A stretch of 64,000 nucleotides of DNA from Flavobacterium sp. (GTDB lineage: Bacteria; Bacteroidota; Bacteroidia; Flavobacteriales; Flavobacteriaceae). The translations under genes and the position numbers were made by a program. Each line of letters begins with the position of its first letter. The first letter of the stretch is position 1. Below are positions 1 through 64,000 of this stretch, one piece after another. The notes below the pieces were generated by a model. The model ran no database searches and was not told the origin of the DNA. It saw only the letters and a program-made list of their open reading frames with translations. The DNA lies in assembly GCA_042091515.1 (NCBI GenBank), contig JBELHH010000002.1, positions 62,450 through 126,449 on the forward strand, given 5' to 3'.

Positions 1-876
1 CGTTTGAATAAAATCATTGATTTCACCAATCTCATCGAGTGTTACTTCATTAGCTCCTGAAACAATTAATAATAATACATTCTTTGCTCCAGTAATTTTA
101 TTATCATTTAATAATGGTGAATCCAAGGCCTTAATAATTGCGTTTTTAGCTCTAGTTGATCCCTCTTCTTTTGCAGAGCCCATAATGGCTGTACCACTAT
201 TAGAAAGAACTGTTTTAGCATCATGTAAATCAATATTTTGTTTATAATGATGGGTAATTACCTCTGCAATCCCTCTTGCTGCTGTTGATAAGACCTCATC
301 TGCTTTGGAGAAACCTGCTTTAAAACCTAAGTTACCATATACTTCTCTTAATTTATTATTATTAATAACAATTAATGAATCTACATTACCCCGTAATTGA
401 TCGATCCCTGCTTGAGCTTGTTTTGAGCGCATTCTTCCTTCAAAAAGAAATGGCATAGTAACAATTCCAACAGTTAGAATATCCATATCTTTAGCTATTT
501 TAGCAATGATCGGAGCAGCACCAGTTCCTGTTCCACCACCCATTCCAGCTGTAATAAATACCATTTTTGTTTGGGCATTTAACATTTGTTGAATTTCCTT
601 AATACTCTCTTTTGCTGCTTGCTCGCCTACTTCGGGATTTGCCCCAGCTCCAAGACCAGAGGTTAAATCTGCTCCTAATTGAATTTTATTAGGAATCGGA
701 CTATTTTCTAATGCTTGAGCATCTGTATTACAGATGACAAAATCTACTCCTTTGATGTGCTGCTGAAACATGTGGTTTACAGCATTGCTTCCTCCACCAC
801 CAACTCCAATTACTTTGATCGTATTGGATTGTGATTTTGGCATATCAAATAAAATGTTATCGAATTCTGTACTCAT
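1..876 (-). CDS. ftsZ: Cell division GTPase FtsZ (partial; C-terminus lies outside the window)
   Basis: Absent from the ORF track because it runs off the window edge. Reverse translation from the ATG at 876-874 gives MSTEFDNILFDMPKSQSNTIKVIGVGGGGSNAVNHM...FITAGMGGGTGTGAAP, which includes the tubulin signature GGGTGTG. The frame stays open to position 1, and the gene sits in the terminal position of the dcw cluster. Confidence 0.95.
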   Translation of the reverse strand, partial: MSTEFDNILFDMPKSQSNTIKVIGVGGGGSNAVNHMFQQHIKGVDFVICNTDAQALENSPIPNKIQLGADLTSGLGAGANPEVGEQAAKESIKEIQQMLNAQTKMVFITAGMGGGTGTGAAPIIAKIAKDMDILTVGIVTMPFLFEGRMRSKQAQAGIDQLRGNVDSLIVINNNKLREVYGNLGFKAGFSKADEVLSTAARGIAEVITHHYKQNIDLHDAKTVLSNSGTAIMGSAKEEGSTRAKNAIIKALDSPLLNDNKITGAKNVLLLIVSGANEVTLDEIGEINDFIQT

Positions 877-916
877 AATAACTTTTCTATTTTTGTTTGT
901 TTATATTTATTTCTAA

Positions 917-2224
917 CTATTCAGCATTGTCTAAAAACTCTTTTAATCCATCTGTAAATTTTTCAAAAAATGATTTACTCTTTGGTTTTATCGAGGTTTG
1001 AGGTTCTTTTATTTCTTCTTCATTTTTTATTTCTACTAATTTTTCTTCAATATCTTCTTTACTAAAGTTTTCTAACCCTTCCATTAATAAACCAACCGCA
1101 GTCGCATAGGATGGACTAGACAGTCCTTCTTCTGAATCTCCTGCTAAATGTTCATTAGGATATCCAATTCTAGCATCCATTCCTGTGATATACTCTACAA
1201 GTTGTCTTAGATGCTTTAGCTGTGATCCTCCTCCTGTTAAAACAATCCCTGCAATGAGTTTCCCTTTTTGTGTTTCATGTCCATAATTTTTAATTTCTAA
1301 ATATACATGTTCAATAATTTCCTGCACTCTTGCATGAATAATTTTTGAAAGGTTTTTAAGAGTAATTTCTTTGGGCTCTCTGCCTCTTAAACCAGGAATA
1401 GAGACAATTTCAGTTTCTTTATTTTCTCCAGGCCATGCAGATCCAAACTTTATTTTTAATAACTCGGCTTGTTTTTCTATAATAGAACAACCTTCTTTGA
1501 TATCTTCTGTAATAACATTTCCACCAAAAGGAATTACTGCAGTGTGACGAATAATTCCATCTTTAAAAATTGCTAAATCAGTTGTACCTCCTCCAATATC
1601 AATTAGAGCAACACCCGCTTCTTTTTCCTCCTGACTAAGGACTGCCGAAGCAGAGGCTAATGGCTCTAAGGTAATATCTGATAAATCCAATCCTGCACTT
1701 TTAACACATCGTCCTATATTTCTAATCGATGACACTTGCCCAACAACAACATGAAAATTTGCTTCCAGCCTTCCTCCGTACATCCCAATTGGTTCTTTTA
1801 TATCAGCTTGACTATCAACTTTAAATTCTTGAGGTAAAACATGAATAATTTCCTCACCAGGCAACATCACTAACTTATGCACTTGATTAACAAGATTTTC
1901 TATATCATTTTCATCAATTACTTCATCTGCATTTGCTCTTGTTATATAGTCACTATGATGCAAACTTCTAATATGTTGTCCAGCTATGCCAACAACTACA
2001 TTTTCAATTTTTTGACCAGACACACTTTCAGATTCTTCAACAGCTTGCTGTATGGATTGTATTGTCTGAGTAATATTACTCACAACGCCTCTTTTTACAC
2101 CTAAACTTTTAGCTTTACCAATGCCTAAAACTTCTAATTTTCCATATTCGTTTTTTTGCCCAATCATAGCTACAATTTTTGTTGTACCTATATCTAAACC
2201 AACGGCTATTTTATTATTTTCCAT
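917..2224 (-). CDS. ftsA: Cell division protein FtsA (actin-like ATPase)
   Basis: Phosphate-binding motifs GLDIGTTKIV and DIGGGTTDLAIF are present. The gene lies between ftsQ and ftsZ. Confidence 0.95.
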   Translation of the reverse strand: MENNKIAVGLDIGTTKIVAMIGQKNEYGKLEVLGIGKAKSLGVKRGVVSNITQTIQSIQQAVEESESVSGQKIENVVVGIAGQHIRSLHHSDYITRANADEVIDENDIENLVNQVHKLVMLPGEEIIHVLPQEFKVDSQADIKEPIGMYGGRLEANFHVVVGQVSSIRNIGRCVKSAGLDLSDITLEPLASASAVLSQEEKEAGVALIDIGGGTTDLAIFKDGIIRHTAVIPFGGNVITEDIKEGCSIIEKQAELLKIKFGSAWPGENKETEIVSIPGLRGREPKEITLKNLSKIIHARVQEIIEHVYLEIKNYGHETQKGKLIAGIVLTGGGSQLKHLRQLVEYITGMDARIGYPNEHLAGDSEEGLSSPSYATAVGLLMEGLENFSKEDIEEKLVEIKNEEEIKEPQTSIKPKSKSFFEKFTDGLKEFLDNAE

Positions 2225-2229
2225 TTCTA

Positions 2230-2952
2230 TTATTTTACGCCAACAACTTGATTGTGATACTTAATGTTTATGGTTTTGTATTTATTAATTGTACTATCTA
2301 AAAACACTTTGGAATAAAATGCTTTTAATTTTTTAATTTTATGATCTATCATATTTAATTCTCCAAATTCTATTTTATAACTACCACTTCTGACTGTCAT
2401 CATATATTCTTTTGTGGTTTGAAAATGAATTCCGGTTATTTCTTTACGTAAAAAATCATCATTAACTATTTCTTTCAATAGCTTAACAACATTCTTTAAA
2501 TTATTTTCATTTTCAATGCCAGTAATTATAGGAACTCGAGCTGAATAATTTTCAGATAGAGGAACTTTTATTGCGTTTAAATCAATATAGTAAGATGAAT
2601 TACTAGTGATTACCCTTGCAATAGGCTGTCTTTGTTTGACAACGGCTTTAAGTCTGTCATCTATAGTTATAAAAAGAGAAACTTTTTCTATATATGGATG
2701 TTCTGAAAGCTTTTCTTCTAACATGTATAAATTTATTACAGATTTTGCTTGTTTTTGAACTTCTTCATTGTTTTGTATTAACAATTTATTAACTATTGAC
2801 TTTGTTAAAAAATAAGGCTCATTTGAACTAAAATTAATCTCTATTTCTTTTACCAATTTATTAGCATTTTTACGATTAGTAAAACTATATAAAAACGCCA
2901 TTGAAGCTAGTAAAACAAGGAGTAAAACATATTTTATAATTCTTTTTAACAT
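2230..2952 (-). CDS. ftsQ: Cell division protein FtsQ (single TM segment plus POTRA-type domain)
   Basis: N-terminal TM segment IIKYVLLLVLLASMAFLY. The size and the position between murC and ftsA fit FtsQ. It overlaps murC by 7 nt. Confidence 0.8.
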   Translation of the reverse strand: MLKRIIKYVLLLVLLASMAFLYSFTNRKNANKLVKEIEINFSSNEPYFLTKSIVNKLLIQNNEEVQKQAKSVINLYMLEEKLSEHPYIEKVSLFITIDDRLKAVVKQRQPIARVITSNSSYYIDLNAIKVPLSENYSARVPIITGIENENNLKNVVKLLKEIVNDDFLRKEITGIHFQTTKEYMMTVRSGSYKIEFGELNMIDHKIKKLKAFYSKVFLDSTINKYKTINIKYHNQVVGVK

Positions 2953-4298
2953 CCTGTTTTTGTTTCAGATAATAACTCTTTTTTTACCTTCTCAGTCATC
3001 ATTCCAATGTCTCCTGCACCTAACATTACAACAATTGTTGCTTCAGAATTTTTAATATCTTTTATTAAATTCTGTTTATATGTAATTTTTTTATTCTTGT
3101 TACCTATCTTTTGCAAAAGCCACAAAGACGAAACACCATCGATTGGTAATTCTCTTGCTGGATAAATATCCAACAAAAATATTTCATCAAACTTTGATAA
3201 AACAATTGCAAAATCCTCTATAAAATCTCTCGTTCTTGAAAATAAATGAGGCTGAAAAAAAACAGCATTTTTTTTATTCGGATACATCTCTTTAATGGAC
3301 TCATAAACTGCATTAATTTCTGTAGGATGATGAGCATAATCATCAATTAACGTTAATTTTTCTGATTTTATTTTATAAGAGAAACGTCTTTTTACCCCTT
3401 TAAATGTCTCTAATGATTTTTTAATGTTTTCTAGTGGAATTCCGTAAGAATCTGCCATCGCTAGTGCCGCTAAGGCATTCATCATATTATGCTTCCCCGG
3501 GATTGAAAATTGTATTTCGTTAATAAAATCTTTGGGAGTTTTTACATCAAAAATATAGGTTCCATTGAGAATTGTAAAATTGGTAATTTGGTAATCTGCT
3601 GTTTCATTTATTGCATAGGTTAAACCAAGTAATTTAGTCCCTTTGGCAACAATCAAAATATCTGAAACTTTATGACTAAATTCCTTGAAAGAATTCTCTA
3701 AAACCGAATGATCTCCGTAACTATCTAAATGATCTGCATCTATCGAAGTTATACAAGCTATGTTCGGAGATAATTGCAAGAATGATTTATCATATTCATC
3801 AGCTTCAACTACAGATATTTCACCTGTACCTAAGATTAAATTAGTATGATAATTTTCTGAGATACCTCCCAGGAAGCTGGTCGCATTATACGGTTTCATG
3901 ATATGCCCTAAAATAGCGGATGTTGTTGTTTTACCATGTGTTCCAGCAACTGCAAAACAAAATGTGTTTTTAGTAATGATTCCTAAAACTTCTGCTCTTT
4001 TCAAGACGTTAAATTTATGATGCCTAAAGAATTCTAATACTGTATTTTTTTTAGGAATAGCAGGGGTGAAAATCACTAAAGTATTCGTACTGTCTTTATA
4101 CATTTCAGGAATTAACTTTACAGAATCATTATAATAAATTTCTATCCCAAGTTTTTCTAGATCATTTGTAATAACGCTAGGTGTTTTGTCATAACCTCCA
4201 ACTTGCTTTCCTTCTTTAAAAAAATACCTAGCCAAAGCACTCATCCCCGCACCTCCGATTCCAATCAAATAAACAGTATGTATTTCTTTTAAATTCAC
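2946..4298 (-). CDS. murC: UDP-N-acetylmuramate--L-alanine ligase
   Basis: Motifs GIGGAGMSALA and the P-loop AGTHGKTTTSA are present. The start codon is GTG. Confidence 0.95.
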   Translation of the reverse strand: MNLKEIHTVYLIGIGGAGMSALARYFFKEGKQVGGYDKTPSVITNDLEKLGIEIYYNDSVKLIPEMYKDSTNTLVIFTPAIPKKNTVLEFFRHHKFNVLKRAEVLGIITKNTFCFAVAGTHGKTTTSAILGHIMKPYNATSFLGGISENYHTNLILGTGEISVVEADEYDKSFLQLSPNIACITSIDADHLDSYGDHSVLENSFKEFSHKVSDILIVAKGTKLLGLTYAINETADYQITNFTILNGTYIFDVKTPKDFINEIQFSIPGKHNMMNALAALAMADSYGIPLENIKKSLETFKGVKRRFSYKIKSEKLTLIDDYAHHPTEINAVYESIKEMYPNKKNAVFFQPHLFSRTRDFIEDFAIVLSKFDEIFLLDIYPARELPIDGVSSLWLLQKIGNKNKKITYKQNLIKDIKNSEATIVVMLGAGDIGMMTEKVKKELLSETKTGC

Positions 4299-4301
4299 TT
4301 T

Positions 4302-5396
4302 TTATATTAACTTTTCTATTTGATTTACTATTTGATTTGTGGCATTTGGCAGTGCCAATTCTTTAATGTTTTGACGTAAACTTTCTTGTTTCCCTTCATC
4401 TTTCAACAGTGTTTCAAAGACTATTGAAAATGTATCTAGTTCATGTTCGCTTAAAAGAATAGCTCCATGTTTATCTGCAATAGATTTTGCATTTTTTGTT
4501 TGGTGATCTTCAGCAACATTTGGTGATGGAATAAAAACAGTTGGCTTTCCAACAATGCATAACTCAGATACTGAGCTTGCTCCTGCTCTTGAAATGATAA
4601 TATCTGCTGCTGCATATGCTAGATCCATAGAATTAATAAATGAATGGACATGGATGTTTTTTTTAGCATTATATGATTTGAATTCATCATAATATAATTT
4701 ACCACATTGCCATAGAACTTGAACTTTTTGCTCCTTAAAAAATTGAATATTATTGGCTATTAGTTCATTTATTTTTCTTGCTCCTAAACTTCCTCCCAAC
4801 ACTAAAATTGTTTTCTTTTTCTTCTTTAGATCAAACAAATCATTTGCTTCTTTAACTTTTTCTTTTTTATGAATTGATAATAAACTAGCCCTAACTGGGT
4901 TGCCAGTTTTTATAATTTTATGCTTCGGAAAAAATCGTTCTAAACCATCATAAGCAACACAAATTGAAGAAGCTTTTCTACTTAAAAACTTATTTGTAAT
5001 TCCCGGATAAGAGTTTTGTTCTTGAATCAATGTCGGTATTTTCTTGTTATTTGCCATAATTAATGTTGGTCCACTTGCAAATCCACCCGTACCTATAACA
5101 ACATCTGGCTTAAATTGTTTAATAATTCTTCCTGCTTTAATCAAACTATGAATCAATTTAAAAGGAAGCAAAAGATTATTAAGACTTAGTTTTCTCTGAA
5201 TTCCAGCAATCCATAATCCTTTAATTAAGTATCCTGCTTGAGGAACTTTTTCCATTTCCATTTTATCTTGAGCTCCAACAAATAAAAACTCAGCTTCAGG
5301 ATACCTAACCATTAATTCATTGGCAATTGCAATGGCAGGATATATATGCCCACCTGTACCACCTCCACTAATTAATATGTTAATCGATTGCTTCAT
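4302..5396 (-). CDS. murG: Undecaprenyldiphospho-muramoylpentapeptide beta-N-acetylglucosaminyltransferase
   Basis: N-terminal [11 protein letters not shown] motif, ~364 aa, dcw context. Confidence 0.95.
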
Positions 5397-6585
5397 GTAA
5401 AATATCTAATGGGTTATCATCTAAAATTGTTTCTTCTGTTTCTTTAAAACCAGAACTTACACTCAATATCATTCCTAATGCAAAACATGTCATCCAAATA
5501 GAAGTACCTCCACTGCTTATAAGAGGTAATGTCTGACCTGTTACTGGAAATAAGTTTGTAGCTACCGCCATATTTATACCTGCCTGGAATATAATGGGTA
5601 ATCCAACTCCTATGACCAATAAGGTTCCGAATATTGTTGTCGCCTTTTTAACGGTAACGAAAATTCTAAACAACAGAAGGAAATAAACTAGTACTATTAA
5701 GATAGCTCCTACCAATCCGTATTCTTCTACAATAATGGCATAAATAAAATCTGAAGATGATTGAGGTAGAAAATTTTTCTGAATACTTTTACCAGGACCT
5801 TTACCAAGAGTACCCCCAGTAGCAATTGCTATTTTTGCTTTTTCTACCTGATAATTCTCCTTACCATTTTGATTTGAAAAATTTTCGATTCTATTTCCCC
5901 ATGTATTTACTCTATTAGGCATTGCTTCTGGAAATGCTTTAGCAACTAGAATAAACATTGATAAAACTAAAATACCAATCCCTAAAATATATCCTATATA
6001 TTTTATTGGATAACCTCCTATAAAAGTTAAAATTAAAATCATCGAAAAAATGATGGCTGTTGTAGAAAAATTTGCTGGCAGTATTAAGATTAAGATTAAG
6101 GCAACTGGTAACCACAGTTGAAGTAAACTCTCTTTAAATTGTATTTTTATCCCCTTACTTTTAGCTAAATATCTTGCCGTGTAAACCATCAAAACTAATC
6201 CAGCCAGTGTTGATGTTTGAAAACCAACTCCAATAAATGGTATTCGGATCCAACGACTAGCATTAGCTCCACCAATTGTTGTCCCTTGAGCAAGTGTATA
6301 AATTAACAAGAAGAAAACCACTGGCAACATTAAAACAGAACCTCCACTAAAATATCTGTAAGGAATTTTATGAACTGCATATATAATTGCAAATCCCATA
6401 ATTAATAAGACTACATGTTTTACTAAATAGCCAATTGTAGAACCTCCAACAACACTCACCAAGTTAGCACTTGCACTATATACCGGCATAAAAGAGAATA
6501 AGGCCAAAACAGCCACCAAAGCCCAAATGCTTTTATCTCCCTTGATATGCTGAAAAATTCCTTTCACTTTATTATTTTTTGACAA
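5380..6585 (-). CDS. ftsW: SEDS-family peptidoglycan polymerase FtsW
   Basis: Polytopic membrane protein of the FtsW/RodA type, located between murD and murG. TTG start; overlaps murG by 17 nt. Confidence 0.9.
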
Positions 6586-6589
6586 AAAA

Positions 6590-7927
6590 TTATACTAAAC
6601 TTCTTACAGCATTTTTAAATTGACGACCTCTGTCTTGATAATTTTCAAATAAATCGAAACTTGCACAGGCAGGAGACAACAAAACAGCACCTCCTTTTTG
6701 CGACAATTTATAAGCAACTTTAACCGCTTCTTCTGCTCCAGCTGTTTCAATCATTAAATCAACCACATTATAAAAGACGGATTTTAGTTTTTCATTGTCT
6801 TCACCCAAACATACAATAGCTGTTACTTTTTCTCTTACTAAAGGCAATAAATCCTCATAATCATTTCCTTTATCTATCCCTCCAACAATCCAAACAGTTG
6901 GTCTCTCCATGCATTCCAAGGCATAAAATGTAGCATTTATATTGGTTGCTTTAGAATCGTTTATAAAGTGAACACCGTTAACTTTTTGCACACTTTCTAA
7001 TCGATGCTCAGCTCCTTCAAAGTTGGTTAAGCTTTCCTTAATAGCGTGGTTTCTCACATTTAATAATTGTGCTGTCAGGGCACCAGCCATTGTGTTTTTC
7101 ACATTATGCTTTCCTTGTATTTTTAACTTAGATATACTCATCTTTAATTCTTCTTTATTTAATTTTGTTATTATTGTATCGTTTTTTAAATATGCCCCAT
7201 AACTCAGTTCTTTTTCAATAGAAAATGGAATTAACCTGGCTGTTAATTGATGTTCTTTTAACCATGCTTCAATTACCTTATCATCAGCATCATAAATTAA
7301 AAAATCATCAGCTTTTTGATTTTTTGTAATTCTAAATTTTGAAGCTACATATTGATTAAAGTCATCCTCGTATCGATCTAAATGATCTGGGGTAATATTA
7401 GTAATTATTGCTATGTGGGGACTAAAAGAACAAATTCCATCTAACTGAAAACTACTTAGTTCTAATACATAATTCTGGAAGGTTTCTTCGGTAACTTGTT
7501 TTGCAAAACTAGTTCCTATATTTCCTGCAATTCCACTGTTTATTTTTGCTGATCTTAATAAGTGTTGCACGATTAATGCTGTTGTTGTTTTGCCGTTAGA
7601 TCCTGTAATCCCAATGATGGTTGCCTCTGTATATCTCGATGCAAACTCAATTTCAGAAATTACTAAAACTTCTTTTTTAATGAGTTTTTGAACAATTGAA
7701 ACACTTTCTGGAATCCCAGGACTTTTCATAACCAAATCAGCATTTAGAATCAATGATTCTGAATGTTGCTCTTCTTCAAAATTTATTTCATGATGTAAAA
7801 GAACTTTTTTATATTTTTTTTTAATACTTCCTCTGTCAGAAACAAAAACTTCGTAGCCTTTTTGTTTTCCTAAAAGAGCAGTTCCAACACCACTTTCACC
7901 GCCTCCAAGTATTACTAATCTTTTCAT
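6590..7927 (-). CDS. murD: UDP-N-acetylmuramoylalanine--D-glutamate ligase
   Basis: Motifs GGGESGVG and GITGSNGKTTT; dcw context. Confidence 0.95.
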   Translation of the reverse strand: MKRLVILGGGESGVGTALLGKQKGYEVFVSDRGSIKKKYKKVLLHHEINFEEEQHSESLILNADLVMKSPGIPESVSIVQKLIKKEVLVISEIEFASRYTEATIIGITGSNGKTTTALIVQHLLRSAKINSGIAGNIGTSFAKQVTEETFQNYVLELSSFQLDGICSFSPHIAIITNITPDHLDRYEDDFNQYVASKFRITKNQKADDFLIYDADDKVIEAWLKEHQLTARLIPFSIEKELSYGAYLKNDTIITKLNKEELKMSISKLKIQGKHNVKNTMAGALTAQLLNVRNHAIKESLTNFEGAEHRLESVQKVNGVHFINDSKATNINATFYALECMERPTVWIVGGIDKGNDYEDLLPLVREKVTAIVCLGEDNEKLKSVFYNVVDLMIETAGAEEAVKVAYKLSQKGGAVLLSPACASFDLFENYQDRGRQFKNAVRSLV

Positions 7928-7964
7928 TATTTACAGATTCTTTATTTTTAAAGAATGACACATA

Positions 7965-9191
7965 CTACCTTAATTTTAAAGTTACTATCGTAAATACCGC
8001 CAAAAGAATTCCTATAATCCAAAATCGAACAACTATCTTACTCTCATGATAGCCAGATTTTTGATAGTGATGATGTAATGGAGACATTTTAAAAACTCGT
8101 CTTCCTTCACCATATTTTTTTCTTGTATATTTAAAATAGGAAACTTGTATGATGACTGATAAATTTTCGATTACAAACACTCCAGCTAAGATTGGTAGTA
8201 ATAACTCTTTACGAATTGAAATGGCGATTACCGCTATAATCCCACCAATAGTTAAACTACCTGTATCTCCCATAAATACTTGAGCTGGATACGTATTATA
8301 CCATAAAAACCCTATTAATGCGCCTGCAAAAGCCAGTATATAAACAGTCATTTCTCCCGAATTTGGAATGTACATTACATCTAAATAATCTGAGAAAATA
8401 ATATTTCCTGACACCCATGCAAAAAGTGCTAAAACGACGACAATAATTGCAGAAGATCCTGTAGCTAATCCGTCTATCCCGTCGGTAAGATTTGCTCCAT
8501 TAGAAACACCAGTAACAATAAAAATAGTTATAAAAATAAATACAATCCAACCATATTCTTCATATCCTTCACCCAGAAAACTCAACAAGTTAGAATAGTC
8601 TAATTCATTATTTTTAAAAAAAGGAATGGTTGTTTTTGTTGACTTATGTGCTTCTCCAAAAATTTTCTGCTTTCCGTTTTGTTGAATAATTTGCTGGTCA
8701 ATAGGTAATTGTTCTTTGATGGTAATATTGTCATTAAAATAAAGAATTGACCCTACAATTAATCCCAATCCAACTTGCCCTAAGACTTTAAACTTTCCTT
8801 TTAACCCATCCTTATCTTTTTTAAAGACTTTTATATAATCATCTAAAAAACCAATGAGGCCCATCCAAATGGTCGTTATTAAAAGAATAAGAATATAGAT
8901 ATTATCTAATTGGGTAAGTAATACTACTGGAACCAAGGTAGAAAAAATAATGATTAACCCTCCCATTGTTGGTGTTCCTGCTTTTTGAACTTGCCCTTCA
9001 AGACCTAAATCTCTGATGCTTTCACCTATCTGCTGTTTTCTTAAAAAATTAATGATTCTTTTACCATATATAGAAGACAATAATAAGGCTAGAATAAAAG
9101 CCATTGAAGCTCTAAACGTAATAAACTGAAATAATCCAGCACCTGGAAAATGAAATTGGGATTCTAAATATTCGAATAAATAATACAGCAT
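7965..9191 (-). CDS. mraY: Phospho-N-acetylmuramoyl-pentapeptide transferase
   Basis: Polytopic membrane protein with the [10 protein letters not shown] motif. Confidence 0.95.
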
Positions 9192-9192
9192 A

Positions 9193-10656
9193 CTATTTTT
9201 TTAATAGATTAAAACATTTCTTTACTTCTACTAAATCATCAAAATGGAATCGTTCTCCATTAATTTCTTGATAGTTTTCATGACCTTTCCCAGCTATCAG
9301 TACAATATCATCTTTTCCAGATAGTTTACAAGCAGTTTTAATCGCTTGCTTTCTATCTGAAATAGTAAGTGTTTTTTTATAATTCTCCTCTAAAACTCCT
9401 GCCTCCATTTCTTCTAAAATAGTCATTGGGTTTTCTGTTCTTGGGTTATCTGAGGTGAAAATTACTTGAGAACTCAACTGAGAGGCTATCTTAGCCATGA
9501 TGGGTCTTTTTGTTGTATCTCTGTCACCTCCACACCCAACAACTGTTGTGATTTTTTGATTATCTATTCTGATATCATTAATAGTCTCTAAAACATTTTT
9601 TAATGCGTCTGGAGTATGAGCATAATCTACAATTGCTATCACACCGTCATCCGACATAATATATTCAAACCTTCCACTTACACTTTGTAACTCACTAACG
9701 ATTGTTAATAATTCTAATTCTTCTAAACCGAGTTCTTGGGCAGTTCCTATAATCGCCAAAAGATTATAGATATTAAAGGTGCCTATTAATTTAGTCCATA
9801 CATCATTTCCATTAATAGAAAGCAATGTCCCTGAAAAGCTTTTTTCTAAAATTTTGGCTTTATAGTCAGCTATTGTTTTTAAGGCATAGGTTCTTTTTTT
9901 TGCTTTTGTATTTTGTAGCATTACTTTTCCATTCTTATCATCGATATTGGTAAGAGCAAATGCTTTTTTTGATAAGGTGTCAAAAAATGATTTTTTTACA
10001 TTTCTATAGTCAGCAAATGAATCGTGATAATCTAGGTGATCATGAGAAAGGTTCGTATAAACCCCTCCTGTAAACTCCAGGCCTTCTGTTCTTTTTTGAT
10101 GAATTCCATGAGAACTTACTTCCATAAAACAATAAGTTACTCCATCAGCAACCATATTATGTAGATATTTATTAATAGTTACAGAATCTGGGGTAGTATG
10201 TGTAGCTTTGAATTCTTTAGTATCAACTAAAATTTTTACAGTAGAAAGTAATCCTGTTGAATACCCTGCTTTTTTAAAAAGCTCATAGAGAAGTGAGGCA
10301 ACTGTTGTCTTTCCATTGGTTCCTGTAACTCCTATTAAATGTATATTTCTTGATGGGTTGTCATAAAAATTTGAAGCTATAACTGCTAAGGCTCTATTAG
10401 AATCTGCTACATGAATATAGGTGGTGTTTTCATCCATTGATTCTGGTAATTCTTGACAAACAATTGAGGTTGCCCCGAGGCTTATTGCTTTATGAATAAA
10501 CAGATGACCATCTACAGATACACCTTTTTGAGCAACAAAAACTGCGCCTTGTTGGAGATCTCTAGAATCAAATGCTACTTGACTGACCCCCTTATTGATA
10601 TTGCCATAAACAGCAATAACAGAGACTTGGTTTAATATGTCTTTTAAATATTTCAA
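9193..10656 (-). CDS. murE: UDP-N-acetylmuramoyl-tripeptide synthetase (MurE)
   Basis: Motifs [10 protein letters not shown] and [13 protein letters not shown] start. Confidence 0.95.
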
Positions 10657-12666
10657 CTAAGACAGTTTTAAAATAATTGTTTCTCCTTTATTGATAGGAG
10701 TCCCTTTTTTAATAGATTGTTTCTTGACTTTCCCAACGCCTTCAACCGTAACTTTTAACCCTAAATTTTCTAATAATGAAATAGCGTCCATCCCTGGCAT
10801 TCCGAAAAGATCAGGGATCATTTGATTTTTTATTTTAGTATGAAAGCTCATGTATTGATTATGAATTTTTTTTGATGAAAATTCATCGTCAACAATTTCA
10901 CCTTCGATAGGTGTACTGGTAACTATTTTTTGAGCAATCTCTTTAAAAACAGGTGCAGCGACTGTAGCACCGTAATACCCTTTTTTCTTATCGGGATCAT
11001 GAATCACAACAATGCAAGAATATTTTGGAGTTTCTACAGGGAAAAACCCTGCAAAAGAAGCGACATATCTTTGACTAGAATATCCTCCAGGAATTGTATC
11101 TCCTTTTTTGTTAATATACCTCGCAACATATTTTTTTGCTGTTCCTGTTTTGCCAGCCATAGAAAAATCTGGAGAGTAAATGTTAGTTGCAGTGCCTTTA
11201 ACTACAACATTTTCCATTATTTTTTTAATTTTTTTAATGGTTTCAGCAGAAGCAATCTGGGGATTAATAATTTCTTTTTTATAAATTTTTTCAATATTAT
11301 TTTCTTTCCTTAGCTCTTTTATAAATTGAGGTTTTACCATTTCTCCATTGTTGGCTACTGCATTGTATAACGTTAACATCTGCAATGGGGTAACTGCTAT
11401 GCTATAGCCCCAAGACATCCACTCTAAACTAATCTTGTTCCATCCTGATTTTCCAGGGTAGAAAACTTTGGGTTTTCCTTCTCCTTTTATGGGTAAGCCA
11501 ATTTTTTCTGTGAGCCCATAATCTTTCAAATGTTGTAAAAATATTGCCGGATTCTCATCATAGTATTTACGTATTAATTTTACAATACCAATGTTTGAAG
11601 AAACCTCAAAAGCTCTTGCTGCCGATATCTTCCCGTATCCTCCTCTTTGAGAATCTTCAACTTTTTTACCGTGAATAAAAATTTGTCCTTTCTCTGTATC
11701 TACTACAGTAGAGGTATCAATTACCTGATCATCTAAAGCAGCCATTAAGCTGGCTAATTTCATCGTTGACCCTGGTTCATGAGATTCCCAAACCGCATAG
11801 TTTCTTTTTTCATAATATTTACCTGCTGATGTTCTCCCTAGATTTGAAATAGCCTTGATTTCTCCTGTTGCAGTTTCCATAACGACCGCACAGCCATGTT
11901 CAGCCTCAAAATTTTCTAATTGACGTAGCAAAGCATGATGAGTTATATCTTGAATATTAACATCTAAAGTTGTAATTACATCATGGCCATCAATGGGTTC
12001 CTTTTCATTTACTTCATTGATTGGCTTCCATTGCCCTTTTGCAATTTTTTGTTTCCATCGAAGTCCGTCTTCCCCCTTTAAATAGTCTACAAAAGCACCT
12101 TCTATACCAACCTCCCCTTTAGTATTATGATACCCAATTGTCCTTTCTGCTATTTTCCCTATGGGATGAGCTCTTACTGTTTCTTGTTCGGCAATAAAAC
12201 CTCCTCTGTACACTCCCAACTTGAATATTGGAAATTGTTTAATTTTCACATAATCGTTATAGCCAATATCTTTAGCGATGAGTAGGTATCTATTCTTAAA
12301 TTTTCTCGCATCTCTTAATTTTTTTTCAAAATAAGAAGTTGTTTCATCCAATAAATCACCAAGTGAGTTAGAAAGCTCTCTCACATCCCTATCAAAAATC
12401 TTTCCATCAACAGACATTACATCCATTCTAATCGTAAATTTAGACATAGAGGTCGCTAGCAGATTTCCGTCTGAAGCATACACATTTCCCTTGTTGGCAA
12501 AAATGGTAAATGGTTTTCTCGTGTGTTGTGTTTCAATTTTTTTGTATTTCTCTCCCTGGAAATACTGAATCTCTATTACACGAAAGATAATAGCAGTAAG
12601 AAGAAGCGTCATAAAAGCAGCTACAAAGTAGAATTTTGTTAATACGCTTGTTTTATGATTTTTCAA
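10657..12666 (-). CDS. ftsI: Class B penicillin-binding protein / division transpeptidase FtsI with a C-terminal PASTA domain
   Basis: Transpeptidase motifs STMK, SSN and KTGT are present. The C-terminal sequence IPDLFGMPGMDAISLLENLGLKVTVEG... looks like a PASTA domain. TTG start. Confidence 0.9.
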   Translation of the reverse strand: MKNHKTSVLTKFYFVAAFMTLLLTAIIFRVIEIQYFQGEKYKKIETQHTRKPFTIFANKGNVYASDGNLLATSMSKFTIRMDVMSVDGKIFDRDVRELSNSLGDLLDETTSYFEKKLRDARKFKNRYLLIAKDIGYNDYVKIKQFPIFKLGVYRGGFIAEQETVRAHPIGKIAERTIGYHNTKGEVGIEGAFVDYLKGEDGLRWKQKIAKGQWKPINEVNEKEPIDGHDVITTLDVNIQDITHHALLRQLENFEAEHGCAVVMETATGEIKAISNLGRTSAGKYYEKRNYAVWESHEPGSTMKLASLMAALDDQVIDTSTVVDTEKGQIFIHGKKVEDSQRGGYGKISAARAFEVSSNIGIVKLIRKYYDENPAIFLQHLKDYGLTEKIGLPIKGEGKPKVFYPGKSGWNKISLEWMSWGYSIAVTPLQMLTLYNAVANNGEMVKPQFIKELRKENNIEKIYKKEIINPQIASAETIKKIKKIMENVVVKGTATNIYSPDFSMAGKTGTAKKYVARYINKKGDTIPGGYSSQRYVASFAGFFPVETPKYSCIVVIHDPDKKKGYYGATVAAPVFKEIAQKIVTSTPIEGEIVDDEFSSKKIHNQYMSFHTKIKNQMIPDLFGMPGMDAISLLENLGLKVTVEGVGKVKKQSIKKGTPINKGETIILKLS

Positions 12667-12677
12667 AACTGTTTAAT

Positions 12678-13004
12678 TTATTCTTTAGTAATAACTATTA
12701 TTCTTTTTGGCGGAACTCTAGAAGGTTGTAAACCCATTATCTTTGCTCTTTGTCGAATATTAGATTCCATTTTCATTCGCATCAATGTTGTTTGAGTATC
12801 TATATATTCTGCTCTTAATTTTCGTTTTTCTTTATTAAGTCCTGAAATCTGTACCACTTTTTTATCAGAACTATGAGCACTTGATATCATTACTAACATT
12901 AGAGTAACTATAAATAAAATCATCCTCCAGTTTTTAAAAGCTGATTCATTAACTAAGAACCCTCCTTTTAAAAATTCATTTATTTTAATTTTTACTCTAG
13001 ACAT
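12678..13004 (-). CDS. FtsL-like small bitopic division protein
   Basis: 108 aa with one TM segment (ILFIVTLMLVMISSA) followed by a charged, coiled-coil-like tail. It lies between rsmH and ftsI, the position occupied by ftsL. Confidence 0.6.
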   Translation of the reverse strand: MSRVKIKINEFLKGGFLVNESAFKNWRMILFIVTLMLVMISSAHSSDKKVVQISGLNKEKRKLRAEYIDTQTTLMRMKMESNIRQRAKIMGLQPSRVPPKRIIVITKE

Positions 13005-13005
13005 C

Positions 13006-13908
13006 CTATTTTAATTTAGCCACTCTTAACTTGGCACTTCGAGCTCTATTATTCTCTTTAATTTCTGATTGATTAGGTATAATAAGCTTCCCGATTTTTT
13101 CAAGAGGTACCTCAAAGTTTCCAAATAAATCCTTTTTAGGCTCTCCTTTAAACAAGCCGGTTCTTATGAATCTTTTAACCAACCTATCCTCTAACGAATG
13201 GTAAGAAATAATACTCAATCTTCCCTCAGGCTTTAACAGAGTCGGCATCTTGCATAAAAACTCTTTTAAAACCTCCAACTCTTGATTTACCTCAATTCTG
13301 ACCGCTTGATAAATTTGAGCTAATATTTTATGCTCTTTCGCTTTTGGTAAATACTTTTTTAATAGGGCTCTGAGCTGAAAACTTGTCTCTATTTCTCTTT
13401 TATTTCGATTCTCTATAATTGTTTTAGCAATGGACCTTGCATTTCTCAACTCTCCATATTGAAAAAAAATATCTGATAACTTTTCTTCAGAATAAGAGTT
13501 TATTATTTTTTTAGCTGAAATATTTGAACGTTGATTCATTCTCATATCTAACTCACCATCAAAGCGAATAGAAAATCCTCTTTCAGCTTCATCAAACTGA
13601 TGAGATGAGACTCCCAAATCTGCCAAAACACCATCAACTTTTTTGATACCATAAAATTTTAAGAACTTACTTATATATCTGAAATTCTCTTGGATTAAAA
13701 TAAACCGATCGTCTTGAATTTTATTTCTTATTGCATCTGGATCCTGGTCAAAAGCAATTAATTTTCCTTTTTCTCCTAATCGATGTAAGATTTCTCTTGA
13801 ATGACCACCACCTCCAAATGTAACGTCTACATAAACCCCATTTTCTTTTATTGCTAAAGCATCTATGCTTTCTTTTAATAAAACAGGGTTATGATATTGC
13901 ATCCTCAT
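13006..13908 (-). CDS. rsmH: 16S rRNA (cytosine1402-N4)-methyltransferase RsmH
   Basis: YHNPVLL N-terminus plus VDVTFGGGGHS and DLGVSSHQ motifs. Confidence 0.95.
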   Translation of the reverse strand: MRMQYHNPVLLKESIDALAIKENGVYVDVTFGGGGHSREILHRLGEKGKLIAFDQDPDAIRNKIQDDRFILIQENFRYISKFLKFYGIKKVDGVLADLGVSSHQFDEAERGFSIRFDGELDMRMNQRSNISAKKIINSYSEEKLSDIFFQYGELRNARSIAKTIIENRNKREIETSFQLRALLKKYLPKAKEHKILAQIYQAVRIEVNQELEVLKEFLCKMPTLLKPEGRLSIISYHSLEDRLVKRFIRTGLFKGEPKKDLFGNFEVPLEKIGKLIIPNQSEIKENNRARSAKLRVAKLK

Positions 13909-14356
13909 CAGTATTTCCCATTACTTCTTCTGCCAATGAAGCAAAATCTAATGCAGCATCATCAATTGCCTTTTCATAATTTTCTTTATCCCAAATCTCA
14001 ATGATATTAATAGCAGATGACAATACTATTTGTTTTTTTATTTGAGCAAATTGATATAGGTCTTTTGGAATCAATAATCTTCCAGACGCATCCAATTCTG
14101 CTATTTTTACACCTGCTGTGAATCTTCTAATAAAATCATTATTCTTTTTAACAAAACGATTTAACTTATTCATTTTATTCATTACGTCATTCCACTCTTG
14201 CATTGGGTACAACTCCAAACATGGTTGAAAAACAGCTCTTTTAATAACAAAACCATTCTGTAATACACAGGATAATTGCTTTTTAAAAGCTGCTGAGATC
14301 ATCAGCCTTCCTTTTGTATCTACCTTACATTCATATGTCCCTGTTAAATTGATCAA
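13889..14356 (-). CDS. mraZ: Transcriptional regulator MraZ
   Basis: Duplicated DxxGR motifs (VDTKGRL and LDASGRL). First gene of the dcw cluster. TTG start; overlaps rsmH by 20 nt. Confidence 0.9.
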   Translation of the reverse strand: MINLTGTYECKVDTKGRLMISAAFKKQLSCVLQNGFVIKRAVFQPCLELYPMQEWNDVMNKMNKLNRFVKKNNDFIRRFTAGVKIAELDASGRLLIPKDLYQFAQIKKQIVLSSAINIIEIWDKENYEKAIDDAALDFASLAEEVMGNTDEDAIS

Positions 14357-14379
14357 TGATTTTATTTTAAGTTTAAAAC

Positions 14380-14387
14380 CAAAAATA
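14380..14387 (-). promoter_or_regulatory. Candidate Bacteroidota -7 promoter box TATTTTTG for mraZ/dcw
   Basis: The minus strand reads TATTTTTG, which matches TAnnTTTG. It lies 23 nt upstream of the mraZ start codon. Confidence 0.35.
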
Positions 14388-14395
14388 AAAAAAAT

Positions 14396-14425
14396 TTACC
14401 ACTTTTTACCACTTTTTACCACTTT
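14396..14425 (-). promoter_or_regulatory. Three perfect 10-nt direct repeats (AAAGTGGTAA)x3: predicted MraZ operator
   Basis: The plus strand reads ttaccacttt three times with no spacer. On the coding strand this gives GTGGT pentamers separated by 5-nt A-rich spacers, 40-69 nt upstream of mraZ. Confidence 0.55.
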
Positions 14426-14555
14426 GTTGATAAATTTTATAATTCATTATTTTTTTTTATTTTTTTATTAAAAAAATGAAATTTACTGAACTCAAAAATC
14501 AACTCTTTTCTCATAAAAAAGAACTACATTTGCGACTAAGCCTAACAAAATAAAA

Positions 14556-15320
14556 ATGACTGAAAGCTTAAAGAAAGAGAGGGAATTTACCTATGTAGAA
14601 GCGGGAGAAGGAAGGCCGTTAATTGTTCTTCATGGATTAATGGGTGCATTAAGTAATTTTGACAAAACATTTCAGCATTTTTCAAAAAAGGGATACAAAG
14701 TTTTAATCCCAGAATTACCTTTATACAATCTTCCCATACTCAAAACAAACGTTAAAAATTTAGCGAAGTTTATTCATGATTTTATTACTTACAAAAACCT
14801 AAAAGATGTGACTCTTCTAGGGAATTCTTTAGGAGGTCATATTGCTCTATATTACACAAAAACATATCCGCAAGATGTACATTCTTTAGTTCTTACAGGA
14901 AGTTCTGGTCTTTATGAAAAATCAATGGGAGATAGTTACCCAAAAAGAGGTAATTACGAATATATAGAACAAAAGACCAAAGACGTTTTTTATAATCCAA
15001 AAGTAGCAACTAAAGAACTAATAGACCAAGTATATGGAATTGTTAATAACCGAAATACGGTTCTTAAAACATTAGCAATTGCAAAAAGTGCTATCCGACA
15101 CAATATGGCTTCTGATTTACCTAAAATGAAACAGCCAGCTTGTCTAATTTGGGGAAAACAAGATAACGTTACTCCTCCTGAGGTTGCTCTTGATTTTCAT
15201 AAATTATTACCTAATTCAGATTTATTTTGGATAGATAAATGCGGTCATGCCGCTATGATGGAAACTCCAGAAGAATTCAATAAAATTCTTGAAAATTGGT
15301 TTGACTCCAGAAACATCTGA
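14556..15320 (+). CDS. Alpha/beta-fold hydrolase
   Basis: Nucleophile elbow GNSLGG, HG oxyanion motif (VLHGLMG) and C-terminal CGH. Confidence 0.85.
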   Translation: MTESLKKEREFTYVEAGEGRPLIVLHGLMGALSNFDKTFQHFSKKGYKVLIPELPLYNLPILKTNVKNLAKFIHDFITYKNLKDVTLLGNSLGGHIALYYTKTYPQDVHSLVLTGSSGLYEKSMGDSYPKRGNYEYIEQKTKDVFYNPKVATKELIDQVYGIVNNRNTVLKTLAIAKSAIRHNMASDLPKMKQPACLIWGKQDNVTPPEVALDFHKLLPNSDLFWIDKCGHAAMMETPEEFNKILENWFDSRNI

Positions 15321-15324
15321 TGAT

Positions 15325-15936
15325 ATGAAAATTAAATCTGCAGAGTTTGTAATGAGTAATAGCAATGTTAACAAAGCTCCAAAAGATAGAATTCCAGAAT
15401 ATGCATTTATCGGAAGATCTAACGTTGGAAAATCTTCTTTGATTAATATGCTAATGGAGCGAAAAGATTTAGCTAAGATTTCAGGAAAACCAGGAAAAAC
15501 TCAACTTATCAACCATTTTAAAATTAATAACGCTTGGTTTTTAGTAGACCTCCCTGGTTATGGATATGCTAAAGTTTCTAAAAAGAAAAGAGTCATCTTT
15601 CAATACTTCATTGAAAATTATTTTAAAGAGAGAGAACAATTAGTTTGTACTTTTGTACTAATTGATAGCAGACACGATCCTCAAAAAATTGATTTGGATT
15701 TCATGCAGTTCTTAGGTGAAAATCAACTACCATTTTGTATTGTTTTTACAAAGGCAGACAAGCTTAGTAGCTCTAAATTAAATAAACAAATTATTTCATA
15801 CAAAAAGAAACTTTTACACACCTGGGAATCTTTACCTACATCATTTACAACATCCTCTTCTTCAAAATTAGGACGAGGGGAATTTTTAGAATTTATTGAT
15901 GGTATCAATAAAGATTTTAAATTAGATACCTACTAA
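15325..15936 (+). CDS. engB: Ribosome biogenesis GTP-binding protein EngB/YihA
   Basis: G1 motif GRSNVGKSSLIN, G3 motif DLPGYG, G4 motif TKADK. I moved the start to the ATG at 15325 because the track start at 15289 overlaps the preceding gene. Confidence 0.9.
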   Translation: MKIKSAEFVMSNSNVNKAPKDRIPEYAFIGRSNVGKSSLINMLMERKDLAKISGKPGKTQLINHFKINNAWFLVDLPGYGYAKVSKKKRVIFQYFIENYFKEREQLVCTFVLIDSRHDPQKIDLDFMQFLGENQLPFCIVFTKADKLSSSKLNKQIISYKKKLLHTWESLPTSFTTSSSSKLGRGEFLEFIDGINKDFKLDTY

Positions 15937-15942
15937 ATTTCA

Positions 15943-16626
15943 ATGCATTCTAATAAACATAATTTACACATTTTATATGAAGATAATCATATTATCATTG
16001 TAAATAAACGTTCAGGGGATATTACCCAAGGTGATAAAACAGGCGATAAACCTCTTGGAGATATAGTAAAAGAATATATCAAAGAAAAATATAATAAACC
16101 TGGAAATGTTTTTTTGGGAATCGTTCACAGACTAGATAGACCAACCTCTGGAGTTATTGTTTTTGCAAGAACTTCGAAAGCATTAGGAAGAATGAATAAG
16201 CTACTCAGAGATAAAAAAATCCAAAAAACATATTGGGCGATTGTTAAAAATAGCCCAAAAAAAGAAAAAGATAGTTTAATTCATTACCTTAAAAAAAATC
16301 GTAAAAACAATAAATCTTCTGTTTATAGTAGAGAAACTGACGGTTCTAAAAAAGCTATTTTACACTACAAAAAAATTAAACCACTAGAAAACTACTCTTT
16401 GTTAGAAATTAATCTTGAAACAGGTAGACATCATCAAATAAGAGCACAACTTTCTTTCATTGGAAGTCCAATCAAAGGAGATTTAAAATACGGTGCCTCC
16501 CGAAGTAATAAAGATGGTCGTATTCACTTACATGCTAGAAAAATAGAATTTATACATCCAGTAACTACCAATAAAATATCTGTATATGCCCCTACTCCAA
16601 ATGAAGTAATTTGGAACGCTTGTTAG
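15943..16626 (+). CDS. RluA-family pseudouridine synthase
   Basis: Catalytic motif HRLDRPTSGVIVFA and GRHHQIR. Confidence 0.9.
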   Translation: MHSNKHNLHILYEDNHIIIVNKRSGDITQGDKTGDKPLGDIVKEYIKEKYNKPGNVFLGIVHRLDRPTSGVIVFARTSKALGRMNKLLRDKKIQKTYWAIVKNSPKKEKDSLIHYLKKNRKNNKSSVYSRETDGSKKAILHYKKIKPLENYSLLEINLETGRHHQIRAQLSFIGSPIKGDLKYGASRSNKDGRIHLHARKIEFIHPVTTNKISVYAPTPNEVIWNAC

Positions 16627-16669
16627 TAATTGTTATCTTTAATAAATATTTTAACTAGATTTAAATTTT

Positions 16670-18076
16670 ATGACAACAAGAAGAAAGTTCCTTAAAAAAA
16701 CATTAGTAAGTTCAGCTGCATTTTTTATAGTTCCTAGACATGTTCTTGGAAGAGGTTTTGTTGCTCCTAGTGACAAACTAGGAATTGCTGCTATAGGCAT
16801 TGGCGGAAAAGGAACTTCCAATCTTACTAATAGTTTTGCATCTAACGAAGCTAATATTGTAGCTCTTTGTGATGTGGATGATCGAAGGGCTAAAAATATG
16901 AGAGAGCAATTCTCTAAAGCTCCTTATTTTAGGGACTATCGTGAAATGCTTGAAAAAAAAGATAAAGATATAGATGCCGTAATTGTTAGTACTTCAGATC
17001 ACATGCACTATATTCAATCTGTTGCCGCCATGGATCTGGGGAAACATATGTATATTGAAAAGCCCCTTACACATGATATTTGGGAGGCTAGAGAACTTAC
17101 TCTAAAAGCAGAAAAAAATAAATTGGTAACTCAAATGGGAAACCAAGGTGCAAGTGGAGATGGAACTCGATGGATTGATGCTGTTGTTCAAGAAGGAATC
17201 ATCGGTGATGTGAAACAAGTTCATGTATGGACAAATAGACCTGTTTGGCCACAAGGAATCCCTGTCCCCAAAGAAACAATGACTATTCCGAAGGGAATTG
17301 ATTGGAACTTATGGCTTGGAACTGCTCCATGGAGAGGATATCATGAGGCTTTTATGCCAACTCGCTGGAGGGGGTATTGGGATTACGGAACAGGAGCTCT
17401 TGGCGATATGGGTTGCCATTTGATAGATGTTCCTTTTAGAGCTTTAAAGCTAGGATATCCTAGCTCTGTAGAATGTAGTGTTACCAATACATATCAAGAT
17501 TTTTTCAAAGAAGTTGTTTATGAAGATACACCTCCTGCTTCGTCAGTAATTCATTTAGAATTTCCCAAAAGAGGAAATATGCCTCCAGTAGAATTACATT
17601 GGTATGACGGAGGTATAGAGCCTGAAAGACCAGAGTTACTTGGCGCTGACGAACCTTTTGGCGATTGGGGTGGCGGCGTAATCATGGAAGGTGCTAAAGG
17701 GGTTTTAATATGTGGAACTTATGGCTCTAATCCGAAAGTATATTTAAACGATGGCTCTGAAGTAATACAGCCTAAAAATATAGCGCCTTTGGTTGAAAAT
17801 GGGATGACAGGACATCAAGCTCAGTGGATCAGAGCCTGTAAAGAAGGCTTTGGAGCTTACACCAGCTCTCCTTTATCTAAAGCAGGTCCATTGACAGAAA
17901 CAATTTTAATGGGAAATCTAGCCATCAGATCTGCTTTTATCAATGAAAAGGTAAATAATAGGTATCAGTTCCCTGGAAGAAGGAAAAAACTACTTTGGGA
18001 TGGAGAACAAATGAAAATCACCAATTTTGAGAGCGCCAATCAATTTATAAAAAGAACCTACAGAACTGGTTGGTAA
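16670..18076 (+). CDS. Tat-exported Gfo/Idh/MocA-family oxidoreductase
   Basis: Twin-arginine leader MTTRRKFLKK...AAFF, Rossmann-type GIGGKG motif and EKP motif (YIEKPLT). Confidence 0.85.
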   Translation: MTTRRKFLKKTLVSSAAFFIVPRHVLGRGFVAPSDKLGIAAIGIGGKGTSNLTNSFASNEANIVALCDVDDRRAKNMREQFSKAPYFRDYREMLEKKDKDIDAVIVSTSDHMHYIQSVAAMDLGKHMYIEKPLTHDIWEARELTLKAEKNKLVTQMGNQGASGDGTRWIDAVVQEGIIGDVKQVHVWTNRPVWPQGIPVPKETMTIPKGIDWNLWLGTAPWRGYHEAFMPTRWRGYWDYGTGALGDMGCHLIDVPFRALKLGYPSSVECSVTNTYQDFFKEVVYEDTPPASSVIHLEFPKRGNMPPVELHWYDGGIEPERPELLGADEPFGDWGGGVIMEGAKGVLICGTYGSNPKVYLNDGSEVIQPKNIAPLVENGMTGHQAQWIRACKEGFGAYTSSPLSKAGPLTETILMGNLAIRSAFINEKVNNRYQFPGRRKKLLWDGEQMKITNFESANQFIKRTYRTGW

Positions 18077-18088
18077 GCTAATTTATAT

Positions 18089-18823
18089 ATGCCACAAAAA
18101 ACTTTAGAAGAAGCACTTCATTATCGTAGATCGGTTCGTATTTATGATCCTAAAAAAAGTATTGACACATCAATTGTAAAAAAATGTATCAAACAAGCCA
18201 CGTTGGCACCCAATAGCAGTAATATGCAACTTTGGGAATTTTACCATATCACTTCCAAAAAGACACTTAAAAAAATTGTGCCCCTTTGTTTTAATCAAAA
18301 TACTGCAAGAACCGCTCAACAAATGGTTGTATTTGTGGTTAGAAAAGATTTATGGAAAAAAAGAGCCAATGCAAATTTAAAATTTATCGATAAAAATTTT
18401 GGTGCCAATAATCCGATCTCGAATCAGAGTAATAGAGAGAAAGTGGCTAGAAAATATTATGGTAAATTAATTCCTTTTGCTTATGCTGATTTTTTAGGGA
18501 TCTTTGGATTTTTAAAATATCTAATGATTCTAATAATAGGCATTTTCAAACCAATATACAGAGAAGTAAGAAAGAGTGATATGAGGGTTGTTGCGCATAA
18601 AACATGTGGATTGGCTGCTCAAAATTTTATGCTTTCGATGGCTGCTGAAAATTATGACACATGTCCAATGGAAGGCTCAGACACATGGCGTGTAAAAAAA
18701 GTTTTAGGTCTACCTTATGGATCAGAAATTAATATGATTGTTTCCTGTGGAATTAGAAAACCTGAAGGTATTTATGGAGAACAATTTAGAATTCCTTTTG
18801 AAGAGGTTTACAAACACGTTTAG
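18089..18823 (+). CDS. Nitroreductase-family protein
   Basis: N-terminal RRSVRIYD and APNSSNMQLW motifs typical of the family. There is an internal hydrophobic insert. Confidence 0.75.
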   Translation: MPQKTLEEALHYRRSVRIYDPKKSIDTSIVKKCIKQATLAPNSSNMQLWEFYHITSKKTLKKIVPLCFNQNTARTAQQMVVFVVRKDLWKKRANANLKFIDKNFGANNPISNQSNREKVARKYYGKLIPFAYADFLGIFGFLKYLMILIIGIFKPIYREVRKSDMRVVAHKTCGLAAQNFMLSMAAENYDTCPMEGSDTWRVKKVLGLPYGSEINMIVSCGIRKPEGIYGEQFRIPFEEVYKHV

Positions 18824-18830
18824 GAGATCA

Positions 18831-21209
18831 TTATTTTTTCTTAAACACTAGTAAATTTTCAGACTTCTCAATTTCTTTTTGATGGATTATCATTTTCACA
18901 AACTCTCCATTCACATATTTTTGGGCTTGATCCTTGTAATGTTCACTAAATACATTTCCAGATTGGCCCGTTGGCAAAATACTAACAGCATTTCCCACAT
19001 CATAAAAGTCTATAACCCTCCTTGTTGAAGGACCCGCTTTCACCTTATAAATTCCAGTTTCATTTAAGGTAAATAACTGATTATTTATCACTTCATTCCC
19101 ACCGTCCAAACTAAATGGACCTACATTAAAAAACTTTCGTAGTAATTCGCCTCCAGCTCCTAAGATATGTCCATGCTCTACTGAGATTACTTCACTCCAA
19201 GACCAATTTTCAATATCATTCCCTAATTGATTTTCTAAAAAAGAAACGGCCTTTTTGAAAGATGTTAATGTAATTTCTTGTTTTGTTTCGATTTTTTCTG
19301 TGTTCACATTGTCAAACCATATAGATTGCTCTTTTGCTGCCTGAATAGCAATCATTTTTTTCATCAGATGAGTTTCCATAAACTGTGAAAAACTTGGCCC
19401 CATTTCGTCCTTAAAAGTACCTAATAAAAACTCATATAAAAAACGATTATAAATTGTGGGTGCAGAACTATCTTTCATATAATCACCATTCCAATTTAAA
19501 AGTACTTGCAACGCTTTTTTTTCATTTACAGAAAAATTGCTTGTATCAAAATCTACTGTTAAACCTTCTATGTTCTTAGGAACAATTATAGAAGTAACAT
19601 CAAAAATCATTTTTTCGGTATCTTCTTGAGTCCAGTCATTTTTATTCTCAAGAAGTGTCTCTATTCTCTGCCCCCTATCTTCTGGCAAATAGTACCCAGG
19701 GTATAAAATTCCAGCAATTGTATCTGGTTGATTATTTGCTGAATAAACATAATTCCAACTTGGATTTACCGCCATTGGGTTTTCTTCAAAATCTAAATAC
19801 TCTTTAATCTCATCATTCCCAGAAACGCCATCTAGGTATAGTTTGGTATTGATAGAATCTCTATATTTATATAATTTGCCCGCTGCAATCCAAGCAATAT
19901 TATTTAAAGCATCGCCATACATCAAGTTTAGTCCAGGTGCATGTAATAATTTAGCTCCTTCTTTAAATTCTGAGAACGAATTAGCATGAGAAATATGGTA
20001 TCCAACATCTAAGATATGATTGTCTAATTTTGTATAAATCCATTGCATTGCTAACGGCCTATCATCATCTATTTCATGAATAAGATTGTTCATAATAGGA
20101 CCATGTTTACTAATTTTAACCGTAAATGTAGAGTCTGGCATCCCCTTTATTTTAATTGTTTTCTCTATGAGATCATAGGAAGAATAGCCTTTTTTTGTTA
20201 AGTATTCATTTGAATTTTCTGGATTATTTTTTTCAATATAAAAATCAACATCATCATTTTCAAACATCGTTACACCATAGGCATAATTTTTATTATGTCC
20301 TAACATTGGAAAAGGTGTTAACGCCAGATTGTACCCATACAATTCGTATGTTGGTGTTTTTAAATGTGATTGATACCAAACAGAAGGTTGTGAAAATCCT
20401 ATATGAGGATCATTGGCAAAAATTACTTTTCCATTTTTTGTTTTATCAGCTCCTATGATCCATGAATTACTCCCAATAAAAGGAGAAATTGGTAATTTTT
20501 CAAACATTCTATTCATAGATTTAGCAAAAGAAGCTCTTATTTCTGGATTTATTTCATTTTTTAAAATTGCTGTATTTTGCGAGATTGGAATTCCCAATTC
20601 TGCTAGATATTCATTTCCTAACTTTTCTTTAATTTCTTGTAATAACGGATCTGTTTTTTGAGCAATTGCGAAACTGAAGGACATATAACCAAAGACATGA
20701 TATACATCATTAATTGTAAATTTTGATTTTTCTAAACCTACTAATGTGTATTCTATAGGAGTTGGACCCTCTTCTATAAATTGATTGACACCATCTAGAT
20801 ATGCCATAGTAAGTTGATATGATTCTGAATTAACGTCTAGGTTGGCAATCGATTTATTTGTGTTTTCTACCAATCCTAGCCCTGAAAAAAAAACATCCGT
20901 TTCAATTAATTTTTCTCCAAAAATCTCGGATAATCTTCCAGGAGCAATTCTTCTTATTAATTCCATTTGCCATAATCGGTCCTGAGCATGAACATATCCT
21001 AATACCCTATACCCATCTTTTTGATTTTGGGCGTTGATATGTGGTACACCATAGTCATCAAAATAAACAGTTACCTCTTCAGAAAGTTTGGCTAATGGAA
21101 GCTCTCCTTGATAGGTAGGGTGTAAAGACCTCACATACAACCACCCAAATAAACATATTAATACACATAGGGTGATTACAATTTTGACTATTTTTTTAAA
21201 TGTACTCAT
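18831..21209 (-). CDS. Penicillin/AHL acylase-family Ntn hydrolase
   Basis: 792 aa with an N-terminal anchor or signal sequence. The predicted autoprocessing site is FIG|SNSWIIG, with the nucleophile Ser247 codon at 20469-20471. Confidence 0.85.
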   Translation of the reverse strand: MSTFKKIVKIVITLCVLICLFGWLYVRSLHPTYQGELPLAKLSEEVTVYFDDYGVPHINAQNQKDGYRVLGYVHAQDRLWQMELIRRIAPGRLSEIFGEKLIETDVFFSGLGLVENTNKSIANLDVNSESYQLTMAYLDGVNQFIEEGPTPIEYTLVGLEKSKFTINDVYHVFGYMSFSFAIAQKTDPLLQEIKEKLGNEYLAELGIPISQNTAILKNEINPEIRASFAKSMNRMFEKLPISPFIGSNSWIIGADKTKNGKVIFANDPHIGFSQPSVWYQSHLKTPTYELYGYNLALTPFPMLGHNKNYAYGVTMFENDDVDFYIEKNNPENSNEYLTKKGYSSYDLIEKTIKIKGMPDSTFTVKISKHGPIMNNLIHEIDDDRPLAMQWIYTKLDNHILDVGYHISHANSFSEFKEGAKLLHAPGLNLMYGDALNNIAWIAAGKLYKYRDSINTKLYLDGVSGNDEIKEYLDFEENPMAVNPSWNYVYSANNQPDTIAGILYPGYYLPEDRGQRIETLLENKNDWTQEDTEKMIFDVTSIIVPKNIEGLTVDFDTSNFSVNEKKALQVLLNWNGDYMKDSSAPTIYNRFLYEFLLGTFKDEMGPSFSQFMETHLMKKMIAIQAAKEQSIWFDNVNTEKIETKQEITLTSFKKAVSFLENQLGNDIENWSWSEVISVEHGHILGAGGELLRKFFNVGPFSLDGGNEVINNQLFTLNETGIYKVKAGPSTRRVIDFYDVGNAVSILPTGQSGNVFSEHYKDQAQKYVNGEFVKMIIHQKEIEKSENLLVFKKK

Positions 21210-21281
21210 TCCGATAATTTAGTATTTTTTCAAAGATAATAGATTTAAGTTGTATTTTTGATTCTCCAAAATTCTATCATA

Positions 21282-22427
21282 ATGAAAAAAATTCAAATGG
21301 TTGATCTTCAAGGTCAGTATGTGAAAATTAAAAATAACATAGACACTTCGATTGAAGAAGTTCTAAATTCCTCAGCATATATCAATGGCCCCTATGTTCA
21401 CGAATTCCAATCAGACTTAGAAGAATATTTAGGTGTAAAACATGTGATTCCATGTGCAAATGGTACAGATGCTCTTCAGATTGCCATGATGGGTCTTGGA
21501 CTTAAACAAGGTGATGAGGTAATTACTGTAGACTTTACATTTGCTGCTACAGTAGAAGTAATTGCATTATTAAAATTAACTCCTGTTTTAATTGATGTTG
21601 AGCCAGATACCTTTAATATAGATATTCCTTCTTTAAAAAAGGCCATCACACCAAAAACAAAAGCGATTGTTCCTGTACATCTATTTGGCTTATGTGCCAA
21701 TATGGATATGATTATGGAAGTTGCTAAAGAACATGATTTATTTGTTATAGAAGATACTGCTCAAGCGATCGGAGCCAATTACACATCAAGTGATGGGACT
21801 AAGCAGAAAGTTGGAACCATTGGAGATGTTGGAACTACCTCTTTTTTTCCATCAAAAAATTTAGGCTGTTATGGTGATGGTGGTGCAATTTTTACAAATA
21901 ATGATTCGTTAGCACATACAATTCGAGGAATGGTAAACCATGGTATGTATAAACGTTATTACCATGATGTTGTGGGAGTGAATTCTAGATTAGACAGTAT
22001 TCAAGCAGCTGTTTTAAAAGCTAAACTTCCTTTATTAGATAACTATTGTGATTCGAGAAGAAATGCTGCCAGGTACTATAATAATGCATTTGCCGGTAAT
22101 GAAAACATTGTTACGCCAACCACTAAATCATGTGGTAATATTTGTGACTCTTGTGACTGTCATGTTTTTCACCAGTATACATTAAAAATTACAAATGGTA
22201 AACGAAACGAATTACATCAACATCTATTAGACAACGGAATACCGAATGCGATTTATTATCCAGTTCCATTACATGCTCAAAAAGCCTATCAAGATGATCG
22301 CTATGATGATAAAGATTTTATAGTAACAAATGATTTAATTGATACAGTTATTTCATTGCCAATGCATACAGAATTAGACAATGAACAACTAGCTTTTATT
22401 ACAAAGACTATCAATACATTTATATAA
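21282..22427 (+). CDS. DegT/DnrJ/EryC1/StrS-family PLP-dependent sugar aminotransferase
   Basis: The PLP-lysine context SFFPSKNLGCYGDGGA is present. The start is set at the ATG at 21282; the track start is a TTG at 21258. Confidence 0.9.
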   Translation: MKKIQMVDLQGQYVKIKNNIDTSIEEVLNSSAYINGPYVHEFQSDLEEYLGVKHVIPCANGTDALQIAMMGLGLKQGDEVITVDFTFAATVEVIALLKLTPVLIDVEPDTFNIDIPSLKKAITPKTKAIVPVHLFGLCANMDMIMEVAKEHDLFVIEDTAQAIGANYTSSDGTKQKVGTIGDVGTTSFFPSKNLGCYGDGGAIFTNNDSLAHTIRGMVNHGMYKRYYHDVVGVNSRLDSIQAAVLKAKLPLLDNYCDSRRNAARYYNNAFAGNENIVTPTTKSCGNICDSCDCHVFHQYTLKITNGKRNELHQHLLDNGIPNAIYYPVPLHAQKAYQDDRYDDKDFIVTNDLIDTVISLPMHTELDNEQLAFITKTINTFI

Positions 22428-22463
22428 AAAACAAATTATACTCTCTTTTTTAAGAAGTTCAAT

Positions 22464-23471
22464 ATGAGAAAGATTTTAGTAACAGGTGGATTAGGGTATA
22501 TTGGATCTCATACGGTAGTAGAGTTACAAAATGCCGGATTTAAAGTTATTATTATTGACAATTTAAGTAATTCTAGAATTGAAGTTTTAGATAAAATCGT
22601 TTCCATAACTGGAATACGACCAGAATTTCATAATCTAGACCTAAGAAATAAAAAAGCAATTCAATTGTTTTTTAAAAATAATTCTGTAGAGGGTATCATT
22701 CACTTTGCAGCTTCAAAAGCTGTGGGCGAAAGCATTAAAAATCCTTTATTATACTACGAAAATAATATTAACACGTTAGTACATCTCCTACAAGAGATGG
22801 AAAAGCACAATCTAACAAACTTAATTTTCAGTTCTTCTTGTACTGTTTATGGCCAAGCAGATGAGTTACCAATTACAGAAAATTCCCCTGTAAGACCAGC
22901 GGAATCTCCTTATGGAAATACAAAAAAAATAGGAGAGGAGATAATTAATGATCGTTGTAATATTTCTGATTTAAGAGCGATAGCACTCCGTTATTTTAAT
23001 CCAATAGGAGCGCACGAAAGTGCTAAGATTGGAGAATTACCACTTGGTGTTCCACAAAATTTGATTCCTTTTATTACTCAAACTGCTGCAGGAATTAGAA
23101 AAGAATTATCTGTTTTTGGTGATGATTTTCCAACAAAAGATGGAACCGCTATACGAGACTTTATTCATGTTGTAGATTTAGCAAAATCTCATATTACTGC
23201 ATTAGAAAGATTACTTAATGATAACCATAAAAAAGATTTTGAAGTTTTTAATATAGGAACTGGTAAAGGAAATTCTGTGTATGAAGTCATCAAGGCTTTT
23301 GAAAAAATCTCTAACACAACACTAAATTACAAAATAGTTGGAAGACGAGAAGGCGATATTACAGCAGCCTATGCAGACACCACATTAGCAAACAAAGTAT
23401 TAAGATGGAGCGCTAAAAAAACATTAGAAGAAGCTCTATTATCTGCTTGGAAGTGGCAACAGAAACAGTAA
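22464..23471 (+). CDS. galE: UDP-glucose 4-epimerase
   Basis: Motifs GGLGYIGSH and the catalytic YGNTK; 335 aa. Confidence 0.9.
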   Translation: MRKILVTGGLGYIGSHTVVELQNAGFKVIIIDNLSNSRIEVLDKIVSITGIRPEFHNLDLRNKKAIQLFFKNNSVEGIIHFAASKAVGESIKNPLLYYENNINTLVHLLQEMEKHNLTNLIFSSSCTVYGQADELPITENSPVRPAESPYGNTKKIGEEIINDRCNISDLRAIALRYFNPIGAHESAKIGELPLGVPQNLIPFITQTAAGIRKELSVFGDDFPTKDGTAIRDFIHVVDLAKSHITALERLLNDNHKKDFEVFNIGTGKGNSVYEVIKAFEKISNTTLNYKIVGRREGDITAAYADTTLANKVLRWSAKKTLEEALLSAWKWQQKQ

Positions 23472-23475
23472 CTAT

Positions 23476-24363
23476 TTATTCCTCAAAATTTGCACCACTC
23501 GCGATAACACTTCTATCTATTTTACGCATCAGACCTTGTAAAACTTTTCCTGGCCCTACTTCAATAAATTCTGTTCCTCCATCTGCAATCATTGCCTGAA
23601 TTGATTGTGTCCATTTTACCGGAGCTGTGAGTTGTTTAATGAGGTTCTCCTTAATTTCATTGGCTGTATACACCGCTTTTGCCGGAACATTTTGATACAC
23701 TGGATAGGTAGGCTCATTAAAATGTGTTGTCTCAATTGCAGCTGCTAGTTCTTCTCTTGCTGGCTCCATCATTGGCGAATGAAAGCCTCCTCCTACTGGT
23801 AAAACCAAAGCTCTTCTTGCTCCCTTTTTGAGCAATACCTCACAGGCTTCTTCAATAGCAGAAACCTCTCCAGAGATAACTAATTGACCAGGACAATTAT
23901 AATTTGCTGCCACAACAACTCCATTTATATCATTACAAACTTGCTCTACTATTTTATCGTCTAGCCCTAAAACAGCAGCCATTGTAGAGGGCTTAATTTC
24001 ACAAGCTTTCTGCATCGCTATTGCTCGTTTGGAAACCAAATTTAATCCATCTTCAAAAGATAAAACTTCCGCTGCTACCAATGCTGAAATTTCGCCCAAA
24101 GAATGCCCTGCAACCATTTCTGGCATAAAATTATCACCAAGAACTTTTGCTAAAATAACCGAATGTAAAAAAATTGCAGGTTGCGTAACACGTGTTTGTT
24201 TTAATTCGTCAGCAGCCCCTTCAAACATAATGTCTGTTATACTAAATCCTAAAACTTCATTTGCTTTTTCAAAAAGTTCTTGTGCTAAAGGTGAGTTTTC
24301 GTATAGGTCTAAACCCATTCCTGAAAACTGTGCTCCTTGACCTGGAAAAATATATGCTTTCAT
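23476..24363 (-). CDS. fabD: Malonyl-CoA:ACP transacylase
   Basis: FPGQGAQ motif and active-site GHSLGE. Confidence 0.95.
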   Translation of the reverse strand: MKAYIFPGQGAQFSGMGLDLYENSPLAQELFEKANEVLGFSITDIMFEGAADELKQTRVTQPAIFLHSVILAKVLGDNFMPEMVAGHSLGEISALVAAEVLSFEDGLNLVSKRAIAMQKACEIKPSTMAAVLGLDDKIVEQVCNDINGVVVAANYNCPGQLVISGEVSAIEEACEVLLKKGARRALVLPVGGGFHSPMMEPAREELAAAIETTHFNEPTYPVYQNVPAKAVYTANEIKENLIKQLTAPVKWTQSIQAMIADGGTEFIEVGPGKVLQGLMRKIDRSVIASGANFEE

Positions 24364-24497
24364 TTGATTTTAGTTTCATTAATTTAACCACAAAAATAAG
24401 GATTTCTTATCTCATTAAAAGACTTTTAAAAAGAACTAAATAAATCGCTTCTTTCTCTTATGTTTGTATTAAGAAATTATTAGTAATTTCGTTGCAC

Positions 24498-25199
24498 ATG
24501 AAAGCTGAAAAAAAATCTCAAGCACAAATAATTTACCTCATCTTAGCAGCACTTTTTATTGCTTCATTAGTAACTTCCAATTTAATTTTTCAAAAATTTT
24601 TCTATTGGTATCCATTCGATAGTGAAATCTTTGGAGTAAAGCTGTTTGAAATTTCTGTTGGATTATTACCCTATCCAATCACTTTTTTAATTACAGACAT
24701 TCTCTCTGAGATTTATGGGAAAAAGAAAGCAAATCATGTTGTTATTGCTGGAATTTTTGCCTCTGTCTTTTCTCTAGGTATTATTTATGTTTCTAAGGTA
24801 GTCCCAGCAACATCTTGGTCTATTGTTGATGATAGTAATTTTATTCTAGTTTTTGGCTCAGCTCCATTGGCAGTTATGGCCTCTATGTTTGCCTATTTAT
24901 TTGCCCAATTTATCGACATTAGAGTCTATCACTTTTGGAAAAATTTAACAAAAGGCAAACACCTTTGGTTACGAAATAATTTTTCTACATTTTCTTCACA
25001 AATTATAGATACGCTTAGTGTGCTGTTATTATTATGCACTTTTAATATTATACAATGGGATAAATTTCTAGGCTTATTAATTAGTGGAGTACTCTTTAAA
25101 ATAATGATTGCCGCCCTTGATACTCCTATTTTGTATGCCATAGTGTTTTTCTTCAGAAGGCATTTTAATTTAAAAATGGGGGAAGAAATAAAAATATAA
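24498..25199 (+). CDS. yhhQ: Queuosine-precursor transporter (YhhQ/VUT family)
   Basis: Polytopic membrane protein with YPITFLITDILSEIYG. The start is set at the ATG at 24498. Confidence 0.8.
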   Translation: MKAEKKSQAQIIYLILAALFIASLVTSNLIFQKFFYWYPFDSEIFGVKLFEISVGLLPYPITFLITDILSEIYGKKKANHVVIAGIFASVFSLGIIYVSKVVPATSWSIVDDSNFILVFGSAPLAVMASMFAYLFAQFIDIRVYHFWKNLTKGKHLWLRNNFSTFSSQIIDTLSVLLLLCTFNIIQWDKFLGLLISGVLFKIMIAALDTPILYAIVFFFRRHFNLKMGEEIKI

Positions 25200-25268
25200 A
25201 CTCCTTTTAGTATCCATGTAAACTATTTAGAATGGTTTCGTCTAAAAGAATACGAAACAGTAGAAAAT

Positions 25269-25976
25269 ATGAAAAGCCTACCAATTTTTATACTATTATT
25301 GAGCTATATAACGATTCAATCACAAACTTCAGAATATGATACATTACTTTATAATAATGTTGATATTAAAGGAAACGTTGACTATAAATCCCTAAAAATA
25401 AACCCTACTATTTTAGATAATTTTCTACTATATTTAAATGACACATCCCCAAAAAAAGACTGGTCATCTGATAAAGAAAAAGCTTTTTGGATTAATGCCT
25501 ATAATGCATACACTCTTAAAATTGTAACAACCAACTATCCAATAAAGAGTATTACCAATATTAAAGTTGATGGAAAGACAGCTTGGAAAACTCCATTTGT
25601 AAAAGTTGGTGGTAAAACATATACATTAGATCAAATTGAACATGAAATTTTAAGGAAAAAATTTAAAGACCCAAGAATTCATGTTGGAGTTAATTGTGCT
25701 TCAATATCTTGTCCTAAATTATCAAACAAAGCATTCACCGAAAACAATATAGAAAGTGAATTAGAACATTTAATGACCGATTTTATAAATGATCCAACAA
25801 AAAATAATATCGGTGAAAAAAAATTAGTACTTTCCGAAATATTTAATTGGTTTAAGGCTGACTTTACATCAAGTGGATCATTAATTGATTACATCAATAA
25901 ATATTCTAAAGTAACAGTTGACAAAAAGCTAAAAATAAAATTCCTACCTTACAATTGGAGTTTAAACGAAAAGTAA
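25269..25976 (+). CDS. Secreted DUF547-like protein
   Basis: Signal peptide MKSLPIFILLLSYITIQSQ. The WINAYNAYT and HVGVNCASISCP motifs are ones I associate with DUF547. Confidence 0.6.
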   Translation: MKSLPIFILLLSYITIQSQTSEYDTLLYNNVDIKGNVDYKSLKINPTILDNFLLYLNDTSPKKDWSSDKEKAFWINAYNAYTLKIVTTNYPIKSITNIKVDGKTAWKTPFVKVGGKTYTLDQIEHEILRKKFKDPRIHVGVNCASISCPKLSNKAFTENNIESELEHLMTDFINDPTKNNIGEKKLVLSEIFNWFKADFTSSGSLIDYINKYSKVTVDKKLKIKFLPYNWSLNEK

Positions 25977-26016
25977 AACACACGGTCAATTTTAATTGAT
26001 ATTTAATCTTAAAAGT

Positions 26017-26352
26017 ATGTCTAAAACATATTATGATCCAGCAGACCTTCGTAAGTTTGGTGCTATCACAGAATGGAATGAAGAACTAGGAAATAGGTTC
26101 TTTGAGTATTATGAAAAAGTTTTTGAGGAAGGGGCATTATCAGCTAGAGAAAAATCATTAATTGCTTTAGCGGTTGCTCACACAGAACAATGCCCATATT
26201 GTATTGATGCGTATACAAAAGATGGATTACAACGCGGAATTACTAAAGAAGAAATGATGGAGGCTGTTCATGTTGGTGCTGCCATTAAAAGTGGAGCCAC
26301 CTTAGTCCATGGAGTTCAAATGATGAACAAGGTCAATAAATTGGAAATGTAG
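26017..26352 (+). CDS. AhpD/carboxymuconolactone-decarboxylase-like, arsenosugar-associated peroxidase-like protein
   Basis: 112 aa with CxxC in HTEQCPYCIDAY. It ends 1 nt before arsS. The start is set at the ATG at 26017. Confidence 0.75.
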   Translation: MSKTYYDPADLRKFGAITEWNEELGNRFFEYYEKVFEEGALSAREKSLIALAVAHTEQCPYCIDAYTKDGLQRGITKEEMMEAVHVGAAIKSGATLVHGVQMMNKVNKLEM

Positions 26353-26353
26353 T

Positions 26354-27409
26354 ATGAGTAAGAAATCTCTTTTAGCAAGAAAAAACACACTCGCTAATTC
26401 AGAAAAACAATTAGAAATTTTATCTAATGGTATTTTTGCTAATGGTGAATTACCCACGTTTGAACAAAAAATCAAAGAGACCAATCAGTTTCCACTTCGT
26501 CCAAAAAAATTAGAAATTTTACAAATCAATCTTGGGTATATGTGTAATCAAGTATGTGCTCATTGTCATGTAGACGCGGGTCCAGACAGAAAAGAAATCA
26601 TGACCATTGAAACCATGCAACTATGTTTAGACGTTATCAAAAACACTGGAGCACATACGTTAGATCTAACTGGTGGTGCCCCGGAGATGAATCCGAATTT
26701 CAGATGGTTTGTAGAAGAAGCTTCAAAAATAGGAATCAAAGATTTTATTGTAAGATCTAACTTAACCATCATTAGAGCCAATAAAAAATACAATGATTTA
26801 CCAGAATTTTTCAAAAAATACAATATTCACGTTATAAGCTCGATGCCCCACTGGACAAAAGGGAAAACAGACAAACAACGTGGAAATGGAGTTTTTGACA
26901 AATCGATTAAAGCCTTGCAGCAATTAAATGATATTGGATATGGAGTTTCAGGAAGTGGTTTACGTTTAGATTTAGTTTATAATCCCTCAGGAGCATTTTT
27001 ACCAGGAGATCAAATGGCGCTAGAAACATCATTTAAAAAAACGTTAAGAGACGAGTTCAATATCCAATTTCATCATTTATTTACCATTACCAATTTACCA
27101 ATTAGCCGTTTTTTAGATTATTTAATCGCTTCAGAAAATTACGAAGATTATATGCATGCATTGGTAGAAGCTTACAACTCTGTAACTTTACCTAATGTAA
27201 TGTGCACTAATACGCTTTCTGTTAGCTGGGACGGGTGGTTGTATGACTGTGATTTTAATCAAATGCTTAATCTAAAAGTAGCCAGTAAAGTAACACACAT
27301 CTCAAAATACAGGGAAGATATTTTACAAAAAAGAAATATCATTATTGGTCAACACTGCTATGGCTGTACAGCAGGATCAGGAAGTAGTTGTCAAGGAACA
27401 GTCGTCTAA
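26354..27409 (+). CDS. arsS: Radical SAM / Cys-rich-tail enzyme, arsenosugar biosynthesis ArsS type
   Basis: Radical-SAM motif CNQVCAHC and C-terminal HCYGCTAGSGSSCQG tail, adjacent to an ArsM-like methyltransferase. Confidence 0.8.
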   Translation: MSKKSLLARKNTLANSEKQLEILSNGIFANGELPTFEQKIKETNQFPLRPKKLEILQINLGYMCNQVCAHCHVDAGPDRKEIMTIETMQLCLDVIKNTGAHTLDLTGGAPEMNPNFRWFVEEASKIGIKDFIVRSNLTIIRANKKYNDLPEFFKKYNIHVISSMPHWTKGKTDKQRGNGVFDKSIKALQQLNDIGYGVSGSGLRLDLVYNPSGAFLPGDQMALETSFKKTLRDEFNIQFHHLFTITNLPISRFLDYLIASENYEDYMHALVEAYNSVTLPNVMCTNTLSVSWDGWLYDCDFNQMLNLKVASKVTHISKYREDILQKRNIIIGQHCYGCTAGSGSSCQGTVV

Positions 27410-27422
27410 TCAAAATAAAAAA

Positions 27423-28391
27423 ATGAGTTATTTAGAAACCACAAAAAATGTATATAAAAAAGCGGCGTTAACACCAGATATTGGTTTATGCTGCACCACA
27501 AATCCTATTTGGGAATTACCGGGTCTAAAAATTCCGAAAATTATGCAAGAAATGAATTATGGATGTGGTTCTACAGTTCATGCTAGAGATTTAACCAATA
27601 ATCCAACTATGCTTTATGTTGGAGTGGGTGGGGGTATGGAATTATTACAGTTTTCTTATTTCAATCGTACAAAAGGAGGTGTGATTGGATTAGATGTTGT
27701 CGATGAAATGCTAGAAGCTTCTCTTAAAAACTTTGTAGAAGCAGAAAAAATGAATCCTTGGTTTAAAAGTAACTTTATAGACCTACGAAAAGGAGATGCT
27801 TTACACCTACCTGTAAAAGATAATTCAATTGATGTTGCTGCTCAGAATTGTTTATTTAATATTTTTAAATCTGATGACTTAACAAAAGCAGTTTCAGAAA
27901 TGTATCGAGTACTTAAACCTCATGGTCGTTTGGTAATGAGTGATCCAACATGCGAACAAGAGATGAATGATGAATTAAGAAATGATGAACGTCTACGGGC
28001 CCTCTGCCTCAGTGGAAGTTTATCCATATCTGATTACGTAAAAACATTAACTGATGCTGGATTTGGAACCATAGAAATCAGAGCTCGAAAACCCTACAGA
28101 ATATTAGATCCAAAAAATTACCCAACAGATAAAATCATCTATATAGAATCTATTGAAATTGCCGCTATTAAAGATCCAATGCCAAAAGATGGTCCTTGTA
28201 TTTTTACTGGAAAAGCAGCTATTTATTTTGGAAAAGAAGATTATTTTGATGATCAGGCTGGACATATATTACTTAAAAATCAACCCTTAGCCATTTGTGA
28301 TAAGACAGCCAATTCTTTAAATTCTTTAAAAAGAAATGATATTTTTATTTCACCGTCTACCTATCATTATGATGGGGGAGGATGCTGTTAA
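27423..28391 (+). CDS. arsM: SAM-dependent arsenite methyltransferase-like protein
   Basis: SAM motif I LYVGVGGG plus conserved-type cysteines (GLCC, NYGCG, QNCLFN). The start is set at the ATG at 27423; the track start overlaps arsS. Confidence 0.75.
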   Translation: MSYLETTKNVYKKAALTPDIGLCCTTNPIWELPGLKIPKIMQEMNYGCGSTVHARDLTNNPTMLYVGVGGGMELLQFSYFNRTKGGVIGLDVVDEMLEASLKNFVEAEKMNPWFKSNFIDLRKGDALHLPVKDNSIDVAAQNCLFNIFKSDDLTKAVSEMYRVLKPHGRLVMSDPTCEQEMNDELRNDERLRALCLSGSLSISDYVKTLTDAGFGTIEIRARKPYRILDPKNYPTDKIIYIESIEIAAIKDPMPKDGPCIFTGKAAIYFGKEDYFDDQAGHILLKNQPLAICDKTANSLNSLKRNDIFISPSTYHYDGGGCC

Positions 28392-28424
28392 ATAAATATC
28401 ACTTAGATTTTTTCACTGTGAAAT

Positions 28425-29033
28425 ATGACACAAAAAAGTAATAATTTATTATTAGTCTTTATCAAAAATCCAGAATTAGGAAAGGTGAAAACACGCTTAG
28501 CAAAAAGTATTGGTCATAATACTGCTTTAAAAATATATCATTATTTACTTCTTAGAACTCACCATATTACAAATCAAGTTTCTTGTCATAAAGCAGTGTA
28601 TTATTCTGATAAAATAATTGAAAAAGATCTATGGGATGTAAACTCTTATTTAAAGTATTTACAAAAAGGAGATGATTTAGGAATTAGAATGTTAAATGCT
28701 TTTAAGAACAGTTTTGAGACTGGTTATAAAAAAGTTATCGTGATAGGATCAGATCTATACGACTTAACGCCTCAGATCATAGAAGAGGCTTTTTTAAGTT
28801 TAAATACGAATGATTTTGTAATCGGTCCTGCAAAAGATGGTGGGTATTATCTGTTAGGGATGAAGAAACTTCAAACAACTATTTTTAAAAATAAAGCTTG
28901 GGGTACCTCTACCGTAAAAAAAGATACTTTAAATGACATCACAAATAAAAAAGTACATTTGTTAAAGGAACTAAATGACATAGATATCTTAGAAGATATT
29001 TCTCATCACCCAGCTTTTCAACATTTTCTATAG
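28425..29033 (+). CDS. DUF2064 / TIGR04282-like (CofC/MobA-fold) transferase
   Basis: Motifs GKVKTRL, DLGIRM, IGSDLYDL and GPAKDGGYYLLG. Confidence 0.75.
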   Translation: MTQKSNNLLLVFIKNPELGKVKTRLAKSIGHNTALKIYHYLLLRTHHITNQVSCHKAVYYSDKIIEKDLWDVNSYLKYLQKGDDLGIRMLNAFKNSFETGYKKVIVIGSDLYDLTPQIIEEAFLSLNTNDFVIGPAKDGGYYLLGMKKLQTTIFKNKAWGTSTVKKDTLNDITNKKVHLLKELNDIDILEDISHHPAFQHFL

Positions 29034-29038
29034 ATCGT

Positions 29039-29854
29039 ATGAAACAACAATATTTAAAAGAAACCATTGATTATTTAAAGAAAAATGGAGTTGAGAAACC
29101 CACTGTTGGAATTGTCTTAGGAACAGGCTTAGGGTCTCTCATAAATGAAATAGCCATAGAAATAGAAATCGATTATAAAGAGATTCCTCATTTCCCTCTG
29201 GCAACCGTTGAGTTTCACTCTGGGAAAATTATTTACGGAACCCTTTCTGGCAAAAAAGTAATTGTTATGTCTGGTCGTTTTCATTTATATGAAGGATATT
29301 CTCCTTGGGAAGTCACTTATGGGATTAGAACCATGCATGGTTTAGGAATTAGTAATTTACTAATCTCTAATGCTTCTGGAGCGATTAATCTAACCTACAA
29401 AAAAGGAGATCTTATGCTGCTTGAAGATCACATAAATTTACAAGGGAGTTCACCTATTGCTTTTAAAGGGGCTAATACTTTTGGTGCTATTTTTGTGGAT
29501 ATGTTAGCACCTTATTCTAAAGATTTAAATACGTGTATTAAACAAATTGCAATGGCATTAAAAATAAAACTTCATACAGGAGTATATGCAGGTGTTCTAG
29601 GGCCACAATTAGAAACAAGAGCGGAATATAGAATGTTACAAATTCTAGAAGCAGATGCTGTAGGAATGAGTACCGTTCCGGAAGTTATTGTTGCCAAGCA
29701 ACTCAACGTGCCTTGTGCGGCTATTTCTGTTCTAACGGATGAATGTGATCCAAAAAATTTAAAGCCTGTAAATATTCCTGACATCATAGAAGTTGCCGGA
29801 AAAGCTGAACCAAAAATGATTAAACTCTTTAAAAAAACTATTGAGATTTTATAG
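29039..29854 (+). CDS. Purine nucleoside phosphorylase (trimeric PNP/MTAP family)
   Basis: Motifs GRFHLYEGY, GPQLETRAE and MSTVPEV. Confidence 0.9.
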   Translation: MKQQYLKETIDYLKKNGVEKPTVGIVLGTGLGSLINEIAIEIEIDYKEIPHFPLATVEFHSGKIIYGTLSGKKVIVMSGRFHLYEGYSPWEVTYGIRTMHGLGISNLLISNASGAINLTYKKGDLMLLEDHINLQGSSPIAFKGANTFGAIFVDMLAPYSKDLNTCIKQIAMALKIKLHTGVYAGVLGPQLETRAEYRMLQILEADAVGMSTVPEVIVAKQLNVPCAAISVLTDECDPKNLKPVNIPDIIEVAGKAEPKMIKLFKKTIEIL

Positions 29855-29868
29855 AAAGTTTATTAATA

Positions 29869-30657
29869 CTATTCTGGTTCTACCTCCATTAACATAACTG
29901 TTTTAAACTCAATTGGGTGAGTCTCAGATTGTAATGAAATATACCCTTCTGAAATAGGTGTCCCAGGAGGTAAAAGATAATTTTCTGGAAGATAATCGCC
30001 CCCTATTTGAGGTTTAGAATAAGAAATAACCGTATCTCCTTCTATAATATGGTGCATAATTTCATCTCCTAGAACAACAAATTCAGCAGTTACCCAATCA
30101 TCACTATGGTAGGTTTTAGAGGTTGAATTAATACAATGCCTTTTTTCTAATTTATCATTTATTACTACATGTAATCCTGGTGTACATAGGTTTCCATTTG
30201 CCCGTTTATCGGTTCCATTACCTCCTAATAATTGACCTTCTAAACTTACAGGAAATTCTTGATCTAAGCCCATACTTTGTGGAGACTGACAGTGCATCAT
30301 AACACCATTGTTTCGATAAGCCCAATTCCCTACTTCAGGAAATGCCTGCTCTCCTACAAAGCGATATTCAACGACTATCTTATAGTGAGAAAATGATTGT
30401 TTATAAAATAAATGACCATATCTATTCTCGAACTTTTCATATCCATCATACGATACTTTTAATAAACCATTTTCTACTCTGAACGTATTTTTATAATTAT
30501 CTCCAAGCTTATGACCGGTAATTTTAGGAATCCATCCTTCTAAATTTTCTCCATTAAATAGTTGAATCCATTGTCCTTTTTGGTTTTTTTTAGACTGATA
30601 TTGACAGCTCGTTAATATCAAGCATAAAAAAAATAACTGTAAAAAATACTTTCTCAT
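29869..30657 (-). CDS. DUF1080 (3-keto-disaccharide hydrolase-like) lipoprotein
   Basis: Lipobox LILTSC. The motifs W..LFNG..L.GW, FRVENG.L and LQSE..PIEFK are typical of DUF1080. Confidence 0.7.
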   Translation of the reverse strand: MRKYFLQLFFLCLILTSCQYQSKKNQKGQWIQLFNGENLEGWIPKITGHKLGDNYKNTFRVENGLLKVSYDGYEKFENRYGHLFYKQSFSHYKIVVEYRFVGEQAFPEVGNWAYRNNGVMMHCQSPQSMGLDQEFPVSLEGQLLGGNGTDKRANGNLCTPGLHVVINDKLEKRHCINSTSKTYHSDDWVTAEFVVLGDEIMHHIIEGDTVISYSKPQIGGDYLPENYLLPPGTPISEGYISLQSETHPIEFKTVMLMEVEPE

Positions 30658-30910
30658 ATTTTAGAAAACTTGGTTCATCGAATTAGTATCCCAAGATAAT
30701 ACAAATTTAAAAAATAAAAACTTTTGGTTAAGACAGCTTTTGATGAGTAAATAGGTTTTCATCCCGACCCTAAAAGAGAAGATTCAAAAAATTAAATAAT
30801 AATCTCACAAGATTATTAGTAAATCAAGTATTGGTTTTTGCATGAAAATTACTGAATTTAACAAAAAGAAGGTATTTTTGCAGTACCTATAAAAAACTTG
30901 TTATATTAAT

Positions 30911-31798
30911 ATGAATAAATATATAGACATTATAAAAAATTCTTATGTTGACTATTGGAACTATCTTCAAAAATCTGTTCTAATGGAACTCAACTGGGAA
31001 AATTATTTTTATGGTATTATTATTATATCAGTAGTAGTATGGTGTTTAGAGATTATTTTCCCATGGCGAAAGAATCAATCTATTATTAGAAAAGACTTTT
31101 GGTTAGACATATTTTATATGTTTTTTAATTTCTTTTTATTAAACTTAATTGTTCTCATTGCATTATCTAACGCTGCAGCAATTTTTTTTAATGATGTGTT
31201 ATCTTTAGTTGGTTTATCTATTAGTAATCTTCAAGTTTTTAATATTAATTCGTTCCCTTATTGGTTGAGAATATTGGTGTTTTTTGTAGTAATTGATTTT
31301 GTACAATGGTTTACTCACACTCTATTACATCGATATAGTTTTTTATGGAACTTTCACAAAGTACATCATTCGGTGAAACAAATGGGCTTTGCTGCTCATC
31401 TACGCTATCATTGGATGGAGCCTGTAATATACAATTCTATAAAGTATATTCCGTTAGCTATATTAGGTGGTTTTAACGCTCAAGATGTTGCTATCGTTCA
31501 CTTTTTTAACATCTCTATAGGACATTTAAATCATGCCAATATTAATTGGGATTATGGATTTTTAAAATATATTTTTAACAACCCTAAAATGCATATTTGG
31601 CATCATGCCAAAGAACTTCCAAAGGAAAAAAATAACGGTGTGAATTTCGCAATTACACTAAGTATTTGGGATTATTTATTTAAGACTAATTATATACCAT
31701 ATTCTGGAAGAGATATCGAGTTAGGTTTTGAAAATGATAATCTATTTCCTTCTTCATTTATTAAACAAGAAATGTACCCTTTTGGTAAAAAAGATTAA
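30911..31798 (+). CDS. Fatty acid hydroxylase / sterol desaturase-family membrane protein
   Basis: His boxes HTLLHR, HKVHH and HIWHH, plus TM segments. Confidence 0.8.
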   Translation: MNKYIDIIKNSYVDYWNYLQKSVLMELNWENYFYGIIIISVVVWCLEIIFPWRKNQSIIRKDFWLDIFYMFFNFFLLNLIVLIALSNAAAIFFNDVLSLVGLSISNLQVFNINSFPYWLRILVFFVVIDFVQWFTHTLLHRYSFLWNFHKVHHSVKQMGFAAHLRYHWMEPVIYNSIKYIPLAILGGFNAQDVAIVHFFNISIGHLNHANINWDYGFLKYIFNNPKMHIWHHAKELPKEKNNGVNFAITLSIWDYLFKTNYIPYSGRDIELGFENDNLFPSSFIKQEMYPFGKKD

Positions 31799-31847
31799 TC
31801 TTCATTTTTTAATACGGGTATTATTAATTAACCATTTAAGATAAGCA

Positions 31848-32576
31848 TTACTTATTTCTCCCTTTTTCATTAGGATATAAGTCAGGTAGTCGATCACTTT
31901 GATATATTTCTTTTGTATCAATATTAATGGCTGTAATTTTCCCTTTAAAAGCTGCTCCAGTATCTATATTCCAAACATTGAAAGCATTCATAGGTTCCGA
32001 TAAACCATAGTTGGTTGTAGGAGTATGTCCTATATAAATTTCTTTATAATGGTTTAATCTTTTTGGATATGTGTTCATTTGTGGTTTTAACGAGGGATCC
32101 ATCGCGATTGCCATTTCCCATAAAGTTCTGTCTTCACAAAGTGTATGGATAGACGTTTCTTTTAGTACCCCATGCATTGAAGTAAAGCCTGCATGTAAAA
32201 ATAATTTATTCTCATTGTTTATATAATACATTTTAGTCTTGTTAAAAAAGGCTAAATGATCCTTTTTATCTAAATTCGAATAATTATCATAACTCTCTAT
32301 TGTTTCTTTACCTCCATGCCTATACCAAGAAGGATCTACTTCATTATTTTTTAACCAATTTTCACACAATACATCATGATTTCCTTTAATAAAAGTACAA
32401 TTAATTTTTTTTGACAACTCTATTAAAAAATCAATTACTTGGGCAGAATCACTCCAACCATCAACATAATCTCCCATAAAAATCAAGCAGTCTTCCTCAT
32501 TAATGGCAAGCTTATTTATAACTTGTATTAACGCTTTTAGACCGCCATGTATATCTCCAATCGCAAAAGTTTTCAT
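31848..32576 (-). CDS. Metallophosphoesterase (PPP-type phosphatase)
   Basis: Motifs GDIHGG, GDYVDG and GNHD. Confidence 0.85.
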   Translation of the reverse strand: MKTFAIGDIHGGLKALIQVINKLAINEEDCLIFMGDYVDGWSDSAQVIDFLIELSKKINCTFIKGNHDVLCENWLKNNEVDPSWYRHGGKETIESYDNYSNLDKKDHLAFFNKTKMYYINNENKLFLHAGFTSMHGVLKETSIHTLCEDRTLWEMAIAMDPSLKPQMNTYPKRLNHYKEIYIGHTPTTNYGLSEPMNAFNVWNIDTGAAFKGKITAINIDTKEIYQSDRLPDLYPNEKGRNK

Positions 32577-32694
32577 TGTTTTTGAATAAATAGGTAAAGT
32601 TATGGGATTAGAATTTCATTTTGGTCTGAAAACGTTAAATTTACAATAAGAATTTTATTGATCCTTTTTCTTAATAATTCTTACTAGGAAGAAA

Positions 32695-33975
32695 CTAAAA
32701 ATACTGTCCTATCCCAAAGACAAATCCTTGTGTTCCATTGTTGGTAATACCATAGCCATAATCTATTCTAAATACTGCATTATAAATTTTCCTATGAATA
32801 AATCGCAGCCCTAGTCCAGGGTATATTCTTACATTATTAGGATCGAAAAAATCATCAATATCACCTCCAGGGTTTCTCCAAGTACCTGCATCAACAAACG
32901 CATTACCTTGAATTGTTATATTATTTTTTTTATAGAGAATATATCTGTATTCTGTATTTAAGACAACAACGCCAGTTCCTCGATCAATAATATTTCCAAC
33001 ACCTCTAATATTAACATTATTATCTACTGAAAAAGGGGCAAAAGGAGAATCAGCATTCGTGGCAAAACCAATCCGTACTTTATTAGCCCAATTTCCATTT
33101 TTACCAATCCGTTTAAAATAGAAAAAATCGTTCCACCAAATAGAAAAGTCAGGAAATGTAGTACCAAATGCTATTACATGTTGAAAGTTGAACAAAGTTC
33201 TAAAACCCGAAATACTCTCATAATAATAGTCTAATGCATTATATTCATATATTAATTTGAACAACGACTTATCTATTGTTAATGCTTGTGGGATCTCTGG
33301 ATTTATAGCTCCTGATTTATATTGATATTTTTCTGTAAAAAAAGTAAATCCTAGTTGTATTTTATTTCTCAATGATAATTGATGGAGCCCTAATAGTTCA
33401 TAGGATCTATTATTGTATTTATAATCTGATGATGTATCATCAAAAAAAACAGGCTCTTGAGTTGTTAAATTCTGATAATTAAAAGCCAATCCAAAGGTAT
33501 TTCCAAAGGTATTTCCAAATAAAAATGGAGCATTAAAATTGATCGCATAAGAATCATAAATATCTCGTTGGAAAAATCCACCAATAGAAATATTCTTTCC
33601 TAGAAAATTAAATTCATTCACCCCTATTCTATACGCAAATTCATTGTTATTTGTTGTGTGAAAATTTGCAAAAGGAATAATGGTAAAATTCTCTTCAATA
33701 GTAATCGTAATGTTATAGTGTTTTATATATGATTCAAAGACACGGAAATAAGCATGAGAGATCGATGGCAATCTTTTTAATAAAGCAATATCCTTGTCTA
33801 GTTGAACAGAATCCAATCCTTGTCCTACTTTGGTAGTAATGATTTTTTTAACAAAAGAAACTTTCATTTTTTTAGTTCCTAGAATCTTTATATCATTGAC
33901 AATATGGTTCTGACTAAATGAGATAATTGAGTAGAATAAAAAAAGAGGGAGAATATTTTTTTTATAAAAGATCAT
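32695..33975 (-). CDS. Omp85/BamA-type outer membrane protein with a single POTRA-like domain
   Basis: Signal peptide, a POTRA-like N-terminus (IKILGTKKMKVSFVKKII...) and a beta-strand-rich body ending in GIGQYF, with the aromatic C-terminus typical of OMPs. Confidence 0.65.
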   Translation of the reverse strand: MIFYKKNILPLFLFYSIISFSQNHIVNDIKILGTKKMKVSFVKKIITTKVGQGLDSVQLDKDIALLKRLPSISHAYFRVFESYIKHYNITITIEENFTIIPFANFHTTNNNEFAYRIGVNEFNFLGKNISIGGFFQRDIYDSYAINFNAPFLFGNTFGNTFGLAFNYQNLTTQEPVFFDDTSSDYKYNNRSYELLGLHQLSLRNKIQLGFTFFTEKYQYKSGAINPEIPQALTIDKSLFKLIYEYNALDYYYESISGFRTLFNFQHVIAFGTTFPDFSIWWNDFFYFKRIGKNGNWANKVRIGFATNADSPFAPFSVDNNVNIRGVGNIIDRGTGVVVLNTEYRYILYKKNNITIQGNAFVDAGTWRNPGGDIDDFFDPNNVRIYPGLGLRFIHRKIYNAVFRIDYGYGITNNGTQGFVFGIGQYF

Positions 33976-34037
33976 AGAATAAATAATCTACTTAACTTAT
34001 TATTTATAAGTAAATTCTAAAAGCGTCATATTTTAAA

Positions 34038-35042
34038 TTAATTTACATTGTATAACTGCTGGATTAGAAGTTCAACAGGTTTGTTTTGTGGAGTAAATCT
34101 ATTGTTCTCTAACCCACCCACTTCATCATGTCTATAAAACCACTTCCATAAAAACCCTCCAGCAAACCAATCCTCATTCCAAAACTGATTATAAATTGCT
34201 TGGAATCCATTTTTTTGAGCTTCTAAGTTAACCTGTCCAGACACCCGTTTAGAGTCCCAAGGTTTTTCACCTGTATAATCGATACTCCTATATCCAAATT
34301 CAGTAAATAGAATTGGTTTCTGAAATTGAGTTTGTACTTTTTTAATTTCATTCTTATGACCTTGCCACCCTAACTCGAAATCAATAATTGAAGGTGATTT
34401 TAAATCAGAAAGAGGAAAATAGGCATCAATGCCAATATAATCTAATTGATTCCAAAAAGGAATTCGTTTATATTCATCCCAATTAGCAGCATAAGTTATT
34501 TTTCCGCCATATACTTTCTTAACTTCTTTGATAAGAGATGTCCAAAAATGAGGTCTATTAATAACAAATTTTTCTAATTCTGTTCCCAAACAAAATAATT
34601 CGGCATTTATCTCTTGCGCTACTTTAGCGTATAATAAAATAAATGAAGAATACGAATCTTCAAGAGCTTTCCATTGATCTTCCGTATCCATTAAAATATG
34701 GCCTGTAAACTCACCTTTCCAGACCCAAATTTGGGGTTTAATCATAATTTTCAAGCCACTATGACGAATAACTTTTGCATATTGTTTAATACCCTCTTTT
34801 CTTTCCCCAAACCATTGCCTATTAACATTAAATTGTATTGTAGGTGATGATACTTCTCTTATAAAACCAAAAGGCATTAAAGCAACATAATTAGCATTCG
34901 TTTTTAACAATGGACCCATCTGTAAACTAGTGATACTGTCTTTTGAAGCTACAAAACTAATTCCATTTATTTTTTGTGCTTTTGAATGGCAAGCATACAG
35001 CAACAAAAAAAGAATCATCAAAAAAAAGTTAGTCATTTTCAT
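34038..35042 (-). CDS. Clan GH-A-like TIM-barrel glycoside hydrolase lipoprotein
   Basis: Lipobox LLYAC. Candidate acid/base residue in LGTELEKF and candidate nucleophile in LFTEFGY. I cannot assign a GH family from the sequence. Confidence 0.55.
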   Translation of the reverse strand: MKMTNFFLMILFLLLYACHSKAQKINGISFVASKDSITSLQMGPLLKTNANYVALMPFGFIREVSSPTIQFNVNRQWFGERKEGIKQYAKVIRHSGLKIMIKPQIWVWKGEFTGHILMDTEDQWKALEDSYSSFILLYAKVAQEINAELFCLGTELEKFVINRPHFWTSLIKEVKKVYGGKITYAANWDEYKRIPFWNQLDYIGIDAYFPLSDLKSPSIIDFELGWQGHKNEIKKVQTQFQKPILFTEFGYRSIDYTGEKPWDSKRVSGQVNLEAQKNGFQAIYNQFWNEDWFAGGFLWKWFYRHDEVGGLENNRFTPQNKPVELLIQQLYNVN

Positions 35043-35066
35043 ATTGGCTTCAATGTAACTTTTTTG

Positions 35067-35951
35067 CTAAAAAAGTGCTCTTAAGCCTATGTTAAATGTT
35101 TCTCCCAACCCTGTATTATTTCCTCTAATAAAATCTGTATATAACATCTCAATATTCAAAATTTTGGTGAGTTGATATTTTGCACCACTGCCTATAGCAG
35201 TAAAGTTTTGAGTAAAATCATTCCCTAGATCAAATCGTTGAGAGTGCTGAGCCAAGACCAATACGGTAAATTTATTACTTGGAAAATAACTTAAAAAAAC
35301 ACCCGGTAATATATTAAGACTGTTATTTGCAAAGCTTTCCTTTTTATCTCCAAAGCTAAACTCAGTATTCAATTCTGTAAAAATTTGCCAATCTCCACTT
35401 AGGAAAGTATGGTCATAAAAAAATCGATTCTGAAAAATAAACCCTTTTTGATCTAGGAAAATAGAGTTCTGATTACTTTCTTCTTTTACCAGCGGAATAT
35501 GAAATGCTGTTTGGATAGTGAAATTCGAGATGCCCTTTAGTGGGTTGAATTTAATTGCTGGAGCAAACGATGTAAATCCTGATCGTTCAGTAATCCCGTC
35601 ATTTCCAAAACTCAAAGAGGCCAACGCTTTTCTTCCTGCAATAACATTAGATCTAAATTCTAGTAATAAGCCTATATTAATAGAACTATTTTCTGAAACT
35701 CCTGTAAAAACATCTATTGTTGAAGTAAAAAATGTTTCTCTTGGTTTTATTCTTTTACTACCGTTTGGCCCAAATAAATCTTCTGTTTCTGTGTATAAGT
35801 TATTAAACCATTTAATATCCCATTGATCTTTATGTAAAAGTTTAGAAGGGGTATAGGTTAGAATAACACTTTTTGTGTCTAGCGCACTATCATCCTGGGA
35901 AAACCCTTTAAAACTAATAAAAACAAACGTAAGAAGTAAAAATATTCTCAT
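35067..35951 (-). CDS. Putative outer-membrane beta-barrel protein
   Basis: Signal peptide, alternating-hydrophobicity strands, and a C-terminal ...IGLRALF. Confidence 0.45.
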   Translation of the reverse strand: MRIFLLLTFVFISFKGFSQDDSALDTKSVILTYTPSKLLHKDQWDIKWFNNLYTETEDLFGPNGSKRIKPRETFFTSTIDVFTGVSENSSINIGLLLEFRSNVIAGRKALASLSFGNDGITERSGFTSFAPAIKFNPLKGISNFTIQTAFHIPLVKEESNQNSIFLDQKGFIFQNRFFYDHTFLSGDWQIFTELNTEFSFGDKKESFANNSLNILPGVFLSYFPSNKFTVLVLAQHSQRFDLGNDFTQNFTAIGSGAKYQLTKILNIEMLYTDFIRGNNTGLGETFNIGLRALF

Positions 35952-36111
35952 AATGTAGTTTTAAGGTACGTATTAATTTCAGGGACTACTTGTTTCGTCG
36001 AATCTCAATTCGATAACTTTCATAACTATTTTATTTATACTTGTTCTAAATTAAATTATTGTTTAAGAAATTCTCATTAACTTCGACAGATTAGATAACA
36101 ATTAATAATAT

Positions 36112-37461
36112 ATGGAACATATCGTTATCATTGGAAATGGTATTTCAGGAGTTACACTTGCTAGACATATTCGAAAAAATTCAGCTAAAGAAATTACCAT
36201 TGTTTCAGCAGAAACCGATTATTTCTTCTCACGTACAGCACTAATGTATGTATACATGGGGCATTTGAAGTTTGAACATACTCAGCCCTACGAATCTTGG
36301 TTCTGGGAGAAGAATCGCATTCATTTAAAAAAAGGATATGTAACTAAAATTGACATTGCAAAAAAGGAACTCATCTTTTCAAATAAAGAAAGCCTTTCTT
36401 ATGATAAATTAGTGTTAGCAACTGGCTCAAAACCAAACAAATTTGGTTGGCCAGGACAAGAGTTAAAAGGTGTAATGGGAATGTACCACAAGCAAGATTT
36501 AGAAAACCTAGAAAAACATGCCCCTAATAATACTGTCTGTAAAAGAGCCATTATTGTTGGAGGGGGGTTGATAGGTATAGAACTGGCTGAAATGTTGCAT
36601 TCTAGAGATATTCCTGTTACTTTTTTAGTTCGTGAAAAAAGTTTTTGGAGTGGCGTTTTGCCTAATGGAGAAAGCGAAATGATTACCAGACATATACTAA
36701 ATAATCATATCGATTTACGATTAAATACTAATTTAAAAGAAATAAAATCTGATAAAAGCGGCCATGTGAAATCTGTAATTGTTGAAGAAACAGGAGAAGA
36801 AATTTTATGTGATATTGTGGGGTTAACCGCTGGTGTTTCTCCAAATATAGATGTTGTAAAAAACGCTATGATAGAAACAAATCGTGGAGTATTAGTAAAT
36901 CGCTTTTTAGAAACAAACATTGAGGATATATATGCTATTGGTGATTGTGCAGAACAAAGAGAAGCTATTGGCAATAGAAGAGCAATAGAAGCTGTCTGGT
37001 ATACTGGAAGAATGATGGGAGAAACTTTAGCACAAACTATTTGTGGAAATAAAATTAAATACACACCAGGACATTGGTTTAATTCAGCAAAATTTTTTGA
37101 TATAGAATATCAAACTTATGGATGGGTTTTTAATGAAAACATAAGGCCTCAATACGAAAAACATTTTCACTGGAAACACAAAGATGACAACAAGTGTATT
37201 ACTATTGCTTACCATAAAGATTCAAATCTTTTCTTAGGAATTAATACATTTGGAATAAGGATGCGTCATGAGATTTTTGACAAATGGCTCACGGAGAAAA
37301 GAGATGTCCATTATATCTTACAATATTTAAGTGATGCCAATTTTGATCCAGAATTTTATACACTTTATGAGAAAGAAATCATAAAAAAATTTAATCAAGA
37401 AAACAACACTTCTATTCAATCAAAAAGAAAAAGTTGGAAACGAATATTCACCAGAGCCTAA
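36112..37461 (+). CDS. NAD(P)/FAD-dependent pyridine nucleotide-disulfide-type oxidoreductase
   Basis: Two dinucleotide-binding motifs, VIIGNGISG and IIVGGGLIGIELA, plus a GD motif (AIGDCAE). Confidence 0.85.
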   Translation: MEHIVIIGNGISGVTLARHIRKNSAKEITIVSAETDYFFSRTALMYVYMGHLKFEHTQPYESWFWEKNRIHLKKGYVTKIDIAKKELIFSNKESLSYDKLVLATGSKPNKFGWPGQELKGVMGMYHKQDLENLEKHAPNNTVCKRAIIVGGGLIGIELAEMLHSRDIPVTFLVREKSFWSGVLPNGESEMITRHILNNHIDLRLNTNLKEIKSDKSGHVKSVIVEETGEEILCDIVGLTAGVSPNIDVVKNAMIETNRGVLVNRFLETNIEDIYAIGDCAEQREAIGNRRAIEAVWYTGRMMGETLAQTICGNKIKYTPGHWFNSAKFFDIEYQTYGWVFNENIRPQYEKHFHWKHKDDNKCITIAYHKDSNLFLGINTFGIRMRHEIFDKWLTEKRDVHYILQYLSDANFDPEFYTLYEKEIIKKFNQENNTSIQSKRKSWKRIFTRA

Positions 37462-37466
37462 AACTT

Positions 37467-39089
37467 ATGAAAATACTACAACAACTGGGGTTTATAATTT
37501 TTTTAACCGGACTCACTCTTTTTACAGCAACTATTTTTACCGGTTCCTTTACTCTAACCCCTTTAGAAATAGAAAATTTCATCGCTCAAAAAGGGTATAA
37601 AAATGAACGAATCAAAGATGAACTTTTAAAAGCTACTCAGACAGATAAAAACCTCAATATTTTTGAATTCTCAACGCGTGTTCGCTCTGCTTTTAAAGCA
37701 TCAAATGATTATTACGATCATTTAATTGCTACCTATGACGCCGAAAAAAAATGGGATAAAAAAGGAGCTCAATATCAATTTAAAATTTATGAAAAACCAC
37801 ATACCTTCAGTTACGAACTTGCCAAAAAAGCAGGCGATGGCATCCTCAAAGAAAATATAGGAATTACATGGTTTTTAACCTTTGGTTTAGGGATTATCGG
37901 AGCCTTACTTTTTATTCTTCCAAATCTAATTATACTGGGAAAACCCGGAATAAAAAATAATGGCATTTATTTAGAGTCGAGTACAAATCGTGGTTTAATT
38001 GCTTGGTTGGTATTAATTTACTTGGTTTCATTTTACTTGGTCTTGTACTTTATGCCTGATTATGTAGTCAACTGGACATATATTCTTGATCCTATTAGTA
38101 TATTTTTAAATGGCGGGGAAGCCAGTCAATGGTTTGTTTATGGATTTTTATATTGTGTTGTGATGCTTGTTATGGGGGTGCGAATGTATATTAAATACAG
38201 GCATAATAAATATCAAATTATACGAACAACGTCTGTTCTATTTTTTCAGATTGTTTTTGCATTCTTACTTCCTGAAATAATGACCAGTTTAAATATGCCT
38301 GGTTATGATTTCAAAAATGCTTTTCCTTTAGATTATGATTTCTTTTTTGATTGGAATTTAGATCAATTAAGAAATAGTGGCAGTATAGGGTTGTTTATTC
38401 TTGTTTGGGGAATTGTATTAACACTTATTATCGTACCAGTGATGGTGTATTTCTTTGGAAAAAGATGGTATTGCTCTTGGGTTTGTGGTTGTGGAGGGCT
38501 AGCCGAAACATTAGGAGACCCTTACAGACAACACGCTGACAAAAGTCTGAATGCATGGAAATTAGAGCGATGGTTGATTCATTCAGTATTATTATTTTCT
38601 TTAATTATGACAATAGTCACCTTGTATTGTTATTTTTCAGGAACACAAAGTTTACTAGGAATACAATCTCAGTGGATCAAAGACACTTATAGTTTTTTAA
38701 TTGGAGCTTGGTTTGCAGGTGTTATTGGTACTGGTTTTTATCCCATTTTTGGAAACAGAGTATGGTGTCGTTTTGGATGTCCACTAGCTGCATATCTCGG
38801 GCTCGTTCAGCGATTTAAATCTAGGTTTAGAATAACTACTAATGGTGGGCAGTGCATCTCTTGTGGAAATTGTTCTACCTATTGTGAGCAAGGAATCGAT
38901 GTTAGAGCTTATGCACAAAAAGGAGAAAATATTGTTCGTTCTAGCTGTGTTGGTTGCGGTATTTGCTCGGCAGTATGTCCAAGGGGCGTTTTAAAATTAG
39001 AAAATGGTCCAGAAGAAGGACGGATTAATCCTACTGAGATATTGTTAGGAAATAATATAGATTTAATTGAGTTGATTAATAAAAAATAA
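37467..39089 (+). CDS. Polytopic membrane 4Fe-4S protein (NapH/CcoG-like polyferredoxin)
   Basis: CSWVCGCGG and CRFGCPLAA motifs, plus two ferredoxin motifs: CISCGNCSTYC (38853-38885) and CVGCGICSAVCP (38946-38978). The start is set at the ATG at 37467. Confidence 0.8.
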   Translation: MKILQQLGFIIFLTGLTLFTATIFTGSFTLTPLEIENFIAQKGYKNERIKDELLKATQTDKNLNIFEFSTRVRSAFKASNDYYDHLIATYDAEKKWDKKGAQYQFKIYEKPHTFSYELAKKAGDGILKENIGITWFLTFGLGIIGALLFILPNLIILGKPGIKNNGIYLESSTNRGLIAWLVLIYLVSFYLVLYFMPDYVVNWTYILDPISIFLNGGEASQWFVYGFLYCVVMLVMGVRMYIKYRHNKYQIIRTTSVLFFQIVFAFLLPEIMTSLNMPGYDFKNAFPLDYDFFFDWNLDQLRNSGSIGLFILVWGIVLTLIIVPVMVYFFGKRWYCSWVCGCGGLAETLGDPYRQHADKSLNAWKLERWLIHSVLLFSLIMTIVTLYCYFSGTQSLLGIQSQWIKDTYSFLIGAWFAGVIGTGFYPIFGNRVWCRFGCPLAAYLGLVQRFKSRFRITTNGGQCISCGNCSTYCEQGIDVRAYAQKGENIVRSSCVGCGICSAVCPRGVLKLENGPEEGRINPTEILLGNNIDLIELINKK

Positions 39090-39565
39090 TGGGTGTAAAG
39101 TTTAATCTAATCCTGTCATTTCTTCTAATATATACTGTTGGAGTTTGTCAAAAAAAATATCAAAAGGATTACTTTAATAATGGGAATTTAAAAGCAGAGG
39201 GATGGATTAAAGACTCAAAAAAACATGGATACTGGATCTTTTATTATCCAAATGGAAATAAAAAAAAAGAAGGTCACTTTAAAAACAATATCACTATTAA
39301 ATATTGGTATTTTTACCGACAAGACGGATCAAAAGAAAAAGAAGGTCACTATCACAATGATCAACAACATAAATGGTGGTTATATTTCGATACTTTTGGA
39401 AATGTGAATCATAAATGTCAATTAAATAAGAATCAAAAAAACGGGTACTGTCTAATTTATAAAAAAAATAAATTGATTAAAGCGTCAAAATATCATAACG
39501 ATAAAAAAATCAAAGAATGGACCAGTGTCTCTTCTTTTAAAAGAGAGAATAAGCGACCCAATTAA
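39089..39565 (+). CDS. MORN-repeat-variant (YwqK-like) lipoprotein
   Basis: Lipobox TVGVC and repeated G.W..YY.NG.KK.EG.. units. Its ATG overlaps the previous TAA. Confidence 0.7.
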   Translation: MGVKFNLILSFLLIYTVGVCQKKYQKDYFNNGNLKAEGWIKDSKKHGYWIFYYPNGNKKKEGHFKNNITIKYWYFYRQDGSKEKEGHYHNDQQHKWWLYFDTFGNVNHKCQLNKNQKNGYCLIYKKNKLIKASKYHNDKKIKEWTSVSSFKRENKRPN

Positions 39566-39567
39566 AA

Positions 39568-40263
39568 ATGGTAACACAAAATATTAAAGTAATCATCCCT
39601 GCGTTTAACGAAGAAGATTCCATAACTAAGGTGATCACTGACATCCCTAAAATAGTGAATGAAATTATTGTTGTTAATAATAATTCCTCAGATAATACCG
39701 AAAATAACGCTTTGAAAGCAGGGGCTACTGTATTAACTGAAAAAAGAAAAGGATACGGATATGCTTGTTTAAAAGGAATGGATTATATCGCTCAACAAGA
39801 AGGCAGTCCGGATATTATTGTTTTTTTAGATGGAGATTATTCAGATTACCCAGAACAGTTACTCGAAATTATTAACCCAATACTAACAAAGAAGATCGAT
39901 TTTGTAATCGGTGCTAGAGTTAAAAAACTTAGAGAATTAGGTTCCATGACTCCGCAACAGATTTTTGGAAATTGGCTCGCTACTTTCCTAATGGCTCTTT
40001 TTTTTAAGGCAACCTTTACCGATTTAGGGCCCTTCAGAGCTATCAAATATGAAAAGCTTTTAGCATTAAAAATGCAAGATAAAACGTATGGATGGACTGT
40101 AGAAATGCAGTTAAAAGTTCTAAAACAAGGAATCACTTATGTTGAAATTCCTGTTAAGTATAGAAACAGGATTGGGGTTTCTAAGGTGTCAGGAACCCTA
40201 AAAGGCTCTATCATGGCTGGTATAAAAATTTTAGGTTGGATTTTTAAATACAGTTTTAAGTAA
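39568..40263 (+). CDS. GT2 glycosyltransferase, polyprenyl-phosphate sugar synthase (Dpm1/ArnC)-like
   Basis: Motifs IIPAFNEED, NSSDNT and LDGDYSD; 231 aa. Confidence 0.85.
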   Translation: MVTQNIKVIIPAFNEEDSITKVITDIPKIVNEIIVVNNNSSDNTENNALKAGATVLTEKRKGYGYACLKGMDYIAQQEGSPDIIVFLDGDYSDYPEQLLEIINPILTKKIDFVIGARVKKLRELGSMTPQQIFGNWLATFLMALFFKATFTDLGPFRAIKYEKLLALKMQDKTYGWTVEMQLKVLKQGITYVEIPVKYRNRIGVSKVSGTLKGSIMAGIKILGWIFKYSFK

Positions 40264-41753
40264 TGATTCTAATTTATAGTATTATTGTCATTTATTCGCT
40301 AGCACTCATTCTTATTTTCATCTATGCTTTAGCACAATTGAACTTACTATTTAACTATGTAAGTGCTCATAAAAAAGAAGAGACTAGTCATCAATTTGAT
40401 TTAACAAATTCAGAAGAAACTCCGTTTGTAACAATACAACTCCCTGTTTATAATGAGTTGTATGTTATGGAACGTTTGTTAGACAATATTGCTCAATTAG
40501 AATATCCCAATGAAAAGTTAGAAATTCAAGTCTTAGATGATTCTACCGATGAATCAATTATAGCCACCAAAAACAAAATTAATGAATTACAGAACAGAGG
40601 CATCAATATTCAACATCTCAGAAGAAGCAACCGAAAAGGCTTTAAAGCTGGAGCTTTAAAAGAAGGATTGGTGAATGCTAATGGTGAATTTATTGCCATT
40701 TTTGATGCCGATTTTTTACCTGGACCTGATTGGTTGTTGCAAACTATTCCTTATTTTAAAAACCCTAAAATAGGGGTTGTACAAACACGTTGGGGGCATC
40801 TTAATAGAAATTACTCTACGCTTACTAAAATTCAAGCTTTTGCCTTAGATGCCCATTTTACTCTAGAGCAAGTAGGCAGGAATAGTAAAGGGCATTTTAT
40901 CAATTTTAATGGAACAGCTGGTATATGGCGTAAAGAATGTATTTTAGATGCAGGTAATTGGGAAGGAGATACTCTTACCGAAGACTTAGACTTAAGCTAT
41001 AGAGCTCAATTAAAAAACTGGAAATTTAAGTATTTAGAGCATGTAAAAACACCTGCAGAATTACCGGTGATTATCAGTGCTGCAAGATCTCAACAATTTA
41101 GATGGAATAAAGGAGGAGCAGAGAATTTTCAAAAAATGGCAAAACGGGTTCTTTTTTCTAAAAATATCTCTATAAAAACTAAAATTCATAGTTTGTTGCA
41201 TTTGTTAAATAGCTCTATGTTTTTAATGATTTTCATCGTGGCAATTTTAAGTATTCCTATGTTGTATATTAAAAACGAATATGCTCATTTAAGACCTTAT
41301 TTTTATGCAATGAGTTTCTTTGTTATAAGCACGATTATCTTTTTCATTTGTTATTGGTTTATGTATAAGAAAAGCTATGGGAAAGGGATTAAAAATTTCT
41401 TACGATATATTGTTGCTTTTATAACTTTTTTTACAATTGCAATGGGATTCTCTTTGCACAATTCAATTGCAGTTTTGGAGGGGCATCTGGGTAAAAAAAG
41501 TGAATTTATAAGAACCCCAAAATTTAATATTAAAACCCTAAAAGATCACTGGAAAAGTAATAAGTATATCAGAAAAAAGCCCTCTGTTCATGTAATTATA
41601 GAAGGGATACTAACCCTGTACTTTGCATTTGGTCTTTACAGTGCTTTTGTGGTAGGAAACCAAGGGGGTGATTTTGGACTTTTCCCTTTTCACCTAATGC
41701 TTTTCATTGGTTTTGGATATGTTTTTTCTAAATCTATTTTTTCTAAATCCTGA
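40263..41753 (+). CDS. Processive GT2 beta-glycan synthase (cellulose synthase/CslA-like)
   Basis: Motifs DDSTD, FDADF, TEDLDLS and QQFRWNKG (QxxRW), with N- and C-terminal TM helices. Confidence 0.85.
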   Translation: MILIYSIIVIYSLALILIFIYALAQLNLLFNYVSAHKKEETSHQFDLTNSEETPFVTIQLPVYNELYVMERLLDNIAQLEYPNEKLEIQVLDDSTDESIIATKNKINELQNRGINIQHLRRSNRKGFKAGALKEGLVNANGEFIAIFDADFLPGPDWLLQTIPYFKNPKIGVVQTRWGHLNRNYSTLTKIQAFALDAHFTLEQVGRNSKGHFINFNGTAGIWRKECILDAGNWEGDTLTEDLDLSYRAQLKNWKFKYLEHVKTPAELPVIISAARSQQFRWNKGGAENFQKMAKRVLFSKNISIKTKIHSLLHLLNSSMFLMIFIVAILSIPMLYIKNEYAHLRPYFYAMSFFVISTIIFFICYWFMYKKSYGKGIKNFLRYIVAFITFFTIAMGFSLHNSIAVLEGHLGKKSEFIRTPKFNIKTLKDHWKSNKYIRKKPSVHVIIEGILTLYFAFGLYSAFVVGNQGGDFGLFPFHLMLFIGFGYVFSKSIFSKS

Positions 41754-43105
41754 TGAATTTCTGTCAAAAAAGCCGCTCTATTTTAGCTGTCCTTTTGAGT
41801 ATAGGGTTGTATTCTTTCTTTGCATACCACCTAGAAAGAACTAATTTTTTATACCTATGTACATTATATCTTAGTTTATTTATTCCTTTTTTTTACTTTG
41901 TGAAAAACAGCCAGTTAAATTTTTATTTTTTGGCCGGGTTAGCCATTTTATTTCGATTCCTTTTCGTAGTTGCCATCCCTAATTTATCACAAGATTTTTA
42001 TCGATTTATATGGGATGGAAGAATGATTTTAGAAGGATTAAATCCTTATATCTCTCTTCCCAAAACATTTATTGAGCAAGGGAATTCACCCATCGAGCAA
42101 GCGACTGAGTTGTATGCAGGCATGGGAAGTTTTAACGGCAGTCATTTTACAAATTATCCACCAGTAAATCAGTTAAATTTTTTAATCGCTGCTATTGTTG
42201 CTAACTCAAGTATTTTGGGGTCAGTTGTTATATTACGTTTACAAATTATTTTAGCTGATATTGGAATTATTTATTTTGGTAAAAAAATATTAGAAAAGCT
42301 ACATTTACCCATTCATCATATCTTCTTATACGCTTTAAATCCATTTGTTATTATTGAACTAACAGGTAATTTACACTTTGAATCTGTGATGCTTTTTTTC
42401 TTGATTTGGAGTTTGTATTTATTATTTCAGAAAAAGTGGATCTGGGCTGCACTATTACTAGGGGTGTCAGTCTCTGTTAAATTAATTCCTTTACTCTTCC
42501 TGCCTTTATTTTATCAATGGTTTACAAAGCAAGATTTCAGAAAAGGGGTGGTGAGGTTTCTTTTTTTTGGTGGGATTATCCTTCTAACTAATATTATTTT
42601 ATTTGTTCCCTTTTTATCGTCAGAACTTATCTCTAGTTATTCAAATTCGATTGGGTTATGGTTTCGTAATTTTGAATTCAACGCCAGTATTTATTTTATC
42701 GCAAGAGAAATTGGAAGGCTCTTTAGAGGGTATAACGAAATTGCCATTATTGGAAAAATTATCCCTGCTGTTGTTATTGTTGTTTTATTGATGATCTCTT
42801 TTTTCAGAAAAAACAGACAGCCACAGCAACTCATTACTGCATTACTACTAGGGATCTCTTTTTACTATTTCACCTCAACAACTATTCATCCGTGGTATTT
42901 GGCAACCCTTGTATTGCTATGCGTATTTACCAACTATCGATATCCTATTGTATGGAGTGTAGTAATTATTTTAAGTTATCAAGCGTATGCTAACAGTCCT
43001 TGGGAAGAGAACCTATGGTTATTGATCCTAGAATACGTTGTGGTTTATGGTTTTCTATTGCGGGAAATAATTCAATTAAAAAAGAATTCCTTCTCAATTA
43101 AATAA
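41753..43105 (+). CDS. Polytopic GT-C-like (DUF2029/GT87-like) membrane glycosyltransferase
   Basis: More than 10 TM segments, with acidic residues in the first loop (SQDFYRFIWDGRM). Its ATG overlaps the previous TGA. Confidence 0.6.
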   Translation: MNFCQKSRSILAVLLSIGLYSFFAYHLERTNFLYLCTLYLSLFIPFFYFVKNSQLNFYFLAGLAILFRFLFVVAIPNLSQDFYRFIWDGRMILEGLNPYISLPKTFIEQGNSPIEQATELYAGMGSFNGSHFTNYPPVNQLNFLIAAIVANSSILGSVVILRLQIILADIGIIYFGKKILEKLHLPIHHIFLYALNPFVIIELTGNLHFESVMLFFLIWSLYLLFQKKWIWAALLLGVSVSVKLIPLLFLPLFYQWFTKQDFRKGVVRFLFFGGIILLTNIILFVPFLSSELISSYSNSIGLWFRNFEFNASIYFIAREIGRLFRGYNEIAIIGKIIPAVVIVVLLMISFFRKNRQPQQLITALLLGISFYYFTSTTIHPWYLATLVLLCVFTNYRYPIVWSVVIILSYQAYANSPWEENLWLLILEYVVVYGFLLREIIQLKKNSFSIK

Positions 43106-43162
43106 CATCATCAGCGATTCTTTTTAAAAGAATTCACTTACTTTTAAAAGAAAAATATTTCA

Positions 43163-43999
43163 ATGGATTTATCAAAAATAAAAATGGTTGTTTCTGATAT
43201 GGATGGGACCTTACTCAATTCTAAAGAAGAAGTTAGTCATTTGTTTTTTGAGCAGTTCAATAAACTTCAGAAACTTGGAATTCATTTTGTTGCAGCAAGT
43301 GGTCGTCAATATGAAAGTATTGCTCAAAAACTCAGCCCGATAAAAGATAAAATTACCATTGTAGCAGAAAATGGTGCGATTATTAAAAGAAAAGATCAAA
43401 CGCTTCTTTTACAAGTTTTAGATGCACAAAAGGTTATTAAACTGATTCCTACTTTAAGGCGTATTGATAATGCCTATATCATTTTATGTGGTGAGGAAAA
43501 AGCTTTTATCGAATCAAACGATCAAAAATTCATTACTATGTTTCAAGAATATTATCGTTCCCATGAAATCGTTAACGATTTAACAAGTGTCCCACTCACG
43601 ACATCTATTCTTAAAATTGCGATATATCATCCTGAGTCTTCAGAACAATTTATTTATCCTCATGTTCAAAAATTTTCTTATGATTTTCTATTAAAAATCT
43701 CTGGCAAAAACTGGTTAGACCTATCAGGGCAAAATTCTAATAAAGGCACTGCCATTCAATATCTTCAAAAAAAGATGTACATCACTCCAGAACAAACGAT
43801 GGTCTTTGGAGATTATTTAAATGATTTAGAAATGCTAAATGTTGCCCATTTTAGTTATGCAATGAAAAATGCACACAGTGAGGTTAAAAAAACCGCTCGT
43901 TTTATCACAGATAGCAATACTAATTTTGGGGTTGAAAAAATAGTAGATCAAGTGATTAAAGCCACTTCTCTTTACTCATCAAAAGAAACAGTACTCTGA
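43163..43999 (+). CDS. Cof-type HAD-IIB phosphatase
   Basis: Motifs DMDGTLL, SGRQ and GDYLNDLEM. Confidence 0.85.
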   Translation: MDLSKIKMVVSDMDGTLLNSKEEVSHLFFEQFNKLQKLGIHFVAASGRQYESIAQKLSPIKDKITIVAENGAIIKRKDQTLLLQVLDAQKVIKLIPTLRRIDNAYIILCGEEKAFIESNDQKFITMFQEYYRSHEIVNDLTSVPLTTSILKIAIYHPESSEQFIYPHVQKFSYDFLLKISGKNWLDLSGQNSNKGTAIQYLQKKMYITPEQTMVFGDYLNDLEMLNVAHFSYAMKNAHSEVKKTARFITDSNTNFGVEKIVDQVIKATSLYSSKETVL

Positions 44000-44931
44000 C
44001 GTTCTCTATTGACATGTAATTTGGTAACATCCGGTCTGGAATAATGACCTGCCACATCAAAATTTTGACGTTCTTGCAGCACTCGGGAGAAATCTAAAGT
44101 TTCATAAAATACACCTTCTTTATGAAGTATAGGTTCTAAAATCCATTCTCCGTCTGGACCTGCAATACAAGACCCTCCATTTGTTAAAATAGCTGGTGCA
44201 TTTTCCACTATTTTTTCGAAATGTGGCGTCTCTTTTGGAAAATCTGATTTCTTCATCAGACTAGACACAGAAATTACATATGAACGAGATTCTCTGGCTA
44301 TAAAACGTGTGATGTCTTTGGTATTGTGATCACTCCCTGGCCATACTGCAATGTGTAAGTTTTCTCCCTGACCATAAAGAGCTGCCCTGGGTAATGGCAT
44401 CCAATTTTCCCAACAATTTAATCCCCCCACCGTAAACTCTTTTAGTGGATGTACTTGTAAACCATGCCCGTCACCGGGAGCCCATGTCAAACGCTCATCA
44501 TAGGTTGGCTGAAGCTTGCGATGAACCGATTTTATATCTCCTTCTTGATTGATATATACCAACGATGCATAAATACTATGTCCTCCTCTATTTTGTGCAC
44601 GTTCCATCACTCCTAGATATACAGCTATTGAATGTTCTTTAGCCAGTTTGCAAATACTATTCAATTCTCCTTTTTCAATTGTAATTGAGTTCTGAACATA
44701 CTGTGCATGAATTTCCTTTTGAACCGAAGAATTCCATATTGCTCCATTGGTAAGTCCAATCCAAAAAGGATATCCTGGCAACAATGCTTCTCCAAAAATA
44801 ATCAACTCTGCTTGTTCTTTTGATGCCTCTCTTATCGAGTTTTCAATCTTCTGAATGGTGAGCATTTTATTTAACCAAACAGGTGCTATTTGCGCCAAAG
44901 CGACTTTTAGAAAATTTGAATTATTTATCAT
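43972..44931 (-). CDS. Nitrilase / carbon-nitrogen hydrolase
   Basis: Glu-Lys-Cys triad contexts FGEALLPGYP, HRKLQPT and GLNCWENWMP (Cys codon at 44413-44415). Confidence 0.85.
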   Translation of the reverse strand: MINNSNFLKVALAQIAPVWLNKMLTIQKIENSIREASKEQAELIIFGEALLPGYPFWIGLTNGAIWNSSVQKEIHAQYVQNSITIEKGELNSICKLAKEHSIAVYLGVMERAQNRGGHSIYASLVYINQEGDIKSVHRKLQPTYDERLTWAPGDGHGLQVHPLKEFTVGGLNCWENWMPLPRAALYGQGENLHIAVWPGSDHNTKDITRFIARESRSYVISVSSLMKKSDFPKETPHFEKIVENAPAILTNGGSCIAGPDGEWILEPILHKEGVFYETLDFSRVLQERQNFDVAGHYSRPDVTKLHVNRERQSTVSFDE

Positions 44932-44985
44932 TCGTTTTTTATTATTACATCAACTTCACAAAGTCATTAATTGATAAAAAAAAGA

Positions 44986-45777
44986 TTATATTTCTACACA
45001 TACAACCAGTCCCTCGTTTCCTCTAATATTAAAAACTATTTGATCTTCAAATATTAAATACTGACCTTTAATTCCAACCAATTTTCCAGTATACGTTCCT
45101 TGTTTTACAATCTGTAAGCTTTTCGGTTTCTCTGGGTATTTATAGACAGGGAAATTTAATTCTGTTTCAGAATTATTTTCTATATAATATTCTTTTGCTT
45201 CCTCTGGAATATATTGTCTTAATTTTTCCTGCCATTCTTTTAAATTTACATCTTCTATCTCATTTTTTAACATCTTTCTCCAGTTCGTTTTATCGGCCAC
45301 ATGATCTTTTAAGGCTACTTCGGTGATCCCTGCTAAATACCTATTAGGAACTTCAACAATTTCTATCGCTTCATGAGCGCCTTGATCTATCCAACGTGTA
45401 GGGATCTGTTGTTTTCTAGTAACTCCAACTTTTACATTACTAGCGTTTGCAAGATATACAATATGGGGTTGTAATTGAACAGATTTTTCATACGCTAAAT
45501 CTCTATCTTCCTTTCCTAAATGCGCGGTACTTAATTCGGGTCTCATAATCCAATCTCCTGCATTTGGAGTTTCAAAAAAACAAGATTTACAAAACCCTTG
45601 GCGATAAATTTCTTTTTCTAAATGACAGTTTAAACATTCATACTTTACAAAAGACAAGCTTATGTTTTTGTTTAACAGCTGATTAACATTTAAAAAATCA
45701 GTCCCTAATTCTAAATAGTATTGAATAGTTTCACTATTTTCAGTCATCATTTTTTTTAAAACCCCTTGGTATATCAT
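44986..45777 (-). CDS. DUF2797-like zinc-ribbon protein
   Basis: CLNCHLEKEIYRQGFCKSCFF (CxxC...CxxC). The size and overall pattern match my recollection of DUF2797. Confidence 0.55.
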   Translation of the reverse strand: MIYQGVLKKMMTENSETIQYYLELGTDFLNVNQLLNKNISLSFVKYECLNCHLEKEIYRQGFCKSCFFETPNAGDWIMRPELSTAHLGKEDRDLAYEKSVQLQPHIVYLANASNVKVGVTRKQQIPTRWIDQGAHEAIEIVEVPNRYLAGITEVALKDHVADKTNWRKMLKNEIEDVNLKEWQEKLRQYIPEEAKEYYIENNSETELNFPVYKYPEKPKSLQIVKQGTYTGKLVGIKGQYLIFEDQIVFNIRGNEGLVVCVEI

Positions 45778-45802
45778 CTAAAATATTTTTCTATTTTTAG
45801 CT

Positions 45803-45829
45803 TAAATTTGTAAGCCTTAAACAAATTTA
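45803..45829. promoter_or_regulatory. Two opposed TAAATTTG (-7 type) boxes for the divergent DUF2797 and GH3 genes
   Basis: TAAATTTG on the plus strand at 45803-45810 and on the minus strand at 45829-45822. Both match TAnnTTTG. Confidence 0.3.
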
Positions 45830-45863
45830 CATAAAAATGAATTTACTAAAATTATAATTATAT

Positions 45864-47387
45864 ATGGCAATTTCGTTTGTTAATTCAATTATCTCATGGT
45901 TTCTCAAAAAGAGAAAACATCAAATGGAGTTGTTTATTAAATATCCAATCGATGTTCAAGAAGAATTATTACTGCGGTTAATTCAATTTGCTAAAAATAC
46001 AGCATTTGGCAAGCAATATGATTTTAATACAATTAAAACCTATCAAGATTATGCCAACAGGGTTCCCATCCAACAATACGAAAGTATGGAACCTTTAATA
46101 GAACGATGTAGAAAAGGAGAACAAAACTTATTTTGGCCAACGAAGATTAAATGGTTTGCTAAATCTAGCGGAACCACCAACTCAAAAAGTAAATTTATTC
46201 CTGTTAGTGACGAGGCAATTGAAAATTGTCATCTGAAGGCAGGAAAAGATATGTTATGCCTTTATATTAATAATAATGAAGAAACAGAATTATTTAAAGG
46301 GAAAGGATTACGTCTTGGTGGAAGTTCTGCGATTTACGAAGATAACAACTCTTATTTTGGAGATTTATCTGCCATTATTATTGAAAATATGCCCTTTTGG
46401 GCAGATTTTAGCTCAGCGCCTAGTCAAGAAGTAGCCTTAATGAGCGAATGGGAAACAAAGATGGAAGCAATTATTAATGAAACTATTGATCAAAATGTAA
46501 CGAGCCTTGTTGGAGTTCCCTCTTGGATGTTGGTTTTATTAAATAAAGTAATTGAGAAAACAGGTAAAAAAAATATTTTAGAGGTATGGCCAAATTTAGA
46601 AGTCTATTTTCATGGAGGTGTTAACTTTAACCCCTACCGAGAACAATATAAAAAACTCATCCCTAAGAAAGATTTTAAATATTATGAAACCTATAATGCC
46701 TCTGAAGGGTTCTTTGCACTTCAAGACATTAATGGCTCTTTAGATTTATTATTGATGTTAGACTATGGGATTTTTTATGAATTTATTCCTATGAGTGAAT
46801 ATGATGGAGAAAACTCTAATGCGATTCCCTTATCGGAGGTTAAAAAAGGAGCCCAATATGCCGTTGTTATTTCAACCAATGGAGGCTTGTGGAGATATTT
46901 AATTGGAGATACCGTAAAATTTACCTCAACAAACCCATATCGAGTAAGAATTACAGGCAGAACCAAGCATCATATTAATGTCTTTGGAGAAGAACTGATT
47001 ATTGAGAATGCTGAGGAAGCGCTTAGACTAGCCTGTGAAAAAACAAAAGCAACAATCACGGATTATAGTGTTGGACCGATATTTATGGATGGCAATAACC
47101 AAGGCAGTCACGAATGGGTTATTGAGTTTGCGAAACCTCCAAAGAATCTAGAATATTTTACAGAATTATTAGACAACGCAATAAAATCTATGAACTCAGA
47201 TTATGAAGCCAAGCGGTATAATAATATGACCCTAACAATGCCGGTAATTCACAGTGTAAGAAAAGGCCTATTTTATTCATGGCTAAAGAAAAAAGGGAAA
47301 CTTGGTGGACAGCACAAAGTGCCAAGACTTTCTAATCGACGAAACTTTATAGAAGAGCTGCTTCAAGTATCAATTGATAATTCATAG
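45864..47387 (+). CDS. GH3-family (acyl-acid amido synthetase-like, ANL superfamily) protein
   Basis: 507 aa with the adenylation motif FAKSSGTTNSKSKFIP and a YETYNASEG motif. Confidence 0.8.
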   Translation: MAISFVNSIISWFLKKRKHQMELFIKYPIDVQEELLLRLIQFAKNTAFGKQYDFNTIKTYQDYANRVPIQQYESMEPLIERCRKGEQNLFWPTKIKWFAKSSGTTNSKSKFIPVSDEAIENCHLKAGKDMLCLYINNNEETELFKGKGLRLGGSSAIYEDNNSYFGDLSAIIIENMPFWADFSSAPSQEVALMSEWETKMEAIINETIDQNVTSLVGVPSWMLVLLNKVIEKTGKKNILEVWPNLEVYFHGGVNFNPYREQYKKLIPKKDFKYYETYNASEGFFALQDINGSLDLLLMLDYGIFYEFIPMSEYDGENSNAIPLSEVKKGAQYAVVISTNGGLWRYLIGDTVKFTSTNPYRVRITGRTKHHINVFGEELIIENAEEALRLACEKTKATITDYSVGPIFMDGNNQGSHEWVIEFAKPPKNLEYFTELLDNAIKSMNSDYEAKRYNNMTLTMPVIHSVRKGLFYSWLKKKGKLGGQHKVPRLSNRRNFIEELLQVSIDNS

Positions 47388-47395
47388 AGAGAACG

Positions 47396-48373
47396 CTAAA
47401 TCTTTCTGTCTACCACATAATCAATCATATTGATTAAAGACGTTTTATAAACAGAATCTTGGAAGTTCTCTAAAATTGCCAGCGCTTTCGATTTATAGTC
47501 TTGCATTTTTTTAGTAGTATATTCAATACCCCCACTTTTTTTAACAAAAGCAATTACTTCTTTCACCCGCTTTTTATCTTTATTGTGTTTCTTGACAGAA
47601 TTTATAATCCAAGCTTTTTCTTTCGGAGTACAAGTGTTCAAAGTATAAATTAATGGCAATGTCATCTTCTGTTCTTTGATGTCTATGCCCGTTGGTTTTC
47701 CTATTTTTTGTTCAGAATAATCAAACAAATCGTCTTTTATTTGAAATGCCATTCCAATATACTGACCAAATTTTCTCATCTGTCTTATTATTTCTTGATT
47801 GGCCCCTACTGATGCTGCTCCTATCCCACAACAGGCAGCAATTAAAGAGGCTGTTTTTTGACGGATTATTTCATAATAAACATCTTCTGTGATATTTAAC
47901 TTTCTAGCCTTTTCTATTTGTAGCAATTCCCCTTCGCTCATTTCTCGAACAGCATTAGAGATCAGTTTTAACAAATCGAAATCTTCATTATCAATTGACA
48001 ACAACAATCCTTTAGATAATAGATAGTCACCCACCAAAACAGCAATTTTATTTTTCCATAATGCATTGATAGAAAAGAAACCTCTTCTTCGATTGCTATC
48101 GTCTACAATATCGTCATGAACAAGCGTAGCAGTATGAATTAATTCTACAATAGAGGCACCACGGTATGTTCGTAAATCAAAACCTCCATTAGAGACCATT
48201 TTAGCCACTAGAAAAACAAACATAGGTCTCATTTGTTTTCCTTTTCTCCGAACAATATAATAGGTGATTCTGTTGAGTAACGGAACTTTAGATATCATAG
48301 AATCTTTGAATTTTTCTTCAAAGAGTTCCATCTCTTTTTGAATGGGGTATTTTATGTCCTCAACAATCTTCAT
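47396..48373 (-). CDS. Long-chain polyprenyl diphosphate synthase
   Basis: First Asp-rich motif LVHDDIVDDSNRRRG and second motif FQIKDDLFD. Confidence 0.9.
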   Translation of the reverse strand: MKIVEDIKYPIQKEMELFEEKFKDSMISKVPLLNRITYYIVRRKGKQMRPMFVFLVAKMVSNGGFDLRTYRGASIVELIHTATLVHDDIVDDSNRRRGFFSINALWKNKIAVLVGDYLLSKGLLLSIDNEDFDLLKLISNAVREMSEGELLQIEKARKLNITEDVYYEIIRQKTASLIAACCGIGAASVGANQEIIRQMRKFGQYIGMAFQIKDDLFDYSEQKIGKPTGIDIKEQKMTLPLIYTLNTCTPKEKAWIINSVKKHNKDKKRVKEVIAFVKKSGGIEYTTKKMQDYKSKALAILENFQDSVYKTSLINMIDYVVDRKI

Positions 48374-48413
48374 GAATACAACAAATTTACAAAATATATC
48401 TGGTAACGAAGTC

Positions 48414-49454
48414 TTATGATTTATTGGCTAATTGACCACAAGCAGCGTCAATATCTTTTCCTCTAGAACGACGAACATTTACAGTAATATTATGCATTTC
48501 TAGGCTTGAAATATACATCTGGATTGCTTTTGAACTTGCTTGTTGAAATGCATCGTCATCAATGGGGTTGTATTCTATTAAATTCACTTTACAAGGAATG
48601 TGATTACAAAAAGAAATTAATGCATTAACATCGTCTCTTTTATCATTGATTCCGTTCCAAACAACATATTCATAGGTTACATGACGATTTGTTTTTTCAT
48701 ACCAATAGATTAATGATTCTGCTAAATCTTTTAACGGGAAATTTTCATTAAAAGGCATGATGGTGGTTCGTACTTCATCAATTGCTGAATGCAAAGAAAC
48801 AGCTAGGTTAAACTTGACTCCATCGTCCGCCATTTTTTTTATCATTTTTGGGACTCCAGAAGTCGATACAGTGATTCTTTTGGATGACATTCCCAGTCCT
48901 TCTGGCGATGTAATTTTATCAATTGATTTCATTACATTGGTATAGTTCATCAAGGGTTCTCCCATTCCCATAAAAACAATATTAGATAATTTGTGATTAT
49001 GGTATAACTGACTTTGTTTATCGATGGCAACTACTTGGTCGTAAATTTCGTCGGGATGTAAGTTTCGCATTCTTTTTAGTCGAGAGGTCGCACAAAAACG
49101 ACAATCTAAACTACACCCTACTTGACTTGAAACACAGGCTGTTGTTCTTTTTTCTGTAGGAATTAAAACAGATTCTACAATAAATCCATCATGCAACCGG
49201 ATTCCATTTTTAATTGTCCCATCATTACTGCGCTGCATAGAGTCTACCTTAATGTGATTAATCACAAAATTAGCCTCCAACATATCACGAGTTTCCTTAG
49301 AAATATTGGTCATCTCACTAAATGTATGTAATGATTTGTTCCAGAGCCATTCATAGACTTGATTCCCACGAAACGCTTTATCTCCGTTCGTTACAAAAAA
49401 CTCCCTTAGTTGTTCTTTAGATAAGGCGCGTATGTCTTTCTTTTTGGGCTTCAT
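48414..49454 (-). CDS. rlmN: 23S rRNA/tRNA (adenine-C2)-methyltransferase RlmN (radical SAM)
   Basis: Motifs CSLDCRFCAT and GMGEPL. The start is set at MKPKKKDIRAL (ATG at 49454). The track extension to 49511 consists largely of the U-tract (49501-49513) of the hairpin called as the queA terminator. Confidence 0.9.
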   Translation of the reverse strand: MKPKKKDIRALSKEQLREFFVTNGDKAFRGNQVYEWLWNKSLHTFSEMTNISKETRDMLEANFVINHIKVDSMQRSNDGTIKNGIRLHDGFIVESVLIPTEKRTTACVSSQVGCSLDCRFCATSRLKRMRNLHPDEIYDQVVAIDKQSQLYHNHKLSNIVFMGMGEPLMNYTNVMKSIDKITSPEGLGMSSKRITVSTSGVPKMIKKMADDGVKFNLAVSLHSAIDEVRTTIMPFNENFPLKDLAESLIYWYEKTNRHVTYEYVVWNGINDKRDDVNALISFCNHIPCKVNLIEYNPIDDDAFQQASSKAIQMYISSLEMHNITVNVRRSRGKDIDAACGQLANKS

Positions 49455-49500
49455 TGGTGGTGCTTGTGTGTATTTATGTCTAGTAACTTGTATTGAGGTA

Positions 49501-49534
49501 CAAAAATACAAAACCTCATAGAATGACTATGAGG
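49501..49534 (-). terminator. Rho-independent terminator downstream of queA
   Basis: 7-bp stem CCTCATA/TATGAGG (49514-49520 and 49528-49534) with a 7-nt loop, followed on the minus strand by TTTTGTATTTTTG. Confidence 0.5.
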
Positions 49535-49560
49535 CTTCTTAATATCTCTTTTTAGTATCA

Positions 49561-50610
49561 TTAAATGATTAACATCGCATCTCCATAGGTATGGAATTTA
49601 TACCCTTCCTTTACAGCTACTTTATAGGCTTCCATTAAAAAATCGTACCCAGCAAATGCTGCGGCCATCATCATTAATGTAGATTTTGGCGAATGGAAAT
49701 TGGTAATCATAGAGTTTGCAATACTAAATTCATAGGGTGGAAAAATAAATTTATTTGTCCAACCCTTATAGTTGTTTAATCTTGCACTTGCAGATACAGA
49801 AGATTCTACCGTTCTCATTACAGTAGTTCCTACGGCACAAATTCTTCTTTTATTTTCGATCGCATCATTAACAAGATTTGCACTCGCAGGTGGAATAATA
49901 ATTTGCTCAGAATCGGTTTTGTGTTTTGATAAATCTTCTACTTCTACTGGGCTAAATGTTCCGAGGCCTACATGCAGTGTCATTTCTGCAAAATCTACTC
50001 CTTTAATTTCTAATCGTTTCAATAAATGCTTAGAAAAATGCAGTCCAGCAGTAGGAGCTGCAACAGCACCTTCATTCTTAGCAAAAATTGTTTGATAACG
50101 CTCTTCATCAGAAGTCTCTACCTCTCTTTTAATATGCTTTGGTAATGGAGTTTGTCCAAGCTCTAATAATTTGGCTCTAAAATTTTCATATTCACCATCA
50201 AACAAAAAACGAAGAGTTCGTCCTCTAGAAGTGGTATTATCAATTACCTCTGCAACCAAACTATCATCTTCTCCAAAAAATAATTTATTTCCTATTCTAA
50301 TTTTTCTTGCAGGATCTACTAAAACATCCCATAATCTATTTTCGGCATTTAGTTCTCTTAACAAAAATACTTCTATCCTAGCCCCTGTTTTTTCTTTATT
50401 TCCAAACATTCTTGCCGGAAAAACTTTTGTATTATTTAACATCAAAACATCCCCTTCATCAAAATAATCGATCACATCTTTAAACATCTTGTGTTCTATT
50501 GTTTGCTCTTTCCGGTTCAATACCATTAGACGAGACTCGTCTCTATGCTCCGCCGGATACTCTGCTAATAATTCTTCTGGAAGTTCAAAATTAAAATTCG
50601 ATAATTTCAT
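49561..50610 (-). CDS. queA: S-adenosylmethionine:tRNA ribosyltransferase-isomerase
   Basis: N-terminus [19 protein letters not shown], plus APTAGLHF and GTT..R motifs. Confidence 0.95.
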
Positions 50611-50774
50611 ATGTTAATTTTATGATGTTGATTTTATGAGAATGGCGGCAAATATACGACCTGTGAATAGGCGTTGTCAAGTGTTTAACGAATTAATTTA
50701 TTTATTTAGACAAGATTCCCTTAAAAGACACGCGTTTGATTTAATAATATTACGCCAAAAAAGGGTTGGGATCG

Positions 50775-51998
50775 CTACACCAGCTGGAATCCAACTAGAC
50801 GAAGATCTTCCCAAAAATTACGATACGATTTGGTCACTACATCAGCCTCTAAAATCTTTATCGGAACTCTCATCCCTAGCGGAGCAAATGCCATGGCCAT
50901 TCGATGGTCATTATAGGTTTCTATAGAAATATTTGGCTTTATATTGGCATTGCTTTTCAATGCTAAACTTTCATTTGTGACAGAAATATCTGCACCTAAC
51001 TTTGTTAACTCTGTGTGTAGTGCTTCTAGCCGATCTGTCTCTTTAATTTTTAAGGTATGTAAGCCAGATAGCTCACAAGAAACCCCCAACCCAGCACATG
51101 TAACAGCAATTGTTTGAGCAATATCTGGTGCTTTGTTTAAATCTAAGCAAAGCGGTTTGCTCTTATGTTGGGTAATTTTTTTAAGTAAAATTGTGGTGTC
51201 TTCAAAAATTGTTTTAACACCAAAATGCTCATAAATAGTTGACAAAATAGAATCTCCTTGTAAGCTTTCTTTTTTGTAGGAAGACAATCTAATTTCTGAT
51301 CCGAGTTCACTAAAAGCAATAATCGAATAAAAATACGATGCAGAACTCCAATCAGATTCTACCACTAAAGTCTTTTTGGATTCGTCTTTGTATGATTTTA
51401 CTTGAATTCTATCCCCTTCAAAAAGGGTCTCTATTCCTACCCTATTTAATAAAGATAAGGTCATTTTTATATAAGGTATAGATGTAATTTCCCCTACTAG
51501 TCCTAAGGTGAGTCCCTCCGGTAAACTAGGAGCAATTAATAATAAGGCAGAAATATACTGACTACTAATATTTCCATCAATTTGCACCTCCTTTTTAGTT
51601 AATTTTTTTCCTATAATCTTTAATGGAGGATATCCTTCTTTTGCTACATAGGAAATATCAGCACCTAAATCTCTCAATGCCTCTACTAGAATTTGTATCG
51701 GTCGATTATGCATTCTTTCTGAACCAGATAAAACAACCGTTCTATTCTCTTTTGCAGCAAAAAAAGCAGTTAAAAATCGCATGGCCGTTCCCGCATGGCC
51801 AATATTTAGATCAGAATCTTCCGAAGTTAAAGCAAGTTGTAAGTGATGTGTGTCATCAGAATCTGATAGGTTGCTTATGGTTGTTCCAGAGAATAACTGC
51901 TGTAAAATCAATAATCGATTTGATTCACTCTTTGAGCCAGAGATAAAAACATTTTTTGTAATTAATTGTTTTTCAATACCTTTAACATACATATTCAT
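50775..51998 (-). CDS. aroA: 3-phosphoshikimate 1-carboxyvinyltransferase
   Basis: Motifs GSKSESNR, GHAGTAMRF and SERMHNRP. Confidence 0.9.
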   Translation of the reverse strand: MNMYVKGIEKQLITKNVFISGSKSESNRLLILQQLFSGTTISNLSDSDDTHHLQLALTSEDSDLNIGHAGTAMRFLTAFFAAKENRTVVLSGSERMHNRPIQILVEALRDLGADISYVAKEGYPPLKIIGKKLTKKEVQIDGNISSQYISALLLIAPSLPEGLTLGLVGEITSIPYIKMTLSLLNRVGIETLFEGDRIQVKSYKDESKKTLVVESDWSSASYFYSIIAFSELGSEIRLSSYKKESLQGDSILSTIYEHFGVKTIFEDTTILLKKITQHKSKPLCLDLNKAPDIAQTIAVTCAGLGVSCELSGLHTLKIKETDRLEALHTELTKLGADISVTNESLALKSNANIKPNISIETYNDHRMAMAFAPLGMRVPIKILEADVVTKSYRNFWEDLRLVGFQLV

Positions 51999-52054
51999 AA
52001 ATTATTATCTCTAATTTTAAATCACTAAATTTAGGCTCCAAAAACAAACCAACC

Positions 52055-55000
52055 ATGAAAAAAATATTTTTTATCCTTCTTTGTGTTATTATTTCTGAAA
52101 ACTACAAAGTTAACGCTCAAAAAACTTCTACCAAATATTCTGAAGATTATTATAAAGCCACCAAATGGCGAAATATTGGTCCACATAGAGGTGGAAGAAG
52201 TGCCGCTGTGACAGGCGTTGCTGGAAAGGCAAATTTATTTTATTTCGGTGCTACCGGTGGGGGTGTTTGGAGAACTACAGATGCCGGAAACAGTTGGGAG
52301 AATATTTCCGATGGTTTCTTTGGAGGATCTGTAGGCTCTGTGGCTGTTAGCGAATGGGACAATAATGTTATTTATGTAGGAAATGGAGAGAAAACAGTTC
52401 GTGGAAATGTCTCTTCAGGCGATGGGATTTGGAAGTCTGTAGATGCTGGTAAAACATGGAAACAGATGGGCTTAAAAAATGCTCGACATATTCCTAGAGT
52501 TCGTATCCATCCCAAAAACCCATCGATTGTTTATGCAGGAGTAATGGGAGATCTGTATAAATCTTCGGAGGATCGAGGTGTCTATAAATCGACAGATGGT
52601 GGAATTACATGGAATAAGAAATTATTTGCAAATAAAGATGCTGGTGTTGTTGATCTAATTATAGACCCTAACAATTCTAGAGTTTTATATGCTACCACTT
52701 GGAATGTTAGAAGAACACCGTATAGCTTGTCTAGTGGTGGAGACGGTTCTGCTCTCTGGAAAAGTACCGATGAAGGAGAAACATGGACTAATATTTCTTC
52801 CAATAAAGGATTACCAACAGGTCTCTGGGGCATCAGTGGTGTTACGGTTTCTCCTGTAAATTCTGATATTGTTTGGGCATTAATTGAAAATGAAAAAGGA
52901 GGTGTTTACAAATCTACAGATGCTGGTAAGACGTGGAAATTAATTAATAATGAGCGTAAATTACGTCAACGTGCTTGGTATTATACCAGACTATATGCAG
53001 ATACACAAGATGAAAATATTCTTTATGTATTAAATGTTCGATATCACAAGTCTACCGACGGTGGAAAAACCTATAAAACGTTTAATGCACCCCATGGTGA
53101 CCACCATGATTTATGGATTGCTCCAGAAGACAATCAACGAATGATTATTGGAGATGATGGTGGAGCACAGGTTTCTTTTGATGCTGGAGAAAATTGGTCT
53201 ACCTATATGAACCAACCTACTTCTCAATTTTATAGAGTGACTACCGATAATCATTTTCCGTACAGAATCTATGGGGCACAACAAGATAATTCTACTGTGA
53301 GAATTGCCCATAGAACTCAAGGAAGATTTATTGGTGAATCTGATTGGGAATCTACCGCTGGAGGAGAAAGCGCTCATATTGCGATCGACCCAACCGATAA
53401 CGATATTGTTTATGGAGGGAGTTACGGAGGATTGCTAACCAGAAAAAATCACAAAACAGGAGAAACTAGAGCAATTAATGTATGGCCAGATGACCCGATG
53501 GGTCATGGAGCAGAAGATTTTAAATATCGTTTTCAATGGAATTTTCCCATTATGTTCTCGCCAAATCAAAAAAATAAATTATATGCTGCCTCCAATCATT
53601 TGCATATGACTACCAACGAAGGTCAGTCTTGGGAAATTATCAGTCCAGATTTAACAAGAAATGATCCAACAACACTAGGACCCTCCGGCGGACCCATTAC
53701 CAAAGACAATACTGGAGTAGAATATTATGCCACTATTTTTGCGGTGAGTGAGTCTAAAGAAGAAAATGGTGTCATCTGGACAGGCTCGGATGACGGGCTT
53801 GTGCATGTCACTAGAGATGGAGGTAAAAACTGGACCAATGTAACGCCTAAAAAAATGCCTGAATGGATGATGATCAATTGTATTGAAGTGGATCCTTTTA
53901 CAAAAGGGGGTGCCTATATTGTTGGAACAAAGTATAAAACGGGAGACTATCTTCCTTATATCTACAAAACAGAAAACTACGGTGCTACTTGGAAAAAAAT
54001 TACCAACGGCATTGGTAATGAAGACTTTACTCGTGCGTTGAGAGCCGACCCTAAGCGTAAAGGATTATTGTATGCTGGCACCGAGAGAGGCATGTATATT
54101 TCTTTTAATGACGGAGTAGATTGGCAGACGTTTCAATTAAATTTACCCATCGTTCCTATTACAGACTTAGCCATTAAAAACAATAACTTGATTGCGGCAA
54201 CTCAAGGAAGGTCTTTTTGGATGATTGATGACCTAACCCCTATTCATCAACTTACAAAAAGCCTCATGAAAGAAAAGGTTATTTTATTTAAACCTCAAGA
54301 CAGTTACAGAATGGGGGGTGGTAATGGAAGAACTTCTAAAACAGCCGGTACCAATCATCCCGGTGGTGTGGCCATCAACTATTATATTGAAGGTGATGCC
54401 GCAAATGAAGTGGTTTCTATTAATATCTATGATGAGCAAGATATGCTAATAAAAACCTTTAGTACTAAACCCAACAAAGACAACAAAGAAGCAGCATTAA
54501 ATGTTGAAAAAGGACATAATATTTTTTATTGGGATATGATGTATCCTGGAGCTGAAAAAGTAAAAGGAATGATTCTGTGGTGGGCTTCTTTAAACGGCCC
54601 CATGGCACTCCCTGGAAATTACAAAGTGACTCTAACCGTAGGTGAAACCTCTACATCTCAAGACTTTACCATTTTAAAAAATCCTGTTTCTGAAACCTCT
54701 CTTCAAGATGCAACCGATCAGTTTACCTTTATTATGGATATTAATAAAAAGGTTACTGAAATTCACAAAGCGTTAAAAAATGTAAAAAAAGTAAGAGCAC
54801 AAATAAACTCACTTAAAAAATCTATTAAAGACAAAGACAAGTATCAAGAATTGATTGATTATGCGAATGGTTTGGTGGATGAAATGACTACGATTGAAGA
54901 AACTTTATACCAAACAAAAAGTAGAAGCAACCAAGATCCTTTAAATTTCCCGATTCGTTTAAATAATAAATTAGCGCATTTAAATTCTTTAACCAGAATA

Positions 55001-55162
55001 GGAAGTTATGCCCCTACGAAGCAGGCGATTGATTTTAAAAATGAAATCACTAAAGAAATTGATAAAGAGCTATCGAAACTCTATCTGATCTTTAATAAAA
55101 AGGTAACCACTTTAAATAAAAAGGTACAAGAAAGTCAAATTGACTTTATTCAATTAGACTAG
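52055..55162 (+). CDS. Secreted BNR/Asp-box repeat (sortilin/VPS10-like) protein
   Basis: Signal peptide and at least 10 Asp-box motifs of SxDxGxTW type, including TTDAGNSWE, SVDAGKTWK, STDGGITWN, STDEGETWT and TRDGGKNWT. Confidence 0.8.
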   Translation: MKKIFFILLCVIISENYKVNAQKTSTKYSEDYYKATKWRNIGPHRGGRSAAVTGVAGKANLFYFGATGGGVWRTTDAGNSWENISDGFFGGSVGSVAVSEWDNNVIYVGNGEKTVRGNVSSGDGIWKSVDAGKTWKQMGLKNARHIPRVRIHPKNPSIVYAGVMGDLYKSSEDRGVYKSTDGGITWNKKLFANKDAGVVDLIIDPNNSRVLYATTWNVRRTPYSLSSGGDGSALWKSTDEGETWTNISSNKGLPTGLWGISGVTVSPVNSDIVWALIENEKGGVYKSTDAGKTWKLINNERKLRQRAWYYTRLYADTQDENILYVLNVRYHKSTDGGKTYKTFNAPHGDHHDLWIAPEDNQRMIIGDDGGAQVSFDAGENWSTYMNQPTSQFYRVTTDNHFPYRIYGAQQDNSTVRIAHRTQGRFIGESDWESTAGGESAHIAIDPTDNDIVYGGSYGGLLTRKNHKTGETRAINVWPDDPMGHGAEDFKYRFQWNFPIMFSPNQKNKLYAASNHLHMTTNEGQSWEIISPDLTRNDPTTLGPSGGPITKDNTGVEYYATIFAVSESKEENGVIWTGSDDGLVHVTRDGGKNWTNVTPKKMPEWMMINCIEVDPFTKGGAYIVGTKYKTGDYLPYIYKTENYGATWKKITNGIGNEDFTRALRADPKRKGLLYAGTERGMYISFNDGVDWQTFQLNLPIVPITDLAIKNNNLIAATQGRSFWMIDDLTPIHQLTKSLMKEKVILFKPQDSYRMGGGNGRTSKTAGTNHPGGVAINYYIEGDAANEVVSINIYDEQDMLIKTFSTKPNKDNKEAALNVEKGHNIFYWDMMYPGAEKVKGMILWWASLNGPMALPGNYKVTLTVGETSTSQDFTILKNPVSETSLQDATDQFTFIMDINKKVTEIHKALKNVKKVRAQINSLKKSIKDKDKYQELIDYANGLVDEMTTIEETLYQTKSRSNQDPLNFPIRLNNKLAHLNSLTRIGSYAPTKQAIDFKNEITKEIDKELSKLYLIFNKKVTTLNKKVQESQIDFIQLD

Positions 55163-55164
55163 CA

Positions 55165-55194
55165 TAAAAAAAGCGGCCTTTGGCCGCTTTTTTT
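55165..55194. terminator. Bidirectional rho-independent terminator
   Basis: AAAAAAAGCGGCC-TTT-GGCCGCTTTTTTT. The perfect GC stem lies at 55173-55178 and 55182-55187, is flanked by A and T runs, and sits between convergent genes. Confidence 0.75.
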
Positions 55195-55209
55195 ATATTT
55201 ACGTGCTGT

Positions 55210-55458
55210 TTATTTCATTTTTTTATTGGTCATATAAACGCCATAAACAAAACCAGCAATTAATTTACTTGAAAGAAAACGAATCCATTTTTGATTCTTA
55301 AAATGGCGGTCTGTAATGTCTCCCCAATTCCCAGCAATAAGATCTGAAAAGCTGTTAAAACACAAAGAAATAAGAGTAACAGAGACAAAAAAGATGGCTC
55401 CAATTTTTAAAACGTTTCTCCAAAAAAAAGCTCTTTTAATATTTGAGGATAATGCCAT
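55210..55458 (-). CDS. Small two-TM membrane protein
   Basis: 82 aa with two hydrophobic helices. Its start abuts the mazG-like stop with zero intergenic bases. Confidence 0.45.
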   Translation of the reverse strand: MALSSNIKRAFFWRNVLKIGAIFFVSVTLISLCFNSFSDLIAGNWGDITDRHFKNQKWIRFLSSKLIAGFVYGVYMTNKKMK

Positions 55459-55785
55459 TTATCTTAGTTTTTTATTTTGATGATGCCGGTTGTGGTCGCG
55501 TTGCGTCTTTATGGCTAATTTTTTTTCAAACGCTTCTTGTAAGTTTACTCCTGTTTGATTTGCCAAACAGAAGACAACAAACATTACATCGGCCAATTCT
55601 TCCCCCAATTCTTTTCCTTTGTCAGATTCTTTTTCGGACTGCTCCCCATACCTTCTGGCAATAATTCTTGCTACCTCACCCACTTCTTCGGTAAGCTGAG
55701 CCATATTGGTTAGCTCATTAAAATACCGAACACCATGTTCTAGAATCCAATCGTCTACTTGTTGTTGTGCATTTTGTATGTTCAT
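55459..55785 (-). CDS. MazG-type nucleotide pyrophosphohydrolase (small single-domain)
   Basis: Motifs LTEEVGEVARII and ELGEELADVMFVVFCLAN (EExxE...ExxD). Confidence 0.8.
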   Translation of the reverse strand: MNIQNAQQQVDDWILEHGVRYFNELTNMAQLTEEVGEVARIIARRYGEQSEKESDKGKELGEELADVMFVVFCLANQTGVNLQEAFEKKLAIKTQRDHNRHHQNKKLR

Positions 55786-55948
55786 ATTAAAACAAAGTTT
55801 GTAAGTGGTAAAGTTACAAAGTTTTTATACGACTAAGAATTCCATAAATAATGTTCAAAGGGTTTGTTCTTTTATATGTTTTATAAACTATCTACTCCTT
55901 GGAGGGTGTGCATTATATGTCATAATGATTTTAAATGAGTAAACACAG

Positions 55949-55972
55949 TAAGCATCCATTCAGGACACCACC
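55949..55972 (+). repeat. Copy 1 of a diverged 24-nt direct repeat
   Basis: taagcatccattcaggacaccacc. It matches 56292-56315 at 21 of 24 positions. Confidence 0.6.
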
Positions 55973-56291
55973 TTGTTAGCTATGGTGTTTTTAGTTCAAG
56001 TTTTCAAGTTTCCCTCGATTTCGACACCTAAAAGCAAAAGGTCGGTTTAGTTTTATTTTATTTTTTATTTCGTTTTTTTGCGAGATGATTGCTTGACATT
56101 ACTCACAACTTATATATCAGGGATTTTCGTTTCTTTTTCCATTACCCCAATATTAAGGCAACCTAAAGAATGGTTTGTTAGTTGTTTTTAAAATAGTTGG
56201 GACTTTTGGTAGCATAAAGTTACCATAAAATTTGCTCTTTTTTATAGGTATAAATACCTGTTTTTTAAATATTTGTAGGGTTTAACTCCAA

Positions 56292-56315
56292 TAAGCACCC
56301 ATTTAGGACACGACC
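56292..56315 (+). repeat. Copy 2 of a diverged 24-nt direct repeat
   Basis: taagcacccatttaggacacgacc, located 343 nt downstream of copy 1. Confidence 0.6.
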
Positions 56316-56333
56316 CTTTTTAGTGGATGCAAT

Positions 56334-56369
56334 AATCACGTGATTAATCACGTTATTAATCACGTGATT
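56334..56369. promoter_or_regulatory. Three tandem 12-bp palindromes AATCACGTGATT (putative operator array)
   Basis: Units at 56334-56345 (perfect), 56346-56357 (AATCACGTTATT, one mismatch) and 56358-56369 (perfect). The array ends 19 nt upstream of a small ORF. Confidence 0.5.
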
Positions 56370-56388
56370 CTTTTTAATCTATTTTACA

Positions 56389-56517
56389 ATGAGCAGAAGA
56401 CCTTTAGAACAAAGAAATATTAGAAGTCTAACCAAAGCATCGGGTGTTCATTATGTCAGTAAGTCAAAGAACGTAAACAAAGTAGATGGAAAATTAATTC
56501 CTTCAACCTATTTATAA
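56389..56517 (+). CDS. Unlisted 42-codon ORF (MSRRPLEQRNIRSLTKASGVHYVSKSKNVNKVDGKLIPSTYL); may be a gene remnant
   Basis: Runs from ATG at 56389 to TAA at 56515-56517. The product is basic. The only support is its position downstream of the palindrome array. Confidence 0.25.
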   Translation: MSRRPLEQRNIRSLTKASGVHYVSKSKNVNKVDGKLIPSTYL

Positions 56518-56698
56518 TCATAAATAAGTAATACTCATTTAACCTTAATAATAACTTTACTTCGACAAGCTCAGTAACTATCTCATTTTTATATAATTCC
56601 CTTACTAGGGAAACATATTCATAAAAATATCTCGTTGAGAGCAGAGGAATAACTCATTATTATAAAGACGAATAAAAAACACCTTCAAAGGATTAATG

Positions 56699-56733
56699 AA
56701 AAACACTCACAGAATTTTAAGTGAGCGTTTTTT
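56699..56733 (-). terminator. Rho-independent terminator of the A2M gene
   Basis: On the minus strand: CGCTCAC, a 10-nt loop, GTGAGTG (7 bp including one G-U pair), then TTTTT. It lies 16 nt downstream of the stop codon. Confidence 0.55.
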
Positions 56734-56748
56734 AATGTCACATAAGGA

Positions 56749-59700
56749 TTATTCTATCTTTAATCTAATCCCTTTTGAATTACTAGAGAACTCTGGAGCA
56801 TACATGCTTTGAATGGTTGTAATCCCATTGGAAAAGTTTCCACTATTATTGGCTCGAAAATCATACTCAAAAATATATGTGCCTTTTGGTAGTTCATCAA
56901 AGAAGAAATGCGTTGCGACATCTTTGGTGCTTTGATAATATCCTAAACCATCTTGCCATTTGTACATAGAAAGCACATCAATTGGTTCTAACCCAGAAGC
57001 TCTCATATCCTTTAGATGAACAAATTCCATATCATTTTTTGAGGTAATTTCTATACGAACCGTAATAAGGTCTCCAATTTTAATTGGAGTATCAAGTTTT
57101 ATGGGGGTTAGCTTTTCACCACCATTTCCTACACTTTTTATAAAAAGTGATTTTTTAATAGATAATGGCGTATTTTTTGAAGAAATAATTTTATCTAAAT
57201 CTTCAAAATACTGCCAATAAACACCCCCAAATCCTGTAACGCCACTTTTGTTTTGAATTTTTATTGATGCCATCTTGGAGTTAATTTCATTACTTTTCCA
57301 ATTCACTTTTATATAACCAGTACCAGCTTCTTTTTTAACAGGTTCTAATTTTTTAGTTTTAATTTTTTCATCTCCAATCCTGATTACAGTATTATCTGTC
57401 ACACTAAGCCAGTTATTACTCTGCATCAATAATGCATAGATAGCTTCTGTAGTAGCTTTGGTGGTATTCCATCTATTGGTTTGCTTGTTCCTCAACAGCC
57501 ATTGTTTTAATTTATCTACTTTTTTAGTATCCTTTGAAATTTCTGTAAATGCTTCTATTAATAAAGCCTGTGTTTCTATTGGTGATTTGTACCAATACCA
57601 ATTATTTGTATTCTCTTTCCAGAACCAGCCATTTTCATCACTCTGTATCGCTTGCTCTTCAAGAGCTTCAATAATGTTATTGGCTTCCTTTTTAAATCCA
57701 TTTCTTTCCAGAATAAGAGCTATCATCCCTTTATTATAGAGTGATTGGGTCAGCCAAGAGGATTTACATTTTTCAACATATAAATTAACTATCTTGTTTG
57801 TCTTTTCAGATAATGGATGGCTTTTCAAGAAAAAATTTCTGGCATATAAATAATGAATAGTACTGTGGTTAAGGTTTACATCGGTAGAATCCTTTTGATA
57901 CTTGATTCTATTTTTGTGATCATCTAGAAACTCATTATCCAAATAAGTAATTGCCTTTTTTAAAAGAGGCTTTAGCTTATAATCATTTTCGCTTTTAATA
58001 TTTAGTTTTTGTAAATGCCCAATTCCTGCAACAATATGTCTTGTTATAAATGTATTCTCCCTTCCTCCAGCAAACCAAGGAAATCCTCCTGAAGGTAATT
58101 GTAACTGTTTTAGCATGGCGACAGCCTGTAGTTGTCCTTCTTGTACTTTTTGCGAATCAAATAACTCAGCCAATCTTGCTTTATTTTCTTGATCACTTTT
58201 TAAATCTCTAACCCAAGGAGATTCAGAAATAAGAACGGACTTTAAAGATTCATTTGCCTCAAGAGATGATTCTAATTGTTCGTTGACTTTCCAACTTTTA
58301 AATACATCTTCTATCTGAGGATTTTTAGTAAGAATATCTTCTGCCAATGCATTAGCATAGAATCTTGAGAAGGTTTGTTCCGCACATTCATAAGAAAACT
58401 CAATAAGATAAGGTAATGACTTTATAGCCAACCAAGCAGGGTTGGATGTATATTCCAATGTAAAGGAATGGCTCTTTAAGCTATTTGAAGTCGGTGTTTT
58501 TAATTTTTCAAACACAACTTCTTTCGCTGTTCCCTTTGGCAACCACAATGGTTTGGCTTCCGTAACCAAAGTTCTATTGGATAATACAGGCAATATATTA
58601 GCTTCTCCATCGCTATGGGTTCCTGACTTTGCAAGAATTTTGTACTCGATGGCAGGAATGCCTTCAGGGATTTGCATTTTCCAAGTCATCGAAGTATTTC
58701 CTTTTGAAGGAATTGTGAAATTTTGATTGGATTCTAATGGAATAATTGAAGTGGAAATAGGTTCTGATGTTACACCGTTAAACAATTGCAATAATGCTGT
58801 GCCAGATAGTGTTTCCTTTGTAAGGTTACTGATTTTGGTACTTAGATAGATCGTATCTTTTTCTCTCAAAAATCGTGGTGGATTAGGAATCACATTAATA
58901 TCTTTCTGAGTAACCGCCGTTTTTTCTAATGCACCAACTTCAACTGATTTATTATGAGCCAGTAGCATGAGTCTCCATTTAGTCAAAGCTTGAGGAGAAT
59001 CAAAACTAAAAATAACTTCCCCATTTTTATTGGTCTTTAAGTGTGGAAAGAAAAAGGCTGTTTCTTTCAAGTCACTTCGTACTTCCACTTGTGCAAGTGA
59101 TTTCAATCCTTTTTTTGTAGTGATGATAACAACGCCATTCTTTGCTCTTACTCCATATAATGCGGTCGCACTAGCTCCTTTCAATACAGAGATATCCTCA
59201 ATATCATTGGAAGCAAGTTGGGCACCAGCTGAATCCATTGGAACACCATCAATGATGAATAATGTCTGTTTATTGTTTGCAATACTGCTATTCCCACGAA
59301 TGACTATTTGATTACCAGCTCCTGGAACGCCACTAGTCTGTGTAATATTCACTCCAGCCACTTTACCTTCTAGTTTTCTGGAAATATCCACAGAAACATC
59401 TTTAGCAGTTACAAAAGAAACCGAATATCCTAATGCTTTTTTCTCCCTTTTGATTCCCATAGCCATCACAACCACTTCATCTAAATGTGCTGAATCTTCT
59501 TCCAAAGCTACATTATATGTGCCAGATTTTGTTACAGATGCAATCATATTACTAAATCCTAAGTAGCTAAAGACCAATTCAGACCCAACTGGTGCATTAA
59601 TGGAATAGAAGCCATCAAAATCTGTAGTTGTTCCAGTAGATGTCCCTTTTACAATGACATTGACACCCGGAAGTGGTAATCCGCTTTCGTCAGTTATAAT

Positions 59701-62700
59701 TCCACTAATATTGCCCTCTATATAATTTGGATTTTTCTTTTTGGTAGCCAATGATGATAGGTATAACTTATTGTCATAATCAATCCCTCCAAAATTAAAC
59801 CCAAACCATTGCAATTTGTGATAGTTCTTTAGAAATGAAAATACGGGACTGCTTTTAGGGTAATTGAAGAGGTCAAATGTAGTTGTTCCAAAAAAGTTAT
59901 CACTTCGAACTCTTGGGGCGTAGGAGTAGTTATAGGTATTAAAGCCAATATCCGTTTTCCAATTATGTTCTTTGAATTGGTCAAGTGAAGTATCATACAT
60001 AGAAGCTAATACTTCAGCTTCGGTATTTTTAGTATTGACATCCGTGATTTTGAAACTCCATGTTTCCTTTTGATCAGGGACTAATTTATTTCTAAAACTT
60101 AATGTTTCAATCTGCAACTCATTATCAACTTCGGGAAAGTTTACTGAAAATTGATCTCTATGCAGACTATTGTACTTCACAAAAAACAAATTGAAATCCA
60201 GTTTGTTTTTATAGGATTGTTTTACAGGAACTTTTAGAAGTGAACTTCCATTTTTAATAGTTATAATCTCTTTTAATACAGACTTCCCTTTATAGAAAGC
60301 TTCAACATTAACATTAAGTGTCTCGCAAGATGTCTTTAATTGAATAGCAACAAAGCCATCAGCTTTAAAATTGGAATTAGAAATTTTATATGTGAAGAGT
60401 TTATTGTTAGGTAGTTTTTGGTCTCTCAATTGAAATACTTCAAACTGTTTTTTAACGGAAACTGTGTCTTTAAAAATATCTACTGCTTTTGCTTCCAGAA
60501 CATACGTCCCAGATTCCCAATTGGAAATATCTTTTAATGCTACTGCTGTAGCATCAGTAATTTTTTTCTTTTCAGAAAATATGAGTTTCCCTTTTTTCCA
60601 ATGTTTCTTTAAATCGTTACTGTCATATACTTCGTGAGGAAACAATTCGGTAAACTTTTCTTTGGATAGATATAGCAGTTCTACGACTTCCCAAGGCTTT
60701 TTACGAAGTAAACGTTCAGGACTTTGTAATTTATAAATGGAAAAAGACACCTGTGCTGAAATAGGTTGATCGTTGAGGTTGTTGGCTTCAAAGATTACTT
60801 CTTGTGGCTTAGTTCCATCCCAAGTATTAGAAGTTGTTACATCTAATTGTATGTTATGAAAACCCACTTTGATGGTTTTTGAAGCACTTCTGGTTTCGCC
60901 ATTAGTATCAGTAACATCCGTTTTAACTGTATATAGAAATATAGGTTTTGTTGTTTTATTGGTGAGCGAGTCTGGCACTGCAATAAAATCAATTTCAAAA
61001 ACGCCTTTACCGTTCGTAATTGTATTTCCTGTTTTTATGATTTGTGAATTTCCACCATAATAACCGTTTTTCCAGTAAGGCTGTAATTCTCTGGAAATAG
61101 AATAAGTTACTTTGGCATCAGAGATGGAATTTCCTAAAAATGCTTTTGCCAATCCTGAAACTTTAATACTGTCATTTATTTTATAATTTTCAGTCACAGC
61201 ATCAAAGGTGACTTCAAATTTTGGACGCTTATATTCTTCTACAGAAAAATAGACTTCAACAGACTCAAAATCATCAATTCTATCGAAATAGGTTTCATCA
61301 TCAGATTCATAATCTTCATCCATTTCTATTGAGAATTCTCCTGTTAGTACATTGCTTGGGATTTTAAATTCCCCACTCACAGAGCCAAACTCGTTAGTCT
61401 TTAATCTTAATTCTTTAAGTTCTTCATTATTGGCATCGTATATAGTAATGGATACATAAGTATTGGCAACAACTTTAGAAGCTCCTTTTTTCTTTTCAAC
61501 CAAAAGACCTTTAAAATACATGGTCTGCCCTGGGCGATAAATGCTCCTATCCAGATACAAGAACATTTTGGCTAAGCGTTCATCATCTTCATCTTCATTT
61601 TTATATAATCTTTGCAAATAGTAATTGTCATTGGTTAGTGTATCCCCTTGATAGGTAGCCATCAATCGAAGATTATTGTGATATTTTTTATCTTTTTTTA
61701 TAGAGAATTCACCTTTAGCGTTCGTTGTTCCATTACGATTGAATCCTTTTGAATTGGTAACAGAGATTGTAACATTTTTGACAGGAGTTCCATTTTCTCT
61801 GTCTAGCAATTTTGTCACTAAACGCTTATCTTTATTAATACTTATCATCGAAAGCTTAGTAGCTGTAACCACACTATGGCTAAATACATCATCCACTGAT
61901 TCTGCCTTTAACTTATTGGATGCTACGATTAGGTAATGTCCTTTATTAAGTTTAGATAAGTCAATTTCAGTAGTGTATTTATAAAAATTCTTTTGAGCTT
62001 GGAGTTTATAAAATCTACTTAGAGTAGGGTCATTTTTTTTAACGATTTCAAGAGCAACGCTATCCTTTTTGTATGAATATAGGTTTTCAAATTGTTCAAA
62101 TGGGATTTTATATACTGACATATATAAACTATCGACACTCTTAAAAGTAACTTTTGCTAAAAAGGGTTTGTCAGGTATGACATAGCGTTCTGTTTGAATA
62201 GCAATAGTCTGTTCTTCGATTTTGTTTTTCAGTATGGTGCATAAAAGTCCGCCATCGGAATTTGGATATTTTTCAAGAACTCTATTACAAATTCCTAAAG
62301 TTTTGATTCGATAGTCTTTTAGTTCAGGGTCATTTTTAGCATTGTACTTTTTGCTGGATTCAAAATAGGAATTGGCGATCTGGTAATCAATTGAAGCAGA
62401 AGCTTCATGATTGCTGTAACGACTCGATAATTCTTTTAAAGCTTTTAAATAGAGTTCCTTTTTATTTTCAATGGTGGCTTGTTTTTTTGAAAATTGTAAT
62501 CGGGCAAGCACAACATCTATATATGCAATGATGTCCTTATCTATATGAAATTGTTCTAATTGTTGGTATAGTCTTAATACATTTCTATTAGATAGAATGC
62601 TATCTGTTGTAAAGAAAGGTTCTTTTGTAAATTCATTCGTGGATTCAAAAACAACAGGATTATTAATGTAAAAACGGTCTTTAGGTCGTTTTACATACCA

Positions 62701-63312
62701 TTTATCTTGTGCATAAAATTCCAAAGCTCGGTGAGCAAGAAAGTCATATAAAGTAGGTCGGAAACGGTGTGATGTTCTGCTATTCGTTAAAATGGATTGA
62801 AAATCCTTGATAGACTGCTTTTTTAAATCTTTCGATTTTGAAAGCGATTTTTCATAGTGGTGTGTAATTTGAATAATGAATGTATTGATATCCCATTTTT
62901 TAAATTCATTGGAGACTAAAGGAAAATCAAGTTTTGTCCGCTTACGAATTTTATAACGATTCTTTTGTAAATATTGATTGAGGTAACTTGCGTATACAGA
63001 TTCTAAAAGTGCATCTGTTGGAAAATTAGAGGTGTTGATTGTAGTTTCTAATTCTGCGATAATCTTTTGTTGTGCATCTTCTTGCAACAGTAAAGCAAAC
63101 TTGGATTTGTAGATAAACCCTTTTACAATTTGGTTACTTTGATTAGATCGTTTTGCCTTTCTTAAAATCTTATCTATGTTTTCATTGGCACTTTTGAATT
63201 TACCTTCCAGTTCTAATGTCTCAACTTCTTTCCATAGTTTCTCATATTTATTTTGAGAATTGGAAAATTGAATACCAATTATGAATAGGATTAATAATAG
63301 TGTTTTTTTCAT
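56749..63312 (-). CDS. Giant alpha-2-macroglobulin-family protein with a thioester motif and an embedded CarboxypepD_reg + TonB-plug module
   Basis: 2187 aa with a signal peptide and MG-like beta-sandwich segments. A SusC-like segment GNISGIITDESGLPLPGVNVIVKG...IEDISVLKGASATALYGVRAKNGVVIITTKKG spans 59107-59715. The CAEQ thioester motif lies at 58375-58386 in FSYECAEQTFSRFY. Confidence 0.85.
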   Translation of the reverse strand: MKKTLLLILFIIGIQFSNSQNKYEKLWKEVETLELEGKFKSANENIDKILRKAKRSNQSNQIVKGFIYKSKFALLLQEDAQQKIIAELETTINTSNFPTDALLESVYASYLNQYLQKNRYKIRKRTKLDFPLVSNEFKKWDINTFIIQITHHYEKSLSKSKDLKKQSIKDFQSILTNSRTSHRFRPTLYDFLAHRALEFYAQDKWYVKRPKDRFYINNPVVFESTNEFTKEPFFTTDSILSNRNVLRLYQQLEQFHIDKDIIAYIDVVLARLQFSKKQATIENKKELYLKALKELSSRYSNHEASASIDYQIANSYFESSKKYNAKNDPELKDYRIKTLGICNRVLEKYPNSDGGLLCTILKNKIEEQTIAIQTERYVIPDKPFLAKVTFKSVDSLYMSVYKIPFEQFENLYSYKKDSVALEIVKKNDPTLSRFYKLQAQKNFYKYTTEIDLSKLNKGHYLIVASNKLKAESVDDVFSHSVVTATKLSMISINKDKRLVTKLLDRENGTPVKNVTISVTNSKGFNRNGTTNAKGEFSIKKDKKYHNNLRLMATYQGDTLTNDNYYLQRLYKNEDEDDERLAKMFLYLDRSIYRPGQTMYFKGLLVEKKKGASKVVANTYVSITIYDANNEELKELRLKTNEFGSVSGEFKIPSNVLTGEFSIEMDEDYESDDETYFDRIDDFESVEVYFSVEEYKRPKFEVTFDAVTENYKINDSIKVSGLAKAFLGNSISDAKVTYSISRELQPYWKNGYYGGNSQIIKTGNTITNGKGVFEIDFIAVPDSLTNKTTKPIFLYTVKTDVTDTNGETRSASKTIKVGFHNIQLDVTTSNTWDGTKPQEVIFEANNLNDQPISAQVSFSIYKLQSPERLLRKKPWEVVELLYLSKEKFTELFPHEVYDSNDLKKHWKKGKLIFSEKKKITDATAVALKDISNWESGTYVLEAKAVDIFKDTVSVKKQFEVFQLRDQKLPNNKLFTYKISNSNFKADGFVAIQLKTSCETLNVNVEAFYKGKSVLKEIITIKNGSSLLKVPVKQSYKNKLDFNLFFVKYNSLHRDQFSVNFPEVDNELQIETLSFRNKLVPDQKETWSFKITDVNTKNTEAEVLASMYDTSLDQFKEHNWKTDIGFNTYNYSYAPRVRSDNFFGTTTFDLFNYPKSSPVFSFLKNYHKLQWFGFNFGGIDYDNKLYLSSLATKKKNPNYIEGNISGIITDESGLPLPGVNVIVKGTSTGTTTDFDGFYSINAPVGSELVFSYLGFSNMIASVTKSGTYNVALEEDSAHLDEVVVMAMGIKREKKALGYSVSFVTAKDVSVDISRKLEGKVAGVNITQTSGVPGAGNQIVIRGNSSIANNKQTLFIIDGVPMDSAGAQLASNDIEDISVLKGASATALYGVRAKNGVVIITTKKGLKSLAQVEVRSDLKETAFFFPHLKTNKNGEVIFSFDSPQALTKWRLMLLAHNKSVEVGALEKTAVTQKDINVIPNPPRFLREKDTIYLSTKISNLTKETLSGTALLQLFNGVTSEPISTSIIPLESNQNFTIPSKGNTSMTWKMQIPEGIPAIEYKILAKSGTHSDGEANILPVLSNRTLVTEAKPLWLPKGTAKEVVFEKLKTPTSNSLKSHSFTLEYTSNPAWLAIKSLPYLIEFSYECAEQTFSRFYANALAEDILTKNPQIEDVFKSWKVNEQLESSLEANESLKSVLISESPWVRDLKSDQENKARLAELFDSQKVQEGQLQAVAMLKQLQLPSGGFPWFAGGRENTFITRHIVAGIGHLQKLNIKSENDYKLKPLLKKAITYLDNEFLDDHKNRIKYQKDSTDVNLNHSTIHYLYARNFFLKSHPLSEKTNKIVNLYVEKCKSSWLTQSLYNKGMIALILERNGFKKEANNIIEALEEQAIQSDENGWFWKENTNNWYWYKSPIETQALLIEAFTEISKDTKKVDKLKQWLLRNKQTNRWNTTKATTEAIYALLMQSNNWLSVTDNTVIRIGDEKIKTKKLEPVKKEAGTGYIKVNWKSNEINSKMASIKIQNKSGVTGFGGVYWQYFEDLDKIISSKNTPLSIKKSLFIKSVGNGGEKLTPIKLDTPIKIGDLITVRIEITSKNDMEFVHLKDMRASGLEPIDVLSMYKWQDGLGYYQSTKDVATHFFFDELPKGTYIFEYDFRANNSGNFSNGITTIQSMYAPEFSSNSKGIRLKIE

Positions 63313-63349
63313 GATGATTAATTTTCCTCTAAGAAATAAATTTAGCTTG

Positions 63350-63766
63350 TCAATAAAAACTTAAAGTTAGTGAATGTATACTTTGGATGAGTGTGAAGGG
63401 TCGATTTATATAAAAATACCTACTTGAGATAGTGAGCGTTTTTGTATTATTAAAGTTCATTTTGTTAATTAAATCTTTTGTTTTTCCCATATCAGTTATC
63501 ATAAATTCTAACATTTCAGAACGTTTTAATTTAGTTTTTTTAGAATACAAATCTTTCCTTATTTGTAATAAAAATTCACTAATTAATGCAATTAGTCTAT
63601 TTCCATATTCGGGCGTATTTTCTCCGTTTTCATCTTTATAGTTCTTTGAATGAAAGAATGTTTGCATTATTTTATTAAAGATTCTAATTGCTTCATCAGA
63701 GCCAAAAGTTGTTAAATCAAATACGCCTTCTTTCCTTTCTTTGCTAAATATAATTCCCAAAAACAC
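63350..63766 (-). CDS. Hypothetical protein (possibly the 3' part of a frameshifted gene)
   Basis: GTG-initiated ORF with no recognisable motifs. It overlaps the upstream ORF by 55 nt in another frame and lies 37 nt upstream of the A2M start. Confidence 0.35.
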   Translation of the reverse strand: MFLGIIFSKERKEGVFDLTTFGSDEAIRIFNKIMQTFFHSKNYKDENGENTPEYGNRLIALISEFLLQIRKDLYSKKTKLKRSEMLEFMITDMGKTKDLINKMNFNNTKTLTISSRYFYINRPFTLIQSIHSLTLSFY

Positions 63767-63936
63767 CCAAATGCCAATAGGGAGTTTGCTATGATACCTG
63801 CATATCGGGATAAAAAACTCTGGTTCTCTAAAATAGCATTACTATCTAATTCATAAATATTATGTCCTATGAGGAATAATGCTACATACATAATAACCAT
63901 AAGGATAGCTCTTCGCTTATTAAAAAGTGCTTCCAT
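63712..63936 (-). CDS. Hypothetical two-TM protein
   Basis: MEALFNKRRAILMVIMYVALFLIG... The ATG at 63936 overlaps the TAA of an upstream ORF (TAATG), which suggests translational coupling. Confidence 0.4.
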   Translation of the reverse strand: MEALFNKRRAILMVIMYVALFLIGHNIYELDSNAILENQSFLSRYAGIIANSLLAFGCFWELYLAKKGKKAYLI

Positions 63937-64000
63937 TATTGACAAGCTTGTGAAAGATTATAACTTCCTATAATAAATGCTGCTGCAAATACAGCCGCAC
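63936..64000 (-). CDS. 3' end of an ORF entering from outside the window (...AAVFAAAFIIGSYNLSQACQ*)
   Basis: Open frame from the window edge to the TAA at 63938-63936, with a hydrophobic tail. Only 20 codons are visible. Confidence 0.25.
   Translation of the reverse strand, partial: AAVFAAAFIIGSYNLSQACQ

Follow-up and report, generated by a model that had tools for sequence, protein, structure and literature searches.

Gene content and organization of the locus

The locus analysed here raises the question of whether the purine nucleoside phosphorylase (PNP) encoded in a block of arsenosugar-type genes could take part in the pathway, and in particular in the removal of adenine. In this pathway ArsM methylates As(III) to dimethylarsenite, to which ArsS attaches the 5'-deoxyadenosyl moiety of SAM. 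The literature search found no paper in which removal of adenine is assigned; the wording of a 2026 preprint goes no further than that adenine 'can then be removed'. The PNP in the cluster is a testable candidate for this step.

In the window, that is, the whole 64 kb stretch of DNA analysed, the block occupies positions 25269–29854 and consists of six co-directional ORFs, all on the + strand, separated in the 5' to 3' direction by 40, 1, 13, 33 and 5 nt, as the earlier note had described. A seventh gene of interest lies outside the block.

25269–25976, + strand: DUF547 protein, 235 aa (PF04784)
26017–26352, + strand: AhpD/CMD-fold CxxC protein, 111 aa from ATG (TIGR04169)
26354–27409, + strand: ArsS radical SAM enzyme, 351 aa (TIGR04167)
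27423–28391, + strand: ArsM arsenite methyltransferase, 322 aa from ATG (NF038099)
28425–29033, + strand: DUF2064 protein, 202 aa (TIGR04282/PF09837)
29039–29854, + strand: trimeric-type PNP, 271 aa (NF006054)
30911–31798, + strand: fatty-acid-hydroxylase-family membrane protein (PF04116), outside the block

An alternative TTG start at 25996 is likewise open for the AhpD-like ORF, and a TTG at 27345 would run the ArsM ORF into ArsS. The profiles favour the ATG starts at 26017 and 27423, being covered end to end from them: positions 1–109 of 109 of TIGR04169, and positions 1–321 of 321 of NF038099, the latter by ArsM residues 2–322. Promoter-like and terminator-like sites within the block are no more frequent than expected by chance, so the operon reading draws only on spacing and strand. 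The gene set itself is far beyond chance; the same set recurs in dozens of loci.

Families were assigned by profile matches above curated cut-offs (NCBIfam, Pfam). The AhpD-like protein, with the motif EQCPYC, matches over its full length TIGR04169 (191.6 bits, cut-off 120), a model named 'arsenosugar biosynthesis-associated peroxidase-like protein', and also PF02627; its gene, 1 nt from arsS in the window, immediately precedes arsS in 51 of 80 diverse loci. ArsS matches TIGR04167 (431.3 bits, cut-off 300), PF04055 and PF12345, and contains the CX3CX2C motif as CNQVCAHC and the C-terminal Cys-rich motif of the GCTAGxGSSC type as GCTAGSGSSCQG. ArsM matches NF038099 (AsSugarArsM) over its full length (567 bits, cut-off 400), with the conserved cysteines present in the translation (GLCC, NYGCG, QNCLFN). 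All other motifs quoted in the earlier note were also found, namely GKVKTRL and GPAKDGGYYLLG in the DUF2064 protein and GRFHLYEGY and MSTVPEV in the PNP. Its reading of the block as an ArsM/ArsS arsenosugar-type operon with AhpD-like protein, DUF2064 protein and trimeric-type PNP is borne out by these matches, TIGR04167, TIGR04282 and TIGR04169 all passing their curated cut-offs.

Because four of the genes pass models named 'arsenosugar biosynthesis', the operon and its DUF2064 association are already known; what is new here is the link with PNP. Compared with the NCBIfam arsenosugar set (TIGR04167, NF038099, TIGR04169, TIGR04282, TIGR04283), the window has four of the five families above cut-off and lacks TIGR04283, whereas PNP and the DUF547 protein are additional; no NCBIfam model or paper was found tying PNP to this set. 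TIGR04283, a GT2 glycosyltransferase, is absent from the entire 64 kb window: the best candidate, an AglJ-like ORF at 39568–40263, was rejected with 34 bits against a cut-off of 182, while the family scores 229–242 bits in related flavobacterial clusters. Neither TIGR04283 nor the cluster rhodanese belongs to the cluster in the window, so the compound it finally yields is uncertain. Judged from its genes, the block appears to be a reduced form of the biosynthetic operon of arsenosugar type that occurs in marine Flavobacteriaceae.

The occurrence of the set in a heterotroph had been considered notable. At the genomic level this view does not hold, because heterotrophic phyla commonly carry ArsS loci; in the genome census they are spread over Acidobacteriota, Nitrospirota, Planctomycetota and Bacteroidota. 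ArsS is annotated in public records for Tenacibaculum, Lutibacter and related flavobacteria, and ArsS of the window is 85% identical to an annotated Tenacibaculum ArsS.

Family and active site of the PNP

The PNP matches NF006054 (318.3 bits, cut-off 218) and TIGR01697 (267.5 bits, cut-off 197.1). Assignment to the inosine/guanosine equivalog TIGR01700 was rejected (264.6 bits, below the cut-off of 293.35), with Asn243 replaced by Asp and His257 by Ile; assignment to methylthioadenosine phosphorylase (MTAP) was also rejected (TIGR01694, 98.4 bits against 274.85), the likeness being confined to pocket residues. Alignment with human PNP, the numbering of which is used here, showed the substitutions F200L, N243D, H257I and P160V, while the residues for phosphate and ribose (Arg84, His86, Tyr88, Met219, Ser220 and Glu201) are kept. 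Throughout the subfamily Asn243Asp, His257Ile/Leu and Phe200Leu are the residues of MTAP at the equivalent columns.

In human PNP, His257 binds the 5'-OH (PMC4308819), and the combination of N243D and E201Q allows cleavage of adenosine analogues (PMC2799393). The pocket of the subfamily thus fits adenine together with a ribose bearing a non-hydroxyl 5' group, as far as can be judged from aligned residues. As in MTAP, the base-recognition position is Asp and the site of His257 is hydrophobic, and the PNP is proposed to use the same type of substrate, adenine nucleosides whose 5' group is not a hydroxyl; unlike MTAP, the sequence is overall of the punA type and retains Glu201.

A precedent is provided by the fluorometabolite cluster, where the PNP FlB phosphorolyses SAM-derived 5'-fluoro-5'-deoxyadenosine to 5-fluoro-5-deoxyribose-1-phosphate (PMC7541441). 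The logic proposed here resembles that of fluorinase FlA and FlB, a SAM-derived 5'-substituted 5'-deoxyadenosine being handed to a cluster PNP, but the 5' substituent would be dimethylarsinoyl, put on by a radical SAM enzyme, and the product would be used for glycoside formation instead of isomerisation and aldol cleavage.

An MTAP-like pocket (Asp 243, hydrophobic 257) would equally suit 5'-deoxyadenosine or adenosine, and the cluster contains two SAM-consuming enzymes. The PNP might accordingly remove inhibitory adenosine-type by-products of these enzymes, not a pathway intermediate; the candidates would be 5'-deoxyadenosine from uncoupled turnover of ArsS, or adenosine formed via S-adenosylhomocysteine released by ArsM. 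We consider clearance of such by-products, with either candidate, rather improbable. Little free 5'-deoxyadenosine is expected, because ArsS builds the 5'-deoxyadenosyl group into its product (PMC13598754, in line with knowledge of the family); the partner of PNP is DUF2064, not ArsS or ArsM; and near arsS in other phyla with the same SAM enzymes no nucleosidase or phosphorylase is enriched.

Distribution of PNP among arsS loci

About 160 other loci were compared, namely, 80 diverse arsS loci (50 from outside Bacteroidota and 30 from Bacteroidota) and 80 metagenomic loci centred on PNPs of this subfamily. An adjacent PNP was found at none of the 50 non-Bacteroidota arsS loci and at 4 of the 30 Bacteroidota loci, one of these four (L029) being a fragment. 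Among the metagenomic PNP loci approximately 37 of 80 are cluster-linked (18 of 34 when at least 3 kb is available on both sides), with DUF2064 near PNP in 35, ArsS in 23, ArsM in 23 and TIGR04283 in 20. These counts overstate the number of independent events, since one flavobacterial clade dominates the linked state; by our own estimate, chance would place a single-copy gene no more than about 2 kb from arsS in about 1 locus per 1000.

In the marine Flavobacteriaceae clade of the window PNP is located inside the cluster, usually directly 3' of DUF2064, and the usual order in the PNP-centred scan is AhpD-ArsS-Rhod-DUF2064-PNP-ArsM-(FA hydroxylase)-DUF547-TIGR04283. In Tenacibaculum ovolyticum and Lutibacter PNP lies between DUF2064 and ArsM, and in Polaribacter SA4-10 it is part of a locus syntenic with the window. 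PNP is also embedded in the cluster in at least four other Bacteroidota arrangements, including ArsS-PNP-DUF2064-GT2 (Chryseolinea-like loci), PNP-AhpD-ArsS (L021), AhpD-ArsS-PNP alone (L085) and divergent DUF2064/PNP (L106, L110). In some Flavobacteriales PNP has a Rhod-DUF2064 pair at a distance of about 5 kb, with ArsS and ArsM absent within 8 kb, and unlinked copies are found in core-genome contexts (lpxK, yggS, divIVA, ileS, lspA). Conservation of the PNP adjacency at other arsS loci, a point raised earlier, therefore holds for Bacteroidota clusters such as those of Tenacibaculum, Lutibacter and Polaribacter, but not for the 50 non-Bacteroidota loci or for 26 of the 30 Bacteroidota loci of the census.

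An alternative is that an ordinary purine-salvage PNP happens to close the ars operon, where one flavobacterial clade has inherited it, and plays no part in arsenic metabolism. This is unlikely in our view, although several observations agree with it: the absence of an adjacent PNP from 76 of the 80 diverse arsS loci, the subfamily and catalytic residues common to copies beside lpxK, yggS, divIVA and ileS, and a PNP tree in which linked and unlinked copies are mixed, the pattern expected if each genome has a single orthologue; moreover, no second PNP or MTAP homologue was found within the 64 kb window. Such a passenger would not be expected to lie between cluster genes, rather than at the edge, in many loci, to recur next to the cluster in at least five gene orders on separate branches of the PNP tree, or to keep the tight DUF2064-PNP spacing, 6–65 nt in most loci. 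Substitution of Pro160 likewise correlates with linkage: the residue after Phe159 is not Pro in 36 of 43 linked and 6 of 43 unlinked copies, a contrast confounded by phylogeny.

Linked and unlinked members of the subfamily share one main catalytic signature, the unlinked ones including the structural-genomics proteins PDB 4lna and 4m1e, matched by the PNP of the window at 6e-82 and 5e-66, respectively. Both, presumably the PNPs of Spirosoma linguale (4lna) and Planctomyces limnophilus (4m1e), have the F200L, N243D and H257L signatures, but keep Pro160 and group in the tree with unlinked PNPs of housekeeping context. Since subfamily and signature are common to the copies beside lpxK, yggS, divIVA and ileS, the PNP of the cluster seems to be a housekeeping enzyme that was recruited, not a paralogue dedicated to the pathway.

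Gene arsC is not present among the six genes of the block according to profile searches, and a PHO4-type phosphate transporter occurs in some arsS loci. Both would agree with a PNP that takes arsenate instead of phosphate and forms unstable ribose-1-arsenate, which a thiol, for example that of the CxxC AhpD-like protein, would reduce to supply As(III) to ArsM. Arsenate reduction by mammalian PNP is seen in vitro when dithiols are present (Gregus and Nemeti 2002; Radabaugh et al. 2002, both cited in PMC12608789), but that source doubts the physiological relevance even for mammals. Such an arsenate reductase is highly improbable here: PNP is missing from the numerous arsS/ArsM loci found in other phyla, its partner is DUF2064 and not ArsM, and the changes in the base and 5' pockets would be left unexplained.

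DUF2064 protein and the proposed late steps

The DUF2064 protein matches TIGR04282/PF09837 (202.5 bits, cut-off 134), which supports the membership in the cluster claimed in the earlier note; this is not new, as NCBIfam already names the family an arsenosugar biosynthesis glycosyltransferase. The protein has a CofC/MobA-like nucleotidyltransferase-type fold, according to weak but significant secondary matches to CofC profiles (TIGR03552, 5.6e-6; PF01983, 22.5 bits, cut-off 22), the N-terminal KxxxGxVKTRL and the closest solved structure, 3cgx, a 'putative nucleotide-diphospho-sugar transferase' (1e-25). It differs from the CofC/FbiD and MobA nucleotidyltransferases in a score that falls well short of the CofC cut-off (105 bits) and in its family label, which is glycosyltransferase and not nucleotidyltransferase. 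DUF2064 is directly upstream of PNP in 24 of the 64 PNP loci with sufficient upstream sequence.

In the pathway proposed here, the cluster PNP would phosphorolyse DDMAA, 5'-deoxy-5'-dimethylarsinoyl-adenosine, to adenine and 5-deoxy-5-dimethylarsinoyl-alpha-D-ribose-1-phosphate. The adjoining DUF2064 protein, which we infer to activate or transfer the arsenoribosyl unit, would turn the sugar-1-phosphate into a nucleotide-activated form; that this protein activates a ribofuranose-1-phosphate with a nucleotide is pure inference. In fuller clusters the TIGR04283 glycosyltransferase would pass the sugar to an acceptor and, GT2 being an inverting family, the transfer would give a beta-ribofuranoside, the configuration of arsenosugars. 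A Bacteroidota PNP of housekeeping type, its pocket already adenine-accepting and MTAP-like, may have been drawn into the operon in some lineages.

The PNP is a plausible candidate for the adenine-removal step, and the earlier proposal that it acts as a DDMAA phosphorylase is partly supported: linkage within Bacteroidota, gene orders and the active site speak for it, while patchy adjacency, a signature shared with housekeeping copies and the lack of TIGR04283 in the window speak against it. For the whole explanation, recruitment of PNP into an arsenosugar-type operon for adenine removal followed by sugar activation by DUF2064, we see about even chances.

Accessory genes

The DUF547 protein (PF04784, 96 bits, cut-off 27) probably carries an N-terminal signal peptide, judged by eye from MKSLPIFILLLSYITIQSQ. 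Its gene is co-directional with and adjoins cluster genes in 9 of 83 arsS-centred and 20 of 80 PNP-centred loci, and is thus a recurrent, though not universal, member of arsS clusters. The fatty-acid-hydroxylase-family protein (PF04116, 91 bits) may belong to the cluster as an accessory protein: six loci including the window have a homologue within 5 kb of arsS, among them loci of Pyrinomonadaceae, Pedobacter and Planctomycetaceae, and the gene is present in 9 of 80 PNP-centred loci; in Polaribacter haliotis it comes about 1 nt after PNP.

Composition of the gene cluster

Six co-directional ORFs are located at positions 25269–29854 of the forward strand and are separated by 40, 1, 13, 33 and 5 nt; coordinates, strand and spacing agree with the earlier note, and all the motifs it cited are present in the translations. 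TTG starts are also open upstream in two of the ORFs, the ATG starts being favoured by full-length profile coverage. The family assignments made earlier from the sequence proved unambiguous in profile searches for all six ORFs (bit score vs. model cut-off in brackets):

25269–25976, +, DUF547 protein, PF04784 (96 vs. 27 bits)
26017–26352, +, arsenosugar biosynthesis-associated peroxidase-like protein, TIGR04169, hereafter AhpD (191.6 vs. 120 bits)
26354–27409, +, radical SAM enzyme ArsS, TIGR04167 (431.3 vs. 300 bits)
27423–28391, +, arsenosugar biosynthesis arsenite methyltransferase ArsM, NF038099 (567 vs. 400 bits)
28425–29033, +, arsenosugar biosynthesis glycosyltransferase (DUF2064), TIGR04282 (202.5 vs. 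134 bits)
29039–29854, +, trimeric-type purine nucleoside phosphorylase (PNP), NF006054 (318.3 vs. 218 bits)

Against the inosine/guanosine-specific equivalog TIGR01700, the PNP stays under the cut-off (264.6 vs. 293.35 bits). Four of the six genes pass models named for arsenosugar biosynthesis; therefore, the set is already named, the operon belongs to a known type that has been annotated before, and the link of DUF2064 to the arsenosugar cluster is likewise already known. The nearest relatives of ArsS, annotated as such in Tenacibaculum, Lutibacter and Pseudotenacibaculum, share 83–86% identity with it, and those of the PNP (77–81%) belong to Polaribacter and Tenacibaculum. We take all of these genera to be marine, and thus the organism to be a marine member of the Flavobacteriaceae. 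Homologues of solved structure were found for the PNP (1e-82) and the DUF2064 protein (1e-25).

A promoter and terminator scan of 24300–31900, the coverage of which stops short of Bacteroidota promoters, gave match counts equal to the shuffled expectation, and an Rfam scan of 23000–33000 returned no element, only a sub-threshold chance miRNA match; therefore, the operon is recognized from gene spacing only. The motif TTCGTCTAAA is kept in three genera, 20–35 nt upstream of the start codon of DUF547 (window 25231–25258; L164:5084–5097 of Polaribacter; L002:8749–8762; L-numbers denote the other loci compared). The window copy serves as one arm of a 7-bp inverted repeat (GTTTCGT...ACGAAAC). A hairpin at this place was rejected, the second arm not being kept in Polaribacter or Lutibacter.

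Between the PNP and a downstream hydroxylase gene lies a gene of the DUF1080/3-keto-disaccharide hydrolase family (PF06439; 29869–30657, reverse strand), which Polaribacter and Lutibacter lack at the equivalent place; it looks to have been inserted locally. Six further co-directional ORFs form a separate block (36112–43105, forward strand). They are a gene for a pyridine-nucleotide disulfide oxidoreductase, one for a NapH-like ferredoxin protein, an ORF of 158 aa, genes for AglJ-like and PgaC-like GT2 glycosyltransferases and one for a GT-C-like membrane protein. The first two genes of the block have syntenic counterparts in Polaribacter L164, and AglJ-like GT2 genes adjoin arsS in Acidobacteriota and Planctomycetota as well.

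Proposed late steps of arsenosugar biosynthesis

Arsenosugars are the main organoarsenicals in marine food webs, and, to our knowledge, the only biosynthetic steps with assigned enzymes are the first ones (ArsM and ArsS). No enzyme for adenine removal or glycoside formation was named in the literature searched, and the inclusion of PNP supplies a concrete candidate, amenable to testing, for a step that has lacked an enzyme ever since the pathway was put forward.

ArsS adenosylates dimethylarsenite to DDMAA (5'-deoxy-5'-dimethylarsinoyl-adenosine), as summarized in PMC13598754 and a 2026 ArsL preprint. The PNP would phosphorolyse DDMAA to 5-dimethylarsinoyl-alpha-ribose-1-phosphate; adenine removal is a candidate role to which we give even chances. 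Alpha-ribose-1-phosphate is the product of PNP-family enzymes. The neighbouring TIGR04282 protein could then make a nucleotide-activated sugar; it is CofC/MobA-like, carries the motif GKVKTRL, gives CofC-like matches and is nearest in structure to 3cgx. Transfer of this sugar by TIGR04283, a member of the inverting family GT2 (CAZy), would give a beta-riboside. Natural arsenosugars have the beta-riboside configuration (compare the compound named in the title of PMC6656958). The scheme resembles the fluorinase pathway, where SAM-derived 5'-fluoro-5'-deoxyadenosine is cut by the cluster PNP FlB (PMC7541441). The architecture of the clusters thereby offers a concrete, ordered and stereochemically consistent candidate set (PNP, TIGR04282, TIGR04283), which can be cloned from culturable strains of Tenacibaculum and Polaribacter.

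Neither TIGR04283 nor the cluster rhodanese was found within the 64-kb window; either another enzyme completes the pathway there, or the variant yields a different end product. The rhodanese was rejected as an Acr2-type arsenate reductase because it has a six-residue rhodanese-type active-site loop (CSLGVR in L002) and is absent from the window.

Genomic context of the phosphorylase

In Tenacibaculum ovolyticum (DUF547-AhpD-ArsS-(141 aa)-rhodanese-DUF2064-PNP-DoxX-ArsM) and Lutibacter (DUF547-AhpD-ArsS-rhodanese-DUF2064-DM13-PNP-ArsM), the PNP is flanked by cluster genes and does not lie at the edge. The locus of Polaribacter SA4-10 is syntenic with the window: fabD (reverse strand), Vut_1, DUF547, AhpD, ArsS, ArsM, rhodanese, DUF2064, PNP. 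A fatty-acid hydroxylase gene begins about 1 nt after the PNP in Polaribacter haliotis. In the window, a weakly OlsE-like membrane protein of this family (PF04116) is encoded at 30911–31798 of the forward strand, and in Pyrinomonadaceae, Pedobacter, Planctomycetaceae and flavobacteria PF04116-type proteins recur close to arsS (L163:10817–11701, L003:691–1560, L044:13889–14677, L057:5026–5865); the protein may be an unrecognized member of the cluster, possibly lipid-related. The P. haliotis cluster (L163:1–9958) contains two copies of DUF2064 and is interrupted by a SusC/SusD pair, a sodium:solute symporter and a Metallophos_2 gene.

A metagenome scan with a PNP subfamily alignment headed by its consensus gave 80 loci, many of them on short contigs. 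Near the PNP, genes for DUF2064 were found in 35 loci, ArsS and ArsM in 23 each, TIGR04283-type GT2 and DUF547 in 20 each, rhodanese in 18 and fatty-acid hydroxylase in nine. All three GT2 proteins checked pass TIGR04283 (229–242 vs. 182 bits). Where at least 800 bp was available upstream, DUF2064 directly preceded the PNP in 24 of 64 loci; among the 34 loci flanked by 3 kb or more on each side, the PNP was linked, that is, located near arsenosugar cluster genes, in 18. The most frequent full order was AhpD-ArsS-rhodanese-DUF2064-PNP-ArsM-(hydroxylase)-DUF547-GT2.

In a neighbour-joining tree of PNPs, one large clade, including the window, is essentially all linked, and a second (L060, L091, L095, L133) is linked in the order ArsS-PNP-DUF2064-GT2. 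The linked PNPs of L021, L032, L085, L106 and L110 show still other gene arrangements, and the upper clades, with PDB entries 4lna and 4m1e, are all unlinked. That gene order varies between separate branches speaks for selection, repeated or maintained, that keeps the genes close together; by our own estimate, chance would place a single-copy gene within about 2 kb of arsS in roughly 1 per 1000 loci. Within the literature searched, the conserved inclusion of PNP in the cluster appears not to have been described before.

Unlinked PNPs occupy core-genome neighbourhoods: six loci have lpxK directly upstream, with yggS, divIVA, ileS and lspA as further recurrent neighbours. The cluster PNP is therefore best seen as the ordinary PNP orthologue of its lineage, moved into the cluster in some lineages. 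No second PNP or MTAP was found within the 64-kb window, and lpxK, sought there as a sign that the PNP had left its usual housekeeping position, was absent. The nearest unlinked relatives of the linked flavobacterial clade belong to Flavobacteriales/Urechidicola-like genomes, where aroE precedes the PNP and a rhodanese-DUF2064 pair lies about 5 kb upstream (L165:2489–3607, L166:1134–2343), and neither ArsS nor ArsM occurs within 8 kb; such loci suggest that the rhodanese-DUF2064 (TIGR04282-type) module can exist apart from arsenic enzymes. In another Flavobacteriales MAG, the PNP is fully unlinked.

A minimal unit in L085 (7564–10819) consists of a LOG-family protein (PF03641), AhpD, ArsS and PNP; neither ArsM nor DUF2064 occurs within 10 kb. 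LOG proteins are nucleotide N-glycosidases.

Active site of the phosphorylase

The PNPs were aligned with human PNP and human MTAP; human numbering agrees with the residues named in PMC4308819. Phosphate and ribose residues are kept in every subfamily member aligned. Likewise in every member, Phe200 is replaced by Leu (Val in one metagenomic copy), Asn243 by Asp, and His257 by a hydrophobic residue, namely, Ile, Leu or Val (Phe in one). At the columns equivalent to Asn243 and His257, MTAP has Asp and Val. Asn243Asp together with Glu201Gln makes human PNP adenosine-cleaving (PMC2799393), and His257 binds the 5'-OH (PMC4308819). The combination of Asn243Asp with a hydrophobic residue 257 is therefore predicted to fit an adenine nucleoside lacking the 5'-OH, such as DDMAA.

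This predicted pocket is a trait of the whole subfamily and not of the linked copies alone. Residues specific to linked PNPs were rejected, the main catalytic positions being the same in linked and unlinked copies. That the gene is an ordinary housekeeping PNP which happens to sit in the cluster agrees with this shared signature and with the lack of PNP at most arsS loci; we consider it unlikely, given that the PNP is internal to the cluster, that gene orders vary and that its pairing with DUF2064 is tight. Clearance of 5'-deoxyadenosine or adenosine by-products is, in our judgement, improbable. Reduction of arsenate by arsenolysis, a reaction known in vitro for mammalian PNP, would leave both the coupling to DUF2064 and the pocket changes unexplained and is very improbable.

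The only position tracking linkage is the almost universal Pro160, next to Phe159, which we take to be the phenylalanine closing the ribose pocket from the neighbouring subunit. Val, Thr or Ala replaces it in 36 of 43 linked copies, a count dominated by one clade and phylogenetically confounded, so that it is a lead and not proof; residue 160 is non-Pro in only 6 of 43 unlinked copies, five of these on short contigs. In the Tenacibaculum/Polaribacter subclade, RFPDMS has become IF(A/V)DML, and the window PNP reads FGAIFVDML in this region.

Judged from sequence, a large subfamily annotated plainly as purine-nucleoside phosphorylase probably has adenine and 5'-deoxy specificity, which bears on the annotation of purine and SAM salvage in Bacteroidota. 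We advance only tentatively the wider proposal that PNP, TIGR04282 and TIGR04283 constitute the missing late arsenosugar pathway, and that the widespread Bacteroidota and Planctomycetota PNPs with F200L, N243D and H257(I/L) are adenosine or 5'-modified-adenosine phosphorylases mis-annotated as inosine/guanosine PNP.

Neighbours of arsS across phyla

A genome scan with 44 diverse ArsS representatives and the window ArsS, consensus first (46 rows), gave 80 arsS loci from Acidobacteriota, Nitrospirota, Planctomycetota, Verrucomicrobiota, Bacteroidota and other phyla. The earlier note had called the occurrence of the set in a heterotroph notable; at the genomic level it is ordinary. The cluster architecture suggests that arsenoriboside producers may include abundant heterotrophic marine flavobacteria, beyond algae and cyanobacteria, and, if true, flavobacterial arsenoribosides would alter the source assignment of marine organoarsenic.

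Searches (tblastn) with the six window proteins detected AhpD near arsS in 51 of the 80 loci, ArsM in 26, DUF2064 in 23, DUF547 in seven and PNP in five. One of these PNPs (L012) is 8.4 kb away on the opposite strand and so was disregarded. The remaining four adjoin arsS co-directionally and are all from Bacteroidota: L021 (Chitinophagales), L029 (Saprospiraceae; a fragment without an ORF of at least 90 aa), L032 (Flavobacteriales) and L060 (Chryseolinea). The adjacency on which the earlier proposal relied thus recurs in Bacteroidota clades (4 of 30 loci) but is lacking at the other 26 and at all 50 loci of other phyla; at least 2.5 kb was available on both sides of arsS in 21 of the 30 and 31 of the 50.

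Unbiased clustering of neighbouring ORFs recovered TIGR04283 or AglJ-like GT2 (16 loci), PHO4 transporter (8), pyridine-nucleotide disulfide oxidoreductase (7), fatty-acid-hydroxylase-family protein (6, window counted) and rhodanese NF045521 (4). Adenine-releasing enzymes of the MtnN, MTAP and LOG types were not enriched near arsS, with isolated non-adjacent matches alone in other phyla. The PHO4-family phosphate transporter, possibly a component of arsenate or phosphate uptake, adjoins arsS/ArsM in Nitrospirota, Planctomycetota and Saprospiraceae (L014:8365–9504, L008, L009, L029, L074 and others).

Four ArsS representatives (P0160, P0222, P0231 and P0233) stop at '...CTAGSGSS', exactly where the window ArsS has Cys; such ends would fit a selenocysteine (UGA) C-terminal motif cut off by gene callers.

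Follow-up and report, generated by a model that had tools for sequence, protein, structure and literature searches.

A conserved six-gene redox and glycosyltransferase unit of Flavobacteriales and its possible place in an arsenosugar-type neighbourhood

Layout of the locus

The window, a 64,000-nucleotide stretch of DNA from a marine flavobacterium, contains a plus-strand block (36112-43105) of six ORFs. They encode, in this order, a flavoprotein, an Fe-S membrane protein, a MORN protein, two GT2 glycosyltransferases (GT2a and GT2b) and a GT-C glycosyltransferase. A sequence-only reading of this DNA had counted seven genes, which is wrong and at odds with its own lists of five junctions and six products. 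A Cof-type HAD gene (43163-43999) was considered as a seventh member and rejected: it lies outside the block, 57 nt after the GT-C gene, and was left out of the operon because a LacI regulator stands between the two genes in Polaribacter.

When we re-read the sequence, all five junction strings given earlier proved correct: TAA-AACTT-ATG with a 5-nt gap between ORFs 1 and 2 (37461/37467), TAATG between ORFs 2 and 3 (39087-39091), TAA-AA-ATG with a 2-nt gap between ORFs 3 and 4 (39565/39568), TAATG between ORFs 4 and 5 (40261-40265) and TGATG between ORFs 5 and 6 (41751-41755). For ORF 2, the automatic ORF list gives a TTG start at 37434; we placed the start at the ATG at 37467, because 53 homologues share the N-terminal consensus MKxIKxxGL. 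Scanning of the block revealed no terminator-like site on the plus strand, and matches to promoter consensus sequences (sigma-70 type and Bacteroidota TAnnTTTG) were no commoner than expected, which weighs neither way. Base composition was even across the six genes, and the same gene order was found again in most related loci. All motifs quoted in the sequence-only reading were present in the translations (GNGISG, GGGLIG, CSWVCGCGG, CRFGCPLAA, two CxxCxxCxxxC, DDSTD, DADF, TED and QQFRW), and its six functional assignments withstood profile searches, solved-structure matches and fold comparison. NCBIfam cut-offs for named-enzyme equivalogs were missed throughout the operon.

Redox pair and glycosyltransferases

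ORF 1 (36112-37461, plus strand, 449 aa) encodes a cytoplasmic NAD(P)H/FAD flavoprotein of the ferredoxin/rubredoxin-reductase type (Pfam Pyr_redox_2, 172.8 bits). The closest solved structures are ferredoxin, rubredoxin and putidaredoxin reductases and CoADR; translation and topology analysis revealed neither a transmembrane (TM) segment nor a CxxxxC or Cys42-type redox cysteine. ORF 2 (37467-39089, plus strand, 540 aa) encodes an 8-TM NapH/CcoG-like membrane polyferredoxin with Fer4_5 and Fer4 dicluster matches, which scored 61 bits against the NapH family profile (cut-off 213). Its topology was derived from hydropathy and loop charge, the eighth helix being assigned manually. All 53 sequences compared for this protein share C336-x3-C340-G-C342, C434-x3-C438-P and two CxxCxxCxxxC motifs. 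The resulting five-Cys signature is thus CX3CGC plus CX3CP, with an additional invariant vicinal Cys (CGC) where CX3CP has Pro. Across the protein's own 7-TM core, about 130 residues are invariant or nearly so. The model (AF2 pLDDT 77) had no fold match in the PDB and no solved structural relative.

In 80/80 species-level loci, the flavoprotein gene immediately precedes that of the Fe-S protein. In some relatives both are fused: each of the ten long homologues of the Fe-S core that were tested, 680-903 aa in length, has a Pyr_redox flavoprotein domain at its N-terminus, and one fusion, P0435, is 37% identical to the Fe-S core of the window (E = 9e-62). GxGxxG occurs in the N-terminal region of 20/21 core homologues of at least 640 aa; CX3CGC is kept by 16 of the 20. 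Every Cys motif of the Fe-S protein is predicted to be cytoplasmic. This constant pairing, together with the cytoplasm-facing clusters and five-Cys site, strongly supports the prediction that the flavoprotein is the electron input of the Fe-S membrane protein. The earlier idea that the pair feeds a periplasmic partner found no support, since topology and conservation analysis revealed neither a conserved haem nor a conserved periplasmic Cys.

ORF 3 (39089-39565, plus strand, 158 aa) encodes an exported MORN-repeat (MORN_2) protein, possibly a lipoprotein, as its N-terminal hydrophobic segment is followed by Cys20. The MORN_2 match is weak (23 bits); same-position counterparts in two distant loci (L081 and L087) score 51-57 bits, above the cut-off. 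The gene was detected in 45/80 loci.

GT2a (ORF 4, 39568-40263, plus strand, 231 aa) is a soluble or peripheral GT2 of the Dpm1/AglJ/PpgS type (Pfam Glycos_transf_2, 71.8 bits) in which topology analysis found no TM segment. Its best NCBIfam matches, all under equivalog cut-offs, are AglJ (1.9e-32), PpgS (5e-17) and Dol-P-hexose transferase (2.5e-15); PDB matches include GpgS (5e-8) and DPMS (3e-5). We regard it as a candidate polyprenyl-phosphate hexose synthase. GT2b (ORF 5, 40263-41753, plus strand, 496 aa) is a membrane-integrated processive GT2 of the BcsA/PgaC/Csl type that carries the last four motifs listed above, with a single TM segment at the N-terminus, five at the C-terminus and 134 invariant columns among nine diverse homologues. 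It matches BcsA structures at 3e-18 and the NCBIfam models PgaC (1.9e-34) and CelA (2.8e-30), both under their cut-offs. The GT-C enzyme (ORF 6, 41753-43105, plus strand, 450 aa) belongs to the GT87/MptA_B family (Pfam GT87, 33.8 bits, cut-off 25). Its predicted structure (AF2 pLDDT 91.8) has a PimE/ALG3/PIG-M-like fold, the best Foldseek matches being GPI-mannosyltransferase I with Dol-P-Man, ALG6, ALG3 and PimE (TM-score 0.5-0.65), and D81 and D88 of the first periplasmic loop are invariant. It is a candidate polyprenyl-P-hexose-dependent periplasmic transferase. No flippase resembling GtrA or Wzx came to light. That the pair is followed by a Dpm1/AglJ-like enzyme, a BcsA/Csl-like processive enzyme and a GT-C whose fold is that of enzymes using polyprenyl- or dolichyl-phosphate hexoses is strongly supported, and the logic proposed earlier, a polyprenyl-P-sugar synthase supplying a GT-C next to a processive synthase, is sound.

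Conservation and neighbouring genes

We examined synteny within 10 kb flanks of 80 species-level loci anchored on the Fe-S protein, 72 of which were evaluable for the glycosyltransferase genes, and of 44 metagenome loci anchored independently on the synthase. The glycosyltransferase genes follow the redox pair in 60/72 loci, the trio being absent within 10 kb in 12/72; the pair precedes GT2a-GT2b in 35/44 and is absent near the glycosyltransferases in 9/44. With about 80% adjacency from either anchor, the two modules are more than occasional neighbours. The claim that they are physically coupled was not borne out, as some Polaribacter loci are split and each half also occurs alone. Two opposite-strand genes lie between the operon halves in such loci; in L049, which is split by opposite-strand genes, a 293-aa exported protein, similar in size and export to the 294-aa protein described below and possibly related to it, sits between the halves. 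The complete order of flavoprotein, Fe-S protein, MORN, GT2a, GT2b and GT-C recurs in L081, L086 and L087, and without MORN in L088, at protein identities of only 34-63%. Since all sampled loci come from one order, Flavobacteriales, the counts are inflated by shared ancestry. A literature search found no described function or pathway for this gene combination, in agreement with the sequence-only reading, which knew of none.

Three neighbours are transcribed divergently from the minus strand. The first encodes a GH113 lipoprotein (34038-35042; Pfam GH113, 163.7 bits), a homologue missing from the earlier reading. It aligns with solved endo-beta-1,4-mannanases (E = 1e-27) at both catalytic Glu residues (GTELE, FTEFG) and is present in 64/80 Fe-S-anchored loci as well as in the distant loci L081, L086 and L088, which makes it a candidate beta-1,4-mannanase acting on the operon product. 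The second (35067-35951) encodes a 294-aa exported protein with a signal peptide and an aromatic C-terminus in its translation. It had no Pfam or NCBIfam match and is weakly assigned, probably as an outer-membrane beta-barrel and possibly as a putative export pore; a homologue was detected in 45/80 loci. The third (32695-33975) encodes a single-POTRA Omp85-like outer-membrane protein with weak POTRA and BamA C-terminal matches, which is tied to the operon by association only (46/80 loci).

Further upstream, 6-11 kb from the operon, the plus strand carries an arsenosugar-type set (25269-29854) on which the earlier reading was silent and which travels with the operon in many genomes. It comprises DUF547 (96 bits), a TIGR04169 peroxidase-like protein (191 bits, cut-off 120), ArsS (431, cut-off 300), ArsM (567, cut-off 400), TIGR04282 (202, cut-off 134) and a purine nucleoside phosphorylase, the four NCBIfam matches exceeding curated cut-offs. 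To our knowledge, functions in this neighbourhood have been tested for ArsM and ArsS only. Between this set and the flavoprotein gene lies a gene for a membrane di-iron enzyme of the FA_hydroxylase family (30911-31798, plus strand; Pfam FA_hydroxylase, 91 bits), which is OlsE-like (86 bits, cut-off 475) and recurs in this position, for example in L025, L032, L044, L055, L066 and L169.

In 35/80 and 25/80 loci, members of the arsenosugar-type set lie at most 10 kb away from the operon; at least eight gene orders are represented, and the families concerned (ArsS, ArsM, TIGR04169/04282/04283, rhodanese NF045521 and DUF547) accompany either module. The set is joined head-to-tail with the operon in L149, L150 and L165, and it accompanies the redox pair alone in L072 and the glycosyltransferase trio alone in L097; rhodanese and TIGR04282 follow the trio in L107, L125 and L155. 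Flavobacterium faecale (L169) has a co-directional run of Rhod, TIGR04282, FA-hydroxylase, DUF547, TIGR04283, flavoprotein, Fe-S protein, GT2a, GT2b and GT-C. No arsenosugar-type gene was found in the flanks of L081 and L086-L088 or of 45/80 Fe-S-anchored loci, and for this reason the link to arsenic may be confined to some lineages or reflect regulation.

Interpretation and comparison with known systems

We propose, with roughly even confidence for and against, that 36112-43105 is a conserved six-gene unit of Flavobacteriales that builds a glycan, decorates it in the periplasm, has its own NAD(P)H input and forms the membrane arm of an arsenosugar-type neighbourhood. GT2b would synthesize and translocate a beta-glycan, perhaps beta-1,4-mannan-like, an idea drawn from the conserved GH113 beta-mannanase homologue next door and from nothing else. 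GT2a would load polyprenyl phosphate with hexose, and the GT-C would use this donor at the periplasmic face to decorate the glycan or another acceptor. Drawing on NAD(P)H, the redox pair would pass electrons on the cytoplasmic side of the membrane to an acceptor, lipid-soluble or metal(loid), that this pathway needs, while GH113 and the outer-membrane proteins would trim and export the product. As membrane-bound arm of the neighbourhood (ArsM, ArsS, TIGR04169/04282/04283, rhodanese NF045521, DUF547 and FA-hydroxylase), the operon would probably handle the product or acceptor of the arsenosugar-type pathway at the envelope.

A generic envelope beta-glycan or glycolipid system without arsenic chemistry is a tentative alternative, to which we assign a lower probability. 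The arsenosugar-type genes and the FA-hydroxylase would then be neighbours by co-regulation, such as might operate when phosphate is limiting and arsenate uptake coincides with membrane remodelling, or by inherited order. Full operons without arsenosugar-type flank genes in L081, L086, L087, L088 and many Polaribacter and Tenacibaculum loci are consistent with it, as are the lipid hydroxylase homologue nearby and the inflation of counts by one-order sampling. However, the sets stay together through the different gene orders, and tight co-directional fusions exist with either module alone (L097, L072, L149/L150/L165 and L169), which argues for a linkage beyond what inherited order would keep.

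It is rather unlikely that the redox pair instead serves another client, either the di-iron FA_hydroxylase, in the manner of rubredoxin reductase, rubredoxin and AlkB, or the priming of the radical-SAM enzyme ArsS. In favour of another client, the hydroxylase being a possible one, the flavoprotein family includes rubredoxin and ferredoxin reductases, the hydroxylase gene recurs between the arsenosugar-type set and the flavoprotein gene, and the pair persists without the trio in 12 loci, 3 of which have arsenosugar-type genes. Against it, the adenosylation of DMAs(III) by ArsS is reported to be redox-neutral once primed (PMC13598754). The hydroxylase, moreover, occurs in about a quarter of flanks, versus about 80% for the glycosyltransferase genes, and the conservation of the Fe-S core suggests an enzyme or quinone site and not a mere ferredoxin.

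Unlikelier still is a reading in which the Fe-S protein works like CcoG, as a metal(loid) reductase driven by NAD(P)H, its CX3CGC/CX3CP site binding and reducing arsenate, DMAs(V) or copper at the cytoplasmic face. Its membership of the Fer4_5 family, to which the cupric reductase CcoG also belongs, its vicinal Cys in place of the usual Pro and the linkage to ArsM and ArsS would all suit such a role; but the family is also present without an ars gene nearby, and the tight link to three glycosyltransferases would go unexplained. That pair and trio are functionally unrelated neighbours is improbable, for although they separate both ways and opposite-strand genes can lie between them, they are adjacent from both anchors and keep their order at low protein identity, with the MORN gene between them in L081, L086 and L087. 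A conserved set that recurs beside arsenic-sugar genes, the operon is a testable candidate for undescribed envelope or arsenic chemistry.

Several known systems resemble parts of this unit. The families of the arsenosugar neighbourhood (ArsS TIGR04167, ArsM NF038099, TIGR04169, TIGR04282, TIGR04283 and NF045521) stand beside the operon or are fused to it, but 0/6 operon genes belong to them (GT2a reaches 34 bits versus 182 for TIGR04283), and the operon also occurs without them. In mycobacteria, DprE1/DprE2 convert decaprenyl-P-ribose to decaprenyl-P-arabinose, redox chemistry on a polyprenyl-phosphate pentofuranose that precedes its use by Emb/Aft GT-C enzymes. This analogy is conceptual only, as there is no sequence relationship and DprE1 is a vanillyl-alcohol-oxidase-type flavoenzyme without an Fe-S membrane protein.

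A Dpm1-like GT2 beside a GT-C is also found in GtrA/GtrB/GtrC, ArnC/ArnT, CsbB/YfhO and mycobacterial Ppm1 or PpgS with PimE/MptA/Rv3779; the GT-C model matches Dol-P-Man- or Dol-P-Glc-bound enzymes and PimE, and GT2a is nearest to AglJ and PpgS. Unlike these three-component systems, the operon shows no small GtrA-type flippase gene, adds a processive synthase and a redox pair, and reaches no equivalog cut-off. With synthase-dependent beta-glycan systems (BcsA with BcsZ, PgaC) it shares the D, DxD, TED and QxxRW motifs and C-terminal TM helices of GT2b, an adjoining glycanase gene (here GH113) and nearby outer-membrane proteins. The locus lacks a PilZ domain, BcsB, BcsC and PgaB, however, and GT2b is much smaller than BcsA. 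Plant CslA mannan synthases belong to the same class of systems; the sequence comparison of GT2b covered BcsA, PgaC and CelA.

The Streptomyces CslA-GlxA-CslZ glycan system resembles ours in having a glycanase gene, for CslZ, in its locus. In it, a cellulose-synthase-like GT2 (CslA) works with a redox enzyme, GlxA (PMC11022532). GlxA differs in being an extracytoplasmic copper radical oxidase, whereas the flavobacterial FAD and Fe-S cofactors are cytoplasmic and membrane-bound. Finally, the Fe-S protein follows the plan of NapH, MauN, NosR and CcoG, in which TM helices are succeeded by Cys motifs on the cytoplasmic side and these by two [4Fe-4S] ferredoxin motifs. It departs from them in its first motif (CX3CGC and not CX3CP), in having 8 TM helices and not 4, and in its partner: instead of NapG or quinol it has an NAD(P)H flavoprotein, to which the Fe-S core is joined in one polypeptide in some relatives.

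Gene content and conservation of the operon

The sequence-only reading had counted seven coupled genes at 36112-43105, but this block contains six ORFs, all on the plus strand. They encode a flavoprotein (36112-37461, 449 aa), an Fe-S membrane protein (37467-39089, 540 aa), a MORN protein (39089-39565, 158 aa), a small GT2 (GT2a, 39568-40263, 231 aa), a processive GT2 or synthase (GT2b, 40263-41753, 496 aa) and a GT-C protein (41753-43105, 450 aa). The five junctions, read again from the sequence, are as had been claimed (in order a 5-nt gap, TAATG, a 2-nt gap, TAATG and TGATG), and every quoted motif was recovered from the ORF translations. For the Fe-S gene the ORF lister gave a TTG start at 37434; the ATG at 37467 fits the N-terminus common to 53 homologues. 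The G+C content is uniform across the block (~31-33%), and a scan of its plus strand found no terminator-like hairpin. Promoter scans were uninformative, with fewer sigma-70-type hits than expected from shuffling and 5 Bacteroidota TAnnTTTG boxes against 6.5 expected, none of them in the 160-nt upstream spacer. In a search of sequencing runs, the operon sequence was matched in DNA metagenomes only and in no RNA run.

A Cof-type HAD phosphatase gene (43163-43999, plus strand) starts 57 nt after the GT-C gene, beyond the block. We considered it as a seventh gene and rejected it, because a LacI regulator lies between the HAD and GT-C genes in Polaribacter and because the HAD gene is missing from most loci. 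It directly adjoins the GT-C gene in only a few of them (L032, L044, L063).

To assess synteny, we analysed the loci from two anchors. The Fe-S protein yielded 80 species-level genome loci, all of them Flavobacteriales-like, and alignment of diverse synthase homologues against metagenome contigs yielded 80 further loci. The flavoprotein gene lay directly upstream of the Fe-S gene in 80 of the 80 Fe-S-anchored loci. GT2a and GT2b followed within 5 kb downstream of the Fe-S gene in 60 of the 72 loci with enough sequence; the 12 exceptions belonged to Dokdonia, Aquimarina, Nonlabens, UBA4465 and some uncultured lineages. Approached from the synthase, the redox pair (flavoprotein plus Fe-S protein) was present in 35 of the 44 loci where GT2a-GT2b was accompanied by 5 kb or more of upstream sequence, and absent from 9. 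Thus, adjacency of the redox pair and the GT genes is the rule at ~80% from both anchors (60/72 and 35/44); it is more than occasional, but not obligatory.

A further 19 synthase-anchored loci contained synthase-like singletons without GT2a. These GT2 genes (L090, L101, L121, L143 and 15 others) were 47-69% identical to the queries, had no GT2a at the usual upstream position and, in most cases, had neither the GT trio (GT2a, GT2b and GT-C) nor the redox pair nearby. Most of them probably represent a paralogous subfamily. L153 and L168, also among the 19, are rearranged clusters in which the redox pair is still present.

The order flavoprotein, Fe-S protein, GT2a, GT2b, GT-C was kept in four long contigs (L081, L086-L088) at 34-63% protein identity, and the MORN gene was kept in three of them (L081, L086, L087). 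GH113 and/or DUF547 genes were found upstream in these four contigs, and three others carried the GT trio alone. In a Polaribacter locus (L049:11691-13600), two opposite-strand genes lie between the Fe-S and MORN genes. One encodes an exported protein of 333 aa that looks like a lipoprotein, the other an exported protein of 293 aa resembling an outer-membrane barrel. This insertion divides the operon into two transcription units, and gene spacing suggests the same for L020 and L056. On sequence grounds, we regard the block as a real, conserved operon, for which we found no published characterisation.

The flavoprotein and its Fe-S membrane partner

The flavoprotein matched Pyr_redox_2 with 172.8 bits and contains two dinucleotide-binding folds, marked by GNGISG and GGGLIG. 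It has no TM segment, no CxxxxC motif and no cysteine within its first 140 residues. Its closest solved relatives are ferredoxin, rubredoxin and putidaredoxin reductases as well as CoA-disulfide reductases. Two dinucleotide folds without a redox-active Cys pair characterize the ferredoxin/rubredoxin-NAD(P)+ reductase branch of Pyr_redox_2, and the flavoprotein shares this feature. Enzymes of this type pass electrons to an Fe-S partner.

The Fe-S protein matched Fer4_5 and dicluster ferredoxin domains. Its best NCBIfam family was TIGR02163 (NapH/MauN) with 61.4 bits, below the cut-off of 213, and it also fell short of the NapH equivalog NF007013 (53 versus 234). Hydropathy, loop charge and manual assignment of the eighth helix predicted eight TM helices and placed both termini inside. 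TM1 is followed by a 111-residue all-helical periplasmic insert, which is unconserved; a 389-aa homologue in L086 lacks it. In the predicted topology all cysteines are cytoplasmic. They form C336-x3-C340-G-C342, C434-x3-C438-P and two CxxCxxCxxxC motifs (CISCGNCSTYC and CVGCGICSAVC), the latter two following the last TM helix as C-terminal [4Fe-4S] ferredoxin motifs on the predicted cytoplasmic side, a feature shared with NapH/MauN. All redox cofactors of the pair are predicted to be cytoplasmic. These Cys motifs were invariant in 53 sequences of 44-85% identity.

NapH is defined by two CX3CP motifs after TM helices and acts as a quinol dehydrogenase together with NapG, a periplasmic ferredoxin. 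The Fe-S protein lacks this pair, its first motif being CSWVCGCGG (CX3CGC) and its second CRFGCP, and CX3CGC was found in 59 of the 69 library representatives of at least 380 aa. No NapG-like gene adjoins the Fe-S gene, whose constant neighbour is the cytoplasmic flavoprotein (80/80 loci). A profile search against 1.84 billion representatives returned 342 Fe-S relatives at E <= 1e-30, and among the library homologues the signature YCSWVCGCGGLAET marks the family. The AF2 model reached a pLDDT of 77 with a poor ferredoxin domain, and a structure search of this model against the PDB gave no match at E <= 0.001. Haem-based transmembrane electron transfer was unsupported: nothing suggests haem in the Fe-S protein, since only a single His is conserved, and it has no CxxCH motif.

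Natural fusions bear on how the two proteins may work together. Among the best 150 Fe-S relatives, 21 were at least 640 aa long, and 20 of these 21 begin with a GxGxxG fold. In all ten long relatives that were scanned, a Pyr_redox flavoprotein domain was fused to the Fe-S core. Fusions P0435, P0442, P0455, P0464, P0482, P0485, P0493, P0498, P0500 and P0503 measure 680-903 aa and combine a Pyr_redox_3-type flavoprotein with a CX3CGC core. The Fe-S half of P0435 was 37% identical to the core of the window protein across 325 residues, and its flavoprotein half showed 24% identity to the window flavoprotein (E = 5e-7). Because the latter relationship is only distant, we take the fusions as analogues and not as orthologues. 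They nevertheless support a direct hand-over in the Fe-S family, in which electrons would pass from NAD(P)H to flavin and on to Fe-S.

Glycosyltransferases, MORN protein and glycanase

The MORN protein begins with a signal sequence, and its MORN_2 repeats are weak; proteins encoded at the equivalent place in distant loci exceeded the Pfam cut-off. GT2a is soluble and matched PF00535 with 71.8 bits. Its closest NCBIfam families (AglJ, PpgS and Dol-P-hexose transferase) place its GT-A GT2 domain nearest to the polyprenyl/dolichyl-phosphate hexose synthases (Dpm1, AglJ, GtrB, PpgS), which move a sugar from an NDP-sugar to the lipid phosphate, at scores below the equivalog cut-offs (AglJ 112.8 versus 325; PpgS 62 versus 370), and its closest solved structures are GpgS and DPMS. 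GT2b has the motifs (DDSTD, DADF, TED and QQFRW) and the membrane arrangement of a processive GT2, with six TM segments of which five are C-terminal. The closest solved structure is BcsA (3e-18). The closest families, PgaC (119 versus 422) and CelA (105 versus 699), did not reach their equivalog cut-offs, a PilZ domain is absent from GT2b, and no BcsB or PgaD gene was found at the locus.

The GT-C protein scored 33.8 bits for GT87, above the Pfam cut-off of 25. Its model (pLDDT 91.8) matched, by Foldseek with probability 1.00, the folds of GPI-MT-I with bound Dol-P-Man, ALG6, ALG3 and mycobacterial PimE. D81 and D88 in the first periplasmic loop (SQDFYRFIWDG) were invariant in 45 sequences, in keeping with the conserved acidic loop residue of GT87/MptA_B/PimE-like enzymes. 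Taken from the modelled fold, GT-C may be a candidate for polyprenyl-phosphate-mannose use.

The sequence-only reading had missed the wider context, which includes a GH113 gene and an arsenosugar-type (ars-type) gene set. The GH113 lipoprotein gene (34038-35042) is divergently transcribed, and its product exceeded the family cut-off (163.7 versus 27 bits). The comparison with solved endo-beta-1,4-mannanases gave E = 1e-27, with the acid/base and the nucleophile Glu both aligned to those of the solved enzymes. The gene was present in 64 of the 80 Fe-S-anchored loci and also in distant loci.

Arsenosugar-type neighbours, proposed function and known systems

Within the window, genes for DUF547, TIGR04169, ArsS, ArsM, TIGR04282 and purine nucleoside phosphorylase (PNP) occupy 25269-29854 and scored above curated cut-offs; members of NCBIfam arsenosugar families lie at 25996-29033. 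An FA_hydroxylase-family gene (30911-31798) comes after the set. Between the PNP and FA-hydroxylase genes lies a gene of the 3-keto-disaccharide-hydrolase family PF06439 (29869-30657, minus strand), for which a tblastn check of 88 loci gave no counterpart. None of the six operon genes was a member of TIGR04167, NF038099, TIGR04169, TIGR04282 or TIGR04283, and the sole match to arsenosugar families was that of GT2a to TIGR04283 (34 bits versus a cut-off of 182).

At least one ars-type member was found within the 10-kb flanks of 35 of the 80 Fe-S-anchored and 25 of the 80 synthase-anchored loci; none was found in the flanks of the other 45 Fe-S-anchored loci or of L081 and L086-L088. Ars-type genes and operon modules are combined in at least eight gene orders, fusions included. 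In L149, L150 and L165, genes for ArsS (none seen in L165), TIGR04282, PNP, ArsM, DUF547 and TIGR04283 lead straight into the flavoprotein gene. L072 has the full ars-type set with the redox pair and without the GT trio. L097 lacks the redox pair; here the genes for an AhpD-like protein, ArsS, TIGR04282, PNP, a small ORF, GT2a, GT2b and GT-C are tightly packed in a single array and all point the same way. In L107, L125 and L155, genes for rhodanese NF045521 ('rhoda_near_glyco') and TIGR04282 come next after GT-C. Finally, L169 (Flavobacterium faecale) presents a single co-directional run of rhodanese, TIGR04282, FA-hydroxylase, DUF547, TIGR04283 and a lipoprotein, continuing with flavoprotein, Fe-S protein, a small ORF, GT2a, GT2b and GT-C; ArsS and ArsM were not found within 10 kb. 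That each module alone adjoins the same ars-type set is the strongest argument that all may serve one pathway. Against it stand the many flanks without an ars-type gene and the fact that every sampled locus comes from one order, which inflates the counts through shared descent.

Two of these neighbours deserve separate description. The rhodanese genes (L107:11806-12309, L125:11758-12258, L169:4411-4872) stand beside TIGR04282, directly before or after the GT trio, and no copy was found in the 64-kb window. DUF547 genes (window 25269-25976, plus strand; L069:7560-8303, L081:1864-3495, L087:1948-3585, L169:6392-7150) recur in two places, as the first gene of the ars-type set and immediately before the flavoprotein gene, with two copies in some loci. 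In the literature we encountered DUF547 in gene lists only, mostly from plants, and found no tested function.

At the sequence level, the enzyme classes, the constant flavoprotein/Fe-S pairing and the conserved order are firm, and they lend themselves to the following scheme. The synthase GT2b would make and translocate a beta-glycan. Since the conserved glycanase is a GH113, this glycan could be mannan-like, a suggestion we make tentatively. GT2a would charge polyprenyl phosphate, and GT-C would use that donor outside the membrane. The product would then be processed and exported by GH113 and outer-membrane proteins. The redox pair would pass electrons from NAD(P)H to an acceptor located within the membrane or at its surface; candidates for this acceptor are a quinone, an arsenical, the lipid carrier or the di-iron hydroxylase encoded nearby. 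A role of the pair mainly as reductant for ArsS is weakened, because adenosylation of DMAs(III) to DDMAA by ArsS has been reported to be redox-neutral (PMC13598754).

A more specific candidate, which we consider unlikely, is that the redox pair and the GT trio supply those late, membrane-bound steps that are still missing from bacterial organoarsenical sugar metabolism. These steps would come after the action of ArsM, ArsS, nucleoside phosphorylase and TIGR04282/04283. Polyprenyl phosphate would receive a dimethylarsinoyl-pentose or a partner sugar, the loaded carrier would be flipped, and GT-C would transfer the sugar onto the envelope beta-glycan made by the synthase. In this reading the Fe-S protein would use NAD(P)H to reduce either the arsenical or the lipid carrier. 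If true, this would be a route fixing or exporting arsenic via the cell envelope.

We found no literature description of the cluster or of late arsenosugar genes. Every part belongs to a recognisable enzyme class and the novelty is the combination, namely a dedicated NAD(P)H/FAD/Fe-S membrane input with a synthase and a polyprenyl-phosphate-sugar/GT-C decoration pair. It is conserved across Flavobacteriales, an order with a major part in marine polysaccharide degradation. The operon offers a defined way, open to genetic testing, into an envelope glycan of Flavobacteria, into what a distinct subfamily of Fer4_5 proteins without a solved structure does, and into the late part of bacterial arsenosugar metabolism, in which ArsM and ArsS are the only tested proteins so far.

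Among known systems, the GT pair of the operon resembles Gtr, Arn, CsbB-YfhO and Ppm1-PimE, and the synthase with its glycanase resembles Bcs-type systems. The Fe-S protein is similar to NapH/CcoG but departs from them in four of five membership features. In Streptomyces, CslA-GlxA (PMC11022532) provides a precedent for linking a synthase to a redox enzyme; its oxidase, however, is extracellular, unlike the redox cofactors of the operon with their predicted cytoplasmic location.
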